Of a stretch of DNA of 64,000 bases, positions 1 to 64,000 are shown piece after piece. Below the pieces are notes generated by a model. That model ran no database searches. It was not told where the DNA came from and saw only the letters and a list, made by a program, of their open reading frames with translations. The position numbers and the translations under genes are program-made. The DNA is from Clostridia bacterium (lineage in GTDB: Bacteria > Bacillota > Clostridia > UMGS1840): contig JAZQKB010000015.1 of assembly GCA_045541975.1 (NCBI GenBank), forward strand, positions 27,773 to 91,772, written 5' to 3'. Positions within the stretch are counted from its first letter, which is position 1. Each line of letters opens with the position of its first letter.

Positions 1-596
1 AATACGGTATCGTCTCTGCCGTCAATGGCGTTCTGAGGTGGTGCGGAAGAATAATTGCCGTTTGCCGTTGCAAAGCCACCCAAAGCAACATTTGCAAGAT
101 CCGTGGGAGAATCAATGCCAAAAACCTTAAAATGCTGAATCTGGCAATTAATGTTTTCTTCACAAACAATCCGTACATAGCCTGCCCGCACAGCATCAAA
201 ATTCAATTCGTGGGTATAAATGGTGGCATTTTCGCTAGGAGTGTTGCCGGTTGTCACAGTCGTTCCCAGAAGATTCCACGCGATACCGTTTTGAGAATAA
301 TACACCAAAAAGTTTTTGTTAAAGTTCTTTTCTGTTATCACCGCTTTGGCAATCAAATACTCACCGGAAAGGTTCACAGTCAAAGTAGGATATTCCGAGG
401 CAGGTCTGTATGCAGAGGCAAACACGGTATCATCCCTGCCGTCAACTGCGTTTTGGGGAGGAGTGGTAGAATAATGGCCGTTTGCAGAGGCAGATTTCTG
501 CAGTGCTACATCAGTCAATGTCTGCGCAGAAGCATTCAGGCAAAACCAACCAAACGCCACAATAAACAGCAAAAAGATGCAAACAAACCGTTTCAT
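1..596 (-). CDS. Secreted protein with tandem F5/8 type C (discoidin/CBM32-like) domains; its 3' end lies beyond the window start
   Basis: Absent from the ORF track because it has no in-window stop. Hand translation of the minus strand from ATG 596..594 stays open to position 1. It begins MKRFVCIFLLFIVAFGWFCLNASA/QTL (signal peptide). The motif 'ANG(H/N)YSxxPPQNA(V/I)DGRDDTV' occurs twice, ~150 aa apart. GGAGGG lies at 603..608. Confidence 0.6.
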   Translation of the reverse strand, partial: MKRFVCIFLLFIVAFGWFCLNASAQTLTDVALQKSASANGHYSTTPPQNAVDGRDDTVFASAYRPASEYPTLTVNLSGEYLIAKAVITEKNFNKNFLVYYSQNGIAWNLLGTTVTTGNTPSENATIYTHELNFDAVRAGYVRIVCEENINCQIQHFKVFGIDSPTDLANVALGGFATANGNYSSAPPQNAIDGRDDTV

Positions 597-633
597 TTCT
601 ATCCCTCCATTTTACAAAATAAGTAAAAATACA

Positions 634-657
634 GGGACGGGATATTCACCCCGTCCC
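634..657 (-). terminator. Putative hairpin terminator/attenuator downstream of the 1225-aa gene
   Basis: GGGACGGG (634..641) pairs with CCCGTCCC (650..657) across an 8-nt loop. A T-rich tract follows on the minus strand (tgtatttttactt). It sits only ~25 nt from the next gene's RBS, so read-through is likely. Confidence 0.35.
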
Positions 658-668
658 CGCGGTTTCAA

Positions 669-3600
669 TTATTTTGCGATAAAATATCCGTGTGCCAGCG
701 GATCTAAAGTTTCTAAGTCAGTCCAAAGGAATACACGCACTTCGGGTGCAGTGGTGTCCTGCAAGCTGATTTCTGCTTTCAACTGAGCAGATTCACCGTC
801 ACCGATTCGTTGACCTAAATCGGCACTTACCATTTTGCCGCCATCATACAGTGCAATCACCATAGTACCGGTTTCAGAACCGATATTCACGATTGCAGTA
901 ACAGCTTCCTGGTCAGTAATTGCAGTAATCGGGTTGCTCAAATCTGCTGCATTATAGAACACAGGTGCCAGAGGTTCTTTGTAAGCAATCTGATACATTC
1001 TGAATGCACTTTCGTCAGATGATTTGGAAAGAACAACCTTCATACCTTCCATAACTGCTGCACTATTGGATGCTGCGGTTCCGTTTGCATTGTAAATGCT
1101 TACAGAATATTCAGGAAGAATTGCAGAAAGACTTGCGGTGTATGCTTCCACGGTAGGAGCAGTTTCTTTTAAGTTTTTCACCACATAAGCCAAGCCTGCT
1201 TCAGGAGCTACTTCTACACCGTCTGCACTTGCTTTGGACAGTGCAAAATCTGCATAATCTGCACTGGTAACCCGATAGAATTTATAATCATCAAAGTAGA
1301 AATCACCGGTTAAAATTTCACCGTCTTGATAGGTCAGCATATAATATGCCATTCTGGTAATTTTGATTTCTTCACCAGCATCAGCAAAATCACACTGAAG
1401 AGCATCCACTACTTTTTCGCCGTTGAGATAACCCGTTACAGTTTCATTTTTCAGATCCATAACAACCGCTACATGATACCAAACATCTACATCGTATGTG
1501 CCCACTGCAACACCGCCGATATACAGCACACCATCATCTTTCATATCAACAACATGCGGAGCAATATCGGACTTACCGTTTAACCACATATCAAGGCTCT
1601 TGTTGCAGTTCTTGTCTCCGGCTTTTACGCTGGTTTCAATCACAATAATTTGATCGGTATTGTCTTCGGTAATATTTCTGGTTAACTGGAAGTTGGCATT
1701 TGCGGTGATGGTAGTGCTTTCGTTATGCATTCTTCCCACACCGTTACCTTTGATGGTGTCGGAAATGCCTTCCCAATACATGGTAGCCTTATCCCAGTAT
1801 TCCTGCGTATCACCGTTTGCTTCTTCAGGGTTAGCGGAATATACGGCAGACCATCCCCACGGGAAACTTGTTCCTCTTACGGTGGAACCTACTCTGTAAG
1901 ATTTTTTGCCTACGCTATCATTAAAGTTAGTGGCAAAATCTTCCTTCATTTTGATTTCATAATAAACTTTTTCTCCTTCAGAAGAAGAAAGCTCAACAAA
2001 CATTCCGTCTGCCACATAAGAAGCATCTGCAATCACATTTGTCTTGGTTGCATCAACAATTTTCACAGCAGTGGTTACTGCATTGCCGGTGATTGCATCC
2101 AGAACGGTTTTTGCAGTGGTACCTTTCACGATATTCGCTAAGGTGTCATTTTTGATTTCTGCTTCCAGACTGTCGTCTAAAGATTTAATTGCAGGACTCA
2201 GAGTAGTTGCAAAACCGGAGATTTCACGAAGGAAGATCGCATCGGTTCTGTTATTTGCAGTATCTTTTAAGGTGTAAACAATTACTTTGATTTTGGAAAT
2301 TTTCTTATCGTAATTGTCCCCAATCAAGGTGTTGTCGCCAACCACGTTAATCATATTGATTCTGTTATAGGAATCAGTTGCCAGTTCTGCTTTGGTCTTG
2401 AATGCGTCTGTATAATTTGCGAAAGGTTTGTATTCGGTTTCGCCTTCATACATAACCTGAACATTCACGCAGGGAATTGCAGAATAGGTAGCACCGTATC
2501 CGGTTTCTACTAAAATGCTGCCCAAATATAAGGGAGTCTGCATGGTGTATTCTGCAACCCACAGCTTGTTATCTCCACTATTGTGGTAAGAATATCCACC
2601 GTCAGTTACGCTATTACCGGTTGCAACATGGGTATAGTAGTCAGCATTATTGGAGTTGTTTGCTTTTGCAGCCCAAGAAGCACTTTCCGGGGTGCCTGCA
2701 TTGCCTAATACCAACTCGGTTGCGGTGCTGGCATTATCATATTTGGTGAGGGTATACTGGGATACTGTGTTTTTAGAGAAGGAAGATAAAATATTTCCAA
2801 CTGCCACACAGTCACCAGACCATACAGTTGTGCCGTCATAGGTTGCTTTTACTTTCAGGATATAACCAGCATCCGCTTCGGTAATGGTATAGGTTTTTCC
2901 GGTTGCGCCTGCAATAGCAGTGTATCTGCTGTCAGCAGCAGAAGCGTTCACATGGCTCTTGGTAGCCACTTTGGTTCTTACCCACTGATAAGTTACCAGA
3001 GTTTCATCAGTTGCTGCAGTAAATACAGGAACAGCTTCGATGGTATTGCCTACATTTAAGCCATTGTTTTTCTGAATATCCACATATCTGATAGAGCCGG
3101 AAAGAGCAATTTCATAATATGCTTTGATACCTGCAGAAGAAGTCAGTTCCACAAACATGCCGTCGGTTACTGCAGTCGCACCATCAATTTCTGCAGTCTG
3201 ATCTGCAGATACCACTTTTTTGGTCACATCCTGCTCATTTGCGGTAATCGTAGCAAGCAGCTGTGCAGCGGTGGTGCCGGGTTTTACGTAGGAAATGGTA
3301 TTGTCAATCAGTTTTGCACCGATAGAGCTATCGATAGAAACAACAGAGGGTGCAACTGCTTTTGCAAAACCAGAAATTTCACGAAGGAAAATTGCATCGG
3401 TTCTGTTATTGGCAGTGTCTTTTAAGGTATAAACAATCACTTTGATTTTGGAAACCTTTTTATTGGCATCAGTACCAATCATGGTGCTGTCACCGGTTAC
3501 ATTAATCATATTGATTCTATTATAAGCATCCGTTGCCATTGCCGCTTTTGTTTTGAAGGAAGCGGTATCATTTGCCCAGTTTTTGTATTCGGTTTCTCCA

Positions 3601-4346
3601 TCATACACTACCTGAACGTTCACGCAGGGAATTGCAGAATAGGTTGCACCGTATCCGGTTTCTACCAGAATACTCTCCAGCTGCACCGGTTTCTGCAAGG
3701 TATATTCTGCAACCCACAGCTTGTTGTCTCCGCAGTTGTGGTAGGAATATCCACCGTCAGTTACACTATTACCGGTTGCAACGTGAGTATAGTAGTCCGC
3801 ATTGTTGGAGTTGTTTGCTTTTGCAGCCCATGCAGCACTTTCCGGATTACCTGCATTACCTAATACCAACTGAGTTGCGGTGCTGGCATTATCATACTTG
3901 GTAAGGGTGTATGCGGATACTGTGTTTTTAGAGAAGGAAGATAAAATGTTTCCAACTGCTGCACAGTCACCGGACCATACGGTTGTGCCGTTGTAGGTTG
4001 CTTTCACTTTCAGAATATAACCTGCATCAGCTTCAGTAATGGTATAGGTTTTTCCGGTTGCACCTGCGATTGCAGTATATCTGCTATCGTTGGCAGATGC
4101 ATTGGAATGGCTCTTGGTAGCCACCTTGGTTCTTACCCACTGATAGGTGACAGCTTCTGTACCGTCTGCGGTATCTGTAAAAACGGGGGTTGCTTCCAGT
4201 ACTGCGCCAACATGCAAGCCTTGGCTTTTGTCAATGTCAACATAGCGGATGCTTGTTGCTGCAGCACTTGCCATAAACATATTCAACGGGATCATCGTTA
4301 AAACCATTGCTATGATTATGGACATGCATAATGTTCTTTTTAACAT
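669..4346 (-). CDS. Secreted multidomain glycan-binding-type protein (duplicated 386-aa unit plus a C-terminal LamG/concanavalin-like region)
   Basis: 1225 aa. Signal peptide MLKRTLCMSIIIAMVLTMIPLNMFMASAAA; AGGAG lies 9 nt upstream. Each unit has an Ig-like segment 'TYQWVRT..GATGKTYTITEADAGYILKVKATY', a jelly-roll ending 'LREISGFA', and a small 'VYYEI' domain. 'DVWYHVAVVMDLKNETVTGYLNGEKV' resembles a LamG fold. Confidence 0.65.
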   Translation of the reverse strand: MLKRTLCMSIIIAMVLTMIPLNMFMASAAATSIRYVDIDKSQGLHVGAVLEATPVFTDTADGTEAVTYQWVRTKVATKSHSNASANDSRYTAIAGATGKTYTITEADAGYILKVKATYNGTTVWSGDCAAVGNILSSFSKNTVSAYTLTKYDNASTATQLVLGNAGNPESAAWAAKANNSNNADYYTHVATGNSVTDGGYSYHNCGDNKLWVAEYTLQKPVQLESILVETGYGATYSAIPCVNVQVVYDGETEYKNWANDTASFKTKAAMATDAYNRINMINVTGDSTMIGTDANKKVSKIKVIVYTLKDTANNRTDAIFLREISGFAKAVAPSVVSIDSSIGAKLIDNTISYVKPGTTAAQLLATITANEQDVTKKVVSADQTAEIDGATAVTDGMFVELTSSAGIKAYYEIALSGSIRYVDIQKNNGLNVGNTIEAVPVFTAATDETLVTYQWVRTKVATKSHVNASAADSRYTAIAGATGKTYTITEADAGYILKVKATYDGTTVWSGDCVAVGNILSSFSKNTVSQYTLTKYDNASTATELVLGNAGTPESASWAAKANNSNNADYYTHVATGNSVTDGGYSYHNSGDNKLWVAEYTMQTPLYLGSILVETGYGATYSAIPCVNVQVMYEGETEYKPFANYTDAFKTKAELATDSYNRINMINVVGDNTLIGDNYDKKISKIKVIVYTLKDTANNRTDAIFLREISGFATTLSPAIKSLDDSLEAEIKNDTLANIVKGTTAKTVLDAITGNAVTTAVKIVDATKTNVIADASYVADGMFVELSSSEGEKVYYEIKMKEDFATNFNDSVGKKSYRVGSTVRGTSFPWGWSAVYSANPEEANGDTQEYWDKATMYWEGISDTIKGNGVGRMHNESTTITANANFQLTRNITEDNTDQIIVIETSVKAGDKNCNKSLDMWLNGKSDIAPHVVDMKDDGVLYIGGVAVGTYDVDVWYHVAVVMDLKNETVTGYLNGEKVVDALQCDFADAGEEIKITRMAYYMLTYQDGEILTGDFYFDDYKFYRVTSADYADFALSKASADGVEVAPEAGLAYVVKNLKETAPTVEAYTASLSAILPEYSVSIYNANGTAASNSAAVMEGMKVVLSKSSDESAFRMYQIAYKEPLAPVFYNAADLSNPITAITDQEAVTAIVNIGSETGTMVIALYDGGKMVSADLGQRIGDGESAQLKAEISLQDTTAPEVRVFLWTDLETLDPLAHGYFIAK
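1947..4256 (-). repeat. Intragenic tandem duplication, 2 x ~1158 bp (aa 31-416 and 417-~800 of the 1225-aa protein)
   Basis: The two protein units align residue for residue. The DNA is visibly similar, e.g. 2221..2300 versus 3371..3450. Confidence 0.85.
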
Positions 4347-4423
4347 GTTTCATTGCTCCTTTTTATTGTTTTATCGTTTTTATTTTTACGTTGAATAAAA
4401 GGGGACGCCTGAGAACATAACGA

Positions 4424-7400
4424 TCAGTGATTCTGACTGATCAAGCGGTATACTGCAACAAATGCCTGTTCACGGGGCACTTGTTCACGGGGCATAAATG
4501 TGTTTTCCGAAACACCTTTCATAAGTCCCATGGAATACGCTTTTTTCACATATTCCACTGCCCATTGGGAAATTTCGTGACAATCATTCCAAAGAATGGA
4601 TTCCTCCGAATCGAAAACATAGTCAGGGTATTTGATAAGATATGCTTCACTCAGCATTTTTGCCATCTGTTCCCGAGTAATGTAATCGTTAGGATTTACA
4701 CTTCCGTTATATCCCTGCATCAGACCTGCCTGACTTACAGCCATAATATCTGCTGCAAACCAGTCATTTTGCGAAACATCGGAGAATAAACCGGTATATT
4801 CAGCTTCAGGAAGGGAAAGTGCTCTGCAAAGCAATGTGGCAAATTCTGCTCTGGTCACACCTTTCTTGAGATTTAAGGAAGTGCCGTCACCCTTTACAAT
4901 ACCCTTAGCAACCAATGCGGTAATTTCGGTTTCTCCCCAATGTCCCTGCAGTTCGGGATACTGAGGGATCGGAGTCGGGGTAAGGGTAGGTGTGGGAGTA
5001 GGTGTTGCCGAAACATATCCTCCCCCGCCACCACCGAAAGATTCCGTTCCATGTTGGGGTGCTTGTGTGGGAGTCGGCGTGGGAGTTGCGGTAGGTGTTG
5101 GAGTGGTGTCTGCTATGATGGGAGTATCGCCAAAATAAACATACAGATTGTTGGGATTCTGATGGAATGCTACTGATTCTCCGTTGACAATGACCTGATT
5201 GATCACACGGTCGGAGGCAATGGTCATATCATCTAAAACCACACAATTGTCGTTCGCCTGGAATAATTCAAACTCATAAATTGTCGGATTTTCTCCTCTG
5301 GTAGCAACTGCCTTAAAATATCTGGCGTTGACCGCAGCAAAATCCAGTTGATTGGAAGATTTTCCGTTCTCTGAAGAAACTACATCCGTTCTGCCGATGT
5401 ATTCCCATTTTTTTGCATCATTGGAGTAATAAATGTAATAATTACAAATTTTATCCTCTTCTTCCAGGTCTCTGGTATAGGGGATAACTTCTCCACGGGC
5501 AATTTTATCGTCATAATCTGCCAGCGGATCTTTTGCATCGATAATGTTGACAGTAGAAACCTCAGTGGGCGTTTCCATATCAATGTAGAAAGAAGCAAAC
5601 TGAGTCGGTGCCGGAATGGTTTCCCGATAGGAGGACGTCCATCCGGTATCCACATCTCCGTCTGTTACAGAAGTGGAATCTCCACTACCCTCAGTAAAAT
5701 AAACAGTTCTATTGGTTGCAAGATTAGTAGTTTTTGCATTTGCAACCGTGTCAGTTGTGACAACTCCTTTCGATGTTTCCAAAAGAATTTCATCACCCTG
5801 CCAACGAACGCCAATATCAGAAATGTTGCTGTTGGATTTTACCAGATAACGATCAGCTGTTTTATCATAAATCTCCGTTCCGCCTCGCAGGATTGCAAGC
5901 TCATCCCGAACTGAATTTTTCTGAATCAGAGCCGTTACTCCATCGGTAGTATAATCCCCAAAATCACGGTTTGCTTGTTGAGAAAGGTCAAACAATGTGT
6001 AATAAGAAGTTGTTGTAGTGGTATTTTGCCTGGTATCTGTTTTGTCAAAGGTAAAGGCATTCGCCACATCTTCGTTCACATTCAACGGAATATTCCGGGT
6101 AGAGATCGTAGCATTCTCTCCGGCTTTCATTGGGTACAACACCGTGTTAAAGGTTGTGGTACCGTTGGTTGCCTTATCGTATCTTGCATAATTGGCAGTC
6201 GTATAGTTAGAACCTTGTGCCCAATACCCTGTTTTGATATTGGCGGTCAGCGGCATCGCTTGCTGAACAGGTGCAATCAGAAGATTCGGACCTGATGCAA
6301 AATTGGTGCGGGTGTTTCCGCTGACAGGGTCCTGGGTAATGTTTGCTTCAGGCAACATATGCCAATATTGCTTGTATGAGTTTACTTTCACCTGGTTGTT
6401 CTGCGGTTCGATATAATCGGTAACGATAAAATAATCCGGCGACACAAACAACACATCACGGAACATTTTGTAATCATCAGTCAAATGCAGATGATCCTGA
6501 TAGTTAACGGTTTCTACCCGCAAGAAATTATACATAGAATTCAGCTCTCGGTTTTCAGGATGCATATCTCCTGCCACACCGTCTGCCTGTGAAAGAATCC
6601 GTTCGCCGAATGCTTCCTGATCCACGCCATATGCACCTTTTTGAGTAACATCGTTAATTTCAACGGCATTGACTTTTTTTGAGGATAACAACCAACCGGT
6701 TACCGGCGTGTTGTAGTTATAATCCTTATGGGTAGACTGTGCCAGGAGGTATTCTCCGTAAGCATAAATATTCAGTCCTAAGTCATCATTCTGTCCGTGG
6801 GAAAGCTGGCGTCCACCGTCAGCATTGATTTGTGCCGCTACTGCATCTTCGTTCCATCCACTTCTTAATACTGCTTTTTTTGCAATATCAAACACAACAG
6901 AACCTCGATCCGGCATACTGCCGGTAGTACGTCTGGAATATGCCCACTCGTACATATCATCGTCGATGTAATCCAGAAAATACGAATAGTTTTGTGTCAT
7001 ATCCGTGGTGTATGCTGTGGAATGCCCTTGTTGCCACCCACCAAATCCGGGGTGAGTGCCATAAATGGTATAGCGCAACATTTTTTCGATTTCATCAAAT
7101 GCCTGCTGACCAACATATTCGCTAAAATCAACATTCATTGCTGTGGCATTGGTAAGTCCAACCGACCAAATGGAAATGATAAAGTTGGTATAATTGAAGG
7201 ATACTTCAATACATGCTCCGTCTGCAAACATATCCTTATGTGCGGTATACAGCATACGATGCTTTGCAACTTCTTTCCAACCACCGCTTTTTCCATTGCC
7301 GTAACCAACATCGGAAAGCGGTTCATCCACCACTTTGAACTCCTGAAAAGCAATTGCCGCAGTCAATAATCCTGCAGCATTTGCAGTACCAAAGTTATTA

Positions 7401-8728
7401 TGTTCCGCTGCTTCATCCCAGTTGTTGACTGCCCATTGCGACATCATGTAGTAATACTTTAGCATCATGGTAAAATATTCGGGCGTCATATGTTCACTTT
7501 GCGTAATCGCAGTGAACTGCGGAATCATATCACGTAATGCCATACCATTGTACAAGGTATTGTCAACATCAATAGCAGGCAAGCCGCTTCTGTCGCTGAT
7601 TCGCTTTGCCAGATGACGAATCTGATGATATGCAAATGCTTCATTCTCTGTTCCTAAGTATGCATAGGTCAACGCTGAAAGATGTCTGGCTTCCGTTAAT
7701 ACGGCAGCAGAAATGGTATCTTCCCCGTCAAATGAACGGATATCCAGATTCACGGTATCTGCAATCATGGAATTCCAGGTGATAGTTTCGTCCCATTCGA
7801 TATATCCACCGTGAAATGCAACAACATCCTTCACACTTCTTTCGTATGATGTTGCTGTGGGATTTTCGGAGCGTTCCATTCGCCCGTGCAAAATCAGTTG
7901 AGCTCCGGTAACAGAATCTCCTTCATTCAAGTCGGAAATATCAAATTTGAGATAAGCTCTTTTGGTGTAAGTGTCTACTCTGTCTTTGGTATAGCCGATG
8001 GAAGAATAGGATTCCTCAACTTGTAAATTTGGCTCCTGTCCATAGGTTGTATTTCCGTTTGCTTCCGGGGAAACCGTAGCATCTGCAACCGGATAATACA
8101 CTCTTTCCCGACCGTTTACCACAAGCAGAAGCTGGGGTGCCTGCCCACCTTCTTTCGAGTCAAACACAGCTTTATAGCCATCTTTTTTCAATGCAACTAA
8201 TTGCACTGAAAAAACATTGGCTGTAGTAGAAATGTATGATTGCACATTGAGGGATACTTCACTGGGGGTTTCTTCCACAGAAACAATACCAATTGGTGTG
8301 CCACCATACATATTTTCAATCAGCAGTCTTGCAGTTTCATATCTAGAACCACTAGCATATTCCGGAAATCGAAAATCGTAGGTAGCAAACTTCCGTCTGT
8401 AATAGCTTAGCAGCTCTGTTTTTGCAATATCGTAATTGCCTCGCTTTGCCGCCTCTTCTACCAGATGTAATTCAGAATAAGCCTCATAGTTTAAAAGTGG
8501 TTCTGTGATCCATAGTTCGTTTATGATATCCCATTCTCCAAACAATTCAGAATCAGCAATATTCTGCGGATCTTCGATCACTAAGTCACTGTATGCATCC
8601 ATAGTCTGCCAGTAATATGCTTCGCTATCTGTTGTAGCGCTGACATAAGTGACAGAATCGGCTGCAAACGCCGAAATATTCGGTAACAAAATCATCATTG
8701 CCATCAGGAGCGCAGTTAACTTTTTCAT
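4424..8728 (-). CDS. S-layer-anchored polysaccharide lyase, heparinase II/III-like, with an F5/8 type C domain and three C-terminal SLH domains
   Basis: The likely start is MKKLTALLMAMMILLPNISAFA (ATG 8728, AGGAGGGA 5 nt upstream), not the track start at 8767. 'EHNNFGTANAAGLLTAAIAF' and 'LSHGQNDDLGLNIYAYGEYLL' resemble heparinase II/III-type toroid and beta-sandwich motifs. A discoidin segment is present ('..ARYFKAVATRGENPTIYEFELF'), then Pro/Thr linkers. Three SLH repeats follow (GHWGETEITALVAKGIVKG.., FSDVSQNDWFAADI.., ISQWAVEYVKKAY..). Confidence 0.6.
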   Translation of the reverse strand: MKKLTALLMAMMILLPNISAFAADSVTYVSATTDSEAYYWQTMDAYSDLVIEDPQNIADSELFGEWDIINELWITEPLLNYEAYSELHLVEEAAKRGNYDIAKTELLSYYRRKFATYDFRFPEYASGSRYETARLLIENMYGGTPIGIVSVEETPSEVSLNVQSYISTTANVFSVQLVALKKDGYKAVFDSKEGGQAPQLLLVVNGRERVYYPVADATVSPEANGNTTYGQEPNLQVEESYSSIGYTKDRVDTYTKRAYLKFDISDLNEGDSVTGAQLILHGRMERSENPTATSYERSVKDVVAFHGGYIEWDETITWNSMIADTVNLDIRSFDGEDTISAAVLTEARHLSALTYAYLGTENEAFAYHQIRHLAKRISDRSGLPAIDVDNTLYNGMALRDMIPQFTAITQSEHMTPEYFTMMLKYYYMMSQWAVNNWDEAAEHNNFGTANAAGLLTAAIAFQEFKVVDEPLSDVGYGNGKSGGWKEVAKHRMLYTAHKDMFADGACIEVSFNYTNFIISIWSVGLTNATAMNVDFSEYVGQQAFDEIEKMLRYTIYGTHPGFGGWQQGHSTAYTTDMTQNYSYFLDYIDDDMYEWAYSRRTTGSMPDRGSVVFDIAKKAVLRSGWNEDAVAAQINADGGRQLSHGQNDDLGLNIYAYGEYLLAQSTHKDYNYNTPVTGWLLSSKKVNAVEINDVTQKGAYGVDQEAFGERILSQADGVAGDMHPENRELNSMYNFLRVETVNYQDHLHLTDDYKMFRDVLFVSPDYFIVTDYIEPQNNQVKVNSYKQYWHMLPEANITQDPVSGNTRTNFASGPNLLIAPVQQAMPLTANIKTGYWAQGSNYTTANYARYDKATNGTTTFNTVLYPMKAGENATISTRNIPLNVNEDVANAFTFDKTDTRQNTTTTTSYYTLFDLSQQANRDFGDYTTDGVTALIQKNSVRDELAILRGGTEIYDKTADRYLVKSNSNISDIGVRWQGDEILLETSKGVVTTDTVANAKTTNLATNRTVYFTEGSGDSTSVTDGDVDTGWTSSYRETIPAPTQFASFYIDMETPTEVSTVNIIDAKDPLADYDDKIARGEVIPYTRDLEEEDKICNYYIYYSNDAKKWEYIGRTDVVSSENGKSSNQLDFAAVNARYFKAVATRGENPTIYEFELFQANDNCVVLDDMTIASDRVINQVIVNGESVAFHQNPNNLYVYFGDTPIIADTTPTPTATPTPTPTQAPQHGTESFGGGGGGYVSATPTPTPTLTPTPIPQYPELQGHWGETEITALVAKGIVKGDGTSLNLKKGVTRAEFATLLCRALSLPEAEYTGLFSDVSQNDWFAADIMAVSQAGLMQGYNGSVNPNDYITREQMAKMLSEAYLIKYPDYVFDSEESILWNDCHEISQWAVEYVKKAYSMGLMKGVSENTFMPREQVPREQAFVAVYRLISQNH

Positions 8729-8738
8729 ACTATCCCTC

Positions 8739-11357
8739 CTATCTGACAACAACACATACCCGCACATCCACGGAATAAGGTCTTAACAGGAATAAGGATT
8801 CATTTTCCTGATTGGGAACAATATCATTAAAAGATCCCAAAGTGATTTTTTTAGCAGATGTATCAAAAAGGAACACCGGCGGTGCATTTCGTTTTCTGAC
8901 ATCAACCTGCATCACTTCTTCGCATGCCATTTCTAAAGTGTTGACCAAAATATTACGATTTCCGTCGATTACTTCATATTCAATGTTGCAAACAGAACCG
9001 AATATCTGCTCATTCACAGTGCTTCGATTTTTGTAAAACGGAGTGTCGGATAAATTGCTGATGGAGCAAATGAGCTGATAATTTGCCAATTTGCCGTCTA
9101 AACCTTTTGCAAAATAAATCAAATCACCAAATTTTAATCCGGCAAAGAAATGGTTGTTTCCTTCCAAATCTTCAATCAGATATTCTTCTTCTCCACTGTT
9201 GGAAACCAAAGAAAGTTTTAAGCACAATTCTCCGTTTTCGTCAGCAACAGTAACCGCCTTACTAACCATACCCACAGCGGGCGATGAAGAAATCGGATCA
9301 ATCACCGGTAATGCCTGATGATCCATTACTTCATAAAACACAATCGACTTTACTTTTTTGCTTTCGGCATCATAATCATAACCAAAGACGTCAAAGGTTC
9401 TGCTCGTCACTGTACCGTTAATTTCCAGCGGAACCAGGTAATCCTTGTCGGAAGCAACGATATTTTTGGGAACACAGAGCACCACGGTATCTTCATTGAT
9501 TCCAATGGGATAATTGGCATGATGTGCTCCGAAGGTTTTGTCATACACATTATACTTCATACCGTTGCCACCACCGGCAAATACCGGTGTTTGCAAAATT
9601 CGGATCTGACCTTCACTGTTTAAGGTATAGCGATATAAGCCGGCAGGAATCGAAGCTCCCTCAAATTTCACACCATCGATTTTCAGATTTGTGGCAACCT
9701 CCAGTACCTTGACCTCTTCGTTCTGACAAACAATACTGGGAATTAAATCCGTATCATCCAGGTTATCTTCATTTTTTCCGTATCGCATTTCAATAGCAGA
9801 GGAAAGAACCACCTTTACCTGCAGATTGGAATCCAATCCGGAAGGCTGATGACTTGCCAGGACATACGCATAAGAAGCAACTGATTCGTAAGCCTCTACT
9901 GCTGCAAGATAGCCTCTGTAGTCTAACCGAAAAACAGCTTCATCACCGGGAGCAATATCAAAAGAATCGCCTTCGTGGATTAAAATCAGCTGATCATTTA
10001 CCAAAACCTCATTACCGCTGATTTCGGAAATGGTTCCCTCGATAGTTTCGCCGGAAACAATCAACTGCAGCAAGGTGCCGTCTTCCGATGCAATTACGCT
10101 GATAATAGCATTTTTGGAAAGCTCGGAAACTGCAATTCTTTCACAGTTTTCATTATAAATTACCATACGAACAGTATCGCTGTCTGACTGGACAGGAACA
10201 TATTTTTTCCCGTTAATCCGACCGTTACCGGCAAGAACAATGGTAGTTCCCAGAACTTCTTCTACTTTCACGTTGTAATACTCTTCTAAAAACAGCACAT
10301 CTGCCGCTTTGTCACCATTATTGTCAATTGCGGTAATGCTTCCCTTCTGCACAGATAAGCCACCGGTGGGATATTGACTGAAAACTCGTCCGTTTTTCAC
10401 CACCGTACAGGAAGCATCCAACGCTAATTTTATTTCTCTGTCGCTGTCATTGGTATAATAAAGATAATCGGAATCAATATGTAGCAAATCCTCTGCCATA
10501 ACTTCCGTTACCAAATTTTTTTTGGTTTCACGAATCGAAATTAACTGACGGGTACCGTTATCTTTCTGCACCGCGTAAAATTGAACGGATTTTCCTAACA
10601 ATCCACGAAGATCAATTCCCTCGGTCTGATAACGGATACCATCAATTTCAATTTCGCTATCGCTAAAATCTGCATTTGCAGTGAATAAATAGGTGTCTGC
10701 ATTTGCAGTAACGATGCCGGTGTCTTCAAACAGTTTGCCATCCGGCTTGGTTTTCATCAAAAGTTCACGGAGGGTGTTGCCGTGTTTCTCAATTCTTCCG
10801 TCTCCCCAGGTTTCCAATAACTCAACATCCAATGCGTTATGCATCGCTTTCATAATATCATCCCGAGAGAAATTTTCGGTAGAAACACCGCTTAAGATCC
10901 CCAATTTTGACGCAATCATAATATACCCGTCCGGATATCCGCCTGCATCCTCTGCAGCTACACCGTATCCCAACACATTGACTATAATTTTAACTATATG
11001 ATAATATTCCACCGGACTGTCAGGAGCAAACTGCGTATCAGAGACTCCGTCAATAATGTTCATAGAATGCAGCAAGCAAATTTCATCTGCATACCAGGCA
11101 TCCGGATTCACATCCTCAAAGGGACAATTTAAATTTGTTTGCTCTGCAGCAGATTCATAATCCAATAAGCGAGTTACACAAGCTGCAAATTCCCCTCTGG
11201 TCATCGGATCATCGAGACGGTAGTCGCCGTTTCCGTCACCACGAATAATGTTTAAGGATACTAAATCATACAGATAGTTATTCTCCGTAGCACAGGTAGC
11301 CAAAGGAAACTGAAACAGCATCAGAAGAGCAATACAATATGCAATCAGTTTTTTCAT
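8739..11357 (-). CDS. Cell-wall protein with N-terminal SLH domains and a ~700-aa region of unknown function
   Basis: 872 aa. Signal peptide MKKLIAYCIALLMLFQFPLATCA. SLH-like segments include 'LNIIRGDGNGDYRLDDPMTRGEFAACVTRLL' and 'DVNPDAWYADEICLLHSMNIIDG..'. Its stop lies 10 nt before the next ATG, indicating an operon. Confidence 0.6.
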   Translation of the reverse strand: MKKLIAYCIALLMLFQFPLATCATENNYLYDLVSLNIIRGDGNGDYRLDDPMTRGEFAACVTRLLDYESAAEQTNLNCPFEDVNPDAWYADEICLLHSMNIIDGVSDTQFAPDSPVEYYHIVKIIVNVLGYGVAAEDAGGYPDGYIMIASKLGILSGVSTENFSRDDIMKAMHNALDVELLETWGDGRIEKHGNTLRELLMKTKPDGKLFEDTGIVTANADTYLFTANADFSDSEIEIDGIRYQTEGIDLRGLLGKSVQFYAVQKDNGTRQLISIRETKKNLVTEVMAEDLLHIDSDYLYYTNDSDREIKLALDASCTVVKNGRVFSQYPTGGLSVQKGSITAIDNNGDKAADVLFLEEYYNVKVEEVLGTTIVLAGNGRINGKKYVPVQSDSDTVRMVIYNENCERIAVSELSKNAIISVIASEDGTLLQLIVSGETIEGTISEISGNEVLVNDQLILIHEGDSFDIAPGDEAVFRLDYRGYLAAVEAYESVASYAYVLASHQPSGLDSNLQVKVVLSSAIEMRYGKNEDNLDDTDLIPSIVCQNEEVKVLEVATNLKIDGVKFEGASIPAGLYRYTLNSEGQIRILQTPVFAGGGNGMKYNVYDKTFGAHHANYPIGINEDTVVLCVPKNIVASDKDYLVPLEINGTVTSRTFDVFGYDYDAESKKVKSIVFYEVMDHQALPVIDPISSSPAVGMVSKAVTVADENGELCLKLSLVSNSGEEEYLIEDLEGNNHFFAGLKFGDLIYFAKGLDGKLANYQLICSISNLSDTPFYKNRSTVNEQIFGSVCNIEYEVIDGNRNILVNTLEMACEEVMQVDVRKRNAPPVFLFDTSAKKITLGSFNDIVPNQENESLFLLRPYSVDVRVCVVVR

Positions 11358-14300
11358 AAGGCACCTCCTTTGGACATTAATCGGAATATTACAACCATTG
11401 CCTGTTCACGGTTCAACAGTTCTGCAGGTTTGAACTCGCCGGTTTCAAAGCCTGTCAGAATTCCGTTTCTTGCAGATTCCATAACGCTTTCATAAGCCCA
11501 GGAGCTGATGCTGGATTCATCTGAAAAACGATTCTGTGTATGATTTGCAGAAGGAATATTGAATGCATTCTTCATCATTCTGAAAATTACAGTTGCCATT
11601 TCTTCTCGGGTCATAGCATCATTGGGACGAAATGCCCCATCTGCGCCTTGCATAATACCACGGTCAATCAGAATCTGCAATTCGCCTGCAAACCAATCTG
11701 TGGATGCAATATCGGAATATCCGCCACGATAAGAATTGCTCTTCCAGCCCATACCGCGAACAATCATGGCGCCGAATTCAGCTCTGGTGACAGTTTGTTT
11801 TAACTGAAGAACCCCATCAGAACCTTTTACGATTTCTTTTTCCACTAATACAGAAATCTCTTTTTCTCCCCAATGCCCTTCCAACTCTGCAAGAAGAGCT
11901 GCTTTATCGTCATTGGGAGTTACAACCGGAGGCGCTGCCACATAGGCTCCCCCGCCACCGCCAACACTTTCGAACTCCTGAACAGGTAAGTTATATCCTC
12001 TTACCACTCTTTGGTAGGTCACTTGTTCAGAAGAGGAACCAATGGTATAAGTAGCAGTTAAAACAACCGATGTATCTCTGGCAGGTTTCTGAATAATGGT
12101 AATTCCGTTTTGTACTTTAATCACATTTTCGTTGGAGGATTGCCACGTAATCGTAGCTCCTCCAACTGCTGATACAGGAAGGGAATCAGACTCGGTAATA
12201 ATCTCCGGAATACTGATGGAGTTAATCGCAGCCTGCAAGGCATTATTATTGCTTCCTGATGCATAAACAGACAGCGTTGCAATTCCGGACGGAGTAGAAG
12301 ATACTCCTGATACAAGCAATTCGATATAGCGGGCAGATTTAGCGCTGAACTGAACTGTTTTTTCAGAACCGATTGCAGTGCCGGTATATACAGTATGCCA
12401 ATTCACCTGATCTGCGCTCACTCGCAAAGAAAATTGATTGATATGATTGTATCCTGCAAGTTCACAAAGTTTAATTTTGTCAACAGATTTGATTTCGCCC
12501 AAATCTACTGAAAGTTTATAAGAACTGCCGATATCGGTTAAAAATGCGGTATTGTTTTCACCATCCGTTGCTTTGGAAGCATCATGGGATACGTCCAGAG
12601 CTGCGATGCTGGAAACAGTACTTTTTAAGTATGCCAGATCATCAGTATCCACCGGCGGAACTTCTCCGGCATAGACTTCAAATTCATATAAATTGATATT
12701 TTGTGCAAGATCAGAAACAATTTTTACATATCTTGCTTCAAAGTTTCCGGAAAATTCCTTTTTATAAGGAGCAGACGCACTTTCGGTTACCACCGTGTTA
12801 CCGATAGGTTCCCAGGTGACTCCTTCTAATGAACCGAAAACAGCATACACCGCATCCTGTGTATCGTCATAAACGGTCACATTGCCGATATTTTTTGCAG
12901 AACCTAAATCCACAGATACCCACGGATTTTCTGTTCCATTATACAGTGCATGCCATCTGGTTGTCTTATTCAAATCAAAAAGATTGGAAATTCTGGTTGC
13001 GGCACTGGCATAGCTGCCGATGCCCACTTTGTTGTATGCCAGATTGTCCGTTACAACAGCGGCAGGTGCGTAATTTCCCCACACCTGGAAATGTCTGACA
13101 CTGACATTGGCTGCGGTGCTGTAAACACCTTTCACAAATCTTGCGCGATCCGGTTCAAATGACAGTTCGTGCAAATAAACGGTTCCGCCCAATGATCCGG
13201 TGTCTGTCAAGGTAACGGCTTCCACATAGGCGGTGTTGCCGATTTCATTCCAGTCTCTGCCGTTAATGGAAGTATATATAGTAAAGTAGTTTGTTTGACT
13301 GCTTTCATATACGCATACTTTAGAAATCAGCGCCTCTCCGTCCAAGGTGAGTGTAACCACGGGTGCTTCCCCATAAGGACGGTATGCTTTGATGGGGTTG
13401 GAGGGATCTGTGTTTCCTGCCGAGGTGAAAGCCGTGCTGTTTTTATTATCAATGGCATTTCCAACCGGCGAAGAAGTGTAAGCACCGTTGCTGACAATGG
13501 TACCCGCTAAGGCAAGGTTCACGGGGTCGGTGTTCTCTATCACTTCTTTTAAGGTGATGCTATAGTACAGTTTTTCTGTGCCGATGACAGGAGTAAGCTC
13601 CAGGAACATACTGTCATCTACCAGAATATCGTTATCCACAGCAGTAACTTTATCATAAGCTACTAACCGGGAGGAAGCTGCATTTTCAACCACTAAAGCA
13701 GCCATCAATCCGCCTGCATCAATTCCGTCGGGGATATCTTTTAAGATTTTAGCCACGGCATCAATCGATGCTCCTGCCAGATTGATTTGCGTAACAGCGG
13801 GTACAGGTACAGCATTTACCACCAGGGAATAATACACCTGATTGTTAACAACATCTGTTAACTCTACCAGCATCGTGCTGTCTAAATAGGAATCCGCCTC
13901 TGGAACAGTTACAAAATCAGCATTGACCACTCTGAAAGAAATTGCATCCTGAATGGTAATAGCAGCTTCTAAGGCTGCAACTGTGGTATCCCAGGGAATT
14001 GCGGACAATTTGTTTTCTTCGGTGTCAATCTGAACTCCTGCAATGGAAACTGCACTGATTTCAGGGCCCGGAGGTTCCGTCAAGTCAAAAGAATAGTATA
14101 CCTTATCTCCATCGGCAGAAGTTAATTCCAAAAACATCGTTTCATCCAAAACTGTGGAAGCAGAAATAGCAGTATCCTTGGCTTCATTTACCACTGCAAC
14201 CGAGTTCGTAACACTGTTAACACTGATAGCCCCAAGTAAAGCTTCCACTGTAGTATCAAAGGGAATACTTTGTATTTCGGTACCGTTAACCGAAGCGCTT

Positions 14301-15319
14301 TCCAGTCCGTTAATGGCTGTTATCGCAGGAAGAATTTTTGAAAAACCGGAAATTTCACGGACAACCACACTATCGGTACGGTTGTTAGCGGTATCTTTTA
14401 AGGTGTATACCACTACTTGAATTTTGGCAATTTTTTTGCCTGCATCAGAACCAATCAAGGTAGCATCCCCAGTTACATTGATTAAATGGATTCTGTTATA
14501 AGAATCGTTTGCCATCTGTGCTTTCGTCTTGAAAGATGCAGTATGATTTGCCCAAGGTTTGTATTGGGTTTCCCCTTCATACACTACATTGACGGCAACA
14601 CAAGGAATCGCATAGTAAACATTTCCGGCTCCGGTTTCCACTAAAATGTTGTTTAAAAATACAGGTGCCTGCAGAGTATATTCCGACACCCAAAGCTTGT
14701 TGTCACCACTTGCGTGGTAGGAATAGCCACCTTCGGTTACGTTGTTTCCTGTTGCAATATGGGTATAAAAGTCTGCGTTATTGGAGTTGTTAACTTTTGC
14801 TGCCCAGGCTGCGGATTCCGCTGTCCCGGCGGTTCCCAAAACCAGCTGGGTTGCTGTACTGGAATTCCCGTATTTTGTGAGTACATGGGTTGCAGGGGAT
14901 GCAGAATAGGAAGACAGAATATTCCCCACTGCGACACAGTCACCGGACCATACGGTTGTGCCATTATAGGTAGCTTTTACCTTAATGATATAACCGATAT
15001 CCGATTCTCCAATGGTATAGGTTTTTCCGGTAGCTCCGGAAATGGCAAGATATCTGCTATCGTTGGCAGAAGCATTGCTGTGACTTTTCGTTTCAATTGC
15101 GGTTTTCACCCATTGATAAGTTACAACCTCTGTTCCGTCGGCTGTTCCGGTAAAGACCGGAAGGGCTTCCAGGGTGTCTCCCACATTCAAGCCATCTGAT
15201 TTATCAATATCTACATAAGAAATTCCGGTTGCAGCTGCACAGACCGCCAGCATGTTGCATGACAGGATTGACAGTACTATCATCATTGCAGTTGCAAGAC
15301 TCACTAACTTTCTTATCAT
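11354..15319 (-). CDS. S-layer-anchored multidomain binding protein (third copy of the YQW/jelly-roll module, 3 x F5/8 type C, three C-terminal SLH)
   Basis: The likely start is MIRKLVSLATAMMIVLSILS (ATG 15319, GGAGGAA upstream). Discoidin motifs seen: 'GNAIDNKNSTAFTS', 'NLFDLNKTTRWHA', 'KATDGENNTAFLT'. 'ATITWQSSNENVIKV' looks Ig-like. SLH repeats: GHWGEKEISVLVEKEIVKG.., YSDIASTDWFAGEL.., FSDESSISSWAYESV... An ATGA stop/start overlap with the next gene lies at 11354..11357. Confidence 0.65.
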   Translation of the reverse strand: MIRKLVSLATAMMIVLSILSCNMLAVCAAATGISYVDIDKSDGLNVGDTLEALPVFTGTADGTEVVTYQWVKTAIETKSHSNASANDSRYLAISGATGKTYTIGESDIGYIIKVKATYNGTTVWSGDCVAVGNILSSYSASPATHVLTKYGNSSTATQLVLGTAGTAESAAWAAKVNNSNNADFYTHIATGNNVTEGGYSYHASGDNKLWVSEYTLQAPVFLNNILVETGAGNVYYAIPCVAVNVVYEGETQYKPWANHTASFKTKAQMANDSYNRIHLINVTGDATLIGSDAGKKIAKIQVVVYTLKDTANNRTDSVVVREISGFSKILPAITAINGLESASVNGTEIQSIPFDTTVEALLGAISVNSVTNSVAVVNEAKDTAISASTVLDETMFLELTSADGDKVYYSFDLTEPPGPEISAVSIAGVQIDTEENKLSAIPWDTTVAALEAAITIQDAISFRVVNADFVTVPEADSYLDSTMLVELTDVVNNQVYYSLVVNAVPVPAVTQINLAGASIDAVAKILKDIPDGIDAGGLMAALVVENAASSRLVAYDKVTAVDNDILVDDSMFLELTPVIGTEKLYYSITLKEVIENTDPVNLALAGTIVSNGAYTSSPVGNAIDNKNSTAFTSAGNTDPSNPIKAYRPYGEAPVVTLTLDGEALISKVCVYESSQTNYFTIYTSINGRDWNEIGNTAYVEAVTLTDTGSLGGTVYLHELSFEPDRARFVKGVYSTAANVSVRHFQVWGNYAPAAVVTDNLAYNKVGIGSYASAATRISNLFDLNKTTRWHALYNGTENPWVSVDLGSAKNIGNVTVYDDTQDAVYAVFGSLEGVTWEPIGNTVVTESASAPYKKEFSGNFEARYVKIVSDLAQNINLYEFEVYAGEVPPVDTDDLAYLKSTVSSIAALDVSHDASKATDGENNTAFLTDIGSSYKLSVDLGEIKSVDKIKLCELAGYNHINQFSLRVSADQVNWHTVYTGTAIGSEKTVQFSAKSARYIELLVSGVSSTPSGIATLSVYASGSNNNALQAAINSISIPEIITESDSLPVSAVGGATITWQSSNENVIKVQNGITIIQKPARDTSVVLTATYTIGSSSEQVTYQRVVRGYNLPVQEFESVGGGGGAYVAAPPVVTPNDDKAALLAELEGHWGEKEISVLVEKEIVKGSDGVLQLKQTVTRAEFGAMIVRGMGWKSNSYRGGYSDIASTDWFAGELQILIDRGIMQGADGAFRPNDAMTREEMATVIFRMMKNAFNIPSANHTQNRFSDESSISSWAYESVMESARNGILTGFETGEFKPAELLNREQAMVVIFRLMSKGGAL

Positions 15320-15388
15320 CTTTTTTTCCTCCACTGATATATTCAAGAATTTACATCACTCGTTCTTCGTACAGAAGAATCTATCGTT

Positions 15389-18037
15389 TTAAAGCACATA
15401 GGTGGTTCCGCCACGAAGAGAAAGCGTGTATGTCTGATTTACAGTTTCTAATATACAAGGCTTTTCAGCAATTTCATTCCCTAACCAGGTTCTTGAATAT
15501 ATGCTGACTTCCATACGGTCACCGTTTTCACCGTACTGGGTTTCATCGTATTCATATAAGCCTAAATCCGGATTACAGATGTGAATAGAACCATCGGCTC
15601 CAATCATCAGTAATACCGGAAGGTCAACCGATAAAATCTGCCCAAATCCGCCAAATTTTTCCGGTTGGTAAATCGCCATAAAGGTAATGCCGTCAATGAT
15701 TGCAATATGAGCAACATCATCTTGTTTGATAATTTGGTATTGTTTACATCTGGCGCCGTGTAAGCCTATGGCGTACTCATAGGTAGCATTCTTCGGACTG
15801 ATGCCGTGCAAGATGCCTGCACGCTTGAAAACGCCTTGGGTGGGGCCGGTGCCTGTGGCGCTTTCGCTCTGCTGTAAGCCGGTGGTTACATAAGTCTCCT
15901 GACCGTCTTTTACATAATAAATGTTTCCCGATATATCGGTAAAATCGTTTGGATATTCCCGTCCGTCGGTGGCATTCTGAAACAGGGTCGTCTCCGTTGG
16001 ATAGGGACTGTTATTTGTAATGTTGGATCCAATCTGCAACACAAAATCATCCACAAAAAAGGTGCTTTTGATTGCAAAATGGGAGCCGTTATATTTGGGA
16101 TGCTCCGTTAAAATCATAGAAAACATCCCGTTGGTTCCGTCGCTGACACCGCCGGCAAATGCCTGATCAGAAAGCAACATTTCTTCATAGCCGCTGTCTT
16201 TATCAACATGACGGATGTTCTGTTTAAATTCTGACATAGGGGGCACGATTGCGGTAGTTCCGCTAAAACGTCTGAAATCGAATCCTTCGTGGACATATCC
16301 GCTTTCTTTTAAGCTGTTGCCCAGAATTTCCAGGGTTCCGTATGAGCTGTACCGCCCATACAGATTACACATGGAATAGGATTCATTGCCCCATAAGTAT
16401 TTAGAAAACCCTTTCACTAAAACCAGTTGAGAGTCTCTGCGGTGCAACATAGCACACGCCAGATTCATCGCAACATTGCCGGACAGATGCTCTGAAATGG
16501 GTTCATCCTGATAGTATTTTGCAGCCCTTGCAAAATATTTGAACGGAATCTGACTAACACCCCAGATTCCTTCCACATTTCTGCCGGAAAATGCAATTGG
16601 AATATCGTGGTTTTCGCCGGTTGCACAGGAAAACCGTAATTTATGCAATACATTTTTTGTGTGTTCCCAGGATTCTTTGGAAACCGCATAAGGAGTATCG
16701 GAAAGTGCCCAGATAATGGGAAGCACACCTGCCAGGGCAGGCATTCCGTAACCAAGATAATGACCGCAATGATGGAAAATGCTGCCGTCTTCTTTATAAA
16801 TTCCCAATAATCCGGGAGAATACTGCATATTCCGGTCCAGCCAGTCCTTCAGCGCGAAAAACCAGCGGGAACGCTCGGATGGATCCTCGGTATAGAGTGC
16901 AACTGCAACAAAGCCAATTGCCATATTATTAAAATCGTCTGCCGTGGAATACCAATGTTCCTGCCCTTCATAGACACCAAGCCGTTCCATATCGCAGAAC
17001 CATTCGCAAAGGTTTCTGACCTCTTCTTTGAGGCCGTATGCACCCAGCTCGTCTGTCATCAGCACAAAAGACCGATACAACGGGCGCAGAGAATAGTCGA
17101 TAGCATGGCGGCTTGCAAGAATACTGCCCTCATACACTCCACTCTGCATCAGATAGGAAAGTAATGACACATAGGCATCCCGATACCAAATATCTTTGGT
17201 ATTCTGATATGCCACCGCTAAATTGAAGGAAAGATCGGTGCATTTACGAAGGGAAACAAAAGGTGTTCCCTGCAGCGGAGTATTCTTCCATATTCTGGTG
17301 AGAAAGGTTTCTTCCACCCTGACGCCCGTAAAAAATCCGTCACTTTCTTTTTGAATCTGTAACGATAGGAATTCCTCTCGGATAGCCTGCTCATTCACTG
17401 TTCCAAATTCTTCTAACAGGTAAGCACACAGGCGTTTTTTGATCTCATCGTCACAAAATGAAACAGGCTGAAAGGTGGATTTTAAAGAGCGATGTTTCCG
17501 GATTCCTTTTGATAAGTCCCAGGGTCTGGAACCTACCGAAACGAACCGTTCGTCCGGATAGTTGGAGCCCGGTAAGTAAGGCAGCTGATAACTGGGTGAA
17601 ACATGTCTTAAATCCAGATAATTTGTCATCATTTCATCCCAAAACAGCTCCCCGTCACAATGGGCAGTAATCACAATGCGGTTCATTTTCCGGCTGAAGA
17701 ATCCTTTCATCTGGGAAAACAGAATTTTTATGTATCTCCAGCCGGTAAAACCGGCGAAAACATCAAATTCGCAACACAGCTTTTCATCCTCGAAAAAACT
17801 GATATTGAGTTTGCCGTCAAATTTTTTTTTTGCTCCTATGTAGCATGCAAATGCAAGTTCCTCCTGAAAATCCGCCTGAAACTGTTCGGGCACATAGATA
17901 CCATCGTTTTGTATCACAAGCTGCTCACCCGAATGAAAGCTCCATTTCAGGGTAGACATTCCACTTTTGGAAAATTCATTGGTGCAAGACACATTGGTGC
18001 CGCACACATTATTTTTGATAGAAAAATCAACAATCAT
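15389..18037 (-). CDS. PL8-family chondroitinase ABC-like polysaccharide lyase with no signal peptide
   Basis: 882 aa. Several motifs match my recollection of Proteus chondroitinase ABC I: 'FDVFAGFTGWRYIKILF' (cf. FKVKLDFTGWRAVGVSL); 'DGSIFHHCGHYLGYGMPA' (cf. DGTAWRHEGNYPGYSFPA, the His/Tyr catalytic pair); 'FSGRN'; 'LYGRYSSYGT' (cf. RYGRYQSHG); 'TTLFQNAT'; 'ATYEYAIGL'. The N-terminus MIVDFSIKNNVCGT is not hydrophobic. Confidence 0.75.
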   Translation of the reverse strand: MIVDFSIKNNVCGTNVSCTNEFSKSGMSTLKWSFHSGEQLVIQNDGIYVPEQFQADFQEELAFACYIGAKKKFDGKLNISFFEDEKLCCEFDVFAGFTGWRYIKILFSQMKGFFSRKMNRIVITAHCDGELFWDEMMTNYLDLRHVSPSYQLPYLPGSNYPDERFVSVGSRPWDLSKGIRKHRSLKSTFQPVSFCDDEIKKRLCAYLLEEFGTVNEQAIREEFLSLQIQKESDGFFTGVRVEETFLTRIWKNTPLQGTPFVSLRKCTDLSFNLAVAYQNTKDIWYRDAYVSLLSYLMQSGVYEGSILASRHAIDYSLRPLYRSFVLMTDELGAYGLKEEVRNLCEWFCDMERLGVYEGQEHWYSTADDFNNMAIGFVAVALYTEDPSERSRWFFALKDWLDRNMQYSPGLLGIYKEDGSIFHHCGHYLGYGMPALAGVLPIIWALSDTPYAVSKESWEHTKNVLHKLRFSCATGENHDIPIAFSGRNVEGIWGVSQIPFKYFARAAKYYQDEPISEHLSGNVAMNLACAMLHRRDSQLVLVKGFSKYLWGNESYSMCNLYGRYSSYGTLEILGNSLKESGYVHEGFDFRRFSGTTAIVPPMSEFKQNIRHVDKDSGYEEMLLSDQAFAGGVSDGTNGMFSMILTEHPKYNGSHFAIKSTFFVDDFVLQIGSNITNNSPYPTETTLFQNATDGREYPNDFTDISGNIYYVKDGQETYVTTGLQQSESATGTGPTQGVFKRAGILHGISPKNATYEYAIGLHGARCKQYQIIKQDDVAHIAIIDGITFMAIYQPEKFGGFGQILSVDLPVLLMIGADGSIHICNPDLGLYEYDETQYGENGDRMEVSIYSRTWLGNEIAEKPCILETVNQTYTLSLRGGTTYVL

Positions 18038-18127
18038 TTTCCAAAGCTCCTATCTATAATATCAACCCACCATCGATGGATTTAGAACTGGCACGGCTAT
18101 TTTGCATATCCTGACCACATAAACTTC

Positions 18128-19696
18128 TTATTTCATATTGTGGTATGCGTTGTTGTAAATAGCAACCATTTGGTCTACACCGAGTTCATTTGCTTTTGCA
18201 ACCCATTCATTCCAAATACCTGTGGGATCTTCGGCGCTTAAAATATATTTGCTGACCATGGTTTCATAAAGCGGTTTTAAGTTGGAGTAGATTTTGCTGT
18301 AGGTATCGGAATCTTCCGTAATGTCAATCTTTAAAGAAACAGAGTCGGTCAGCCAGTTATTGTTTACTACTAAATCCTGAGCTTCCTGCAGCTTGGGAGA
18401 ATACTGATAGTAAATACAGTTGGGATCATATCTTAAAGACAGAGAATTTGTGAATAAACCGTATTTTTCTTCCAGTGTGTTAATGGAAGGAATCACATCC
18501 TCCATACCTAAGTATTCTACTTTTCCGTCAGTTACCTGATAGGTGGTTCCTTCCAGACCTAAAGTCATCAGTTTTGCACCTGCGGGACTTAATAAGAAGT
18601 CGATCAGTTTCATAGCAACTTCTTTGTTTTCATTGTTGCTGACTGCCAAAGATACACCACTTGCAGCTTTCGGAATACGGTTGTATTTTCCGCCGTTGGG
18701 ACCAACAGGTGCTGCAAAACGAAGATCATAACCGGGGTTGGTTTCTTTTAACTGTTCGTAGAATAAATCCATACGGTCAATCCAGTCAAAAGTTACAAAA
18801 CCCATACTATCCTGAGACATTTTAGCAGACCAGTTTGCTTCGGTACAAGTTAAAAATTCAGGATCCAGTAATCCTTCTACATACAGCTTACGCATATAAT
18901 CCAGAACTTCCTTGAATTCCGGCTGAGTGTAGCTGTAATAATACTGATTGGTGCTTTCGTCTAAGGTAAAGTCGGTGCTTAACCCCCAGCCGATTGCAAA
19001 GTCATTTACTAAACCAACACCGCGTTTGGATACTAACGGAGTGGAATCGGGGTACAATTCTTTCAGAGTTTTTAAAGCGGAATAAAATTCTTCGCTATTG
19101 GTCCACATGGGAATGTTGTGTTTGTCAAAAATGTCCTTACGGTACATAAAACCGTGATTAATATTTCTTGCAATATCATAGCTTACTGCTCTATACAGTT
19201 TTCCGTTTACCATGGTGTTACGGATTTGCGCTCTGTTATCTGCATCATCAACAAACAGTTTTTTGAAGTTGGGCAACATATCTGCGTAATCATCAAAGCA
19301 AACAATCGCATTGTTTTCCACTAAAGATAAACGAACTTCATTAGTTAAAGCATCCGGGAAAATATCGGGAAGCTGTTTGCTGGAAACTAACATCTGCAGT
19401 TTCTGAGAGTAGTTTGCAGGCGGAACAATAATCACTTCCAGCTCAACACCGGTGATTTCTTTGAGTACCTGAAGCACCAGTTTATTGTCAATACCTTCTA
19501 CAGAACTGGACATAATCGCAGTCAGTTTAACGGGTTCATCCACAATCGGAAGCTCAAGTCCGTTGGTTTCGCTGAACTGTGACATATCAATTTCGCCTTC
19601 AAATTTTGCTGTGCCACCATTGTCCATACATCCGGTTAACAGGGGGATCATCATGATAAATGCCAAACATAAAATCGCAATTTTCTTTCTTAACAT
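18128..19696 (-). CDS. ABC transporter extracellular solute-binding lipoprotein (LplA-like, family 1)
   Basis: 522 aa. It has a signal peptide with a lipobox (..MMIPLLTGC/MDNG). Size and composition are typical of the large sugar-binding proteins paired with LplB/LplC permeases. Confidence 0.75.
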   Translation of the reverse strand: MLRKKIAILCLAFIMMIPLLTGCMDNGGTAKFEGEIDMSQFSETNGLELPIVDEPVKLTAIMSSSVEGIDNKLVLQVLKEITGVELEVIIVPPANYSQKLQMLVSSKQLPDIFPDALTNEVRLSLVENNAIVCFDDYADMLPNFKKLFVDDADNRAQIRNTMVNGKLYRAVSYDIARNINHGFMYRKDIFDKHNIPMWTNSEEFYSALKTLKELYPDSTPLVSKRGVGLVNDFAIGWGLSTDFTLDESTNQYYYSYTQPEFKEVLDYMRKLYVEGLLDPEFLTCTEANWSAKMSQDSMGFVTFDWIDRMDLFYEQLKETNPGYDLRFAAPVGPNGGKYNRIPKAASGVSLAVSNNENKEVAMKLIDFLLSPAGAKLMTLGLEGTTYQVTDGKVEYLGMEDVIPSINTLEEKYGLFTNSLSLRYDPNCIYYQYSPKLQEAQDLVVNNNWLTDSVSLKIDITEDSDTYSKIYSNLKPLYETMVSKYILSAEDPTGIWNEWVAKANELGVDQMVAIYNNAYHNMK

Positions 19697-19714
19697 AATC
19701 TTCGCATCTCCTTT

Positions 19715-21451
19715 TTATTTCTTATTATTTCTGAATTCATTTGGCGTAGTGCCATAATATTTTTTAAACGCTGTAACAAAAGCACTGCTGGTTGCATATC
19801 CGATTTTCTCGCTGATTGCCTTGATAGAGAGATCTGTTGTGAGCAATAAATCGGTTGCTTGTTCCAACCTTAATTTCGTAATGTGTTCCACAAATCCGAT
19901 ACCGACATTCTTTTTGAAGAATTCCGAGAAGTATTTCGGGGTCATATCGAATTTTTCAGCAACAATATCCAGATACAAGCCGTCGCTGTAGTTTTGGTTG
20001 ACATAGGTTAAAATATCGGTTACCTTAGATACGCTTTCCGTGTTGGAATAATTTTTGGCGTCACGGAAAATATTCACAAAAACATTCACCATTTTATCCA
20101 TATCAGCAGCCAGATAACACTTTTTGATTCCGTCAAACACAAGTGAATGAGTATCTTCAAAGAAGTTTTTTCCGTCTTTTACTGCGTGAACCAGCGTCAT
20201 ATAGAAATCGAACAAATGATAGGTCAGTAAATCCAGGCTGATGCCCTCTTTCATCCGTTTTTGGGCATCTGCTTTAATCTCTTCGCAAAGTCCGCTAACA
20301 TCTTGTGCCACAAGACGGTTGCGAACGATCATTTTTAATGAGGTGGTGTCCTTATACCAATACACATGCTTGGTACCGTCATCTGAAGTCACCAAAGAAT
20401 GTCCACCCAACTTTGTCACGAGGCCGCGGATTTCCGACAAGGTTTCCTGCACGGAAGCAATGCTTTTACCGTCAGCACCGGAAAGAATTAACTCTGCAAG
20501 CTTCACACCAGAATCGTAATCCCGTTTTACTACCGTAGCCTTGCGGCCGACATGAATATAAAGTGCAACAACAATCATCAAAACCACGATCAGAATGAGA
20601 GAAATTGCCGTGATAGGAATCATAAGATTCTGCGCTTCATACACTAAAACTAAATCTTCATAATCCAAAGTTTTTGCCTGTGTGTAATTTCCGAAAACAT
20701 CCAAACCTCCCCGTTCCATATGTTTGACCTGAAGCGGGTCTATTTGGTCTTTTGGATTGTCGTGATTGCTGATGGCAAGATTTCCTTTACCGTCATAAAG
20801 AGAAACAGTTCCATAGGTTTCCCAATCATCCAAATCACAATAATCCCAGAATAGCTGTTCGTTGACGAAAATCAGGATTCCTGTGTTATACAAGTTAAAC
20901 ATCTTGGGCACCACAAACAGCTTTTTCGTGGTGGGCGGATACGACAGCACGGTATAATTGTTCACCGGAATAATCGTTGGCGTATTGTACATTTCCATAA
21001 TGCTGTCCCAGTATTCTATCGCCAGTTCGTCTGTTTCGTAGCCGTACTCAAAAAAAGCACTTCGGCTGATAGAGCCTTCTGTTGTAATCATTTGCAGATT
21101 ATTCTTTTTATACAGAACCACTTCCTCCACAAAGGGACAGAAGCTTCGCATCCGTTTCACTGCATTAACCACTTTCACGAACTCACCGTCATTGCGGTTA
21201 AATGCGTATTCATCCTGGAAAAAATCACTGTTTTCCAGAACGATACCCTCCGATAAACGGATAATATCATTCAACCTGTCTAACGACACTCTGATGGTTG
21301 ATGCGCTCTTTTCCACACTCTTTTGCCGGTAAGATGTTACCATGGAAAGCGATGCAATGAAGAAAAAGATTAATACCACCGTGGAAATTAGCAGTGTAAA
21401 CAAAAAGCTCTTGTTTTGAAATAATTTTTTTAGCGTCACAATATGTATCAC
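19715..21451 (-). CDS. Membrane-anchored AraC-family transcriptional regulator (two TM helices flanking a ~240-aa extracytoplasmic domain)
   Basis: 578 aa. TM1 is 'FLFTLLISTVVLIFFFIASLSMV' and TM2 is 'IPITAISLILIVVLMIVVALYIHV'. The C-terminal AraC HTH reads '..LSIKAISEKIGYATSSAFVTAFKKYYGTTPNEFR'. No receiver or kinase motifs are seen. Confidence 0.75.
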   Translation of the reverse strand: MIHIVTLKKLFQNKSFLFTLLISTVVLIFFFIASLSMVTSYRQKSVEKSASTIRVSLDRLNDIIRLSEGIVLENSDFFQDEYAFNRNDGEFVKVVNAVKRMRSFCPFVEEVVLYKKNNLQMITTEGSISRSAFFEYGYETDELAIEYWDSIMEMYNTPTIIPVNNYTVLSYPPTTKKLFVVPKMFNLYNTGILIFVNEQLFWDYCDLDDWETYGTVSLYDGKGNLAISNHDNPKDQIDPLQVKHMERGGLDVFGNYTQAKTLDYEDLVLVYEAQNLMIPITAISLILIVVLMIVVALYIHVGRKATVVKRDYDSGVKLAELILSGADGKSIASVQETLSEIRGLVTKLGGHSLVTSDDGTKHVYWYKDTTSLKMIVRNRLVAQDVSGLCEEIKADAQKRMKEGISLDLLTYHLFDFYMTLVHAVKDGKNFFEDTHSLVFDGIKKCYLAADMDKMVNVFVNIFRDAKNYSNTESVSKVTDILTYVNQNYSDGLYLDIVAEKFDMTPKYFSEFFKKNVGIGFVEHITKLRLEQATDLLLTTDLSIKAISEKIGYATSSAFVTAFKKYYGTTPNEFRNNKK

Positions 21452-21512
21452 ATCCTTTGTATCAAGTATACCTCAAACATACCGTAAAGTCAAAGAAATG
21501 CCGTTGGTAATA

Positions 21513-22388
21513 TTATCCTTTTACCGAACCCATGTAAATACTGCCGATAAAATATTTCTGCACAAACGGATAAAGGATCAGCAGCGGCAATGCCGAAAGA
21601 ACAATGGTTGCATTCTTCATTCCGATAGGCGTAACATTCGCCATCTGAATTGCCGAAGTGGAACCGTTTTGCTCCTGCATCAGCATTTCATTTAACACTA
21701 ACTGCAGCGGATACTTGGAGGGACTGGAGATATACATTAAAGGAACCATATAGTTATTCCACTGATGCATCGCCAGGAAAATGACCAAAGTAGCATAAAT
21801 CGGCTTTGCCAGTGGCATGTAAATTTTTGTCATGATGCGGAAATGAGAAGCACCGTCAATGGTTGCAGCTTCATAAATCTCTCCGGGAATATTTTCAAAA
21901 TAATTTTTCAAAAGAAATAATTCAAACTGAGGAACTGCCCAGGGTAATACCAACGCCCAGATGGAATCCATCAGTTTTAAATTCTGCATCAGCAGATAGA
22001 ACGGGATAATCCCGCCACTGAAAAACATGGTGAATAATATCATATTGATGAAGAGCTTTCTCCCCGGCATGGTTTTAATTGCCAGCGGATAAGCTGTCAT
22101 AGTAATCAACACCAGACTGATTACTACAGATAGAACAGTATAGGAGATACTGTTCCAGTATGCATTCAATATTTTCGGACTCTTTAAAATGGACATATAA
22201 GAGGAAAAGGTGAAATCCTGTGGGTAAAATGTTACTTTTCCCTGCATAATGGAGGAAGCACCGCTTAACGAAAGAGACACAACGTGCAAAAGCGGAAATA
22301 ACACCACGAGCAATGCCAGTAATGCAATCAGCCATACAAAAATATCAAACGCTTCAAAACGTTTCAGTTTTTTTCTCATGTTGCTCAT
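21513..22388 (-). CDS. Carbohydrate ABC transporter permease (LplC/YtcP-like)
   Basis: 291 aa and polytopic. It has the typical MalG-like layout, with an EAA-type loop '..EAATIDGASHFRIMTKIYMPLAKP'. Confidence 0.8.
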   Translation of the reverse strand: MSNMRKKLKRFEAFDIFVWLIALLALLVVLFPLLHVVSLSLSGASSIMQGKVTFYPQDFTFSSYMSILKSPKILNAYWNSISYTVLSVVISLVLITMTAYPLAIKTMPGRKLFINMILFTMFFSGGIIPFYLLMQNLKLMDSIWALVLPWAVPQFELFLLKNYFENIPGEIYEAATIDGASHFRIMTKIYMPLAKPIYATLVIFLAMHQWNNYMVPLMYISSPSKYPLQLVLNEMLMQEQNGSTSAIQMANVTPIGMKNATIVLSALPLLILYPFVQKYFIGSIYMGSVKG

Positions 22389-22398
22389 CCTCCTTTTC

Positions 22399-23370
22399 TT
22401 ACCAAAGTGAATTTTCTGTGTAACGCTTACTCAGCCAGTTGGTGGTATAAACCAGTGCAAAAGATACCACGCTTTCAAACAAACCTGCTGCAGCGGCATA
22501 AGAATAGTCGCTTTCGATAATACCTTTACGGTATACAAAGGTGCCAAAGATATCTGCCACTTCATAGGTCATAGGATTATACAGAAGCAACCCTTTATCA
22601 GCGCCGATTCTGAAAATACTGCCGGCATTCATAATCAGCATCACGCAGATGGTTGGCAATAAGCCGGGAAGAGTGATATGCCAGATTCTTTTCAGTCTTC
22701 CGCAACCGTCAATCTGAGCAGCTTCATAAAGCTGTGTATCAATGGAGCTGATCGCCGCAAAATAGATAATTGCGTTATACCCAAATTTCTGCCAAACTTC
22801 GCTGGCTACATAAACGGTTCGGTACCAATCAGGATCAATCATAAAATAGTGCTTGGGAAATCCTAAACTTGCCATCAGGGTGTTGATAATCCCGGTGTTA
22901 GGTGATAAAAAGTCGGTAATCATACTGCAAATGACAACCGTTGAAAGCAATGAAGGAAAATACGATACACTCTGCACCAATTTTTTTACAGGACGCGCCC
23001 GGATTTCATTTAACATAATTGCAAAGAAAACGGGGATTGTCATACCCCAAATCAATGTATACAGTCCAAGTAATACCGTATTCCGAATCAAAAGCCAGAT
23101 ATCATTGGAATTAAAAATATCGATAAAATGCTTCAATCCGACCCACGGGCTATCCCAGATGCCTTTATAGAGATCCAGATCTTTAAAAGCAATGGTAATC
23201 CCAAAAAGCGGCACATAGCGGAATATTATGTAATGGCACAAACCCGGCAGAAGAATCAGATAAAGAGGCCAATGTTTTTTGATAGCCGCCCATTTCGAAC
23301 GGCGTTTTGGCAATCCGGGTTCCTCTTGTGCCAAAGAAGCACAGGCAGGCCGTTTGGTTATTGTTTTCAT
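22399..23370 (-). CDS. Sugar ABC transporter permease (LplB/YteP-like)
   Basis: 323 aa and polytopic. The EAA loop reads 'YEAAQIDGCGRLKRIWHITLPGL'. No ATPase gene lies in the locus. Confidence 0.8.
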   Translation of the reverse strand: MKTITKRPACASLAQEEPGLPKRRSKWAAIKKHWPLYLILLPGLCHYIIFRYVPLFGITIAFKDLDLYKGIWDSPWVGLKHFIDIFNSNDIWLLIRNTVLLGLYTLIWGMTIPVFFAIMLNEIRARPVKKLVQSVSYFPSLLSTVVICSMITDFLSPNTGIINTLMASLGFPKHYFMIDPDWYRTVYVASEVWQKFGYNAIIYFAAISSIDTQLYEAAQIDGCGRLKRIWHITLPGLLPTICVMLIMNAGSIFRIGADKGLLLYNPMTYEVADIFGTFVYRKGIIESDYSYAAAAGLFESVVSFALVYTTNWLSKRYTENSLW

Positions 23371-23612
23371 CTTTTTGCACCCTTTCCAAGTTTAGTGGTT
23401 TTAGTTTATCATAGAGGTTTATTGTTGTAAACAATAAAAAATCTCGTGATTAAATACATCCGTCAGCAGTCATTGGGAGTCGCAATGGTTTTTCACCGCT
23501 ATCCCGCAGTTCCACCGTTTTTTGATAAAAAAAGGAAAAACTGAATTCGCAGGATTTTTTTAACGATATCTAAGAATCCCACGAATTTCTAAGAGTTTTT
23601 TGTTAATTGTTC

Positions 23613-23737
23613 GGTGCAGTGCCAACTCCGTGCAGTATGAAGTTTTATTGTTGTCAGAATGGAAAGACAAAATATAAACATGAAAATGAGAAAAATCTCA
23701 AGAAAGGAAACAGCATGCACGGAGTTGGCACTGCACC
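23613..23737. repeat. Perfect 22-bp inverted repeat with an 81-nt spacer in an intergenic region
   Basis: GGTGCAGTGCCAACTCCGTGCA (23613..23634) is the exact reverse complement of 23716..23737. Neither arm has a flanking T-run. Confidence 0.9.
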
Positions 23738-23789
23738 ATGTATTATAAAAAATAATACATCGAAAATAAAAGATTTGTCCGGCGTTTTT

Positions 23790-24863
23790 TTACGCCTCGA
23801 TATTTTTCTTCCAGGATTCAAGATTGTCCCGGATGAAATCGTCGTCATTTAAGTGGGGATACATTGCCTGGATTCGGTTCAGCTCTTCCAGCTGACCTTC
23901 GGATAAGGTTTCGTCAGGATTGATGCAATAGATGTTTTTCATCAGTCCCTGACGGCGCAGAATTTCGTGTAAGCCTGCGATACAACCTTTGAAGGTATGA
24001 GCCGTATCAAAAAATGCACTGTTGGTATCGGTTACTTCCGAAGCTAAGGTGAGAATTTCAGAAGAAATGACATCTTTTTTCTTTTCTTCTTTTAACCGTT
24101 CAAACAGCTCTACTGCTTTTTTGGTCCATACAGACCAGTGACCTAACAGTCCGCCTTCAAAGCTTTTTCCCACGGTTTTACCGTCTTTTTGGAAACGGTA
24201 GTTGGTCACCAAATCAATCACAATGTTATCGTCATTGCCGGTATATAAGGTAATATCGTCACAACGCTTGCTCATTGCCGCTGCACGAACCACATCCAGC
24301 GTGGTATAACGGTTAAAGGATGCACATTTAATGGCAACCACATTTTCTACGGCACAGACTCTTTCCCAGTAATTGTAGCTGAACTGTCTGCCACCGCAAG
24401 CAGTCTGCAGATAGAAGCCAATCACAGGCATCACTTTGGCAACAGCTTCGGTTCGTTCAATCATATAGTCTTCGCTCATATTGTTAAGACCGCCGGGACT
24501 TAACAGCACTGCATCAAAGCCGTACTGTTTGGCAAGCTCTGCTTCTTTCACCGCCTGTTCGATGGGACCGCAGACACCGGCTACTTTTACAATGACGGTA
24601 TTGTTTTTTTGTTCAAATTTATCAATTTCATCGGATACAATTTTTAAGATAGGCTCAAACAGATTCACATCAGGCTTTCTGATTTCAAATTGAGTGGTAT
24701 GTACTGCTGTGGCAATACCGCCGACTCCACAGTTTAAGTAATAGTTCATCAGAAGTCGCTGCCCTTTTTCGTCAAAACAACGGTTATCATCCAGAGCCAG
24801 AGGAGTTGCAGGAATTACGGTTCCTGCTTTTAATTTTTGCAATGCAATTTCGTGTCTGTTCAT
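23790..24863 (-). CDS. Dihydrodipicolinate synthase-superfamily-like TIM-barrel protein (function unknown)
   Basis: 357 aa. The N-terminal pattern 'GTVIPATPLALDDNR..QRLLMNYYLNCGVGGIATAVHTTQFEIRKP' matches proteins I recall being annotated 'dihydrodipicolinate synthase family protein'. The canonical GTTGE motif is absent. Confidence 0.4.
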   Translation of the reverse strand: MNRHEIALQKLKAGTVIPATPLALDDNRCFDEKGQRLLMNYYLNCGVGGIATAVHTTQFEIRKPDVNLFEPILKIVSDEIDKFEQKNNTVIVKVAGVCGPIEQAVKEAELAKQYGFDAVLLSPGGLNNMSEDYMIERTEAVAKVMPVIGFYLQTACGGRQFSYNYWERVCAVENVVAIKCASFNRYTTLDVVRAAAMSKRCDDITLYTGNDDNIVIDLVTNYRFQKDGKTVGKSFEGGLLGHWSVWTKKAVELFERLKEEKKKDVISSEILTLASEVTDTNSAFFDTAHTFKGCIAGLHEILRRQGLMKNIYCINPDETLSEGQLEELNRIQAMYPHLNDDDFIRDNLESWKKNIEA

Positions 24864-25879
24864 TAGTAGCTTCCCTTTCTTTCTTCAAAGTGGGTGGGTT
24901 TATCCAAAGTTCTTCCGCCATCCAGGATATACTGTGCCTGCCAGCGGATTAAGGTTTTCACCGGTACTGCCGGATAACCAAAGGTTTCCATTGCCAGGGA
25001 GGCATCATTCAGATACGCATCGTTTCCGGGTTCCCCATCAAAGATGGGTTCTTTTCCTAAGTATTCGCCCAGCTCCAGTGCTGCTTTTTTTATGGAAACG
25101 GTTTCCGGACCGGTAACATTCATAATTTTAGCAGGTGCTTCTGCGTGAAGCAGACCACGAATGGCAATTTCGTTGGCACTTCCCTGCCAGATAAAGTTAA
25201 AGCAAGGAGTGGAAAGGCCGATAGGTTCTCCCTTTAAAATTTTGTTTGCCACATCAAATAAAACGCCGTAACGTAAATCTACAGCAAAATTCAATCTGTA
25301 GATAAAGACTTTGGTGCCAAAGGTATTTGCTGCATATTCAAAAGCACGTTCTCTTGCCAGGCAACTCATAGTGTATTCCCCGATGGGACCGATTTTGTCG
25401 GTTTCTCTGCAACCGCCTTCGGAAAGCTTCACAATGGGATAGATATTTCCGGAGGAGAACACAACAATGTTGGACTTTTTGAATTTATCTGCCACAAAAG
25501 CAGGAAGTGTGGAGTTCATTGCCCAGGTCTGCCATTCATTACCGTCTGTACCGAATTTTTTTCCTGCCATATAGATGATATTTTCCACTTCCGGCAAAGC
25601 ATACAGTTTTTCTTTATCTAAAAGGTCCATTGCAATCACTTCGATGCCGTTATCCTGCATCAGCTTGGTTGCAATCGGGTCACTGCCACGGGATACTGCA
25701 ATCACTTTTTTCTCGATACCTGCTTTTTTGATGGCATTTTTTGCCAGTACACAAAGAGTGGGACCCATTTTCCCGCCGGCACCCAATACCATAATATCCC
25801 CTTTGATTTTTTGGATGTCTTCTACCAAAGCATCAGAAGGTGTTGTTAAAAGTTCGTTTAATTTTTCTTCTGTCCACAT
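24863..25879 (-). CDS. NAD(P)-dependent epimerase/dehydratase-family protein
   Basis: 338 aa. A Rossmann motif 'IMVLGAGGKMGPTL' lies near the N-terminus. It shares a 1-nt stop/start junction with the downstream gene. Confidence 0.55.
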   Translation of the reverse strand: MWTEEKLNELLTTPSDALVEDIQKIKGDIMVLGAGGKMGPTLCVLAKNAIKKAGIEKKVIAVSRGSDPIATKLMQDNGIEVIAMDLLDKEKLYALPEVENIIYMAGKKFGTDGNEWQTWAMNSTLPAFVADKFKKSNIVVFSSGNIYPIVKLSEGGCRETDKIGPIGEYTMSCLARERAFEYAANTFGTKVFIYRLNFAVDLRYGVLFDVANKILKGEPIGLSTPCFNFIWQGSANEIAIRGLLHAEAPAKIMNVTGPETVSIKKAALELGEYLGKEPIFDGEPGNDAYLNDASLAMETFGYPAVPVKTLIRWQAQYILDGGRTLDKPTHFEERKGSY

Positions 25880-25904
25880 ATTGTTCGTTCCTTTCTGAAT
25901 CTAT

Positions 25905-27140
25905 TTAGTCGCATTCTGCAGAGAATAAGCTGGCAAGTCCGCCCTCGGAGGTTTCCCGATAACGAAAATGCAGATCTCTGCCGGTTTCGTACATGGTTTT
26001 TATAACGAAATCCAAGGATATCTTTCTGTTTTCATAAAGCATTTCTGCTAAAGATACGGCATCTACAGCTCGCATTGCCGCTACGGCGTTTCGTTCAATA
26101 CAGGGAATCTGCACCAGACCTTTAACCGGGTCGCAGGTTAATCCCAAATGATGCTCTAATGCAATTTCTGCCGCACATTCAATTTGTTTCACGCTGAAAC
26201 CCTTCAGATAAGCAAGTGCTGCTGCCGCCATCATACAAGCGGTTCCAACCTCTGCCTGACAGCCACATTCTGCACCGCTGATAGAGGCGTTTTTCTTCAC
26301 CAGATTTCCGATGATTCCTGCCACGGCTAATGCCTCCACAACTTTTTCATCGAAAAAGCCCAGTTCCCGTTGTTTGCAGATTAAAACTGCCGGAACAACT
26401 CCGGATGCACCGCAGGTTGGTGCTGTCACCATCTTTTCTCCCGATGCATTTTCTTCGCTGGCAGCATATGCATAAGCGGATAACAGATATATTTCTTTTT
26501 CGTGTCCGAAGGCTTTGGAATTTCCTTTCTGAATCAGCATCTTTGCTTTTCGCTTGATGTTAAGACCGCCGTGAAGGACGCCTTCTGCTACAAGACCGGC
26601 TCTGACAGTTTGCTTCATCCGTTCCCAAACATTCAGTAGATATGGTTTGATATCTGCAGCTTCAAAAGAAAAGACATAGTCTGCTAAACTGTAGCTTTTT
26701 TCCTTGCAGTAAGCTTCCATCTGATCAAAGCTGGTGTGCGGGTAGATGAGTTCTGATTCTACAACCTCTTCCCCCACAAACCAGATAGCACCGCCACCAA
26801 CACTGAGTGCTGTTTTTTTGCAAAGCACTTCCCCATTTTTCATCGCCGTGATATCCATCGTATTGGGGTGTGGAAGGTCTGTTTTTTCGTTATTGAAAAT
26901 AATGTTACAGTGTTTCCCTTTCAGAGTTTCCCGGATAGCGTAATCCGTTCGGTGACCGATTCCGGTTTTGGAAAGGGATCCGTAGAGCGTAATCTCAAAA
27001 GTATCCGCCTGGGGATACTCTGAAAGCACCCTTTCGCAGGCACTGCTTGGTCCCATGGTGTGGGAGCTTGACGGTCCTCTGCCCAGTCGGTAAATCTCTT
27101 TGATACTGTACATACCGTTTGTTTTTTCCATCGTTATCAC
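25905..27140 (-). CDS. Iron-sulfur L-serine ammonia-lyase (L-serine dehydratase, single-chain type)
   Basis: 411 aa. Motifs seen: 'LGRGPSSSHTMGP' (cf. E. coli SdaA GIGPSSSHTVGP), 'APTCGASGVVPAVL', 'CGCQAEVGTA', 'PCIERNA'. The start could instead be the Met at 27131 or 27113. Confidence 0.8.
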   Translation of the reverse strand: MITMEKTNGMYSIKEIYRLGRGPSSSHTMGPSSACERVLSEYPQADTFEITLYGSLSKTGIGHRTDYAIRETLKGKHCNIIFNNEKTDLPHPNTMDITAMKNGEVLCKKTALSVGGGAIWFVGEEVVESELIYPHTSFDQMEAYCKEKSYSLADYVFSFEAADIKPYLLNVWERMKQTVRAGLVAEGVLHGGLNIKRKAKMLIQKGNSKAFGHEKEIYLLSAYAYAASEENASGEKMVTAPTCGASGVVPAVLICKQRELGFFDEKVVEALAVAGIIGNLVKKNASISGAECGCQAEVGTACMMAAAALAYLKGFSVKQIECAAEIALEHHLGLTCDPVKGLVQIPCIERNAVAAMRAVDAVSLAEMLYENRKISLDFVIKTMYETGRDLHFRYRETSEGGLASLFSAECD

Positions 27141-27442
27141 TCACAATTCTTGCAATAACCGGTCAACCGGCTATGTTAGAAAACTTGTCATCATAAGAAT
27201 ACCATGCCCACATTTACTTTGTAAATAACAAAAAATCCATGGATTAAACCCTTCCCGTCATCATTCCCTTGTAAATCAGACGAAAAAGCTGTGTTTTCCT
27301 TGATGATTCCTAGCTTTTTGGAAATCAAGAAATATTGAATTGGTGGGATATCTTAAACAGAAACTGCCATAATCCGCATAAAAACTGCATTTTTCCACGC
27401 AATTATTTTCGCAAAACACAATTGTTATCCTTTTGCTCTATG

Positions 27443-27479
27443 AAAAAAACCGAATGGAGAAACGCCATTCGGTTTTTTT
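27443..27479 (-). terminator. Rho-independent terminator after the URO-D-like gene (symmetric A/T flanks)
   Basis: aaaaaaaCCGAATGG-agaaacg-CCATTCGGttttttt. Confidence 0.75.
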
Positions 27480-27498
27480 AGAATTACCCAGATATTTT

Positions 27499-28638
27499 TT
27501 ATCTTCTGCTTAATTTTTCATAGCATTCGTTATACCATAATGCATTTTCAACCGGTGTGTTGGACGGAATATGATTGCCAACTGCCATAAAGAAACCGGG
27601 ACAGTTCTTGCCGATGTCCATACATCTTTTCACTTCATTGAAAATGTCATCCTTGCTGCCGCGAAGCAAAACATTGGTATCGGCATTTCCAATAAAGCAA
27701 TGTGTTTTTCCGTATTTTTCTGCAATGTATTTCATATCGGTCAGAGGTTCCATAATAAAACCGTTCACGCCGCAAGCTGCAATATCATCCACAAACTGAG
27801 TGTAATCCCCATCGCTGCAGAAAACAATTTTTTTGCCGGCTTCCCGAATGGGTGCAAAATAGTTTTTGTAGTTGGGAAATACAAATTTTCTGTACCAGTC
27901 CGGATGCACAAAAGCACCCTGAGTCCAAACAATATCATCGTGAATCAGAATCACAGGAGCGTCACACTTTGCCAGAGCATTGTAATACTGCTGCATCCAT
28001 TTTGCGTATCGGTTGGCGGTTTCTCCGAAGGCCTCTGCATCAATACCCAATGCCATCAGTAAGTTATCCCAACCGAAAATTTCCAGTAAGCCGGAAACCA
28101 ACGAAATATAGGTGCCCACCGGATTTACTACATCAGAATTCATTTCACAACCGTTATGATACAGTTTGTTGAAAAAAGCTACCAATTCGGACTCGCTTTT
28201 GGTGCCGTACACCTCAGCAGGCTGGAAATCATAGGCTTCCTCGGGATCCCCAAAAGGAGAGGATTGTTCCGTGTCAAAATCCACACCGCCGGCTGCATAG
28301 GATGCATGCCCCATTTTGGTTCTGCATTTGTCCAGCTCCTCCGGTCTGATACCGGTACGCCAAACGAAGCCATAATCCCAGGCTTTTTGAAAAGCAACTG
28401 ACGCCTGATCCTGCAAGATGGGATCACTTTTCGCATCTACCTTGATTCCTGTTACTTTTTCAACTAATTCCCAATGCCTTTCGGCTGAATATTCTATTCT
28501 GGGAACTTTATCGGTCATTTCTAAATTTAATGCTGCCATTCCGTTTTGATAAGACATGGTTTTTTCCGGCATCTTATAACCGACCTGTATACCGTCTGCT
28601 AAAAGATACCTTACTCCTTTCTGTGAAGCTTTCAACAT
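27499..28638 (-). CDS. Uroporphyrinogen decarboxylase (URO-D)-family protein (MtaA/HemE-like fold, function unknown in this context)
   Basis: 379 aa. The C-terminal half 'KIVFCSDGDYTQFVDDIAACGVNGFIMEP..GNADTNVLL' resembles URO-D family members. The start is uncertain: alternative Mets lie at 28572 and 28557, and none has a strong RBS. Confidence 0.5.
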   Translation of the reverse strand: MLKASQKGVRYLLADGIQVGYKMPEKTMSYQNGMAALNLEMTDKVPRIEYSAERHWELVEKVTGIKVDAKSDPILQDQASVAFQKAWDYGFVWRTGIRPEELDKCRTKMGHASYAAGGVDFDTEQSSPFGDPEEAYDFQPAEVYGTKSESELVAFFNKLYHNGCEMNSDVVNPVGTYISLVSGLLEIFGWDNLLMALGIDAEAFGETANRYAKWMQQYYNALAKCDAPVILIHDDIVWTQGAFVHPDWYRKFVFPNYKNYFAPIREAGKKIVFCSDGDYTQFVDDIAACGVNGFIMEPLTDMKYIAEKYGKTHCFIGNADTNVLLRGSKDDIFNEVKRCMDIGKNCPGFFMAVGNHIPSNTPVENALWYNECYEKLSRR

Positions 28639-28715
28639 GTTTGCTTTATACTATCATATCATTTTATGTCATTACTGTATTGCAAAATTTCATGATATTT
28701 TGTAATATTTTACAC

Positions 28716-29954
28716 TTATTTTTTAATCTTCGCTTTTGCCACTCTTACGCCAAAAGAAGCGGCATAGGGATGAGCGGTCAGGTTTACGCAGAACATTCCT
28801 TTTCCTTGAATAAAGTCCAGCTCTTCGCCGTTGTCCATCCATTGTACCGATTCAATTTCGTCGGTGACGCCATTAAAAGAGAAGCTTCCGGAATATTTTC
28901 CGCCAACGGTAACATTGATGTTGCCAAAATTCCCCAGATCATAAGCAAAGATATAAAGATAATCCTCGTTCACACTTTTTAGAATGAAGTTTTTGGTCAT
29001 GGTTTTATATACATAGGGTCTGCCGTTATAAATCGCTTCCCCAAAAATGTCCATCCATTCTCCAATCAGTCTGAACGCTGCTTCCTGGTAATAGTGAGGT
29101 TTCCCCTGAGCTTCCGGGCCCAGATTCAAAACATAATTTGCGCCCACTTTTCTGCAATTACATAAGTTTTCAATAATGGTTGCAGGTGCTTTATAACGGA
29201 AATCGCCATAACCAAGACCCCAATGGTCGTTCATAGTCTGACAGCTTTCTGCTGCCAGGTATTTTCCGTTGTATTCTCGCTGCACAGGTTCTGCCAGACC
29301 GTTTTCAAAGGTTAAAGAATCCAGCTCCGGATGTCCGGTTCTGCCTCGTGCACTCATACCGGAATTATTGATAATCATCGCTTCCGGCTGATATTTTCTG
29401 ATGGTGCCGTAGAGTTCATCTTCTCTCCAGTCAGCATCACGCTTTGCCCAGATGCCATCAAACCAGAAACCGCCAATTTCTCCGTAATTCTTACATAAAA
29501 TTTCCACACTTGCAATCAGGTAATCCAAGTATTTGTGAAAGTCTTCCTGATAGTCTTTCTGATACCAGTCAATTAATGTGTGGTACAAAAACGGTACCAC
29601 GTCATACTTTCTGCAGGCATCCACGAATTCTCTTACCAGGTCTCTCTTGGCAGGAGAATGCACAGAATCAAAATCACTTAAGCCACAGGTATCATATAAG
29701 GAAAAGCCATCGTGATGACGGGTCGTCAGAATCATGTATTTACAGCCGGCTTTTTTTGCAAGCTGCACCAGTTGTTCTGCGTCAAAATCTTCTGCAGTAA
29801 AAGTATCCTTCAGCTTTTTGTATTCTTCCATATCGTACTTATAAACATCATATGCCCATTCACCAAGGCAGGGTTGTGAATACAATCCCCAATGAATAAA
29901 CATCCCAAATCCCAACTGGTCAAATTTTAAAATCCTTTTTGCAATTTCTGCCAT
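28716..29954 (-). CDS. GH29 alpha-L-fucosidase with no signal peptide
   Basis: 412 aa. GH29 hallmarks: 'FGMFIHWGLYS' and 'ILTTRHHDGFSLYDT'. Confidence 0.85.
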   Translation of the reverse strand: MAEIAKRILKFDQLGFGMFIHWGLYSQPCLGEWAYDVYKYDMEEYKKLKDTFTAEDFDAEQLVQLAKKAGCKYMILTTRHHDGFSLYDTCGLSDFDSVHSPAKRDLVREFVDACRKYDVVPFLYHTLIDWYQKDYQEDFHKYLDYLIASVEILCKNYGEIGGFWFDGIWAKRDADWREDELYGTIRKYQPEAMIINNSGMSARGRTGHPELDSLTFENGLAEPVQREYNGKYLAAESCQTMNDHWGLGYGDFRYKAPATIIENLCNCRKVGANYVLNLGPEAQGKPHYYQEAAFRLIGEWMDIFGEAIYNGRPYVYKTMTKNFILKSVNEDYLYIFAYDLGNFGNINVTVGGKYSGSFSFNGVTDEIESVQWMDNGEELDFIQGKGMFCVNLTAHPYAASFGVRVAKAKIKK

Positions 29955-30312
29955 AGCCTGCGTCTCCTATCTTTATAATCTTATAAGTGGAATAGTTTCG
30001 TTATAGTTTACTTTATTTGACAAGTTCAGTATACATCAACCAAAATATCAAGTCAAGGGATTTACCCGTTAAATTTATCCCGTTCTTTCCAACGTTTAAT
30101 TTATCCTCAAAAAAAACTGTAAAACATAGTAACTGTGCGGAAAACAGTGCCCAGATAGTCTCTCGGTTTTATTTTTCGGAAGAGAATATAACAAGTAAAT
30201 TTTTAATCGGAATTTCCCCATCTTTTCTCCTGTTTTTCTTGCAAAAAGTAATAAATTGTGCTATATTTAAAGAGCACATTCTGATGCATCAAAAACGAAA
30301 GGAGATGCCATT

Positions 30313-31188
30313 GTGTACAAAATTGCAATTTTAGGATGCGAAAACTCTCACGCAGATATCTTTATGGAGTTTATCAGAACAGACAAACAGTTTTCAGATG
30401 TTGAAGTGATAGGAGCCTACAGCGACGAACCCCAAAGCATGGAAAACTTTGCGTCAAAGTACGGTGTCCAGAGTATGTTATCTCCCGATGAACTGGCAGG
30501 AAAAGTTGACGGTGTGATGGTAACTGCACGCCACGGTGACAGTCATTTAAACCTTTTAAAACCATATTTATCTTCAGGGATTCCTATTTTTGTTGATAAA
30601 CCTATTACCATATCAATCGAAGATGCAAAAGAGTTAAGATCATTACTTCAAAAATACAAAAACAGTTTTACCGGCGGTTCCGTTTTAAAATACTGTGATG
30701 AAATAAAAGAATTAAAAAATTCAATCGTCTCTGCTGCCTCTGACGAAAAAATTATCGGCGGTCTTGTAAAAGCTCCTCTAATACGCAATTCCGAACATGG
30801 TGGCATCTACTTTTATGCTCCTCACCTCATAGAAATCCTTTGTGAAGTTTTCGGCAGATTCCCCAAAAGTGTTATCAGTACGAAAAACGACACCTGTATA
30901 ACTTCCGTCTTCCGCTACGACACATATGATATTACTGCCGTGTTTACGGAAATGAACGTTTCCAGAAACTATTTTGTGTTGCGTATCGGAACCGATAACT
31001 GCTATCCCAAAGATATTAAATTGGAAGACAAGCATTTCAAAGAAGAGTTTGAGCATTTTTACCGGTTATTAAAAACCAAAGAATATGACGAAAATATAAA
31101 AGATTTTTTTGCTCCCGTTTATATTTTAGAAGCATTAGACCGTTCCTTACAAAGTGAAAAAGAAGAAAAAATAATATGGGACTTATAA
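30313..31188 (+). CDS. Gfo/Idh/MocA-like oxidoreductase
   Basis: 291 aa with a GTG start. AAAGGAG lies 8 nt upstream. The N-terminal dinucleotide-binding pattern is 'KIAILGCENSHADIF'. Confidence 0.5.
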   Translation: MYKIAILGCENSHADIFMEFIRTDKQFSDVEVIGAYSDEPQSMENFASKYGVQSMLSPDELAGKVDGVMVTARHGDSHLNLLKPYLSSGIPIFVDKPITISIEDAKELRSLLQKYKNSFTGGSVLKYCDEIKELKNSIVSAASDEKIIGGLVKAPLIRNSEHGGIYFYAPHLIEILCEVFGRFPKSVISTKNDTCITSVFRYDTYDITAVFTEMNVSRNYFVLRIGTDNCYPKDIKLEDKHFKEEFEHFYRLLKTKEYDENIKDFFAPVYILEALDRSLQSEKEEKIIWDL

Positions 31189-31265
31189 GATAAAAGATAG
31201 ATGTCAAATAGGTGTCAAATCAGAAAAAAATAAAGAAACCGGTGAGAATTAAGCACAACAAAAAA

Positions 31266-31297
31266 GCCTTGAAAACTTAGTGTTTTCAAGGCTTTTT
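31266..31297. terminator. Bidirectional hairpin terminator (ends the + oxidoreductase gene and the minus-strand tRNA operon)
   Basis: aaaaaGCCTTGAAAAC-ttagt-GTTTTCAAGGCttttt. Confidence 0.75.
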
Positions 31298-31300
31298 ATT

Positions 31301-31376
31301 TGGTGAGCCATCGGCGATTCGAACGCCGGACAACTTGATTAAAAGTCAAGTGCTCTACCGACTGAGCTAATGGCCC
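31301..31376 (-). tRNA. tRNA-Lys (anticodon UUU), CCA encoded
   Basis: The reverse complement, gggccattagctcagtcggtagagcacttgaCTTTTAAtcaag..tcgaatcgccgatggctcacca, folds as a cloverleaf. The anticodon loop is CT-TTT-AA. Confidence 0.9.
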
Positions 31377-31382
31377 ATATAT

Positions 31383-31458
31383 TGGCTGGGATAGCTGGAC
31401 TCGAACCAGCGAATGCAGGAGTCAAAGTCCTGTGCCTTACCGACTTGGCGATATCCCA
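31383..31458 (-). tRNA. tRNA-Gln (anticodon UUG), CCA encoded
   Basis: The reverse complement reads tgggatatcgccaagtcggtaaggcacaggaCTTTGACtcctg..ttcgagtccagctatcccagcca. The 7-bp acceptor stem is TGGGATA/TATCCCA. Confidence 0.9.
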
Positions 31459-31476
31459 TCATATCATAAAATATAA

Positions 31477-31554
31477 TGGGGTGGATAATCGGATTCGAAC
31501 CGATGACCCCCAGAGCCACAATCTGGTGCTCTAACCAACTGAGCTATACCCACC
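31477..31554 (-). tRNA. tRNA-His (anticodon GUG) with G-1, CCA encoded
   Basis: The reverse complement reads ggtgggtatagctcagttggttagagcaccagaTTGTGGCtctgg..ttcgaatccgattatccacccca. The extra 5' G pairs with discriminator C. Confidence 0.9.
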
Positions 31555-31567
31555 GTAAGAAATAAAG

Positions 31568-31644
31568 TGGCGCGCCTGAAGAGATTCGAACTCCTGGCCT
31601 ACTGCTTAGAAGGCAGTTGCTCTATCCGGCTGAGCTACAGGCGC
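31568..31644 (-). tRNA. tRNA-Arg (anticodon UCU), CCA encoded
   Basis: The reverse complement reads gcgcctgtagctcagccggatagagcaactgcCTTCTAAgcagt..ttcgaatctcttcaggcgcgcca. Confidence 0.9.
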
Positions 31645-31652
31645 ATAAATAA

Positions 31653-31726
31653 TGGAGCGGGTGATGGGAATCGAACCCACACAATCAGCTTGGAAGGCTG
31701 AGATTCTACCATTGAACTACACCCGC
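31653..31726 (-). tRNA. tRNA-Gly (anticodon UCC), CCA encoded
   Basis: The reverse complement reads gcgggtgtagttcaatggtagaatctcagcCTTCCAAgctga..ttcgattcccatcacccgctcca. Confidence 0.9.
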
Positions 31727-31802
31727 ATCGGATACAACATTAAGTTGGATTCAAGCATCGGGCAGCCTACATTCACTGTTTAGACCCCTTAAGTGCTTGA
31801 CT

Positions 31803-31831
31803 ATTATATCAAACAATTTTCGATTTGTCAA
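31803..31831 (-). promoter_or_regulatory. Consensus sigma-A promoter of the tRNA operon
   Basis: On the minus strand: TTGACA (31831..31826), a 17-nt spacer, then TATAAT (31808..31803). It lies ~70 nt upstream of tRNA-Gly. Confidence 0.7.
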
Positions 31832-31959
31832 TACTTTTTTTGGATTTTTTGGAATTTTTTTTAAAATATCTTAAAATTGCTAAAAAACAAGACAAAACAA
31901 GGAAGATTGCACCTTTTTCGATAGCCGGCTTCGTCTGATTCTAACCAAATTTTAAAAAT

Positions 31960-32718
31960 TTATAACCGCACCGGGATTCCTTTTTCTTTCATTGTTTCTT
32001 TCACCTGACGGATGGTTAATTCTTTAAAATGGAATAGCGATGCTGCCAGCACTGCATCAGCGTGTCCTTCCAATACCGCGTCAGAAAAATGAGACAATGC
32101 TCCTGCACCGCCGGAAGCAATCACCGGAATTTTTAAGGCATCAGAAACCTGACGGGTTAATTCTAAATCGTAGCCTGCTTTGGTTCCGTCTGCATCCATA
32201 CTGGTGAGTAAGATTTCACCTGCGCCAAGCTGTTCGCAACGGATTGCCCATTCGATAGCATCTATTCCCGTATCATTTCTTCCCCCGTGGGTAAAAATAT
32301 TGAAGCCTCCGTCTACACGGCGTTTAGCATCAATGGCAACCACCACACACTGAGAGCCGAATTTTTCTGCTGCTTCGGTGATAAGCGTGGGATTATGGAT
32401 TGCCGCTGTATTCACAGAAACCTTGTCTGCCCCTGCTAACAGCAACTCACGAAAATCTTCCGCTTTTCGGATTCCGCCACCAACGGTGAAGGGGATGAAC
32501 ACATTTTCTGCCACACTTCTCACCATATCCACGGTGGTTTTCCGATTGTCGGAAGATGCGGTGATATCCAAAAACACCAGCTCGTCTGCCCCCTCTTTGT
32601 CGTAGGCACGGGCACACTCTACAGGGTCGCCTGCATCAATTAAATTTACAAAGTTTACTCCCTTAACCACTCTGCCGTTTGCCACGTCCAGGCAAGGGAT
32701 GACACGTTTTGTCAGCAT
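31960..32718 (-). CDS. hisF: Imidazole glycerol phosphate synthase cyclase subunit
   Basis: 252 aa. '[46 protein letters not shown]..' and '..IASGGAG..' are canonical HisF. Confidence 0.9.
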
Positions 32719-32731
32719 AATTTTCTACCTC

Positions 32732-33271
32732 TTACTGTTGGGATAAATAACGGGAAAGTTTTAAGATTGCAGCCACGGTTTTAGCATCCTTGATTTCGTT
32801 TTGGTCAACCAATTGAAGAAGCTCCTCCAAGGTGAAAAACTCCACATCTAAAAATTCGTCATCATCCAAGTGCTGTTGTCCTTTGGTCAAACCCTTAGCA
32901 TAGTAAATATGCAAGGCTTCGGTTAAAAAACCAACGGAGGGATACAACGCCCCAAAATAAACATATTCTTTGGCAGAAAAACCGGTTTCTTCCAAAAATT
33001 CCCGCTTGCCACATTCCAAGTGGTCTTCCCCGTAGTTTAATTTTCCTGCAGGAACTTCTAAAAGCACCCTGCCAAAGGGAGCACGGAACTGACGCACCAT
33101 AGGAATTTTGCCGTCATCAGTCATACCAATCACACAAACACCGCCGGGATGCTCCACAATTTCACGGCTTGCCAAACTACCGTCTTCTAATTCCACGGTA
33201 TCCTCCCGCAAATTGATGATTCTGCCTTGAAAATGCAGTTTACTATCTACAGTTTTTTCGGTTAATTTCAT
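32732..33271 (-). CDS. Nudix hydrolase (ADP-ribose pyrophosphatase-like)
   Basis: 179 aa. The Nudix box is 'GKLNYGEDHLECGKREFLEETG'. Confidence 0.8.
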   Translation of the reverse strand: MKLTEKTVDSKLHFQGRIINLREDTVELEDGSLASREIVEHPGGVCVIGMTDDGKIPMVRQFRAPFGRVLLEVPAGKLNYGEDHLECGKREFLEETGFSAKEYVYFGALYPSVGFLTEALHIYYAKGLTKGQQHLDDDEFLDVEFFTLEELLQLVDQNEIKDAKTVAAILKLSRYLSQQ

Positions 33272-34140
33272 TTAAAAAACTCCTTTTTCACCAGAACCAC
33301 CCGTTCCACTCCAAAATAGTCGGAAATGATTTCAGGTTTTCCCAAAGCGGAAAATATCTCTGCCACCAAAAGATGCTGGTTGATGCCAACCTCTGCCGCA
33401 AGGATTCCCCCATCAGCAAGAGATTCCTTTGCCAAAGAAACCAAACGACGGTAAAACAGCAGGCCGTCACCACCGTCGGTTAATGCCATATGGGGTTCAT
33501 AGTCCACCACGTCGGTCATTAAATATTCCATATCAGACAGGGGGATATAAGGCGGATTAGACACGATAACATCGTAGGTTTCGGGTAAGGTTTCTGCTAA
33601 AATATCTTTTTGAACGATATTCACCTTTGCTCCCAAAACTTCCGCATTTTGTTTGGAAATGGTAACTGCTTCATTGGACAGCTCATATAAATCTACGGGA
33701 TTTCCCGATTCCAACGCCAAAGTAATGCCGATGCAACCGGAACCGGAACATAAATCCGCTATTTTTTTAGTTTCTTTCGGTTTCTTTGGTAATTTCTCCA
33801 ACACCGCCGAAACTAAATTTTCTGTTTCGGGACGGGGAATTAAAACCCCTTCTCCAACGTGAAAATTACGGGAAAAAAATTCTTTTTTTCCCGTAATATA
33901 GGACAATGGTTTTCCCTCTTTTCGTTCGTTCACCAAACGAAAATACTCCTCCCGGATATCCTCAGCAGAATCGCCAAGATATAAGGGAAGCTTCCCGAAC
34001 TCAATTTGTAATAAATGTTCTAAAATGGCACGGGCATCCGTTTTGGGAGATTCCCCTCCCGAAAGTAATGAAATACCCTGCTCATATAATTCTTTCACTG
34101 TCATTTTTATACTGTTACCACTTGGTAGACTCGGTTTCAT
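33268..34140 (-). CDS. prmC: Peptide chain release factor N5-glutamine methyltransferase
   Basis: SAM motif 'DLCSGSGCIG' and catalytic 'VSNPPY'. An alternative start, MTVKEL at 34104, would remove the 26-nt overlap with the upstream gene. Confidence 0.85.
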   Translation of the reverse strand: MKPSLPSGNSIKMTVKELYEQGISLLSGGESPKTDARAILEHLLQIEFGKLPLYLGDSAEDIREEYFRLVNERKEGKPLSYITGKKEFFSRNFHVGEGVLIPRPETENLVSAVLEKLPKKPKETKKIADLCSGSGCIGITLALESGNPVDLYELSNEAVTISKQNAEVLGAKVNIVQKDILAETLPETYDVIVSNPPYIPLSDMEYLMTDVVDYEPHMALTDGGDGLLFYRRLVSLAKESLADGGILAAEVGINQHLLVAEIFSALGKPEIISDYFGVERVVLVKKEFFK

Positions 34141-35068
34141 CTTCAGGCAGTACTGCCTTTAATGCGGTGATTGCTACTTCAATCATAGAATCGTCCGGCT
34201 CTCTGGTGGTAAAATGTTGGAGCCACACGCCGGGTTTAGAAAGCATTTTAGTAAACCAGTTGGAGCATTTGCCTGCGTATTTAATCAGTTCGTAGGAAAT
34301 TCCGGCAACTACCGGCAGAAGACCGATTCTCCAGAAAATTTTTCCCCAGAAATCGGTGGCAGGCACAAAGAAGAATACCACAATAGATACAATCATAACC
34401 AGTACCAAAAAGCTGGTACCGCAACGGGGATGAAAACGGGTATGTTTTTTGATATTTTCCACGGTTAATTCATCACCGTATTCAAAAGCGAAAATGGTTT
34501 TATGCTCTGCACCGTGATACTGGAACACTCTTTGCACATCCTTCACACGGGAAATCAGCAACATATAGCACACAAATAAAATCATACGGATAGCGCCCTC
34601 GATTAACACGGAGATGCTTTCATGTACCTGGGCACCTGCTAAACTGCTGACCCATTCCACGGTTAATTTGGGCAGAATCATAAAGAGTCCGATTCCAAGC
34701 ACTAAGGAAAAGAGCACCGAAATATACATAAGAATGTCAAACAGTTTATCGCCAAATTTTTCCATAACCCATTTTTCAAACTTGCTCATCTGCTCGGTGT
34801 CATCTTCCAAATCACATTCCTTGGCAGAAAACATCAGGCATTTTACTCCGGTAAACAAAGATTCAAAAAATGCCAAAAACCCTCTTAAAATCGGAATTTT
34901 ATTGAGTTTCCATTTGCGGATAAAGGACTTATCTTCCTTTTTGTCCACCAAAATACTGCCGTCTGACTTTCGGATGGCAGTTGCAAGACAGCCGGGGCCT
35001 TTCATCATAATCCCCTCGATGACCGCCTGTCCACCAATGGAGGTTGGGGTACATTTCTTTTGTTCCAT
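34115..35068 (-). CDS. DUF1385-family membrane protein (commonly found next to prmC)
   Basis: 317 aa. 'IGGQAVIEGIMMKGP' and 'YHGAEHKTI' are characteristic motifs, and it has several TM helices. Confidence 0.75.
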   Translation of the reverse strand: MEQKKCTPTSIGGQAVIEGIMMKGPGCLATAIRKSDGSILVDKKEDKSFIRKWKLNKIPILRGFLAFFESLFTGVKCLMFSAKECDLEDDTEQMSKFEKWVMEKFGDKLFDILMYISVLFSLVLGIGLFMILPKLTVEWVSSLAGAQVHESISVLIEGAIRMILFVCYMLLISRVKDVQRVFQYHGAEHKTIFAFEYGDELTVENIKKHTRFHPRCGTSFLVLVMIVSIVVFFFVPATDFWGKIFWRIGLLPVVAGISYELIKYAGKCSNWFTKMLSKPGVWLQHFTTREPDDSMIEVAITALKAVLPEDETESTKW

Positions 35069-35105
35069 ATCAAAAATCCTTTCTCATAACCGAAAGATAT
35101 AATGC

Positions 35106-35147
35106 AAAAAAATTGGTATTGGCAAGACAAACTCTCACCAATACCAA
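35106..35147 (-). terminator. Rho-independent terminator after the SdpI-like gene
   Basis: TTGGTATTGG (35113..35122) pairs with CCAATACCAA (35138..35147). On the minus strand the hairpin is followed by TTTTTTT (35112..35106). Confidence 0.7.
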
Positions 35148-35202
35148 TTATACAGTATCTTTGTGAAAAAATCAAGAATTTTTCGGTATTTTCGGGATAT
35201 TC

Positions 35203-35847
35203 TTATTTCTTACGATTTCTTGTGCCAATCACAATGCCATACACCACGCTGGCAATGGCAAAGGGAATGAGTAAAATAAGCCATACCACGGATGCCACAG
35301 GCGGTAAGAAGAGACTGATAATTCCCAAAATCCCCATAATAACCATCAGGCGCCCGATAAAGCGATTTATTTTTCTGGCTACTTGCGTTTCAAAATTATA
35401 ATGCTTCACATAGTCCAACTTAGGCTGATAATTTCCCATTACCAAAAACATGATACCAACCAACAGCATAACACACACACGGATATCAATTGCCCAACCC
35501 AGGCTGTAGCCTAAGGTAATTACCTGAAGCACAATGCACAGCACCGGAACAATCCATTTGACCACGTTTTCAAATTTTTTGCGTTCCCCGTGTTTTGCGG
35601 AATTAAAATCGGTAATCACACAGGAAATGGTCTGCAAAATTACCATCATCACCGGTAGACCAAACACCGCAAACCACTTGGGTGCAAAATTATCCGGCTT
35701 GTTATACATATCAAAATGGATGGCAATGTTTTCGGGCAAGCTGTTCCAGAGTGCCACTCCCAGCAAAATGGGAAGCAGGGTAATCAGACAACTGAACAAC
35801 AAAAACTTCCATTTGATAATTTTTTCTTTTTTAGTCCTTTTCATCAT
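35203..35847 (-). CDS. SdpI-family membrane protein (signal-transduction/immunity type)
   Basis: A polytopic membrane protein. The likely start is MMKRTKKEK at 35847, whose ATG overlaps the upstream TGA (ATGA). GGGAGGGAA RBS lies at 35851..35859. Confidence 0.65.
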   Translation of the reverse strand: MMKRTKKEKIIKWKFLLFSCLITLLPILLGVALWNSLPENIAIHFDMYNKPDNFAPKWFAVFGLPVMMVILQTISCVITDFNSAKHGERKKFENVVKWIVPVLCIVLQVITLGYSLGWAIDIRVCVMLLVGIMFLVMGNYQPKLDYVKHYNFETQVARKINRFIGRLMVIMGILGIISLFLPPVASVVWLILLIPFAIASVVYGIVIGTRNRKK

Positions 35848-36110
35848 TTCTTCCCTCCCAAACCATAAATCCAACTGAGTAATTCTTCAAACACAGAGGT
35901 ATTTAACTCATAATATATAAAATTTTTCTGCTTTTGTTCGCAGATTAAGTCTGCACTTTTTAGTTTTGACAGATGGTAGGAAACTGTTGCACCCGTCAAA
36001 TCAAAATGCTCGCCAATTTCTCCGGCAGACTTTCTGCCGTTCTTTAATAACTGCAGAATATCACGCCGAACCGGGTCAGATAACGCCTTCATGGTTTCGT
36101 TCATACCCAT
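35844..36110 (-). CDS. ArsR/SdpR-family winged-helix repressor
   Basis: 88 aa. The ArsR-type HTH reads 'LSDPVRRDILQLLKNGRKSAGEIGEHFDLTGATVSYHLSKLKSADLI'. Confidence 0.8.
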   Translation of the reverse strand: MGMNETMKALSDPVRRDILQLLKNGRKSAGEIGEHFDLTGATVSYHLSKLKSADLICEQKQKNFIYYELNTSVFEELLSWIYGLGGKK

Positions 36111-36137
36111 AAGCTGTACCTCACTTTTTGTTTTTTA

Positions 36138-36218
36138 CTATTTAGAATTTTATCTAAATAGATAATAGCATACTTTTTTTCATTTGTCAATACCTATTTA
36201 GAAAAAAATCTAAATAGG
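36138..36218 (-). promoter_or_regulatory. sdpR-like promoter bracketed by two near-identical palindromic operators
   Basis: On the minus strand: TTGACA (36190..36185), 17 nt, then TATTAT (36167..36162). Dyad A is CTATTTAGA-n6-TCTAAATAG (36138..36161). Dyad B is CCTATTTAGA-n6-TCTAAATAGG (36193..36218). Confidence 0.7.
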
Positions 36219-36232
36219 TAAAAATTCTCAAC

Positions 36233-36259
36233 AAAAAAAGGACTGTATCAAACAATCCT
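36233..36259 (-). terminator. Putative terminator of the dnaK operon, ~180 nt past the dnaJ stop
   Basis: The minus-strand RNA reads AGGAUUG-uuugaua-CAGUCCU followed by UUUUUUU. The 7-bp stem includes one G-U pair. Confidence 0.45.
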
Positions 36260-36442
36260 TTTTCAGTATTTTTATGGTTCATCTTTTCGTTGATCAGGAG
36301 ATAGGAAAAAATTTTCAGAATGAGCAAACTGAGCCAAAGCGCTGCTTTGGGTTACCCGAAGGCGTATGTGCTATACGCCGAGTGGCGAAGTTTGCACAAA
36401 GCAAGATTTTTTCTTGCGGTCTGGAATTTTTTTACATCTCTT

Positions 36443-37585
36443 CTAAGAAAACATATTTTTTAAGGTGTCTAAAAAAGATTTCTTTTTGGAATGGCTGCCT
36501 TCTTCACAGCTTTTTTCAAAATCTTTTAAGATGTCTTTTTGCTTTTGAGAAAGTTTTTTGGGAACTTCTAATTTTGCAATCACATACTGATTGCCTCTGC
36601 CATTGCCCCGAAGATAGGGAATCCCTTTTCCTTTCAGCACGAATTTTGCTTCCGGCTGAGTGCCTTCGGGAACGGTTAATTCAATTTTGCCGTCAACGGT
36701 GGGAACTACCAATTTGGCACCCAATGCCGCTTCCGTAAAGGTGATAGGCAATTCCACATACACGTCAAAGCCTTCTCTGTGGAAGATTTTATCCGGCTGC
36801 ACACGGATTTCTAAGTATAAATCTCCGTTGGGACCGCCACGAAGTCCCGGTTCGCCCTCACCTCTGACGGTTAAGGTCTGACCGTCATCAATCCCCTTTG
36901 GAATATTGATTTCTAAGGTTTTAGTTTTTCTTACATGACCGCTACCGCCACAGTTTGTGCATTTTTCTTTAATAATCTGACCGCTGCCGCCACACTGGGA
37001 ACAGGGGGAAGAAGTTTGCATATTGCCAAAAGGTGTGCGCTGGATTCTGCGAACCTCACCGCTACCGTGACAAGCGGGGCAAGTTTCGGGCTGGGTACCT
37101 TTTTTTGCACCGGTACCGTTACATTCCGGGCAATGATCCTGTTTGGTGACGGTGATTTCCTTTTGCACACCAAAGCAAGCTTCCATAAAGGTGATGGTGA
37201 TACTCTTTTGTAGATCCCGTCCCTTCTGAGGACCGTTTCTGCGGGATCGGGTGCCACCGCCGAATCCGCCAAAACCACCACCGAAAAAGCTATCAAAAAT
37301 ATCGGAAAAGCCGCCAAAGTCGCTATAGGCACCGTAACCTGCACCTGCGCCGCCATTTTCAAAGGCTGCATGGCCAAACTGGTCATACTGCTGACGCTTC
37401 TGGGGGTCAGATAAAATTTCGTAAGCCTCGTTTGCCTCTTTGAATTTGACTTCCGCTTCCTTATTATCGGGGTTTAAGTCGGGATGATATTTCTTGGCAA
37501 CCTGACGGTACGCTTTTTTTAAGTCCGCCTCGCTTGCATCTTTAGAAACTCCCAACACTTCATAATAATCTCGTTTTTGAGCCAT
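36443..37585 (-). CDS. dnaJ: Molecular chaperone DnaJ
   Basis: J-domain '[22 protein letters not shown]', a G/F-rich region and four CxxCxGxG zinc motifs. The likely start is MAQKRDYY at 37585 (GGAGAG RBS). Confidence 0.95.
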
Positions 37586-37651
37586 ACTTCTCTCCATTTA
37601 CGCAAGATATTTCCGACAGATTGCTCTGCCGGAAATATCTTCTTTGGTATT

Positions 37652-39493
37652 TTACTTATCGTCATCCACAACGGTGTAATCCGCTTCGTAAGCGCCGTCA
37701 TCACCCTGGGATGTGCCGTTTGCCTGTGCACCACCCATATCAGCGCCACCCATGTTTGGGTCGCCCTGAGGATAGAGTTTGGATGCTACCGCATACATTT
37801 TCTGAGTGAGGGCTTCGGTACCTGCTTTGATCGCTTCGGTATCGTCGCCTTTTAAGAGTTCTTTTAATTTATCAATTTCTGCCTGAATGCCGGATTTGTC
37901 TTCTGCACTCAGTTTGTCACCTGCATCGGTTAAGGTTTTTTCGGTCTGATAAACCATAGCGTCTGCCTGGTTTTTCACGTCAACCGCTTCTTTTTTCTTC
38001 TTATCTTCCTGAGCAAACTGTTCTGCTTCTTTCACAGCTTTTTCAATGTCTGCTTCGGATAAGTTGGTGGATGCGGTGATGGTGATTGCCTGTTCTGCAC
38101 CGGTGCCTAAGTCTTTTGCACTAACATGAACAATACCGTTGGCGTCAATATCGAAGGTTACTTCAATCTGGGGAACACCTCTGGGAGCTGCAGGAATACC
38201 GGTCAGCTGGAAGTTACCTAAGGTTTTGTTGCCGGCTGCCATTTCCCTTTCACCCTGCAGAATGTGAATATCCACGGCGGTCTGACCGTCTGCTGCAGTG
38301 GAGAATACCTGGCTCTTCTTGGTAGGAATGGTGGTGTTTCTTTCGATTAACTTGGTGCAAACGCCACCTAAGGTTTCAATCCCTAAGGACAGGGGAGTTA
38401 CATCCAATAACAGTAAGTCTTTTACGTCACCTGCTAACACGCCTGCCTGAATTGCTGCACCGATTGCAACACATTCGTCGGGGTTAATGCCTTTGAAGGG
38501 TTCTTTACCGATGAATTTTTTCACAGCTTCCTGAACGGCAGGGATTCTGGAGGAACCGCCAACTAACAGTACTTTTGCAATGTCGGAGGGAGAAAGTCCC
38601 GCATCAGCCATTGCTTTTCTGGTGGGTTCCATGGTAGCCTGCACCAAATCTTCGGTTAACTGATCAAATTTTGCACGGGTTAAGGTCATATCCAGATGTT
38701 TGGGACCGGTTGCATCCGCGGTGATAAAGGGCAGATTGATGTTTGCACTGGTCATACCGGATAACTCAATTTTCGCCTTTTCTGCAGCTTCTTTTAATCT
38801 CTGCAGTGCCATTTTGTCAGCTCTTAAGTCGATGCCGTTTTCTTTCTGAAATTCGTCTGCTAAATAGTTCATCACTCTATCGTCAAAGTCGTCACCGCCC
38901 AGACGGTTGTTACCGTTGGTTGCCAACACTTCAAACACGCCGTCACCAATTTCTAAGATGGAAACGTCGAAGGTACCGCCGCCTAAGTCATAAATCATAA
39001 TTTTGTGGTCGGTGTCTTTATCCAGACCGTATGCTAAAGATGCTGCGGTGGGTTCGTTGATAATACGAAGTACTTCCAGACCTGCAATTTTACCTGCATC
39101 CTTGGTTGCCTGACGCTGAGAGTCAGAGAAGTATGCGGGAACAGTGATAACTGCCTGGGTAACGGTTTCACCCAGATAGCTTTCTGCATCAGCTTTTAAT
39201 TTCTGCAGAATCATTGCAGAAATTTCCTGAGGAGTGTAGCCCTTGCCGTCAATATCTACTTTTTTGTTGGTACCCATATCTCTTTTGATGGAGCTGATGG
39301 TTTTGTCCGGATTGGTGATTGCCTGTCTTTTTGCAACCTGACCAACCAGTCTTTCACCGGTTTTGGTGAATGCAACAACGGAGGGAGTGGTTCTTGCGCC
39401 TTCTGCGTTAGCGATAACCACCGGTTCGCCACCTTCCATAACTGCTACACAAGAGTTTGTAGTACCTAAGTCAATACCAATAATTTTTGCCAT
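37652..39493 (-). CDS. dnaK: Molecular chaperone DnaK (Hsp70)
   Basis: '[14 protein letters not shown]', '[12 protein letters not shown]' and '[11 protein letters not shown]'. The true start is ATG 39493; the track ORF begins 13 codons upstream. Confidence 0.97.
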
Positions 39494-39561
39494 AATAACA
39501 TCTTCCTTTCTATTCTCACTGGTTGTGAACAAAAAATAATAAAATTGTATATATCAAAGCC

Positions 39562-40086
39562 TTACGCTTTTACTTTTACCATACTGTGACGAATCACTTT
39601 GTCGCCTAAGGTGTATCCCTTCTGCAGCACTTCCACCACGGTGTCGGACTCTGCATCGCCGTCTTCACAACGCAACACAGCGTTATGAAGCTCAGGATTA
39701 AAGGGTTCGTTTAAGGCGAGAATTTCGGTGACACCTGCATTTTCTAAAATACTGTGATACTGTTTTACCACAAGTTCAATACCTGCTTTGAAAGCATTGC
39801 CGTCGGTGGCATCCTGAGTTAAGGATAATTCCAGGGTATCCAGGATGGGAAGCAATTTTCCCACGGTGTCTGCAGCAGCGTAAATGTAGCTCAATTCTTT
39901 TTCTTTTTGAGTTCGTTTTTTGTAGTTTTCAAATTCTGCCATCAGGCGAAGGTTTTTATCGGTAAGCTCTGCAATTTGTGCTTCCAGCTTCGCCATAGGG
40001 TTTTCTTCCACGGTTTCTTCCGCGGTTTCTGTGTTTTCTTCTAAAATTTCTTCTTCTGCTTCGGGTTTCGTTTTATCGTTCTTCAT
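39562..40086 (-). CDS. grpE: Nucleotide exchange factor GrpE
   Basis: 174 aa. 'RLMAEFENYKKRTQKE' and the C-terminal 'GYTLGDKVIRHSMVKV' match GrpE. AAGGAG RBS is present. Confidence 0.9.
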   Translation of the reverse strand: MKNDKTKPEAEEEILEENTETAEETVEENPMAKLEAQIAELTDKNLRLMAEFENYKKRTQKEKELSYIYAAADTVGKLLPILDTLELSLTQDATDGNAFKAGIELVVKQYHSILENAGVTEILALNEPFNPELHNAVLRCEDGDAESDTVVEVLQKGYTLGDKVIRHSMVKVKA

Positions 40087-41131
40087 TGGAATCTCCTTCT
40101 GTGTGTTCTAAAATGTCACTCATAAGTCGGGACATTGCTTCCAAGGTGGTGATAACCTTGCCGTAGTTCATTCGTTTGGGTCCGATTACTGCAATGGCAC
40201 CGTTTCGTCCGCCATATGCTTTGTAGGTGGAAACCACCATACTTAAGTCCTTGTTTTTTAAGATGGGGCTTTCGTCACCGATTACAACGGTGATACCGTT
40301 TTTGTTGTCAGCTGCGGCGGTGTTGATTAAGGAGGTAATCTGTTCCTTATCTTCTACCAAATCCAAAAAACCAAGCACTTTATCCATGCTGGAAAATTCA
40401 GGTGCTTTTAAGGTTTCGGATTTTCCGCTGAAATAATATTCTCCGGCACCACTTTGGGCTAAGGTATCGGTTACAAATTCTAAAATAATGCCCAAAAGCT
40501 CAAAGTTATCATTAAACCGTCTTTTTAAGCGTTCCACCTTGTCGGAAGTAATCATTTCCAAGGTGCAGCCGGATAATTCCTCGTTTAAAATCTGTTTTAA
40601 ATACAACACGGAATTTTCATCAATATGGGTTAAGATACGAACCTGCCGCTTCTTTATCATACCCGTGTTGGTCACTAGAATAAACATTAAATAATGTTCC
40701 GATGCCTTCACAATTTCAAAATGGCTAATGGCACCCGGATTCATACGGGGAGCACCCGTCACGGCGGTTAAGCCTGTGGAATCGGAAATGGTTTTTGCGG
40801 AAAAATCCAAAAACCGGTTTAGTTCTGAAAGATTCGCTTCCATTTTCTGTTTGATAAATTCCATTTCCATACTGGTGGCACGAATATTTTCAATTAAACT
40901 GTCCACATACAGTCGATAAGCCAAATTGGAGGGGATTCTGCCTGCCGAGGTGTGAGGCTGAGCAAGATAGCCCATTTCCTCTAAGTCCGACATTTCGTTT
41001 CGGATAGTGGCGGAGGAAAGCCCGATATCGCACTTTTTGGCAATCGTACGGGAGCCAACCGGTTCCGCAGTTTCAATATAATCTTCAATCAGCGCTTTTA
41101 AAATCGCAATTTTTCTGCCGTCCAGATCCAT
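40073..41131 (-). CDS. hrcA: Heat-inducible transcription repressor HrcA
   Basis: 352 aa. 'RKIAILKALIEDYIETAEPVGSRTIAK' is the HrcA winged helix. Gene order is hrcA-grpE-dnaK-dnaJ. Confidence 0.9.
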   Translation of the reverse strand: MDLDGRKIAILKALIEDYIETAEPVGSRTIAKKCDIGLSSATIRNEMSDLEEMGYLAQPHTSAGRIPSNLAYRLYVDSLIENIRATSMEMEFIKQKMEANLSELNRFLDFSAKTISDSTGLTAVTGAPRMNPGAISHFEIVKASEHYLMFILVTNTGMIKKRQVRILTHIDENSVLYLKQILNEELSGCTLEMITSDKVERLKRRFNDNFELLGIILEFVTDTLAQSGAGEYYFSGKSETLKAPEFSSMDKVLGFLDLVEDKEQITSLINTAAADNKNGITVVIGDESPILKNKDLSMVVSTYKAYGGRNGAIAVIGPKRMNYGKVITTLEAMSRLMSDILEHTEGDSNEER

Positions 41132-41197
41132 TGATTAGCACCTCTCTTTCTTTGGTGTGGTCTATCAATCACTGTGTTTTCAAGCATTTTTTCATTG

Positions 41198-41260
41198 TTA
41201 GCACTCTTTTGGTTCGAGTGCTAACAACTATAAGATAGCAGACTTTTCCCCATTTGTCAA
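41198..41260 (-). promoter_or_regulatory. Perfect CIRCE operator plus sigma-A promoter of the hrcA operon
   Basis: TTAGCACTC-n9-GAGTGCTAA lies at 41198..41224. On the minus strand: TTGACA (41260..41255), 17 nt, then TGcTATCTT (extended -10, 41240..41232). The promoter sits immediately upstream of CIRCE. Confidence 0.9.
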
Positions 41261-41518
41261 GTGTTTTTTTAAATTTTTTTGGGAATTTTCAAAAAGAGCG
41301 TTTTTTGTATCAAAAAAGGTGTCGAAAAACAGATTTTCGACACCTTAAATAAAATAGAAAGAAAGTATTTATTTTTTGACACAGTCTTTTTAAAAAATTC
41401 CACAACTGCGGTTTTGATGTCAAAAAAACAGTTTTTAAAAATTTCTTTTCGTCATTTTCTTGCAATTTTCTACAGATTCCCGTATGGTAAAGGCAAGATT
41501 TAAAAAAGGAGAATCCCT

Positions 41519-41917
41519 ATGAATCAGCCGTTTTCATGTAATTTCCAGTCCGTTCCTTTCAACGAAGTATTTCCCTACATTCCGCCGAAAACAGAACGAA
41601 TGTATGACCGTTTCCTTTCGGCACTTTGTTTTTCGCCCTCCTTAAAAGGATATCCCTACATTAAGCAGGCTCTTTATTACGAGCAAAGAAACCGACATCT
41701 GCTTCCATCACTTACCAAAGATATTTACGAAGAAATTTCACGCCTCTATCAAACGGAAATTGCTGCTGTGGAGCGTTGCATTACTTTCTCGGTGCAACGG
41801 GCATACAAGCAAAATCCCCAAAAGTTTCGTCTGCTGTTTCCCAATTGCCAAAAGGCACCATCCAATTTTCGCTTTATCAAAACCGTGGCACTGCATTTGT
41901 TAACAGAAGAACTCTAG
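41519..41917 (+). CDS. Stand-alone Spo0A C-terminal (DNA-binding) domain-like protein
   Basis: 132 aa; AAGGAG lies 8 nt upstream. 'LKGYPYIKQAL..LTKDIYEEISRLYQTEIAAVERCITFSVQRAY..LF..KAPSNFRFIKTVALHL' parallels the Spo0A_C pattern (KGY.Y...AI..tKelYp.IA..y.tt...VERaIRhaIe.aw...lF..kPtNsEFIa..a..l). No receiver domain is present. Confidence 0.6.
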   Translation: MNQPFSCNFQSVPFNEVFPYIPPKTERMYDRFLSALCFSPSLKGYPYIKQALYYEQRNRHLLPSLTKDIYEEISRLYQTEIAAVERCITFSVQRAYKQNPQKFRLLFPNCQKAPSNFRFIKTVALHLLTEEL

Positions 41918-41933
41918 CAAAATCAAAGACAAC

Positions 41934-41968
41934 AAAAAAAGGTACCGGCAAATGCCGATACCTTTTTT
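41934..41968. terminator. Bidirectional terminator between the Spo0A_C-like gene and hup
   Basis: aaaaaaaGGTACCGGCA-aa-TGCCGATACCtttttt. There is one C.A mismatch on plus, which is a G-U pair on the minus-strand RNA. Confidence 0.7.
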
Positions 41969-41984
41969 ATGATCAAAAAATTTC

Positions 41985-42254
41985 TTATTTGATAGCGTCT
42001 TTGAAAGCTTTACCAGCTTTGAAAACAGGAGCTTTAGAAGCAGGAATTTTGATTTCTTCTTTGGTACGGGGATTTCTACCGGTTCTTGCAGCTCTTTCTT
42101 TCACTTCAAAAGTACCGAAGCCCATGATAGCTACTTTATCTCCTTTTTTTAATGCGCCGGTGATTGCATCGATGGTTGCTGCTAATGCTTTTTCAGCTTC
42201 GGTTTTTTTGAAACCAGCTGCTGCGATTGCTGCAACTAATTCAGCTTTGTTCAT
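41985..42254 (-). CDS. hup: DNA-binding protein HU
   Basis: The 89-aa protein starts [11 protein letters not shown].. at ATG 42254 (GGAGGAA RBS). The HU signature is '[44 protein letters not shown]'. Confidence 0.95.
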
Positions 42255-42306
42255 TTCGATTTCCTCCATAATAAATTTATTGTTTAAAAAAAATTTTTTT
42301 CTGTTT

Positions 42307-42984
42307 TTACGGTTCAAATCTTGCAATGTACTTTTCGTTCTGGCGATACATGGCAGTTTCCAAATCCACCTTCTTGGCAACGAACATTTCCACCAAAGTG
42401 GTCATCATTTCGCAAAGAGACTCTTCCAGCACAGAACCGTCTTGGTCTCTTACATTATCCAACATTTTCTCCAGTTTGTCAATATTTTTTGAGAAAATAA
42501 TTTCATTTTTGTGCATTTTTTTGGATTTTTCCGCCAAAATAGACGCTCTTTGCACCGAAGGAAGATATTTTGCGGTGCTTTTTAAGGAATATTCCTCTTT
42601 CTTTTCACCCTTCTTAATTTCTTCCCAACGAGTTAAAATTCCCGAAACAGACTGATCTTGCACCTCACCGAACACATGGGGATGCCGACGAATCATTTTC
42701 TTGGAAATGGTGTCAATCACGTCTTCCACGGTAAAAGTGCCCTCTTCTTTTCCAATCTGGGCATTTAACACAATCTGCAAAAGTACGTCTCCCAGCTCGT
42801 CACACATTTTGGCTTTATTCCCTTCGTGGAGAGCATCAATGTATTCGTAACTTTCTTCAATCAGATTTTTCTTTAAACTGTCGTAAGTTTGTTCCCGATC
42901 CCAGGAGCAACCGCCGGGACTTCTTAAAATGGCAATGATTTCACAGAAATCGGAAAAACTGTATCGTTCTTTATTGGTATCCAT
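42307..42984 (-). CDS. mazG: MazG-family nucleoside triphosphate pyrophosphohydrolase
   Basis: 225 aa. '[20 protein letters not shown]' and '[11 protein letters not shown]' are MazG motifs. Confidence 0.85.
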
Positions 42985-42997
42985 AATTCTTCTCCGT

Positions 42998-44437
42998 TTA
43001 ATTTACGTAGTTAGACGGGTTCTTGGCAACCCCGTTTTTTCGCACCTCAAAATGCAAATGCGGGCCGGTGGAATTTCCGGTATTCCCAATCGCTCCGATG
43101 GTGTCTCCTTTCGCAACCTTTTGACCGGAACGAACCGAAATACTGCTCATATGGCCGTACCATGTTTCCAGACCGTTGCCGTGACTGATTTTCACCATTT
43201 TGCCGTAAGAGCCGTTCCAGCCTGCGAAAATAACGGTTCCGCCGTCTGATGCACGGATGGGATCACCTGTTCTGCCGGCATAGTCAATCCCCGTATGAGA
43301 AGACGCCCAACGGGAACCTCGGGAACCGAATCTTGCGGTAATGGTGCCGTAATAAGGACGCATAAACACGCCGGTGGGTGCCGTTTTCGGCTTCTCCTTG
43401 GTACCAACCGCCACCACTTCTGTGGTAGGGTTGGATAAAATTGTTTCAGAAAGAACCTTCCGGTCAGTCACAGAATGATTCACACGGGTCACTTCATACA
43501 CCACATCCTTCTGACCGCTGATACCCTCTACCAGAACCCTGCGGGTACCCTGATATAAGGAGCTGTCTTTCTGCTCAGTCACAGGATAGGGAATCCGTTC
43601 CCGGATGGTAATCACTTCCACTGCCTCCACCGCAATCAACGGCTGGGGTGCCATCACCTTAATCGTTTCGCCCTGACGGAGTCTTTCCGGCACAATGCCG
43701 GGATTGGCATCCATTAGCTCCTGCGTGCCAATGCCGTAATCCAAGGCAATGGAAGAGAAGGTTTCTCCAGCTTCCACCTTGTGAGTTAAACGGGCATCCT
43801 GAGTGCCTTGCAAAATGCCCAGTGCATCCTCTTTGGACACAATCATATCGGGTGCAACACGGCACTGGGAAACCTCCACCGCATTGGCAAAATGTGTTTC
43901 ATTATTTTCGTTTTTAAACTGAGCTTCAATTTCTTCTAAAGCTTCGTAACCGTCTGTTTCAGAGGAAAGTGCGGTTACCACTTTACCGTCCACCACAATC
44001 CCGTAGGCAGAGGTTAACCCGTCAAAAGCGGTGGTAATTTTGTTTTTGACCAGTTCCTCACTCTGCACCAAATCCCGGCTGACAGGAACCAGATGGAAGG
44101 ATGCATTACTGAATTTATAATCCATGCCCTTTACGGCAACTATTTCGTCATACGCGGTGAACACAGCATTTCTCGCCATTTCCTGAGAGCTGACCACCCC
44201 AAAACTTCTTCCGTTAACCACAACCTGATACCCAAAATCAAGCCGTACATTACAGCAGAGCGCCACAAAGATAACAAGATATAGAAAAAAGGAATACCGA
44301 AGCATTACCTTTTCGCCAAACTGCTCCGCTTTTTCTTGGAGTGAATCCCACATCCTGCTGAAAGAATCCGTCCAAACAGCTTCTTCTCGCTCTGTTGCAG
44401 TCTTTTGGAAGGGAACTTTGAATTTTTTCGCCACCAA
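42998..44437 (-). CDS. M23 family metallopeptidase with LysM and G5-like domains
   Basis: 479 aa with a TTG start and an N-terminal TM anchor. LysM: 'HKVEAGETFSSIALDYGIGTQELMDANPG'. G5-like: 'RVLVEGISGQKDVVYEV'. M23: 'HTGIDYAG..' and 'GNTGNSTGPHLHFEV'. Confidence 0.85.
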   Translation of the reverse strand: MVAKKFKVPFQKTATEREEAVWTDSFSRMWDSLQEKAEQFGEKVMLRYSFFLYLVIFVALCCNVRLDFGYQVVVNGRSFGVVSSQEMARNAVFTAYDEIVAVKGMDYKFSNASFHLVPVSRDLVQSEELVKNKITTAFDGLTSAYGIVVDGKVVTALSSETDGYEALEEIEAQFKNENNETHFANAVEVSQCRVAPDMIVSKEDALGILQGTQDARLTHKVEAGETFSSIALDYGIGTQELMDANPGIVPERLRQGETIKVMAPQPLIAVEAVEVITIRERIPYPVTEQKDSSLYQGTRRVLVEGISGQKDVVYEVTRVNHSVTDRKVLSETILSNPTTEVVAVGTKEKPKTAPTGVFMRPYYGTITARFGSRGSRWASSHTGIDYAGRTGDPIRASDGGTVIFAGWNGSYGKMVKISHGNGLETWYGHMSSISVRSGQKVAKGDTIGAIGNTGNSTGPHLHFEVRKNGVAKNPSNYVN

Positions 44438-44627
44438 ATCATCCTTTCTGTTTTTTGATTCAACAAAAAAGGTACTGTTTATTAAACATTACAAATTTTA
44501 TTATACCACATTCTCCCAAAAAAATCAAGTCTTTCGTTTTTTACGGCTGTTTTGGACTTCTTCGGTATATTTTTTGGCAGGATGCATAGAGTAAATCAAA
44601 CACCGAGGAAAGAAAGGAGGCCTTCTT

Positions 44628-45320
44628 GTGATTACAATTCTCTGTGGACATTCTCCCCGCACCGGACACCCGTTATACAGCATCCGCCCATACAAGATTA
44701 CGGAAGATACAATCGGAGAAGAACCAGTCCGGATGTATTTTGTATCCCGTTTTTATCAACCGTTTTTGTCAAATATCATCAAACATCTTCAAAAACAACA
44801 CCCAACCTTGCTGTTTTCCAAGGAACTGAATCAGCAGGAAGAATCGCCGTCGCCTCTGTTTTACCAGAGAATCCGGCAGATTCTTCCCCTGATACCCGCA
44901 AAAAAAAGAGTGGCGGTGCTATGTGAGCAGGAAGATGCCCGCTTGCCGGTGCTGATCAAAGCAATCAGTCCTTTTGCCCATGCCGTCAGCCTGGTCAGTG
45001 AAAACACGGCATATTTTGAAATAATCTCCGAAGAAGCACTCTCTGACTCCGGATTAAGCATCAACCGAAGAAGCCTTCCAGAACTGGGAACCGTCGACCT
45101 GACACTATTGCTTTCAGGTGTCTTTGACCTTAGCTACTTACATGCCGGATACCTGATTAATCTGTCCCCGCAGAAGGTTACAGCATCGGTACCAAGTCTT
45201 GTAGCAATTTCTAATCCACAGATTGATAGCTTTCTCCGGCAATATCCCTATCTTAAGCTGAACCCCACACTTCTGATTTCCCCAGATGCTCCGATTACAA
45301 ATTTAATTTGGAAAAATTAA
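44628..45320 (+). CDS. Hypothetical protein (no recognisable motif)
   Basis: 230 aa with a GTG start. AAGGAGG lies 7 nt upstream (44614..44620). Confidence 0.5.
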   Translation: MITILCGHSPRTGHPLYSIRPYKITEDTIGEEPVRMYFVSRFYQPFLSNIIKHLQKQHPTLLFSKELNQQEESPSPLFYQRIRQILPLIPAKKRVAVLCEQEDARLPVLIKAISPFAHAVSLVSENTAYFEIISEEALSDSGLSINRRSLPELGTVDLTLLLSGVFDLSYLHAGYLINLSPQKVTASVPSLVAISNPQIDSFLRQYPYLKLNPTLLISPDAPITNLIWKN

Positions 45321-45328
45321 AAAAAAAG

Positions 45329-45356
45329 TTGACAAATCGAAAAAAATGTATATAAT
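45329..45356 (+). promoter_or_regulatory. Sigma-A promoter upstream of greA
   Basis: TTGACA (45329..45334), a 16-nt spacer, then TATAAT (45351..45356). Confidence 0.6.
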
Positions 45357-45449
45357 AGTATGTGCTATGTTATCTTGCCTTTTTATGGTTTCGGGAAGGC
45401 GTCTCGCAAAAACCACCGAAACGAATTTATAAGTAGAGGATGATATCGA

Positions 45450-45926
45450 ATGGAAAAAGCAACGATTTTAACCAGCGAAGGCTTAAAAAAATATGAAAAT
45501 GAGCTGGTTTATCTCAAAGACACTAAGCGTATCGAAGTTGCAGAAAAAATCAAGGAAGCGCGTTCCTTTGGCGATTTATCGGAAAATGCGGAATACGATG
45601 CCGCAAAAAAAGAACAGGCAGAATTAGAAGAAAGAATCGCAAAAATCGAAAATATGCTAAAAAATGTTACCGTGGTGGAAGATGACGAAATCTCTACCGA
45701 CACGGTCACCATCGGCTCCAAAGTAAAGGTGCTGGATGTGGAAGAAAAAGAAGAACTGGTGCTGCAGATTGTAGGCTCCAACGAAGCAGACCCGTTTAAC
45801 GACAAAATTTCTAACGAATCCCCTGTGGGTGCAGGTCTTTTAGGCAAGAAAAAAGGCAAAACCGTGACCATTACCACTCCCACCGGTTTCCAGATGAAAT
45901 ACAAAATCTTAGACATTTCTAAATAA
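45450..45926 (+). CDS. greA: Transcription elongation factor GreA
   Basis: 158 aa. 'LTSEGLKKYENELVYLK..R.EVAEKIKEARSFGDLSENAEYDAAKKEQ' is canonical GreA. Confidence 0.95.
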   Translation: MEKATILTSEGLKKYENELVYLKDTKRIEVAEKIKEARSFGDLSENAEYDAAKKEQAELEERIAKIENMLKNVTVVEDDEISTDTVTIGSKVKVLDVEEKEELVLQIVGSNEADPFNDKISNESPVGAGLLGKKKGKTVTITTPTGFQMKYKILDISK

Positions 45927-46025
45927 GTCAAATAAGACACAAAGAGCCGTGCAAGCCGTTTCCCAAAAAGAGATTGCTTGCACCTCATTTTTTCTAACGA
46001 TTCCAAAGAGAAAGGAAGAATCCCC

Positions 46026-47558
46026 ATGGAAGAAAAGGAATTATCACAGCTTTTGCAGGTGCGTCGTGACAAGCTCTCTGAGCTTCAGGCAGAAGGAAGA
46101 GACCCTTTCCAGATTACCAAATATGACCGTACTCACACCTCAAAACAGATTACCGAAGGTTACACCACCGAAGAAAGAACCATCACCGTACGAGAAGAAG
46201 AACAGCAGATTACCGCTAAAATTTCTCCCTTAGACGGTGAAAAAGTATCCGTTGCCGGCAGAATTATGTCCAAACGCGGTATGGGAAAAGTTGGCTTCCT
46301 TCATATTGCTGATATCGACGGACAGATTCAGCTGTTCGTGAAAAAAGATATTTTAGGGGAAGAAGAATACAACCGCTTCAAAAAACTGGATACCGGTGAC
46401 ATTATCGGTGCGGTTGGTGTGGTATTTACCACGCAGACCGGTGAAATCTCCGTAAGAGCGGAAGAAATCACCCTGCTCTCCAAATCCTTACAGCCCCTTC
46501 CCGAAAAATTCCACGGTATGACCAACACCGACTTAAGATACCGTCAGCGTTATACCGATTTAATTATGAACCGTGACGTTAAAGATACCTTTATCAAGCG
46601 TTCCAAAATCATTTCCACCATCCGTAAGTACTTAGACGGACAAGGCTTTTTAGAAGTGGAAACTCCCATGCTGGTATCCAATGCAGGCGGTGCAGCAGCA
46701 CGTCCCTTCTTAACTCACTCCAATGCGCTGGGCGAAGAATTTAAGCTCCGTATTTCTTTGGAATTATACTTAAAACGTCTGATTGTTGGTGGCTTAGAAC
46801 GTGTATACGAAATCGGCAGAGTATTCCGTAACGAAGGGGTAGACACCCGCCATAATCCGGAATTTACCTTGATGGAATTATATCAGGCATATACCGATTA
46901 TCACGGCATGATGGACTTAACCGAAAACCTGTACCGCCATGTGGCACAGGAGGTGTTAGGCACCACCAAAATCGTGTATAACGGCATCGAAATGGACTTA
47001 GGTAAGCCCTTTGAAAGAATCACCATGTTAGACGCTGTGAAAAAATATTCCGGCGTAGACTTCAACGAAATCAAAACTCAGGAAGAAGCGCAGGCTGTGG
47101 CCAAAGAGCATCATGTGGAATTTGAACCCCATCACAAAAAAGGCGACATCTTAAATCTGTTCTTTGAAGAATTTGTGGAAGAACACCTGATTCAGCCTAC
47201 TTTTGTAATGGATCATCCGGTGGAAATTTCTCCCTTAACCAAAAAGAAACCCGAAAATCCCGACTATGTGGAACGCTTCGAGTTCTTTATGAACGGCTGG
47301 GAAATGGCAAATGCTTACTCCGAATTAAATGACCCCATCGACCAAAGAGAACGTTTCAAAGCGCAGGAAGAACTGCTCTCTTTGGGTGACGAAGAAGCAA
47401 ACACCACCGACGAAGACTTTATGAATGCATTAGAAATCGGTATGGCCCCCACCGGCGGTATCGGCTTCGGTATCGACCGTATGTGTATGTTATTAACCGA
47501 CTCTTTAGCAATCCGTGATGTGCTCTTGTTCCCCACCATGAAAACATTGGATAAATAA
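46026..47558 (+). CDS. lysS: Lysine--tRNA ligase (class II)
   Basis: The likely start is MEEKELSQLLQVRRDKL at 46026. Class II motifs: 'RVFRNEG', 'EFTLMELYQAY' and 'GGIGFGIDRMCMLL'. Confidence 0.95.
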   Translation: MEEKELSQLLQVRRDKLSELQAEGRDPFQITKYDRTHTSKQITEGYTTEERTITVREEEQQITAKISPLDGEKVSVAGRIMSKRGMGKVGFLHIADIDGQIQLFVKKDILGEEEYNRFKKLDTGDIIGAVGVVFTTQTGEISVRAEEITLLSKSLQPLPEKFHGMTNTDLRYRQRYTDLIMNRDVKDTFIKRSKIISTIRKYLDGQGFLEVETPMLVSNAGGAAARPFLTHSNALGEEFKLRISLELYLKRLIVGGLERVYEIGRVFRNEGVDTRHNPEFTLMELYQAYTDYHGMMDLTENLYRHVAQEVLGTTKIVYNGIEMDLGKPFERITMLDAVKKYSGVDFNEIKTQEEAQAVAKEHHVEFEPHHKKGDILNLFFEEFVEEHLIQPTFVMDHPVEISPLTKKKPENPDYVERFEFFMNGWEMANAYSELNDPIDQRERFKAQEELLSLGDEEANTTDEDFMNALEIGMAPTGGIGFGIDRMCMLLTDSLAIRDVLLFPTMKTLDK

Positions 47559-47570
47559 TATATCATAAAA

Positions 47571-47607
47571 ACTGCAATATCTGAAAATAGATATTGCAGT
47601 TTTTTTA
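47571..47607 (+). terminator. Rho-independent terminator after lysS
   Basis: ACTGCAATATC-tgaaaata-GATATTGCAGT followed by TTTTTT. Confidence 0.8.
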
Positions 47608-47616
47608 ATTTTTATA

Positions 47617-47665
47617 TTGACAAATGTAGATACATATGCTACAATCACTATAGCTACAGATGTAG
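47617..47665 (+). promoter_or_regulatory. Sigma-A promoter with two BlaI/MecI-type TACA/TGTA dyads
   Basis: TTGACA (47617..47622), 17 nt, then TACAAT (47640..47645). ATGTA-ga-TACAT (47624..47635) lies in the spacer. CTACA-ga-TGTAG (47654..47665) lies just downstream of the -10. Confidence 0.65.
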
Positions 47666-47691
47666 TTACAATATCAAAAGGAGAAAAAAGT

Positions 47692-48063
47692 ATGTCAGCA
47701 ATCAAGCATACCATTACCGATGCAGAATATGAAATCATGTGTATTTTATGGAAAACCAACGAAAAATTAACCGTGGCGGATATTATGAAGCAATTAAACC
47801 GTAACGACTGGACGGCATCCACTGTGGCAACCTTTATGGCACGACTTTTGAAAAAGGGCGTGATTTCCTGCGATAAAAAAGGCAAAACCAACTACTATTT
47901 CCCTGTGTTAAAGCAAACGGAATACGCCTGGGACGAAACTGAAAACCTGTTATCCAAAATCTACAAAGGGTCTGTCAAAAATCTGGTGGCAGCACTTTAC
48001 GAAAATAAAAAGCTGTCCGGAGAAGATGTGTCAGATTTAAAGAAAATGTTTGACTTAAAATAA
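47692..48063 (+). CDS. BlaI/MecI/CopY-family transcriptional repressor
   Basis: The likely start is MSAIKHTITDAEYEIMCILW at 47692 (AAAGGAG RBS). It is a winged-helix penicillinase-repressor type, ~123 aa. Confidence 0.8.
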   Translation: MSAIKHTITDAEYEIMCILWKTNEKLTVADIMKQLNRNDWTASTVATFMARLLKKGVISCDKKGKTNYYFPVLKQTEYAWDETENLLSKIYKGSVKNLVAALYENKKLSGEDVSDLKKMFDLK

Positions 48064-48072
48064 CGGAGAAAT

Positions 48073-48903
48073 ATGATGAGAGACTTATTTGAAACCGTGC
48101 TGATACTCAGTGCAATTGGGTTTGCCCTGACAGCTGTTTTGTTATGCTTAAAACCCATTACTGTAAAAAAATTCTCTGCCAAATGGCAGTATTACATCTG
48201 GATTGCCGTGCTCTTGACAATGGTAATTCCTACCTACAAGCTGATTCCCAAGCAACAGGTCCAACAAATCCGCAGGATTGCTCCCATAGAAGCGCCCCGT
48301 ATTTTTACGGTTCCCTACGAACCCTCCCGGGAGCTTTTAGCACCCCTTGAGCCTACTCCCACAGCGGAACCTACCGTGACGGTATCTTATGCTGCCAAAA
48401 CCGATGTGCTGGATGTGTTGTCTATAATCTGGATTGCTGGAGGAATCGTATTTTTAACGGTGGTATTGCTAAGCTACCTCCTGTATCTTTGGCAAAAACG
48501 AAAACAGGCAGTCGCCCTGGAGGATACCCCCTTATTAATCGACGTCAAAAAGGAGCTTGGAATCAGAAGACACATCCGCGTAAGAATGTCTCCAACAGTT
48601 GGCTCCCCCATGCTGGTGGGCGTGTTCTTTCCGGTCATTTACATCCCCTGCAGGGAGCTTCCGAAGGATATGATGCGTCTTGTACTTCTTCACGAACTGA
48701 CCCATTATAAAAGAAAAGATTTAATCGTCAAATGGTTTTCCCTGTTGGTCAATGCAGTGCATTGGTTTAATCCGCTTTCCTATTTGGTCTGCGCAAACCT
48801 CAGTGATGCCTGCGAACTCTCCTGTGATGGAAAAGTCACCCGTAATATGAATGAAGAAGAACAAAAACAGTATATGAAAACAATTCTTGCATTAGTAGAA
48901 TGA
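48073..48903 (+). CDS. M56-family (BlaR1-like) membrane zinc metalloprotease lacking a penicillin-binding sensor domain
   Basis: 276 aa with TM helices. The HExxH motif is 'LHELTHYKRKD'. The protein ends shortly after the protease domain. Confidence 0.75.
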   Translation: MMRDLFETVLILSAIGFALTAVLLCLKPITVKKFSAKWQYYIWIAVLLTMVIPTYKLIPKQQVQQIRRIAPIEAPRIFTVPYEPSRELLAPLEPTPTAEPTVTVSYAAKTDVLDVLSIIWIAGGIVFLTVVLLSYLLYLWQKRKQAVALEDTPLLIDVKKELGIRRHIRVRMSPTVGSPMLVGVFFPVIYIPCRELPKDMMRLVLLHELTHYKRKDLIVKWFSLLVNAVHWFNPLSYLVCANLSDACELSCDGKVTRNMNEEEQKQYMKTILALVE

Positions 48904-50351
48904 AAGGCAGGCGAAAGATTATGATGGAACGGTTATTCACCACGAAAATGAGTGCAAACAGAAAGAAATTAGAATCCCGATTTCAAAAGATACGCACAAA
49001 AAACGGAAAGCTTTCCAAATGGATTGGCTATGCACTGTTTGGAATCATTCTGCTTGCCGTAGTTAGTGTTGGGATTGTGATTGCCGTAAACCGCAGTGAA
49101 GATTACCGCATGAGCGATACCCGTTTTTCTGAGTATTTAAACCGTCCTGTAGGTGCCATTATGGCAGAAATTGATTATTTAGATCATGAAAAGCTGGTCT
49201 TTCATTATCTGGACGGATTTTTTGTGATCAATCTGCAACCAAGAGAAGTATTACATAAAATTGATTTGGGTGCTTTAAACATTGCAGGACATACGCAAGG
49301 AGACTGCTTTACGGTATTTCAGGCAGATCAAAGGGGAAATTATGTATATCTGAAAAATGAGGGCCCCCGTGATAGGATTGGCAATTATGACAACTACATC
49401 ATCAATCTGCATACCGGCGACGTGAGCCTTGGAACAATGCCTCAGGAAACCGAGCTTTTTTCAAATTTCGCCGATACTTTTACCAAAGTGGGTAATCCCT
49501 ACGGATTTTACAGCATCCGCTGTGTGACTGAGGAAACAAAAACGCATTATCTCACTGTTTTGGAAAGCGATTTTTCCTCCCTGCAACTGGTCAGTGTTGA
49601 CCATCAGGCAGAGGATAACAGTCGGTTTACCTATCTGTTCCCCAGGTTGTATGTCAGCGATGCCAACAAAAGAAATGAAGTGATAGAAAAATCGCTGTCT
49701 GACGGAGAAGAAATCACAAAAAACAGCGGTCTTGACTGGGAAGTAAATGCAGATACCGTCCGTTCCCTGATTCATAAAATCAGCGAACTGCGACAAATGC
49801 AATATCAACAAATTCCCGACGGAAACTATGTTGTTACCATCCAGAATATTGAGAAAAACGGTGAAGTGTATCAAAAGCTGTTTATCATCAACAACTACAA
49901 CACGGAGTTGATTCTTTCCGAAAAACTGACGGATGAGGATTACTACATGGGCATCATCAATATTTTAAATTCCCCCGTCAGTGATTTGTATCACAAAACC
50001 GAAGAATTTTTGGCACAGGAATTTCACAGAGTGCATGACCCCTTGTATGATATTCAGCACTTAACCATTTCCAACTGGGAAGAACACGGAAACGAAGCAA
50101 CCTTCTGGTACAAAATGACCTTTTTATACTACAATCGTGACCCCGACAAAGCAGCCTACATTCAGGAAGCGAAGCAGAGAAGTCAAAAAGAATATGAAGT
50201 GCTGTATGAGGATTATTTAGCATTAAAAGAAGGAAATTTTCAGTTTAAAATTATCGACAACGGTACTACTCTGGAGCTATATACCAATGTGGCTCCCCAA
50301 GGCACCGAGTGGGTTCCCATCACTGTTGATGACTTTGTAATGTCTGATTGA
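48900..50351 (+). CDS. Single-pass membrane protein, paralog A (short cytoplasmic N-terminus, TM helix, ~420-aa ectodomain of unknown function)
   Basis: It has an ATGA overlap with the M56 gene. The start may instead be 48921/48924 (MMERLF). The N-terminus 'FTTKMSANRKKLESRFQKIRTKNGKLSKWIG' is followed by TM 'YALFGIILLAVVSVGIVIAV'. Confidence 0.6.
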   Translation: MKGRRKIMMERLFTTKMSANRKKLESRFQKIRTKNGKLSKWIGYALFGIILLAVVSVGIVIAVNRSEDYRMSDTRFSEYLNRPVGAIMAEIDYLDHEKLVFHYLDGFFVINLQPREVLHKIDLGALNIAGHTQGDCFTVFQADQRGNYVYLKNEGPRDRIGNYDNYIINLHTGDVSLGTMPQETELFSNFADTFTKVGNPYGFYSIRCVTEETKTHYLTVLESDFSSLQLVSVDHQAEDNSRFTYLFPRLYVSDANKRNEVIEKSLSDGEEITKNSGLDWEVNADTVRSLIHKISELRQMQYQQIPDGNYVVTIQNIEKNGEVYQKLFIINNYNTELILSEKLTDEDYYMGIINILNSPVSDLYHKTEEFLAQEFHRVHDPLYDIQHLTISNWEEHGNEATFWYKMTFLYYNRDPDKAAYIQEAKQRSQKEYEVLYEDYLALKEGNFQFKIIDNGTTLELYTNVAPQGTEWVPITVDDFVMSD

Positions 50352-50361
50352 GGTGACCGCA

Positions 50362-51993
50362 ATGTTAGAAACAATATTTACCACAAAAATGAGTGCAAAC
50401 AAAAAGAAATTAGAATCCCGATTTCAAAAGATACGCACAAAAAACGGAAAGCTTTCCAAATGGATTGGTGCTGGTCTGTTTTCCGTGGTGGTTCTGGCGA
50501 TTCTTGTAATCTCCATATATCTGGCTGTTTCCTATGCCGGAAAAGGTACTCCTGCAAAGGAACTGTATGCACTAAAAAACACCTCTCTACAGGATGCCAA
50601 GTCCATTCACAACATTGTATATACCGCCGATATTACCCCCTATCAGCTTCATTCTTCGGAGGTACGAACAGACTCCTTTGAAAAGCGACTTGCCATCAAA
50701 TTTATGGTAGATGACCGCTCTGAGCATCGGGTTTCGGATGACACTGCTCTTCGGAAGCTTTCGGCAATTCTTCTGTCTCTGGTGCCGGAGGTAGATTCCG
50801 TAAGCTGTCTACTCTTTGACCGGTATTCAGAAGATCTTAACAACTGGGAAACATGCTTTTACAGTACCTATGTTTCCAAATCCGACCTACATTCCCGAAG
50901 TGAATTTGAACTATTTACCAAAGATTATCTGAACCATGCAACCAAAAGCTTACAGACCTACGAAGAATTTTACCGTAACATTGCCTTAATCAGCTCTCAG
51001 CACGAATTAAGTGCCTATGTAAAACAAATTTATTCTTTTATCGGAAACGATTATGAAATCGTGCCAAACAGCGGACTGGGTGCGGAATTTCTGGTAGACC
51101 GTGAATTTTTGGAATCCCCGGAATGTGCCGAAATCCGCCGTTTGTTTAATATGAAACCGGAGGAATACTTAGGGCACGCTCTGCAATTAAACAAACATAC
51201 CATCCGTAATTTCAAAAATAATACCAATCAAAAACACCTGGTGCTCTGTGAGAGTACCCCGCAGGAAACGCCCATCATTGCACAGAAAATTATCGAGGAG
51301 GAACAGGCAGAGGCAATTCGTTCCCTGATAGGAACCCTGATGAAAAAAACAGCCGATCTCTATCTCCCAAATGCAGAAAATCTGACCTATACGCAGGCAC
51401 TGGCGTTGCAATATCAGGTAAACCAAGGGCATTATCCCTGGCGATTAGACCCAAAGCAAGTCATTCAAAGCTTTTTATCTGCCCAGGGAGAGCCTGAGCA
51501 GAACATCCGTTTTCCGGAGCTTGAAAGTGATTCTTTGCATTATGTAAACGGTACGATTGAATTAGAAGTCTATCAACCCATTGAGAAAGGAAAACAAGGG
51601 ATCTGGATTGTGAAAAGTTATCTGAAAAAAGAACCTCCCGTTCTAAAAGATATCAATTTTTACAGCATTAACCCACAGGACAACACCTTAGGCAACGAAC
51701 TTATAAAACGGGAGGACGGTTGGTACCAATTCCCAACCGAAGCAGGAGCATTTATCAATCTAAAAGGTGGCTCCCCTGCATCTGTAACCGCCTATTTTAC
51801 CCCCACAGGAACCAATATGGAGCCATACAAAAAGCAGGTTGGCTATGCCGAACCGCCTTTCCCGCAAGTTCCCATTTCTATCAGGCTTCGGTTTACACCG
51901 GAAGACACAACAGGGCATTTACAGTTTGTGTGTAAAGGACAGGATGGCTCAACAGTGGAATCAGAATTATTCAATGTATTCATTACAAACTAA
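50362..51993 (+). CDS. Single-pass membrane protein, paralog B (same N-terminus, DUF4825-like region in the ectodomain)
   Basis: The track ORF starts at GTG 50353. ATG 50362 has a GAGGTG RBS 6 nt upstream. 'LYALKNTSLQDAKSIHNIV..ALRKLSAILLSLVPEVDSVSCLLFD' resembles DUF4825, a domain I recall as frequently linked to M56 peptidases. Confidence 0.55.
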   Translation: MLETIFTTKMSANKKKLESRFQKIRTKNGKLSKWIGAGLFSVVVLAILVISIYLAVSYAGKGTPAKELYALKNTSLQDAKSIHNIVYTADITPYQLHSSEVRTDSFEKRLAIKFMVDDRSEHRVSDDTALRKLSAILLSLVPEVDSVSCLLFDRYSEDLNNWETCFYSTYVSKSDLHSRSEFELFTKDYLNHATKSLQTYEEFYRNIALISSQHELSAYVKQIYSFIGNDYEIVPNSGLGAEFLVDREFLESPECAEIRRLFNMKPEEYLGHALQLNKHTIRNFKNNTNQKHLVLCESTPQETPIIAQKIIEEEQAEAIRSLIGTLMKKTADLYLPNAENLTYTQALALQYQVNQGHYPWRLDPKQVIQSFLSAQGEPEQNIRFPELESDSLHYVNGTIELEVYQPIEKGKQGIWIVKSYLKKEPPVLKDINFYSINPQDNTLGNELIKREDGWYQFPTEAGAFINLKGGSPASVTAYFTPTGTNMEPYKKQVGYAEPPFPQVPISIRLRFTPEDTTGHLQFVCKGQDGSTVESELFNVFITN

Positions 51994-51995
51994 GC

Positions 51996-52030
51996 ACAAA
52001 AAAGGCAACCGATGAACGGTTGCCTTTTTT
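51996..52030. terminator. Bidirectional terminator between convergent genes
   Basis: aaaaaAAAGGCAACCG-atgaa-CGGTTGCCTTTttt. Confidence 0.8.
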
Positions 52031-52031
52031 A

Positions 52032-52181
52032 TTATACCACTTGTTTTGCCATAATGATTTCCACGGCTTTGTCGGGATACTTCTCCTTTGCCTGCTTTTT
52101 TGCTTTGGCAGGAGTATCGGCATCCACAACCAGGCGGTCAATCTTGCCGTCAACCTCGACGACAATTTCATAGGATTTCAA
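52032..52181 (-). CDS. Candidate 49-aa small protein, not in the ORF track
   Basis: TTG start at 52181, with AAGGAGG (52198..52192) 10 nt upstream. Hand translation gives MKSYEIVVEVDGKIDRLVVDADTPAKAKKQAKEKYPDKAVEIIMAKQVV*. The stop TAA (52034..52032) abuts the terminator. It begins 21 nt after the stop of the 1066-aa Hint protein. Confidence 0.45.
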   Translation of the reverse strand: MKSYEIVVEVDGKIDRLVVDADTPAKAKKQAKEKYPDKAVEIIMAKQVV

Positions 52182-52202
52182 AAGGGTTACGCCTCCTTGA
52201 TG

Positions 52203-55200
52203 CTATTTTACATACAGGTCAATCAGGCTGACAATGTAATCCCAGGTGAAAATTCCTTTTTCTACGGGGATTTTTAAGTACGCGCCATTAAAGCTGATAA
52301 ACTGTTCGTAGGTTACCAGGTCTTTAAAGTCTGCGTAAGTATATAAACCGTAGGTTTCCACATCCTTTTGGAATTTTTGGGTATCGTAACGGAGCTTTTC
52401 GCCCATTTCAATCCAGTTATAGAAATCATCCGGAGGTGCAACAGTCAGCATACCTTCTGCCAGTGCATTGGCATTTCCTGCAGAGGTTAAAGAATATGCA
52501 ACGGTGGTTTCATAGGTTGTTTCGGTTGCAGTTAAGGTTACCAGGCTGTAGCCGTCGGCATCCATTTTCACAAACTGATGACCTACGTATTCTCCCATAT
52601 TGTCTACGGTTAAGTAAACATATTTGTTCAGGTCATAATCAAACACACCGTGATCACCGATGATTCTTAAGGTGGTGCCATCGGAGAAGGTTAAGTTTGC
52701 AACCGGATAGGTATCTTCTCCGTGATTTACAAGCAGTGCAAGATTGGTTTCTTCCACTTCGCCGGTGAAGAAGTTGTAGGATAGAACGGTGTCATCCATG
52801 GTAATGTCAGAAATTGCTTTTTTGCTGCCGTTTGCCAGGGTAATCAAGGTGTCGGCAGTAAAGCAGCTGCTACCACCTGTAGCCGCCGTCAGCGTACCTG
52901 CACAGAATTTGTTGTAATCATATTCATTATCCTGGTCTTCTGCTACACTCCAGGTATGGGAGAAGGACAGGCTCTTACCATTTTTATCGGTAAACACATA
53001 AGACACAGGAACCGTTCTTGCAGTGTTTCCAGTATTTACCAGACCGCTGGAGCTTGATGCCACAAAATAGAGCTTGTTGGTGCCGTTATTATCTACCACA
53101 ACGGGCATTGCATACACTTTTTTACTGGAGTGTACCTGTCCGCCGGTTACGGTTAAGGTGAAGTCTTCATTTTCGGGAGTATAGGTCCAAACGGTATTGG
53201 TGCCGTTTTGCTGACCGAGAGTGGTGGGCGTGTAATCGGAGAGCAGAATGGTCTTATACTGGCTTTCTGCTACACTCCAATAAGTGATTTCTACGCCTTC
53301 CAAGGCAGGAGCCGCACCGTGCCAGGTGCCACCCTTGGAGGATGCCACACAAAGACCAGCTTCCCAGTTAGAAGCCGCCAGAACAGGAGCATTTTTGTCG
53401 GATTCGGTGCCGCTGACATAGAAGGGATAGGTATAGGTTACGGTTTTATCAACCGCTTCCCCGTTTTCATCATAGAAGATGTTATCGGTGACATTTAACT
53501 CATACATATGAGTACCCACGGTTACGGGAATTGTCTGGGTAGTATCCACAGTTTCGCCGTTTTGGGTTACGGTGTAGGATAAGTCTTTGCCGTATTTTGT
53601 AAGAGTCAGTTTGGAGAAATCGAAGCTATAGGCACCCTTATCTAAATTTACGGTCAGACGGTTAATCCAACCGGTTTCATTAATATATTCGTGGGTTAAC
53701 ACTTTATTTTCATCAGTTTCGGAATACACCGCAGTTGCCAAAATGTTACCGTTTGCGGTGGATTCATAGGTGGGATAGGTTGCCACTTCAGGGTCAGTTC
53801 CGTTAGCATTGGTATAGGAATATACCTTCACGGAGGTCAGATCCAGATTCTGATAGGGTACACTGTCTTTATTCACACGGTTATCGTAAATTACCGGGTC
53901 ATTCAGTTTGGCGCCCATATCCTCTACCATATAGATAAAGCCCAAGTTCAGAGAATCACGGGTAATGCCGTCTTTATAAGTAATGGGATGGATATATTCT
54001 TCCTGGCTTAACACATGGTTTACCATAGACTGTGCTTCTGCCGGAACATATACCTTATATTCTTCGTTTGCCCATGCATACTGAATCAGTTTGCCTTCTA
54101 AGGTGATGGGAGTAGCATTACCTTCGGAATCTGCCACGGTAAATAAGCTAATGCCCATCAACGTCTGGGTAGTATCGTGAACAGTTGCCTGGATTGGCTC
54201 CTGAATCAAGGTAACATCCCGTAAGGTCAGGCTGTTTGCCGCATTCAGATGAATATTGGCTGCTGCACCGCCGTATACAGTGGTGTTATCTAAAACAGTA
54301 TCTCCTGCAGTGACATACAAAGCTGCACGACCACCGGAAATGTAGGAATTGGAAATGGTACAGTCACCGGTTACCATTACTGCACTTCTGATATTGTAGT
54401 AACGGGTTTTGGTGCCGTCAATCTGAGGCTCGGTGGGGTCATCGTATTTGTTGGATTCGTATAAAATGGGATAGGGGAAATTGGGTGCGATAATCCGCAC
54501 GTTATCCAGGTTTCCGTTATTTACAGTCATAAAGGCATAGCCACGGTCTAATGCTGCCTGGTCGGAGGTAGCAGTCATGGAGAAGCCGTTACCGTAAATG
54601 GTATGACCGCCGGATACCACCTGCTGACCTAAGCCCACATTATTTAATAAAACAATGTCTCGGTCAGTAGCACTCATAGCAGCGGTGGTGTTGTATGCAT
54701 CTACAACTTCTAAAAGAAGCTGGGTAGGTTTGGTATCTTCCAAATCATCAGAAATTACAAGCTTCACAATACCGGTTCCGGTAAAGGACACGGTTCTTGC
54801 GGTCCAGTCGGTGCCTTCGCTGATGGTAGCAGACACACCGGTACCGTCAATAGGCTCTGCACTAACACTTACGTTGCCGATTTCCACATTGTCTGCAGCA
54901 GCAAACAGTTTGCCAAGTGCAACGCTATTCTGATTTCCCACACGGTAAAGGTATGTATCGGTATTTTCAAATACTGTCACAAATTTTTCAGTGAGAATGG
55001 GATCGTGACTGATCGTTGCTGCCGGAATTAAGGGACAGATGGTATCAGTATCCACCCAGCAGAACACTTTGAGATAGTCGGTATCTCCCACGGTAATATC
55101 AGCGGTGGTAACGGTTAACAAATCTCCCGTCATACCGCCATGAAATGCCATGGGTTCCATTTTTAAAAGCTTTCCGCCTTCTTCATAATGTCCAACCAGA

Positions 55201-55403
55201 ACAAAAACAGTTCCTTCCCTTGGAACTTCGGCAGATGCTTTGGCGTAAACAGTGTCTACGCCTAATAAGGTGTCTGTCACCTGGTCGGTTTCGGCATTGT
55301 AAAACACGATGCCCTGGTCATTGGCACGAACGCTCAGTACCAGTGATGAAACCAGCATGGTAACAATTGCAACAGCAAGAATGAAACTCACAATTTTTTT
55401 CAA
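52203..55403 (-). CDS. Secreted beta-helix-type surface protein with a C-terminal Hint (Hedgehog/intein-like) module and conserved tail
   Basis: 1066 aa with a TTG start. Signal peptide MKKIVSFILAVAIVTMLVSSLVLSVRA. The central ~300 aa is paralogous to the giant neighbour ('YLYRVGN.N.VA...LF', 'IVLLNN.G', 'YGNGF(S/T)MT', 'LDNVRI(I/V)AP'). The C-terminus reads 'SS/CFTADTLITLANGSKKAISDI..GDHGVFD..NALAEGMLTV' followed by a 78-aa tail. Confidence 0.8.
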   Translation of the reverse strand: MKKIVSFILAVAIVTMLVSSLVLSVRANDQGIVFYNAETDQVTDTLLGVDTVYAKASAEVPREGTVFVLVGHYEEGGKLLKMEPMAFHGGMTGDLLTVTTADITVGDTDYLKVFCWVDTDTICPLIPAATISHDPILTEKFVTVFENTDTYLYRVGNQNSVALGKLFAAADNVEIGNVSVSAEPIDGTGVSATISEGTDWTARTVSFTGTGIVKLVISDDLEDTKPTQLLLEVVDAYNTTAAMSATDRDIVLLNNVGLGQQVVSGGHTIYGNGFSMTATSDQAALDRGYAFMTVNNGNLDNVRIIAPNFPYPILYESNKYDDPTEPQIDGTKTRYYNIRSAVMVTGDCTISNSYISGGRAALYVTAGDTVLDNTTVYGGAAANIHLNAANSLTLRDVTLIQEPIQATVHDTTQTLMGISLFTVADSEGNATPITLEGKLIQYAWANEEYKVYVPAEAQSMVNHVLSQEEYIHPITYKDGITRDSLNLGFIYMVEDMGAKLNDPVIYDNRVNKDSVPYQNLDLTSVKVYSYTNANGTDPEVATYPTYESTANGNILATAVYSETDENKVLTHEYINETGWINRLTVNLDKGAYSFDFSKLTLTKYGKDLSYTVTQNGETVDTTQTIPVTVGTHMYELNVTDNIFYDENGEAVDKTVTYTYPFYVSGTESDKNAPVLAASNWEAGLCVASSKGGTWHGAAPALEGVEITYWSVAESQYKTILLSDYTPTTLGQQNGTNTVWTYTPENEDFTLTVTGGQVHSSKKVYAMPVVVDNNGTNKLYFVASSSSGLVNTGNTARTVPVSYVFTDKNGKSLSFSHTWSVAEDQDNEYDYNKFCAGTLTAATGGSSCFTADTLITLANGSKKAISDITMDDTVLSYNFFTGEVEETNLALLVNHGEDTYPVANLTFSDGTTLRIIGDHGVFDYDLNKYVYLTVDNMGEYVGHQFVKMDADGYSLVTLTATETTYETTVAYSLTSAGNANALAEGMLTVAPPDDFYNWIEMGEKLRYDTQKFQKDVETYGLYTYADFKDLVTYEQFISFNGAYLKIPVEKGIFTWDYIVSLIDLYVK

Positions 55404-55490
55404 TACGGCACGTCCTTTCCAAATTTTTTTAGAAAAAATAGTTCTCTCTAATGTCAGAAAATAATCTTCTTTATACAGTCGGTCAATTCT

Positions 55491-55520
55491 ACTGTATCAT
55501 AACAAGAGGACATTTGTCAA
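55491..55520 (-). promoter_or_regulatory. Possible promoter of the 1066-aa Hint-protein gene
   Basis: On the minus strand: TTGACA (55520..55515), an 18-nt spacer, then TGaTACAGT (extended -10-like). Confidence 0.35.
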
Positions 55521-55612
55521 GATTTTTTGATGATTTTCAGCAAATATTCGGTGTAGGGAACGACCTATGTGTCGTTCCATTTTTGTGGTGATGCCAACCT
55601 AAAAAAGATAGC

Positions 55613-55647
55613 AAAAAGCCCCGCAGGAAAACCTGCAGGGCTTTTTT
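55613..55647 (-). terminator. Rho-independent terminator of the giant gene
   Basis: The minus-strand RNA reads GCCCUGCAGG-uuuu-CCUGCGGGGC (one G-U pair) followed by UUUUU. Confidence 0.8.
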
Positions 55648-55663
55648 AGAATTAGGTTTTGGA

Positions 55664-58600
55664 TTAGTTCATATGGAGTTCTAGCAGGAAGATGATTTCA
55701 TCGAAAGTAATAAATCCTTTTCCTACAGAAACCTTAAAGATGGGAAGATTCAGACCCATAAATTGTTCATAGGTAACATAATCTTCAAAATCTTCATAAG
55801 TGTATAAGCCGTAGGTTTCGATGTCTGCCTGCATAGCAGCTTCATCATACTTCATATCTTCACCAACTGCGAAAGGCATTAAGTAGTTTTCACTGCCTTC
55901 CACCTGTCCGGGAGTTAATGCCAACATACCCTCTACAATACAGTTATGATGTTCTGCAGTCAGAACAGACCAGCTTTCGGTGTACTGTTCTTCAATGTTG
56001 TAATCAACCAATTTAGCCGTTTCGTTGCCGTTTTCGGTGTAAACCACGAAGGTATGTCCAATATAATCTGCAACATTGGTGTCACTGAGCATTACGAAAC
56101 GTTTTGCATCCACATCGTAGAAAGCGTGTCCTCCGATGGTGTTTACTTTGCTTCCATTATCGAAGTATACAGTTGTTACTAAGTAATTATCGTAACCATG
56201 GTTGTCAATAATTACTGCGGGTCTAGCAGTATATTCACCGCTTACGAAGTCCCAAACAAGCAACTGATCAGCATAGGTCAATTCGTCAACCCGTTTCTGG
56301 CCACCATCTGCTAAAGTGATTAACGTATCGGGGGTGAAACAGGTTCCGCTACTGGAGGCTTCAATCGTAACATTGGAAGCAGGCATGGTAAAGGTATAAG
56401 TACCAGCTGCGCTCTGAGACAATATGGTATTATTTGAAGCATCCTTAACGGTCAGCGTTTTGTTGTTATTCTGTGAGAAGGAAACGGTAACGCTAACAGT
56501 CTCATTATAATAAGCTGTAGTTTTATCTACGGTAACAGTTGCGTTGTTCTGCTTGGAAATAGTAATAGTATACGAAATATGTGTCCACTGTGCATATAAG
56601 GTGATATTTGCAGTGGGGGTATACGGACTTTCTATCTTAGTTCCTCCGGATGCTGCGGTGTACCAGCCATCAAAGGTGTAACCGGTTCTGTCATTCGGTG
56701 TGGGTAAGGTTAATGCAGTTCCCAGATAGGTCTGAGAGGTGGTACCGCAAGAACCGCCGTTGGTGGTTGCATCATAAGTTACCACAACAGGATCTTTCCA
56801 CTGTGCATATAAAGTGATATTTGCGGTGGGAGTATAAGTATTGCCACCGATACCAATCTTAGTACCGCCGGATGCCGCAGTGTACCAACCGTTGAAGGCA
56901 TAACCGTCACGGGTGGGTGTGGGCAAGGTTAACGTTGTGCCTTGGTAAGATGCACTTGCCGGGGTAACAGATCCGCCGTTTGCATTGTAGGTTACGGTAT
57001 ATACCGGTGACCACTGTGCATACAGGGTAATATCGCCGGTTGCCTGATAGGATGCACCTGCAGCACCAATCTTATTGCCACCCTCTGCTGCATCATACCA
57101 ACCGGTGAACCAGTAACCGTCACGGGTAGGTGTGGGTAAGGTTAATGCAGTTCCGGTGTAGTTGTCAGAGGTTCTGTCGCAAGAACCGCCGTTTGCATCA
57201 TAGAGTACGGTGCTGGGTTTGCCCCACTGTGCATATAAGGTGATATCTGCAGAGGGAGTGTAGGAATCGCCTGCGCCACCTACTCTGGTACCGCCGTTTG
57301 CTGCAGTATACCAACCGGTAAACATGTAGCTTCCGCGTTTGGGTGTGGGCAGGGTGACAGAAGTGCTTACAGAGGTTGCATATGCGGTGGTCTGTGTGCA
57401 GGTACCTTCGTTTGCATCAAAGATTACAGTCGCTTTGATGGTGGTGCCAAAGGTTCCGGTGGGAACAGAACCATTTTCGCAATTTGCAAAGGTTACAGCG
57501 CCGGATTTAATTTCCACACCGTTGTTACCGATGAAGGTATAGTTGGAAATTACCCAGGTGGTAGTAGTAGCACTGGTGGTACCGCCGTTTACATAGTAAA
57601 GAGTGTTGCCACTTGTGTTCAGCGTACCAGTATAGGTAGAACCGCCGCTTACTGCTCTTGCGGTGGTATCAACATTGATCACGCCGCCGTCAATTAATTT
57701 TACTTCAATCAGAACGTGGTTTGCACTGGTGTAACCGGTAATGGTTGCACTTGCAATCTTGTTAAAGTCGTTATCGCCGTCAAATCTTAAGTATGCGTCC
57801 TGACCGTTATAGTCATAAATTTTTAAGCCTGCCAGGAAGGGTAAGTACTGGGTCTGACCGCCTGCAAAGATGCTCTTTTTCGCATAACCCATAACCTGCT
57901 TGGAGGTATCATAGTCAAAGTAAGCATCAGGAATGCTGTTATCTTTTAAGGAAACGGTAATGGTTACATTCCAGCTATACTCTTTGGTATCGGAAACGGT
58001 AACACCGTCTTTATCGTAGAATACCGTGTCGGTTACGGTGTAGGTTACGGTATAATTTCCTGCATTGGATAAGGAAACTTTTCCGTTGGTTACAGCAACC
58101 GCATTGCCGTTTTCGTCATGACAGGTGATGCCCATGCCAAGATCCTGACCGGTATACTTAGTGATATTTACCATAGTGGAAAGATCAAATTCTTTGGTAT
58201 CGCCGGAGGGGAACATTACATTGACAACTTTATTCAGCTTGCTTTCCACATAGCAGAATTCGTCTCCACCTTCATCCGGTACCTTCTGTCCGCCTAAGTC
58301 GTCGGTGAAGTTAAACTGCGGTTCGTACCAGCTATTTTCGGTAGACTTGTCTGCATTTTGATAATCGGAATAAATCTGATCTGCAGTTGCATTTTTCAGA
58401 GAATATGCATTACCGCTGACACCCGAAATAGAAACAGTACCAAAGTCGTAAGGTAATCCGGTATTGTTGGTAATAGGCGCATCATAGGTGTTCATATAAA
58501 TCAGAGTTAAGTTGGATGCGGTTTTACCGTTTACAGTATGATTAAAGTCTTCTGCTCTTACTGCTGCATCAATAATCTTTTGTGCTGCTTCGTCAGACAC

Positions 58601-61600
58601 TGCATTCTTATCGTCTGCAGTTACCCAGTTATACTGTTTTAATTCGCCGTTTAAGACAATAGCAGGGTTATCGTTGGTTTCAGGACCAACTATGATACCT
58701 GCACCCATCATAACCTTGGTAGTATCAACAACGGTGGAGTTGGTCTGATACTGAATGGTAGTTAAATTATCCAAGGTTACAGTATGACTGCTGTTACTCT
58801 GAATCTGCATATTTGCTACCACACCGTTTTCCAAAACGGTATCTTTTACGGTTACATCACCGGTGTTTACAAAGATGTTGTTTCTGCCACCGTAGATGTA
58901 ACAGTTGGAGATGGTAGCATTGCCGGATGCTGCCACTGCAGACAACTGATAGTAGTATCTGATTTTAGTAGTATCCGAAGTATCTGTTTCGGAAGGACCG
59001 GAGGTTACAGCCTGACCGATGGAAGCACTGCTGTAATACAGATATGCATTGGGATAAATGGGTGCCACAATTCTTACGTTATCTAACGTACCGTTTTCGG
59101 ATACAGTTACAACACCCTGTTTCAGACCGTTTTTCAGATAACGTCCATCACCGGAATAGGTCATGGTGAAGCCGTTTCCGTAGAAGGTGTAATCACCGGA
59201 TACGTTTAAGGTGCTAACACCGCAGTTATTCAAAAGAACAATGTTGCCGGAAGTTGCGTGAGTTGCACCGATTGCATTGGTTGCATCCACAACTTCTAAG
59301 TATAATTCGGTGGGGATACAGTAATCGTTATCGGTAACAGTTACTTTTACCACACCGGTTCCGGTGAACGTGATGTTCTGGGTAGAAGCATCGTAGCTTC
59401 CGCCTGCTGCACTACCGTCAACTGCTTCCACAGTAACAGCCACAGTACCGATTTCGGCATCTGCTTTCGCTTTGAATAAACTGCTGAATGCAACAGTATT
59501 CTTATTACCTACACGGTAGAGATAGGATTCTGTATTCGGGAATACTAAATCAAATTTTTCTACCGGCTGTAAGTCTACCACTGTCACAGTAATCGTGGTG
59601 GGAGTACAGAAGTAGTAGTCGGTAATGGTGATGGTTGCTGCACCCAAACCTTCAAAAGCTAAAGTACCCTGTGTCCAGTCGGTAGCGTTTGCTTCGTAGG
59701 TTGCAGTAACCGTGCTGGTTTCATCTGTAGGAGATACCATTACCTGAACATTTGCACCAACAATTTCAACTTCATCCTGTGCAGCTGCTTCAAACAAGTC
59801 GCCAATGGTTACTGTGGTGCCGGTAATATAGGTTTCTTTTGCGATAGATTTGAATTTTTCAACAGAATTTGCTTCTACTCTGTCTAAAATGGTGATGCCT
59901 TCAAAATAAGTTTTTCCGTCGTTATAAATGGGAACGTTTTTCACGCCCCAGCCGGAGCCTTGAAATAACTGATTGAAAGGCAGGTAAATGTGCTGTTTGT
60001 CTTCTTTTAAGTCGGGCTTGCCGTCACCATTTTCGTCGATGCTTTCTTCATAGCCTGCATCTTCATGGTTCCAAACTGCACCGTCTACAAAATGGTAACA
60101 GGTTGCATTTTCGGTAGCATGAGTACCGTTTACTACCACATAGTTCTTACGACCGGTAGTGGGAATTGCGGTGGTTACACCGTCCACAGTAACGGTCATA
60201 TTCGCTACATCCACACTGTCTACTTCATCCAGTCTGGAGAACTGATGGTCGTGAGTGTAGGATGCGATGGAATTTACAACCATTTCACAGTAGTAATAAT
60301 TGTTCCAATCACCAAAGTGAACGGTACAATTTTTTGCGGTGATGCCGGTCATGTCAGGAACGGTATAGCCGTTTTCGTCGGTAGTGTTTGCCTGAACCGT
60401 ACCGATCATCATACCTGCATAACGGTACCAGTAGTACTGGTAGTTACCGCAAACGTCATTAAATACGTCCAGCTGTGCAGCAACGTGGCAGTTTTCAAAA
60501 GATACGCCACATTTGCTGTCGGGATAGTATCTACCCATAATACCTGCGCAGGCAACGTCATAGCTGCCCCACAGCGCAGAGATTTTGTTGGTGTTATCTA
60601 CGGTGATATTTCTAAAGATAATGGGAGTATTTTCAATGTCAGTTTTTTCTCTGGAATACCAGCCGCCGCTACCAACGATACCGCCGTTACCAATGTTGTA
60701 AACACGGGGATTACAGTTGGTAATTGCGATGTTTTCAAAAATAGCGCTTCTGCCTTCCCAGCTTTCCGCATAAGTAGCGATCACACCGGTAGTGGTGATT
60801 TCACCGTCGGATTTGAAGTTATCCACAGTTAAGTTTTTAATGGTTGCACCATAAACTTTACCAAAGATACCCATACCGTCACGGTAATACTGTTCTTCGG
60901 GGGTATACCATTCGTGGTCACCTTTCATTTCCCAGGTGTTCTGGTAAATGTTTTTAATCGTGTGACCGTTCCCGTCGAAGGTACCCATGAAAGGCTTCAT
61001 TCCACTGGTGATAGCGGTATTGGTTCTTTCGTAGGTATATTCGGAGTTATAATAACCAACGGGATAGAAAATTTTATTGGGATCATTTGCTTCTTCGCCG
61101 TCGGCAAAGTTGATATCGGAAATCAGCTTAAAATATTTCCCGTCAAAGGAATCCTGAGTGCGTCCTTCCATACCGCCAACAACGGCACTTAAATATGCCA
61201 TCTGGTCTGCATTGGCAATGATATAAGGATCACTTTCCGTACCGGTACCACCGGAAAATCCGGTAGCGATGTTACCTTCCCATCCCTGCTCGGTTTCTGC
61301 AACCACAGTGATTTCGGAGAAGGTTGCCAGTGCAACTGCAAGAGTACCGTCTGCCGGATCATAGGTGAACTGGTTATGAGCAACTAAATCTTCTTTGGTT
61401 GCCACTTCTTCCATTTTAACGGTTTCGCCGTCTTCCACATGGTATAAGCTTAAGTTCCCTTTGTTGTAACCGGGTTCGATTGCTTCGTTTACGGTAACAA
61501 TAATGGGCGTGGTGTTATAATCGGAAACGCCTTCCACGTGAACGTCCATTGCAGACAAACTTTCATGTTCGCCTGCTTCTACACCGCTTTTAGAATCTTC

Positions 61601-64000
61601 CAAAACGGAGGTAGAAAGAGCCAAGGCAGTAGTGCCTTCTTCCATGACAACGCCTGCAGGAACTTCTGCAGTTACATTGGCAGAGGTAAGAACCGTAGCT
61701 TCGGTGGTTACATTCACATCAGGGTGATATACATAGGTTCTGCCGATGGTGTAGAACTCAGTTTCGTCTTCGGGATTATAAATGCGAAGTTCTAAAGTTA
61801 CTTCTAAATCGGGATTTGCCTGTTTGAATGCATCGGTAAAGTAGATACCGCAGTCAAAATCTTTCACTTCGGTGTAGATATCGTAACAGGTCAGTTTCAA
61901 TCCGCTCTGTCCCATTAATTCTGCTGCAGTTTCCATCACACGGATAGGAGTATCTGCCTCTAAGGTTGCATCTTCAAAGGGTACGGATACCCAGTTTTCA
62001 CTCCAAGCATCATACTGACCGGAAAGATAACCGTCTGCAGTACCGTCTGCATTGATGGTTACTTCTTTGTTTACGGTTAATACATAATCTGCATACCAAT
62101 TGCCGTATTTTTCAATCTGTTCTGCAGTGGGAGTATCTGCTTTGAAGTTTAAAGCAAAATCCAAGTCAACCGGCAGAGTGGTTACATCCAGCTCAGTTAC
62201 GGTTGCAGTGGGCAGATTGCCGGGACGGTATGCATAGCTTCTGCCGATGGTGTAAAACTCAGTTTCGTCGTCAGGATTATAAATGCGAAGTTCCAGAATG
62301 ATTTCTAAGTCTTTGTTGGCTGCTAAGAACTCGTCCGTCAGACTAACACCGCAATCGAAGTCTTTTACTTCAGAGTATACGTCATAACAGGTGAGTTTTA
62401 AGCCACTCTGACCCATCAACTCTGCCGCAGTTTCCATAATTTTTACAGGTTCGTTGGCAGGTAGGGTAGCATCCTCAAAGGGTACAGATACCCAGTTTTC
62501 ACTCCAGGCATCATACTGGCCGGAGAGGAAACCGTCTGCACCGCCATTAGCATTCAGAGTGATTTCTTTGTTGGTTACCAGTACGAAATCGGCGTACCAG
62601 TTGCCATATTCTTCAATCTGTTCTGCAGTGGGAGTATCTGCTTTGAAGTTTAAAGCAAAATCCAAGTCAACCGGCAGAGTGGTTACATCCAGCTCAGTTA
62701 CGGTTGCAGTGGGCAGATTACCGGGTCTGTAGGTATAGGTTCTGCCAATTACATAAGACTCGCTTTCGTCTTCGGGATTGTAAATTCTTAATTCTAAAGT
62801 TACTTCTAAATCGGGATTTTCCTGCTTAAATGCTTCGGTAAAGAAAATACCGCAATCGAAGTCTTTCACTTCGGTGAAAATGTCATAACAGGTGAGTTTT
62901 AACCCACTCTGTCCCATTAATGCTGCTGCAGTTTCCATAACTCTGATGGGAGTATCTGCTTCTAAGGTAGCATCCTCAAAGGGTACAGATACCCAGCTAG
63001 AGCTCCAAGCGTCATACTGACCGGAGAGATAGCCGTCTGCGGTGCCGTTTGCGTTAAAGGTTACTTCTTTGTTTACGGTTAAAACATAATCTGCATACCA
63101 GTTTGCATATTTTGCAGCCTGTGCTTCCGTGATTTCGTCAACTTTGAAGTTTAATGCAAAGTCTAACTCAACCGGCAGAGTGGTTACATCCAGCTCAGTT
63201 ACGGTTGCAGTGGGCAGATCACTGGGTTTGTAGGTATAGGTTCTGCCGATGGTATAGGATTCTTCTTCATTTTCCGGATTGTAAATCTTTAATTCTAAAG
63301 TTACTTCTAAGTCCGGATTTGCTGCTTTAAATTCGTCGGTGAAGAAGATACCGCAATCAAAATCTTTTACTTCGGTGAAGATGTCATAACAGGTGAGTTT
63401 TAACCCGCTCTGTCCCATTAATGCTGCTGCAGTTTCCATCACTCTGATAGGAGTATTTGCTTCTAAGGTTGCATCTTCAAAGGGTACGGATACCCAGCTA
63501 GAGCTCCAGGCGTCATACTGACCGGAGAGATAGCCGTCTGCGGTGCCGTTTGCGTTAAAGGTTACTTCTTTGTTCACGGTTAATACATAATCTGCATACC
63601 AGTTTGCATAAACTGCAGCCTGAGCGTCGGTAATATCATCTGCTTTAAAGTTTAATGCAAAGTCTAACTCAACCGGCAGCGTAGATACGTCCAGCTCGGT
63701 TACGGTTGCGGTGGGCAGACTAACTGGTCTGTAGGTATAGGTTTCACCAATAACATAAGACTCGCTTTCGTCTTCGGGGTTGTAGATTCTTAATTCTAAG
63801 GTTACTTCTAAGTCGGGATTTGCCTGTTTAAATTCTTCGGTGAAGAAAATACCGCAATCGAAGTCTTTTACTTCGGTGAAAATGTCATAACAGGTCAGTT
63901 TTAACCCACTCTGTCCCATTAATGCTGCTGCAGTTTCCATCACTCTGATGGGAGTATCTGCTTCTAAGGTTGCATCTTCAAAGGGTACGGATACCCAGCT
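55664..64000 (-). CDS. Giant secreted surface protein (at least 2778 aa in window, 5'-truncated) with tandem repeats, beta-helix regions, Listeria-Bacteroides repeats and a C-terminal Hint module plus conserved tail
   Basis: The frame stays open from 63943 to 64000 (SWVSVPFEDATLEADTPIR then VMETAA..), so the true start is outside the window. 'GGTGTESDPYIIANADQMAYL' and 'GTFDGNGHTIKNI' are typical entries into beta-helix/GLUG-type domains. The C-terminus reads 'SSSGT/CFTPDTLITLADGGQKRVDEL..GGHAFYD..HHNCIVEGMLAL' followed by an 83-aa tail. Confidence 0.85.
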   Translation of the reverse strand, partial: SWVSVPFEDATLEADTPIRVMETAAALMGQSGLKLTCYDIFTEVKDFDCGIFFTEEFKQANPDLEVTLELRIYNPEDESESYVIGETYTYRPVSLPTATVTELDVSTLPVELDFALNFKADDITDAQAAVYANWYADYVLTVNKEVTFNANGTADGYLSGQYDAWSSSWVSVPFEDATLEANTPIRVMETAAALMGQSGLKLTCYDIFTEVKDFDCGIFFTDEFKAANPDLEVTLELKIYNPENEEESYTIGRTYTYKPSDLPTATVTELDVTTLPVELDFALNFKVDEITEAQAAKYANWYADYVLTVNKEVTFNANGTADGYLSGQYDAWSSSWVSVPFEDATLEADTPIRVMETAAALMGQSGLKLTCYDIFTEVKDFDCGIFFTEAFKQENPDLEVTLELRIYNPEDESESYVIGRTYTYRPGNLPTATVTELDVTTLPVDLDFALNFKADTPTAEQIEEYGNWYADFVLVTNKEITLNANGGADGFLSGQYDAWSENWVSVPFEDATLPANEPVKIMETAAELMGQSGLKLTCYDVYSEVKDFDCGVSLTDEFLAANKDLEIILELRIYNPDDETEFYTIGRSYAYRPGNLPTATVTELDVTTLPVDLDFALNFKADTPTAEQIEKYGNWYADYVLTVNKEVTINADGTADGYLSGQYDAWSENWVSVPFEDATLEADTPIRVMETAAELMGQSGLKLTCYDIYTEVKDFDCGIYFTDAFKQANPDLEVTLELRIYNPEDETEFYTIGRTYVYHPDVNVTTEATVLTSANVTAEVPAGVVMEEGTTALALSTSVLEDSKSGVEAGEHESLSAMDVHVEGVSDYNTTPIIVTVNEAIEPGYNKGNLSLYHVEDGETVKMEEVATKEDLVAHNQFTYDPADGTLAVALATFSEITVVAETEQGWEGNIATGFSGGTGTESDPYIIANADQMAYLSAVVGGMEGRTQDSFDGKYFKLISDINFADGEEANDPNKIFYPVGYYNSEYTYERTNTAITSGMKPFMGTFDGNGHTIKNIYQNTWEMKGDHEWYTPEEQYYRDGMGIFGKVYGATIKNLTVDNFKSDGEITTTGVIATYAESWEGRSAIFENIAITNCNPRVYNIGNGGIVGSGGWYSREKTDIENTPIIFRNITVDNTNKISALWGSYDVACAGIMGRYYPDSKCGVSFENCHVAAQLDVFNDVCGNYQYYWYRYAGMMIGTVQANTTDENGYTVPDMTGITAKNCTVHFGDWNNYYYCEMVVNSIASYTHDHQFSRLDEVDSVDVANMTVTVDGVTTAIPTTGRKNYVVVNGTHATENATCYHFVDGAVWNHEDAGYEESIDENGDGKPDLKEDKQHIYLPFNQLFQGSGWGVKNVPIYNDGKTYFEGITILDRVEANSVEKFKSIAKETYITGTTVTIGDLFEAAAQDEVEIVGANVQVMVSPTDETSTVTATYEANATDWTQGTLAFEGLGAATITITDYYFCTPTTITVTVVDLQPVEKFDLVFPNTESYLYRVGNKNTVAFSSLFKAKADAEIGTVAVTVEAVDGSAAGGSYDASTQNITFTGTGVVKVTVTDNDYCIPTELYLEVVDATNAIGATHATSGNIVLLNNCGVSTLNVSGDYTFYGNGFTMTYSGDGRYLKNGLKQGVVTVSENGTLDNVRIVAPIYPNAYLYYSSASIGQAVTSGPSETDTSDTTKIRYYYQLSAVAASGNATISNCYIYGGRNNIFVNTGDVTVKDTVLENGVVANMQIQSNSSHTVTLDNLTTIQYQTNSTVVDTTKVMMGAGIIVGPETNDNPAIVLNGELKQYNWVTADDKNAVSDEAAQKIIDAAVRAEDFNHTVNGKTASNLTLIYMNTYDAPITNNTGLPYDFGTVSISGVSGNAYSLKNATADQIYSDYQNADKSTENSWYEPQFNFTDDLGGQKVPDEGGDEFCYVESKLNKVVNVMFPSGDTKEFDLSTMVNITKYTGQDLGMGITCHDENGNAVAVTNGKVSLSNAGNYTVTYTVTDTVFYDKDGVTVSDTKEYSWNVTITVSLKDNSIPDAYFDYDTSKQVMGYAKKSIFAGGQTQYLPFLAGLKIYDYNGQDAYLRFDGDNDFNKIASATITGYTSANHVLIEVKLIDGGVINVDTTARAVSGGSTYTGTLNTSGNTLYYVNGGTTSATTTTWVISNYTFIGNNGVEIKSGAVTFANCENGSVPTGTFGTTIKATVIFDANEGTCTQTTAYATSVSTSVTLPTPKRGSYMFTGWYTAANGGTRVGGAGDSYTPSADITLYAQWGKPSTVLYDANGGSCDRTSDNYTGTALTLPTPTRDGYWFTGWYDAAEGGNKIGAAGASYQATGDITLYAQWSPVYTVTYNANGGSVTPASASYQGTTLTLPTPTRDGYAFNGWYTAASGGTKIGIGGNTYTPTANITLYAQWKDPVVVTYDATTNGGSCGTTSQTYLGTALTLPTPNDRTGYTFDGWYTAASGGTKIESPYTPTANITLYAQWTHISYTITISKQNNATVTVDKTTAYYNETVSVTVSFSQNNNKTLTVKDASNNTILSQSAAGTYTFTMPASNVTIEASSSGTCFTPDTLITLADGGQKRVDELTYADQLLVWDFVSGEYTARPAVIIDNHGYDNYLVTTVYFDNGSKVNTIGGHAFYDVDAKRFVMLSDTNVADYIGHTFVVYTENGNETAKLVDYNIEEQYTESWSVLTAEHHNCIVEGMLALTPGQVEGSENYLMPFAVGEDMKYDEAAMQADIETYGLYTYEDFEDYVTYEQFMGLNLPIFKVSVGKGFITFDEIIFLLELHMN
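56582..57432 (-). repeat. Four ~70-aa Listeria-Bacteroides (Flg_new-type) repeats within the giant protein
   Basis: The pattern '..(Y/F)DANGG.C....Y.GT.LTLPTPTR.GY.F.GWYTAA.GGTKIG..G..YTPT..ITLYAQW' occurs four times. The DNA motif ccactgtgcatata recurs with a ~210-bp period. Confidence 0.75.
61726..64000 (-). repeat. Tandem 501-bp (167-aa) repeats, at least 4.5 units, continuing past the window edge
   Basis: The unit start 'METAA(A/E)LMGQSGLKLTCYD' recurs with its first codon at 63940, 63439, 62938, 62437 and 61936, exactly 501 nt apart. Units are highly similar at the protein and DNA level. Confidence 0.9.

Follow-up and report, generated by a model that had tools for sequence, protein, structure and literature searches.

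A putative Hedgehog-like autoprocessing unit, made of a Hint domain and an obligate helical tail, at the end of two paralogous clostridial proteins

The window (the whole stretch of 64,000 nucleotides that was analysed, from an uncultured Clostridia bacterium of the gut) ends with two large genes, g1 and g2. The ORF list places both on the minus strand, with the coordinates that a preliminary description of this DNA had given them (Table 1). Orthologues of g1 (1067 aa), with a C-terminal unit 85% identical, are present in two Clostridia MAGs (L001 and L002), and the g2 orthologue in L009 is, like g2 itself, broken off, in its case by the end of the contig. The paralogy of the two genes, already proposed, was borne out by BLASTP, in which both the passenger core (35% identity over 562 aa, E 5e-65) and the C-terminal Hint-tail unit (33% identity over 278 aa, E 2e-45) align. 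Past the g1 terminator, the genes are convergent. The stretch covered by the preliminary description starts at 52032 because this terminator sits there.

Table 1. Features of g1 and g2, in positions of the window
Feature	Coordinates	Strand	Basis
g1, whole gene (1066 aa, TTG start) with signal peptide, passenger, Hint and tail	52203..55403	minus	ORF list, g2 paralogy, orthologues
g1 promoter-like site upstream, TTGACA-18-TACAGT with TG	55491..55520	minus	consensus match only
g1 predicted Sec-type signal peptide (MKKIVSFILAVAIVTMLVSSLVLSVRA|ND), without lipobox Cys	55323..55403	minus	read from sequence
g1 passenger core, probably right-handed beta-helix segment	53994..54728	minus	jackhmmer census, PF13229
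g1 Hint, aa 847-989	52437..52865	minus	profile vs PDB, AlphaFold, Foldseek, conservation in 211 units
g1 tail, aa 990-1066	52206..52436	minus	AlphaFold models
Intrinsic terminator 3' of g1, 16-bp stem	51996..52032	minus	
g2, >2778 aa visible, N-terminus outside window	55664..64000	minus	ORF open to base 64000
g2 tandem 167-aa (501-nt) repeats, at least 5, running off window	61733..64000	minus	repeat spacing 501 nt
g2 copy of beta-helix-like passenger core	58544..59314	minus	BLASTP vs g1
g2 four Listeria-Bacteroides (Flg_new) repeats, directly upstream of Hint	56582..57430	minus	PF09479 E 2.3e-50, 4 stretches
g2 Hint; NHG, GGH, GH.F and N..EGMLAL blocks present	55913..56341	minus	Cys codon 56339-56341
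g2 tail, 82 aa	55667..55912	minus	
Intrinsic terminator 3' of g2, 15-bp stem then T run	55613..55646	minus	

A hydrophobic segment stands at the N-terminus of 102 of the 114 full-length family members; an internal control window gives 3 of 114. The proteins bearing the Hint-tail cassette are predicted to be Sec-exported, with the exception of a phage protein that has no signal. As the window does not reach the N-terminus of g2, we infer the export of g2 from relatives only. A motif scan and an SLH search agreed with the view that neither g1 nor the visible part of g2 has an SLH, LPXTG or lipobox anchor, and no SLH or LPXTG anchor was found among 103 family members. The companion statement that all other large surface proteins of the window use SLH was too broad, since SLH is present in three of the five other large window proteins scanned. 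The label "giant beta-helix" was likewise overstated: PF13229 (Beta_helix) gives weak support to a core of ~250 aa, the rest of the protein being uncovered. This model matches g1 with an E-value of 0.0025 and 4 of 18 relatives, at best with 6e-7, while the core has no sequence match in the PDB. The core is common to g1, g2 and 120 of 253 family proteins (jackhmmer census), and in g1 it is probably a right-handed beta-helix segment. The passengers of the cassette are unrelated, ranging from beta-helix, Flg_new, LRR and subtilase to an alpha-helical phage protein.

The C-terminal unit has about 220 residues in both proteins (220 from Cys to stop in g1, 225 in g2), of which the first 143 form the Hint domain. 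The catalytic cysteine, Cys1, is C847 in g1 (codon TGC, 52863-52865) and is encoded by TGT at 56339-56341 in g2, exactly where it had been placed. The motifs quoted for g1 and g2, respectively, were also found in these proteins (CFTADTLITLANG / CFTPDTLITLADG, IIGDHGVFD / TIGGHAFYD and NALAEGMLTV / HHNCIVEGMLAL), as was the conserved tail. The Hint assignment itself held up in HMM searches, structure prediction and Foldseek, with significant family-profile and fold matches; none of the single-sequence matches to Pfam and NCBIfam Hint models (E 1e-3 to 1e-5) reaches the curated cut-off. Compared with the PDB, the family profile matches Tetrahymena BIL2 across the whole domain (E 2.5e-6) and Hedgehog (E 2.6e-5 and 1.6e-4). 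The AlphaFold model of Hint plus tail has a pLDDT of 89.9 and a pTM of 0.84, and the Foldseek matches include BIL2 (E 2.9e-10, TM 0.80), Hedgehog (2-4e-8), a C. thermocellum BIL (2e-7) and DnaB mini-inteins. At the family level the similarity is far beyond chance, and profiles and models mark the 143 residues as a true Hint domain. PF01079 is the commonest Pfam Hint match (31 of 103 members); Hint_2, the model of B-type BIL domains, matches one of the 103 and PT-HINT (PF07591) none, and no toxin domain was found in the members scanned.

In 211 units, which like our other conservation sets were picked with tail or Hint profiles and are biased toward conserved members, Cys1 is kept in 210 and the block-B His (His72) in all 211, the D-G of block A and the N..G.L of block G being conserved as well. 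At a mean identity of ~44%, this near-absolute conservation of Cys1 and His72 argues for selection on catalysis. In g1, His72 is H918, N893-H894 lies at a hairpin tip and the domain ends in GMLT-VA without His-Asn. Block B had been described as of the T..H type; the His indeed never varies, but this family has Ile, Val or Leu three positions ahead of it. At 50 of 64 loci, Cys1 is preceded by Ser, Gly or Thr. Positions N/D47-H/D/E48 fall in the alignment column of general base D46 of Hedgehog or beside it, and the D46H Hedgehog mutant structure 6tyy is among the Foldseek matches; the study of this mutant bears a title beginning "General Base Swap Preserves Activity..." (cited in PMC7906309). 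The columns aligned to the His-Asn of BIL2 hold V/L/M and A/T/P, followed by Pro. The terminal His-Asn is thus missing from the 211 units, in agreement with the preliminary description, and so is the +1 nucleophile, which leaves N-terminal cleavage possible and splicing not. Counting against the explanation that we favour below, block B has Ile or Val where Hedgehog and inteins have Thr, and Hedgehog C143 has no counterpart.

The tail (~75 aa) is acidic and soluble, not lipid-like. In g1 it is rich in aromatic residues, forms four helices in the AlphaFold model and shows the motif D..YGLYTY..F..Y.TYEQF...YLK..V.KG; about 20 polar or aromatic residues are near-invariant in the 211 units. Searches of PDB sequences, Foldseek PDB, BFVD, NCBIfam and Pfam (E<=10) gave no match, and the tail sequence showed no resemblance to the SRR of Hedgehog. 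The tail directly follows the Hint domain in 182 of 187 proteins, the other five being fragments of <130 aa. Within the Hint subfamily, the tail forms the C-terminus in 68 of 84 cases and the remaining 16 are truncated; no other C-terminus was seen. Pairwise identity is higher in the tail than in the Hint domain (54% vs 44%), and the two divergences are correlated (r = 0.67). With a minimum pairwise identity of 25%, the tail is a single family that has never been swapped. Modelled alone, it reaches a pLDDT of 88.5; a tail that folds confidently by itself might just as well be an independent module.

A phyletic survey identified 2193 representative protein clusters carrying the tail. Gut Firmicutes carry the cassette widely, and it also occurs in some phages, in Acholeplasma laidlawii and in an Acholeplasmatales MAG. 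By textbook accounts, Acholeplasma lacks a wall. The phage protein is signal-less and encoded directly after terminase and portal; at phage locus L085, the next gene has a 950 aa product. Around 79 loci, no immunity or partner gene is conserved. Source annotations read only "Hint domain-containing protein" or "hypothetical protein" and, in keeping with the earlier statement, a described function for this architecture did not come to light; the tail has no Pfam, NCBIfam or PDB match.

We propose, with a probability of about 0.55, that the ~220-residue end is an autonomous two-domain, Hog-like autoprocessing machine composed of the Hint domain (143 aa) and an obligate helical tail (~75 aa). It would be autonomous because no partner gene accompanies it at the 79 loci and because it is found on unrelated passengers, including the phage protein. 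After Sec export, the protein would fold. Cys1 would then attack the peptide bond that links it to the small residue before it (Ser or Gly), with His72 and the Hint active site assisting the N-to-S acyl shift; conserved residues and established Hint chemistry suggest that the passenger would end up on Cys1 as a thioester. The sequence, which lacks the terminal His-Asn and the +1 nucleophile, allows no splicing and no Asn-driven C-terminal cleavage. An incoming nucleophile would resolve the thioester, and the passenger would leave the Hint-tail fragment with a new C-terminus. We count the tail as a part of the machine, not as cargo, because of its strict linkage to Hint, its conservation, the correlated divergence and the confident two-domain model; it would select, activate or gate whatever resolves the thioester. 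The nucleophile could be water, giving plain release that is possibly ligand-triggered, or another molecule, giving covalent C-terminal modification or ligation, with the balance tipped very slightly toward water. The wall or membrane acceptor suggested earlier has lost ground: the signal-less phage protein and Acholeplasma carry the cassette, settings that weaken a cell-wall acceptor as a general answer, and the tail is soluble and not lipid-like.

The tail might instead have no part in the chemistry. The Hint domain would then only hydrolyse, and the tail, as an oligomerisation or folding nucleus or a means of transient retention or docking, would be discarded after assembly in the manner of Peptidase_S74, an intramolecular chaperone at the C-terminus of phage tailspikes. 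Such a self-removing helper would suit the very different settings of the cassette (exported proteins, a phage head-module protein, Acholeplasma), the beta-helix-like core of many passengers and a tail that folds alone. S74 chaperones serve beta-helix-type proteins. BIL domains, moreover, cleave without accessory domains (PMC7765530). We nevertheless consider this helper unlikely: a tail acting on the passenger should vary by passenger type, whereas one tail family, more conserved than Hint, serves all and was never seen without a Hint of this subfamily; and retention on a cell-envelope polymer clashes with the phage context.

A delivery scaffold followed by HINT and a C-terminal domain is also the classical architecture of polymorphic toxins. 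On this reading the Hint domain would act as a pre-toxin HINT peptidase, contact would set free the tail as a small effector or toxin, and the phage protein would be a toxin of the MuF type. HINT is listed among the processing proteases for toxin domains delivered by the Sec (T2SS) and MuF routes (PMC3482391), and the phage gene directly after portal occupies the position of a muf gene (PMC5576092). What makes this highly improbable is that the tail is not polymorphic, being a single, Hint-correlated family never separated from Hint, and is a 75-aa acidic helical domain without PDB or Pfam relative. In addition, no immunity-like gene is conserved downstream in the 79 loci (what comes after g1 is a terminator and then convergent genes, and the next gene at phage locus L085 encodes 950 aa), and the scan of 103 members yielded neither a PF07591 match nor a toxin domain. 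The missing block-B Thr and terminal Asn could also point to a degenerate, non-catalytic Hint with a structural or binding role, or to another reaction, such as the atypical C-terminal cleavage shown by B-type BIL domains (PMC7765530), which would free only the tail. To this we give the least credence, as Cys1 (210/211) and His72 (211/211) are kept at ~44% mean identity in these profile-picked units, and Hint_2 matches only 1 of 103 members.

Several known systems resemble the proposed Hog-like machine. Peptidase_S74 of phage tailspikes is a module that cleaves itself and sits at the C-terminus of fibrous or beta-helical phage and bacterial proteins, but its fold and chemistry are unrelated to those of Hint-tail, S74 relying on a Ser-Lys dyad without a thioester. 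Pre-toxin HINT domains, including those of MuF proteins, also belong to large proteins that are exported or borne by phages, where they lie close to the C-terminus with one domain after them (PMC3482391, PMC5576092), whereas in Hint-tail the last domain is always of one kind, evolves together with Hint and lacks an immunity partner. The proteobacterial and myxobacterial C-terminal Hint-like proteins of Buerglin 2008 (additional files 16-17; PMC2362128) are likewise bacterial, with a secreted N-terminal region and unknown function, but belong to other phyla; they are described as having motifs A and B and a weak motif-F-like patch, which would set them apart from the full fold, block G and tail found here.

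The best profile and structure match to the Hint domain is BIL2 of Tetrahymena BUBL (PDB 6tmm/6y75). In bacteria, BIL domains are found in secreted or surface proteins that are not conserved, the cellulosomal ScaO of clostridia being one, and they perform N-terminal cleavage (PMC7765530, PMC4582956). In contrast to the Hint-tail family, A-type BIL domains and BIL2 end in His-Asn, and BIL domains are internal, in hypervariable regions, without a dedicated conserved tail. From Hog, which is eukaryotic, the bacterial and phage Hint-tail family differs by the absence of Hedgehog Thr69 and Cys143 and by its acidic soluble four-helix domain, the SRR being a membrane-associated helix-loop-helix. The Hedgehog-like layout recognised at the outset is nonetheless well founded: an exported passenger, a Cys-Hint and a short conserved end match Hog as Hint plus SRR/ARR (PMC2362128). 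In both, a passenger with a signal peptide is followed by a small residue and Cys1, the Hint domain has the same length, His stands at position 72, the terminal Asn is lacking and a helical region of 60-80 aa closes the protein (PMC2362128, PMC7906309), and the Hint-tail family has a His or Asp at or beside the general-base column.

Two neighbouring minus-strand genes of the window, g1 and g2, encode large proteins that both end in the same cassette: a 143-aa Hint domain, numbered from its first residue (Cys1), and a helical tail of ~75 aa. Everything before Cys1 is called the passenger. The preliminary description had located both genes and their Cys1 codons exactly. Compared in sequence, g1 and g2 are paralogues, with 35% identity over 562 aa of the passenger core (E 5e-65) and 33% identity over 278 aa of the C-terminal unit (E 2e-45). 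A promoter-like site precedes g1, and the genes beyond the end of g1 are convergent. The signal peptide of g1 is of the typical Sec type, and no lipobox, LPXTG-like motif or SLH match was found in g1 or g2. The nearest relative of the window is a syntenic Clostridia MAG (JAZNNT01) with ~87% nucleotide identity; the g2 orthologue in another locus (L009) likewise stops at the contig end. The visible N-terminal part of g2 (61733-64000, minus strand) is made of at least five tandem repeats of 167 aa (501 nt), which share 75-84% identity at the DNA level, have no match in Pfam and run off the window. As their period exceeds the limit of Tandem Repeats Finder (500), these repeats were detected by a separate repeat search.

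Features of g1, g2 and phage genes carrying the Hint-tail cassette
Feature	Position	Strand	Description
g1	52203..55403	minus	1066 aa, start codon TTG
g2	55664 to beyond 64000	minus	>2778 aa visible; N-terminus past the window edge
Cys1 codon of g1 (TGC)	52863-52865	minus	220 residues from Cys to stop
Cys1 codon of g2 (TGT)	56339-56341	minus	225 residues from Cys to stop
g1 sequence at S846/C847			...TAATGGSS before Cys1; CFTADTLITLANGSK from Cys1 onward
Terminator of g1	51996-52032		strong, intrinsic
Terminator of g2	55613-55646		strong, intrinsic
g1 tail	aa 990-1066		four-helix domain predicted by AlphaFold, in context and alone
Phage cassette genes	e.g. L082:3354-5681, L085:2609-4990

Elsewhere in the window, an operon convergent with g1 (48073-51993, plus strand) encodes a BlaR1-type M56 peptidase, then two membrane proteins of 483 and 546 aa. 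These two proteins have a common 57-aa N-terminal cytoplasmic/TM segment (68% identity) and unrelated ectodomains, and the operon is also present in a related MAG (L003). On the minus strand, 669-18037 groups genes for large proteins that cleave polysaccharides as lyases or bind carbohydrates (heparinase II/III, PL8 lyase, CBM96, F5/8 type C); three of these proteins carry SLH domains. The earlier statement that the other large surface proteins all use SLH was overstated, since no SLH match was found in the 1225-aa protein (669-4346) or in the PL8 lyase (15389-18037).

In single-sequence scans of g1 and g2 against Pfam and NCBIfam, the Hint models PF01079, Intein_splicing, Hom_end_hint and TIGR01445 matched with E-values of 1e-3 to 1e-5, all under the curated cut-offs. 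Because these matches are sub-threshold, we used family profiles and structure prediction. A profile built from 26 relatives and compared with PDB sequences matched the BIL2 domain of Tetrahymena BUBL (6tmm/6y75) over the whole domain (E 2.5e-6) and Drosophila Hedgehog (E 2.6e-5 and 1.6e-4), and PF01079 matches 31 of 103 relatives at E<=1e-3. In a confident AlphaFold model (pLDDT 89.9, pTM 0.84), the C-terminal 234 aa of g1 form an all-beta domain with four helices after it. With Foldseek, this model matches BIL2 (E 2.9e-10, TM 0.80), Hedgehog (1at0/6tyy, E 2-4e-8), DnaB mini-inteins and a BIL domain of C. thermocellum; for BIL2, DnaB inteins and Hedgehog, E-values range from 2.9e-10 to 4e-8 and target-normalised TM scores from 0.75 to 0.85. 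The predicted structure has the Hint fold, a horseshoe of beta strands, and the cassette belongs to the Hint superfamily. The PDB profile, AlphaFold, Foldseek and an alignment of 211 non-identical units together bear out the proposal of a Hint domain without terminal Asn in a Hedgehog-like (Hog) layout.

Conservation was counted on the same 211 units. Cys1 is kept in 210 and the block-B His at position 72, which carries the same number in Hedgehog, in all 211; g1 and g2 possess both residues. Of the expected 'T..H' block, the His is therefore confirmed and the Thr is not, as the residue three positions before the His (position 69) is Ile, Val or Leu rather than Thr. Block G is recognisable (N133 ... 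G138-M-L-T/S141). The positions matching the His-Asn of BIL2 are occupied by V/L/M and A/T/P, with Pro next (+1); splicing and Asn cyclisation are thus impossible, as these residues replace the His-Asn and the +1 nucleophile. At the other end of the domain, the residue preceding Cys1 is mostly located within a Ser/Gly-rich linker and is Ser in 29, Gly in 15 and Thr in 6 of 64 loci. The Drosophila Hh-C sequence was checked against 1at0, then aligned to the family model with hmmalign. The Hedgehog general base D46 aligns to N/D47, with an uncertainty of one residue in the loop. It adjoins position 48 (H in 162, D in 23 and E in 9 of the 211 units), at the tip of the same hairpin. This alignment is only suggestive of N/D47-H/D/E48 being the counterpart of D46.

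The tail has no known relative in the collections searched. Its profile finds nothing among PDB sequences, including the full-length Hedgehog chain 6td6_B; Foldseek gives a best E-value of 7.9 against PDB and no relative in BFVD, and there is none in Pfam even at E<=10, nor in NCBIfam. Predicted alone, it reaches a pLDDT of 88.5. With a median pI of 4.1 and a net charge of -10, the tail is acidic; aromatic residues make up 21% of it, and its longest hydrophobic run is <=7 residues. Its charge, its pI and the shortness of these runs exclude a membrane anchor. About 20 tail residues are near-invariant, e.g. Y160, D161, D168, Y172, G173, L174, Y175, Y177, F180, K198, K203 and G204. Searched against 1.84 billion representatives, a tail-only profile detects 2193 representative clusters at E<=1e-3 and 1814 at E<=1e-10, and in almost all the matches listed the tail is the extreme C-terminus of a protein of 400-3900 aa. 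In sets retrieved with the Hint and tail profiles themselves, a Hint stands immediately before the tail in 182 of 187 proteins (the other 5 are fragments of <130 aa); the tail is present on 68 of 84 relatives found with a Hint-only profile, the remainder being truncated and none showing an alternative C-terminus; and mean pairwise identity is 54% for the tail (minimum 25%) vs. 44% for the Hint, with correlated divergence of the two (r = 0.67). At this sequence level, the tail is an obligate, co-evolving companion of the Hint. The Cys1-to-stop span is 220-239 aa in 63 out of 64 loci. Rare non-terminal tails are followed by a Pro/Glu-rich linker (P0070, P0107, P0131 and P0182) and, in P0131 and P0182, by one more domain; cleavage of these four proteins would yield a bigger Hint-tail-X fragment.

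We then scanned one genome per GTDB species and confirmed 380 cassette stretches among these species-representative genomes. The best 79 loci all come from metagenome-assembled genomes of animal gut and rumen. Carriers among Clostridia are Oscillospiraceae, Acutalibacteraceae, Faecousia, Christensenellaceae and Lachnospiraceae, and those of Bacilli type are 'Bacillales UBA743' and Acholeplasmatales UBA11505. Two cassette contigs were binned to Bacteroidota, in a Bacteroidales MAG (L020, 5.3 kb) and an Alistipes MAG (L076, 3.2 kb). As these contigs are short, they are likely mis-binned, and apart from them the family is restricted to Bacillota.

Of 114 full-length members, 102 have an export signal at the N-terminus and the others begin within known passenger domains; judging by these signals, the passengers of bacterial members are exported. 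Among 103 full-length members analysed with Pfam, 26 carry Flg_new repeats, 15 a prepilin N_methyl motif, 11 SipW/TasA-type signals and 5 a dockerin, while single members carry a subtilase, BspA-LRR, or SASA esterase or alpha/beta hydrolase domain; no SLH, LPXTG anchor, PT-HINT or toxin domain was detected. SipW/TasA-type starts (..GTTFAWFTD..) are seen in L013, L016, L028, L033, L040, L043, L053, L058, L059, L077 and other loci. The passenger core of g1 and g2 is found in 120 of 253 family proteins. The earlier 'beta-helix' label for this core holds poorly, with weak support in Pfam and no match of its profile among PDB sequences.

Clustering of all ORFs of the 79 loci revealed no conserved partner or immunity gene, and the cassette is autonomous from its neighbouring genes. 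Recurrent neighbours are SipW-like signal peptidases (9 loci; e.g. L077:664-1500) and TasA-like genes (4-5 loci), and paralogues that bear the cassette form tandem arrays of 2-6. Source annotations of the family read only 'Hint domain-containing protein' or 'hypothetical protein', and a full-text literature search returned no paper on it, in agreement with the preliminary description, which knew of no function for this architecture. An autoprocessing Hint is itself known; the novelty lies in an obligate accessory domain on a Hint and in its very large distribution.

Acholeplasma does not possess peptidoglycan. In a complete genome of Acholeplasma laidlawii (CP126461.2, L080:2772-8756), a 1700-aa ORF with a Flg_new passenger and a 251-aa Hint-tail ORF (WP_284544738.1, annotated as hypothetical) share the same frame and are separated by one TAA. 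An intact 1246-aa protein from ENA data (P0272) falls in the 90% cluster of this member, and an intact 1524-aa cassette gene is present in an Acholeplasmatales MAG. Furthermore, in six IMG/VR viral contigs (L081-L086), the cassette ends a mainly alpha-helical protein of ~780 aa with no signal peptide, and all the conserved residues are there. The N-terminal part of this protein has no match in PHROG or Pfam. Its gene comes directly after those of the terminase large subunit (phrog_2, E 5.8e-27) and the portal (phrog_156, E 7.6e-35), a position typical of MuF/gp7-type head proteins (PMC5576092). From this position, the cassette would also operate in a cytoplasmic virion-assembly setting. Because the cassette is also found on a signal-less phage protein, an envelope polymer would not be the universal second substrate; its presence in both Acholeplasma and phages leads us to reject peptidoglycan as universal acceptor and weakens the earlier suggestion of a wall or membrane acceptor. 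In one viral contig, ~5 kb past the cassette gene (L082:5700-10675) contain no ORF >130 aa under genetic code 11, which could reflect recoded stop codons, non-coding DNA or a faulty assembly.

As in the established chemistry of Hint domains (PMC7765530, PMC2362128), the (S/G)|Cys1 bond would undergo an N-to-S acyl shift that converts the passenger into a thioester, which a nucleophile would then resolve. In our view, the tail belongs to this autoprocessing machine, since its conservation exceeds that of the catalytic domain and it is indifferent to the type of passenger and never apart from this Hint. It may recruit a non-water nucleophile, as in Hog-like transfer, gate hydrolysis or just stabilise the Hint; within this model, hydrolysis appears slightly favoured over transfer. 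The hosts known so far are all anaerobes of reducing habitats, which would suit extracellular Cys chemistry. We give a probability of roughly one in four to a reading in which bacteria and phages have their own counterpart of Hedgehog cholesteroylation: the tail would recruit a specific nucleophile other than water, onto which the Hint thioester would transfer the C-terminus of the passenger. Transfer would result in enzyme-free covalent anchoring or protein-protein ligation; candidate acceptors are an amine, on either a partner protein or the next subunit, and molecules of the envelope or the host. Several features fit it circumstantially: the acidic, Tyr-rich tail, a possible match for an amine or cationic ligand, the passengers without other anchor, the tandem arrays of paralogues and the pilin-like or TasA-like N-termini of some members.

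The cassette might instead be a helper module that removes itself, its tail having no part in the chemistry and acting as a chaperone or in oligomerisation or retention; this is plausible but unlikely, as one invariant tail on unrelated passengers fits it poorly. The layout superficially resembles that of polymorphic toxins, above all for the phage protein in MuF position (PMC3482391, PMC5576092). Such an identity is nevertheless very improbable, given a single tail family (mean identity 54%, minimum 25%, r = 0.67 with the Hint), no exchanged C-termini among relatives, no conserved downstream ORF family in the 79 loci and the window, and a terminator and convergent genes after g1; it also fails on model matches. 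That the Hint is non-catalytic, or performs an atypical C-terminal cleavage, is very unlikely in view of the conservation of Cys1 and His72.

To our knowledge, Hint domains are the only protein modules that convert a peptide bond to a thioester unaided. Natural uses of this thioester are splicing, in inteins, and the lipidation of a morphogen, in Hedgehog. Here, a large family (~2,200 clusters at 50% identity) joins a Hint to an accessory domain that is highly conserved and had not been described; the cassette terminates surface proteins dominant in uncultured gut and rumen Clostridia and a phage protein of the packaging module. A cassette that merely cuts would give a major class of surface proteins of gut bacteria a new means of maturation or shedding. 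One that transfers would represent a new enzyme-free anchoring or ligation chemistry outside eukaryotes: surface proteins of anaerobic gut Firmicutes might be attached or polymerised without sortase, and phages might cross-link a head protein. Transfer would also have implications for how Hog domains arose and offer a possible protein-engineering tool; once demonstrated, it would be much more than an accessory-domain variant of Hint. In either case, the tail deserves its own family definition.

Inteins interrupt a conserved host protein that continues beyond them, whereas only the 75-aa tail follows the Hint here and the cassette ends nearly all members; the C-terminal (His-)Asn of inteins and their +1 Cys/Ser/Thr are also missing. 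BIL domains of type A have a conserved His-Asn at their C-terminal end (PMC7765530), and the missing His-Asn rules out that the cassette is an intein or an A-type BIL. Type B BIL domains, to which the cassette may belong, have the intein motifs apart from the C-terminal one, and its absence here fits that type. The Hint_2 model (PF13403), which we take to represent type B, matches only 1 of 103 members, and phage versions weakly. Compared with Hedgehog, the cassette has I/V/L instead of Thr69 and, in the 211 units, no conserved Cys around position 143, where Hedgehog has Cys143; its tail is unrelated to the SRR/ARR of Hog, and the profile match to 6td6_B ends inside the Hint. The Hog layout is nevertheless matched, with a secreted passenger, a Hint and then a terminal region, which is 60-80 aa long in Hog.

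What the first reader, a model, noticed from the sequence alone, without database searches (positions are those of the whole stretch)
55667..55915. The conserved ~80-aa post-Hint tail looks more like an adduct-recognition region than a variable toxin
In polymorphic toxin systems the segment after a Hint domain is a variable toxin paired with an immunity gene. Here the two tails (55667..55915 and 52206..52439) are clearly homologous: 'D(T/E)..(F/M)Q.D(V/I)ETYGLYTY(A/E)DF(K/E)D.VTYEQF(I/M)..N....K(I/V).V.KG(I/F).T(W/F)D.I(V/I).L(I/L).L'. They are acidic and hydrophobic, and I saw no obvious catalytic signature by eye.

The position of the tail mirrors the sterol-recognition region that follows the Hint module in Hedgehog proteins. 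The giant gene runs straight into its terminator with no downstream immunity-like ORF.
Basis: inference. Interest (0 to 1): 0.65.

Follow-up and report, generated by a model that had tools for sequence, protein, structure and literature searches.

The report
Self-cleaving Hint module with conserved tail
Two very large surface-protein genes end in the same ~225-residue cassette: a Hedgehog/intein-type self-cutting domain joined to a small, acidic, highly conserved helical domain of unknown fold. The cassette defines a large uncharacterised family in uncultured gut Clostridia and some of their phages, and it is not a swap-in toxin.

Summary
Both ORFs (55664..>64000 and 52203..55403) end in a Hint domain plus a ~80-aa tail. 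The tails are 49% identical (E 1e-23) and better conserved than the Hint.

A tail-only profile finds 2220 protein clusters. The tail lies 2-18 aa after a Hint in 137 of the 142 new representatives among the top hits, and in 85 of 86 genomic copies. It almost always ends the protein. Cys1 and the block-B His are invariant. The position of the intein C-terminal Asn is never Asn, so only N-terminal cleavage is expected.

The tail is a confident all-alpha domain (pI ~4) with no match in Pfam, NCBIfam, PHROGs, PADLOC, PDB or BFVD. No conserved downstream gene exists. The "not a polymorphic toxin" part is therefore well supported.

"Adduct recognition" is neither shown nor excluded. The tail has no similarity to the Hedgehog SRR, and the Hedgehog Asp46 and Cys143 are not conserved. 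The same cassette also sits in a phage head-module protein. Related phage tail-fibre Hints share only the linker motif and carry other short tails. The most likely reading is a clade-specific accessory subdomain of a cleavage-only Hint. This is a new variant of a known kind.

The parts
55664..64000 (-). Giant surface-protein ORF (at least 2778 aa, N-terminus outside the window). It has 501-nt tandem repeats, a beta-helix-like region and 4 Flg_new repeats, then the Hint+tail cassette and the stop codon at 55664-55666.
55913..56341 (-). Hint domain of the giant protein: Cys1 (codon 56341..56339) to Thr145. It carries block A CFTPDTLITLADG and the block-B His. The position equivalent to the intein terminal Asn is Thr.
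55853..55912 (-). Linker between Hint and helical tail (PGQVEGSENYLMPFAVGEDM). It contains the F-x-x-x-x-G-E-x-MKY motif, which is shared with related phage Hints.
55667..55852 (-). Helical tail domain of the giant protein (62 aa; KYDEAAMQADIETYGLYTYEDF...KVSVGKGFITFDEIIFLLELHMN). Family-invariant residues are D175, Y179, G180, Y184, K205 and G211.
55613..55646 (-). Intrinsic terminator directly after the giant gene.
52203..55403 (-). Second surface-protein ORF (1066 aa, signal-peptide-like N-terminus, beta-helix-like region). It ends in the same cassette. A promoter-like site lies at 55491..55520.
52440..52865 (-). Hint domain of the second protein, starting at the Cys of GGSS|CFTADTLITLANG.
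52206..52439 (-). Linker plus helical tail of the second protein (78 aa).
52032..52181 (-). 49-aa ORF with an AAGGAGG ribosome-binding site, followed by a terminator (51996..52032). It is not conserved next to other cassettes, so it is probably not part of the system. It is listed because it is the only immunity-like candidate.

Best explanation
Hint plus tail form one self-processing C-terminal cassette.

Inferred from Hint chemistry: the invariant Cys1 attacks the preceding peptide bond, which follows a Ser/Gly-rich linker with S, G or T at position -1. This gives a thioester, helped by the invariant block-B His. There is no C-terminal Asn, so no splicing or C-terminal cut is possible. Resolution of the thioester therefore frees the large N-terminal passenger and leaves a ~25-kDa Hint+tail by-product.

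The tail is an obligate, clade-specific accessory subdomain. It is folded, acidic and all-alpha. It is docked rigidly on the Hint, probably with its GKGxxT loop against catalytic blocks A, B and F. Its likely job is to stabilise or gate the Hint active site and the thioester-resolving step, with water as the default nucleophile. It is neither cargo nor a toxin.

Shown here: the architecture, the conservation, the fold, the linkage and the absence of toxin or immunity features. Inferred: the cleavage itself and the tail's catalytic or regulatory role.
For: - Fold: Hint fold with high confidence, and tail and Hint modelled as one rigid unit (pLDDT 96.6, pTM 0.91).
- Catalytic residues: Cys1 present in 207/207 sequences that span the junction; position -1 is mostly S, G or T after an S/G-rich linker. 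H74 is invariant in 206 non-redundant sequences, together with six tail residues (D175, Y179, G180, Y184, K205, G211).
- No C-terminal cut: the position aligned to the intein terminal Asn is T/P/D/S/A and never N.
- One-to-one linkage of this Hint clade and this tail: 137 of 142 new representatives among the top hits; 85 of 86 tails and 85 of 85 Hints in 82 loci; gap 2-18 aa; the tail ends the protein (median 4 aa from the C-terminus).
- The tail folds on its own (pLDDT 93) and matches nothing known.
- Covariation: a mean-field DCA whose top intra-Hint pairs are sensible hairpin contacts places K210, I213 and T214 against L12 (block A), G73 (next to H74) and L129/T130 (block F).
- Sister Hints on phage tail-fibre-like proteins keep the linker motif FNNIYxIxxMK(F/Y) but carry other short tails. 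This is as expected for a lineage-specific extension of the enzyme rather than cargo.
- The cassette also occurs in a phage gene that follows terS, terL and portal genes, which argues for an intrinsic role independent of the cell envelope.
Against: - No experiment shows cleavage.
- I could not read the model coordinates, so the position of the tail's invariant polar residues relative to Cys1 is not known.
- The DCA signal is weak (Meff ~200; inter-domain pairs rank 32 and below).
- Six invariant residues in a 62-aa domain, four of them polar or aromatic, fit a binding site for a specific nucleophile equally well (rival 1).
- A tail better conserved than the enzyme it serves is unusual for a mere structural cap.
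Confidence: 0.45

Rival explanations
1. True Hog-like transfer. The tail binds and positions a specific non-water nucleophile, such as a wall glycopolymer, a peptidoglycan amine, a lipid or another protein. The thioester is then resolved by ligation, giving covalent, sortase-independent attachment of the passenger.
For: - Same position as the Hedgehog SRR/ARR, in signal-peptide-bearing proteins (98 of 111 full-length members have a hydrophobic N-terminus).
- Invariant polar residues in the tail.
- Hint+tail proteins never carry SLH, LPXTG, LysM or CWB anchors (0 of 40 by Pfam; 0 of 347 by an SLH profile that finds 15 SLH-bearing segments in the background).
- A neighbouring paralogue with the same passenger domain (50% identity) ends in three SLH domains instead.
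Against: - No similarity to the SRR.
- No conserved equivalent of Hedgehog Asp46 or Cys143.
- The tail is strongly acidic and globular, not membrane-active.
- An intact cassette occurs in a phage head-module protein that is made and assembled in the cytoplasm.
- Sister clades replace the tail with unrelated short segments.
Confidence: 0.2
2. Removable assembly, chaperone or retention tag. The tail's main job is outside catalysis, for example to oligomerise or hold the fibrous or beta-helical passenger until it is folded. The Hint is only the device that removes the tag. This would be analogous to the C-terminal intramolecular chaperone (Peptidase_S74) of phage tailspikes.
For: - Passengers are long beta-helix, repeat or adhesin-like proteins.
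- Related Hints sit at the C-terminus of a collagen-like phage tail fibre and of LamG proteins.
- The module is conserved while passengers vary.
Against: - No homology to S74.
- pTM 0.91 shows the tail packed on the Hint rather than free to pair with passengers.
Confidence: 0.2
3. The Hint is catalytically silent in vivo, and the whole cassette is a permanent C-terminal binding or structural domain.
For: Pfam Hint scores are below threshold. There is no direct evidence of cleavage.
Against: Cys1 and block-B His are 100% conserved across more than 200 diverged sequences, and the -1 residue is small. That pattern is hard to explain without catalysis.
Confidence: 0.07
4. The tail is a conserved toxin or effector delivered by the large protein, as in polymorphic toxin systems.
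For: - A C-terminal position after a Hint is typical of such systems (Zhang et al. 2012, PMC3482391).
- Orphan 3' tail fragments exist elsewhere in genomes.
Against: - The tail is conserved, not polymorphic.
- No C-terminal cleavage site exists to free it.
- No toxin fold or family match.
- No conserved immunity gene; the giant gene ends in a terminator.
- It is 62 aa, acidic and all-helical.
Confidence: 0.03

Closest known systems
Hog domain of Hedgehog and nematode Hh-related proteins (Hint + SRR/ARR)
   Same: A Hint with an N-terminal Cys and no C-terminal Asn is followed directly by a conserved 60-100-aa helical region at the C-terminus of a secreted protein. Only the N-terminal scissile bond can be processed.
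   Different: - The tail shows no sequence similarity to the SRR.
- It is acidic and globular rather than a hydrophobic helix-loop-helix.
- Asp46 and Cys143 equivalents are not conserved.
- The junction is S/G/T-Cys-(V/I/F), not the fixed Gly-Cys-Phe.
- It is bacterial and phage-borne.
- Adduct transfer is unproven.
Type B bacterial intein-like (BIL) domains (Amitai et al. 2003; summarised in PMC4031507)
   Same: [quoted passage not shown]
   Different: - The window proteins do not match Pfam Hint_2 (PF13403); the phage copy scores 23 bits against a cut-off of 28.4.
- The conserved YGLYTY helical tail is not a described feature of BILs.
BIL2 domain of the Tetrahymena BUBL1 locus (PDB 6Y75/6TMM)
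   Same: It is the best match among solved structures, both by profile (E 2.4e-5) and by fold (Foldseek E 2e-10, target-normalised TM 0.78).
   Different: BIL2 has a C-terminal Asn (the crystallised form is C1A-N143A), lies between ubiquitin-like units and has no helical tail. Identity is only 18-19%.
PT-HINT polymorphic toxin systems
   Same: A Hint lies near the C-terminus of very large, repeat-rich exported proteins. Truncated 3' copies occur elsewhere in genomes.
   Different: The region after the Hint is conserved rather than polymorphic and matches no toxin family. There is no immunity gene and no means of release from the Hint.
C-terminal intramolecular chaperone / autocleavage domain of phage tailspikes (Peptidase_S74)
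   Same: A conserved, self-removing C-terminal module on variable fibrous passengers. Relatives of this Hint sit on phage tail-fibre-like proteins.
   Different: Unrelated fold and chemistry: a Ser-Lys dyad there against a Cys thioester here. No evidence of trimerisation here.

Membership tests
Hint (Hedgehog/intein) superfamily | Hint beta-fold | tested here: met
   AF2 pLDDT 96.6. Foldseek probability 1.0 with target-normalised TM 0.75-0.84 to BIL2, DnaB/RecA/DnaE mini-inteins and Hedgehog 1AT0.
Hint (Hedgehog/intein) superfamily | N-terminal nucleophile (Cys/Ser) and block-B His | tested here: met
   Cys present in 207/207 junction-spanning sequences. His74 present in 205/206 (shown as 1.0 after rounding).
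Hint (Hedgehog/intein) superfamily | Score above the curated Pfam/NCBIfam cut-offs | tested here: not met
   PF01079 scores 17-18 bits (cut-off 29.7). PF14890 scores 17-22 bits (cut-off 35.8). TIGR01445 scores 17.5 bits (cut-off 24.5). This is a divergent clade.
Inteins / type A BIL | C-terminal (His-)Asn for succinimide cleavage | tested here: not met
   The column aligned to the terminal Asn is T 95, P 56, D 22, S 15, A 13, V 2 and N 0.
Inteins / type A BIL | Insertion inside a host protein whose flanks are ligated | tested here: not met
   The cassette is always terminal and only the tail follows it.
Hog domain (Hedgehog type) | Hint directly followed by a conserved C-terminal region at the end of a secreted protein | tested here: met
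   Gap of 2-18 aa; the tail ends the protein; 98 of 111 members have a hydrophobic N-terminus.
Hog domain (Hedgehog type) | Tail homologous to the SRR/ARR | tested here: not met
   No PF01079 match beyond profile position 86. The tail alone gives no hit at E up to 10.
Hog domain (Hedgehog type) | Asp46 general base and Cys143 | tested here: not met
   The equivalent columns are variable: F/D/V/E/M at position 48, and no conserved second Cys (role of C143 from PMC12054796).
Hog domain (Hedgehog type) | Transfer of the passenger to a non-water nucleophile | not testable with these tools
   Needs biochemistry and mass spectrometry.
Type B BIL | No block-G similarity, cleavage only; match to Hint_2 (PF13403) | tested here: inconclusive
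   Block G is absent. The window proteins give no Hint_2 hit. The phage copy scores 23.2 bits, below the 28.4 cut-off.
Polymorphic toxin system (PT-HINT) | Variable C-terminal toxin domain | tested here: not met
   The tail is conserved across 2220 clusters and is more conserved than the Hint. No toxin family or fold match.
Polymorphic toxin system (PT-HINT) | Adjacent cognate immunity gene | tested here: not met
   A terminator follows the giant gene. There is no conserved downstream ORF in 82 loci.
Peptidase_S74 intramolecular chaperone | Homology to the S74 domain | tested here: not met
   No Pfam or PHROG hit.

The most novel reading that the evidence does not exclude
The tail is a genuine nucleophile-selecting (adduct-recognition) domain. 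The cassette would then be a bacterial and phage counterpart of Hedgehog autoprocessing: a one-shot, enzyme-in-cis ligase that covalently couples giant surface proteins, or virion proteins, to a wall polymer, lipid or partner protein. That would be a sortase-independent covalent anchoring route in anaerobic Firmicutes.
Probability: 0.17. Interest if true: 0.85.

Novelty: new variant of a known kind. Interest (0 to 1): 0.55.

Why it matters
Hint domains are known to splice (inteins), to add cholesterol (Hedgehog) or to release toxins (polymorphic toxin systems).

Here a fourth, very common arrangement appears: a cleavage-only Hint welded to a new small helical domain. It ends thousands of giant surface proteins of uncultured gut Clostridia, and it recurs, with other tails, on phage structural proteins.

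The family is absent from Pfam and NCBIfam, and I found no paper on it. It probably decides the fate (release, maturation or attachment) of major cell-surface proteins in ruminant and other gut anaerobes.

If the tail chooses the nucleophile, this would be the first prokaryotic analogue of Hedgehog lipidation. It would also be a compact natural protein-ligation tool. If not, it still defines a new accessory domain that controls Hint chemistry.

Tried and rejected
1. Toxin or nuclease identity of the tail. Pfam at E up to 10, NCBIfam, PHROGs, PADLOC, a PDB profile search and Foldseek against PDB and BFVD all found nothing significant.

2. EF-hand reading of DIExYGLYTYEDF. A calmodulin match at E 0.26 is noise. 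Loop position 5 is an invariant Tyr, and the model runs a helix through the would-be loop.

3. The 49-aa ORF after the second gene as an immunity gene or partner. It has no homologue near 86 other cassettes.

4. A conserved downstream partner in general. Downstream genes are heterogeneous: TasA/camelysin-like proteins, SLH paralogues, another Hint+tail gene, or convergent regulators.

5. "Tail-only" short proteins as free-standing genes.
- The cases examined are 3' remnants that begin inside the last Hint strand, or chimeric junctions with an AraC gene or a phage tail gene.
- One sequence with a glycosyltransferase N-terminus and a truncated Hint (P0093) looks like an assembly chimera.

6. Reading H-x-N-C at residues 133-136 as an intein C-terminus with a +1 Cys. 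This is the block-F HNF motif. Two further Hint strands follow, and the Cys is present in only 26% of sequences.

7. Homology between the Clostridial tail and the phage-type tails. hhalign aligns only the 14-column linker motif.

8. Retrieval of the source contig to see the N-terminus of the giant protein. The product is not on record.

9. TRF on the giant gene. The 501-nt period exceeds its limit; the repeat finder recovered the repeats.

10. Literature searches. Seven searches found no description of this cassette.
Full report
**1. What is in the sequence**

- Region 55667..55915 encodes the last 83 residues of an ORF that is open to the window edge (55664..>64000, at least 2778 aa).
- Region 52206..52439 encodes the last 78 residues of a 1066-aa ORF whose N-terminus looks like a Sec signal peptide.
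- In both proteins a Ser/Gly-rich linker is followed by C-F-T-x-D-T-L-I-T-L-A-(D/N)-G, about 143 residues of beta-rich sequence, a ~20-residue linker and a ~62-residue tail.
- The last ~225 residues of the two proteins align at 37% identity, E 4e-52. The tails alone align at 49%, E 1e-23, without gaps.
- Identity is uneven: Hint 34%, linker 15%, tail 50%.
- The giant gene ends in a 15-bp-stem terminator, and a promoter-like site precedes the second gene.

**2. The Hint**

- Pfam and NCBIfam give only sub-threshold Hint or intein hits.
- An AlphaFold2 model built on 88 homologues is very confident (pLDDT 96.6, pTM 0.91).
- Foldseek matches its first ~150 residues to the Tetrahymena BIL2 domain, many mini-inteins, the Clostridium thermocellum BIL and Hedgehog 1AT0. 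Probability is 1.0 and target-normalised TM is 0.75-0.84.
- A profile search of PDB sequences also ranks BIL2 first (E 2.4e-5).
- Across 206 family members non-redundant at 80%, Cys1, Gly15, Gly37, His74 (block B), Phe100 and Leu113 are invariant or nearly so.
- Cys1 is present in all 207 sequences that span the junction. Residue -1 is mostly Ser, Gly or Thr.
- The segment HHNCIVEGMLALT corresponds to intein blocks F and G (xHNFxAN-GxxVHN). The column that would hold the terminal Asn is T/P/D/S/A and never Asn.
- By the established chemistry of Hint domains (PMC4031507), this predicts N-S acyl shift and N-terminal cleavage only, as in Hedgehog and type B BILs.
- The Hedgehog-specific Asp46 and Cys143 have no conserved counterpart.

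**3. The tail**

- Modelled alone from 39 sequences, it folds confidently (pLDDT 93, pTM 0.81). It forms four main helices, preceded by a short helix and two beta-bridge residues in the linker.
- In the full model it forms one rigid body with the Hint (pTM 0.91).
- It matches nothing. There is no Pfam family at E up to 10, no NCBIfam, PHROG or PADLOC family, no PDB sequence (best E 0.13) and no PDB or BFVD fold (best E 4.5 or worse).
- It is strongly acidic (median pI 4.1) and is the best-conserved part of the cassette (0.67 against 0.54 mean top-residue frequency).
- D175, Y179, G180, Y184, K205 and G211 are invariant. D168, I176, L181, T183, K210 and T214 are at 90% or more.
- A home-made mean-field DCA was run on 286 sequences (Meff ~200). 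Its top intra-Hint pairs are plausible hairpin contacts. It couples the GKGxxT loop (K210, I213, T214) to L12 (block A), G73 (next to His74), L56 and L129/T130 (block F).
- That is weak evidence that the loop sits on the catalytic face. I could not read the model coordinates to check it.

**4. Distribution and linkage**

- A tail-only profile was scanned against 1.84 billion representative proteins. It finds 2220 with E at or below 1e-3, and 1903 at or below 1e-10.
- Of the 142 new representatives among the top 150, 137 have the Hint directly upstream (gap 2-18 aa). The tail ends a median of 4 residues from the C-terminus, in proteins of up to 5822 aa.
- In 82 fetched loci, 85 of 86 tails follow a Hint, and every Hint of this clade carries the tail.
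- The exceptions examined are remnants or junctions. They include ORFs starting at the Met of ...NGMLSMPGG... with unrelated DNA upstream, and fusions to an AraC gene or a phage major-tail gene.
- A scan of one genome per GTDB species gives 355 matching stretches. The 79 loci kept (the best-scoring matches) are all metagenome-assembled genomes. Most come from animal guts and most are Clostridia (Oscillospiraceae, Faecousia, Acutalibacteraceae, Christensenellaceae, Lachnospiraceae), with a few Acholeplasmatales or Bacilli.
- Several loci hold two or three copies, as the window does.

**5. Passengers and neighbours**

- 98 of 111 full-length members have a hydrophobic N-terminus. These are Sec-type, SipW/TasA-type ('TFAWFTD') or prepilin-type.
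- In 40 full-length members Pfam finds Flg_new (19), LRR_5, dockerin, a subtilase and Ig-like domains. It finds no toxin and no SLH, LPXTG, LysM or CWB anchor.
- An SLH profile that detects 15 SLH-bearing segments in the window and loci finds none in 347 family proteins, nor in any tail-bearing ORF.
- The window organism anchors other large enzymes by SLH.
- In locus L050 the gene next to a Hint+tail gene carries the same passenger domain as the giant protein (50% identity) plus Flg_new, but ends in three SLH domains. Hint+tail and SLH are therefore alternative C-terminal modules.
- Downstream genes are heterogeneous, and none is conserved.

**6. Phage relatives**

- In IMG/VR, three contigs encode terS, terL and portal. 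The next gene is a 767-aa protein ending in G|C-Hint plus a bona fide tail with every invariant residue.
- Fifteen further viral ORFs end in a related Hint (E 1e-17 to 1e-28 against the family Hint HMM). Among them are a collagen-like tail fibre and LamG proteins.
- In eleven of the fourteen examined, that Hint is followed by the linker motif (F/Y/L/C)(N/S)N(I/L/M/K)Y-x-I-x-x-M-K-(F/Y). Beyond the motif come different 25-90-aa tails.
- hhalign aligns only the 14-column linker motif between the two tail types.
- The linker therefore belongs to a broader Hint clade, and the helical tail is specific to this clade.

**7. Interpretation**

- The toxin reading fails every test made here. The tail is conserved rather than polymorphic, has no release site, matches no toxin fold and has no immunity gene.
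- The presence of the intact cassette in a phage head-module protein speaks against a cell-envelope-specific adduct as the general function.
- I therefore favour (0.45) a cleavage-only Hint whose clade-specific helical subdomain is part of the enzyme. It would stabilise or gate the active site and the resolution of the thioester, and it leaves with the Hint as a ~25-kDa by-product.
- Rivals: true Hog-like transfer (0.20), a removable assembly or retention tag analogous to phage S74 chaperone domains (0.20), a non-cleaving structural domain (0.07) and a toxin (0.03).
- Whether the cassette acts before or after export is also open. A folded Hint+tail might cut in the cytoplasm and never cross the membrane, which would fit the phage case.

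**8. Novelty**

- Seven literature searches found no description of this cassette.
- It is a new variant of a known kind: a Hint autoprocessing module with a new accessory domain. The family is large and confined to poorly studied anaerobes and their phages.

Noticed in passing
window 61733-63883 (-), continuing past 64000: The N-terminal part of the giant ORF consists of at least five tandem 501-nt (167-aa) repeats at 75-84% DNA identity (LPTATVTELDV...YNPEDE...). The same domain occurs once in an SLH-anchored protein next to a Hint+tail gene in locus L050. No Pfam family covers it.
   Followed up: partly
L083-L086 (tail remnant at 6001-6270 in L083-L085, 966-1235 in L086); L087 6001-6243: 89-aa and 80-aa 'tail-only' ORFs are 3' remnants that start inside the last Hint strand. 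In L083-L086 the remnant lies between sugar-metabolism genes and a variable region, which in L084 and L086 carries mobile-element genes (DUF5906 primase-like, SNF2, sigma-like). The conserved 3' end may mark a recombination or integration hot spot, or these may be orphan cassettes.
   Followed up: partly
L088-L090 (for example L089 4384-6687): A phage gene directly after terS, terL and portal encodes a 767-aa Q/A/E-rich protein ending in the full Hint+YGLFTY tail. This would be a self-cleaving protein in the head-assembly module.
   Followed up: partly
L091-L105 (viral contigs): A sister clade of Hints lies at the C-terminus of phage tail-fibre-like proteins (collagen-like, LamG). It carries the shared motif FNNIYxIxxMK(F/Y) and its own conserved tail (R.LR.L.EF..ID..W..GLRL.EQ). 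I found no description of C-terminal Hints on tail fibres in the papers searched.
   Followed up: partly
loci L004, L017, L020, L035, L036, L060, L061 and others, immediately downstream of Hint+tail genes: About 12 of the ~80 loci have TasA/camelysin-like small proteins with SipW-type signal peptides (..TWAWF.. or ..TLSYY..) just downstream. Several Hint+tail proteins themselves start with such a signal (..GTTFAWFTD..). This hints at a link with fibre or matrix gene clusters.
   Followed up: no
window 52032-52181 (-): A 49-aa ORF (LKSYEIVVEVDGKIDRLVVDADTPAKAKKQAKEKYPDKAVEIIMAKQVV) with an AAGGAGG RBS and its own terminator, directly after the 1066-aa gene. It has no family match and no homologue near other cassettes.
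   Followed up: yes
window 4424-18037 (-): A run of large exported polysaccharide-degrading enzymes: heparinase II/III with CBM96, a PL8 lyase and F5/8 type C lectin domains. Three of them carry SLH anchors. This suggests a glycosaminoglycan- or mucin-degrading gut Clostridium with an S-layer-type wall.
   Followed up: no
window 48073-51993 (+): A BlaR1-type M56 peptidase gene is followed by two ORFs of 483 and 546 aa with no Pfam family. They are convergent with the Hint+tail genes.
   Followed up: no
P0188 (542 aa, from the representative search): A rare member in which the tail is not terminal. About 220 further residues follow it: an acidic Pro/Glu linker and then a beta-rich domain.
   Followed up: no
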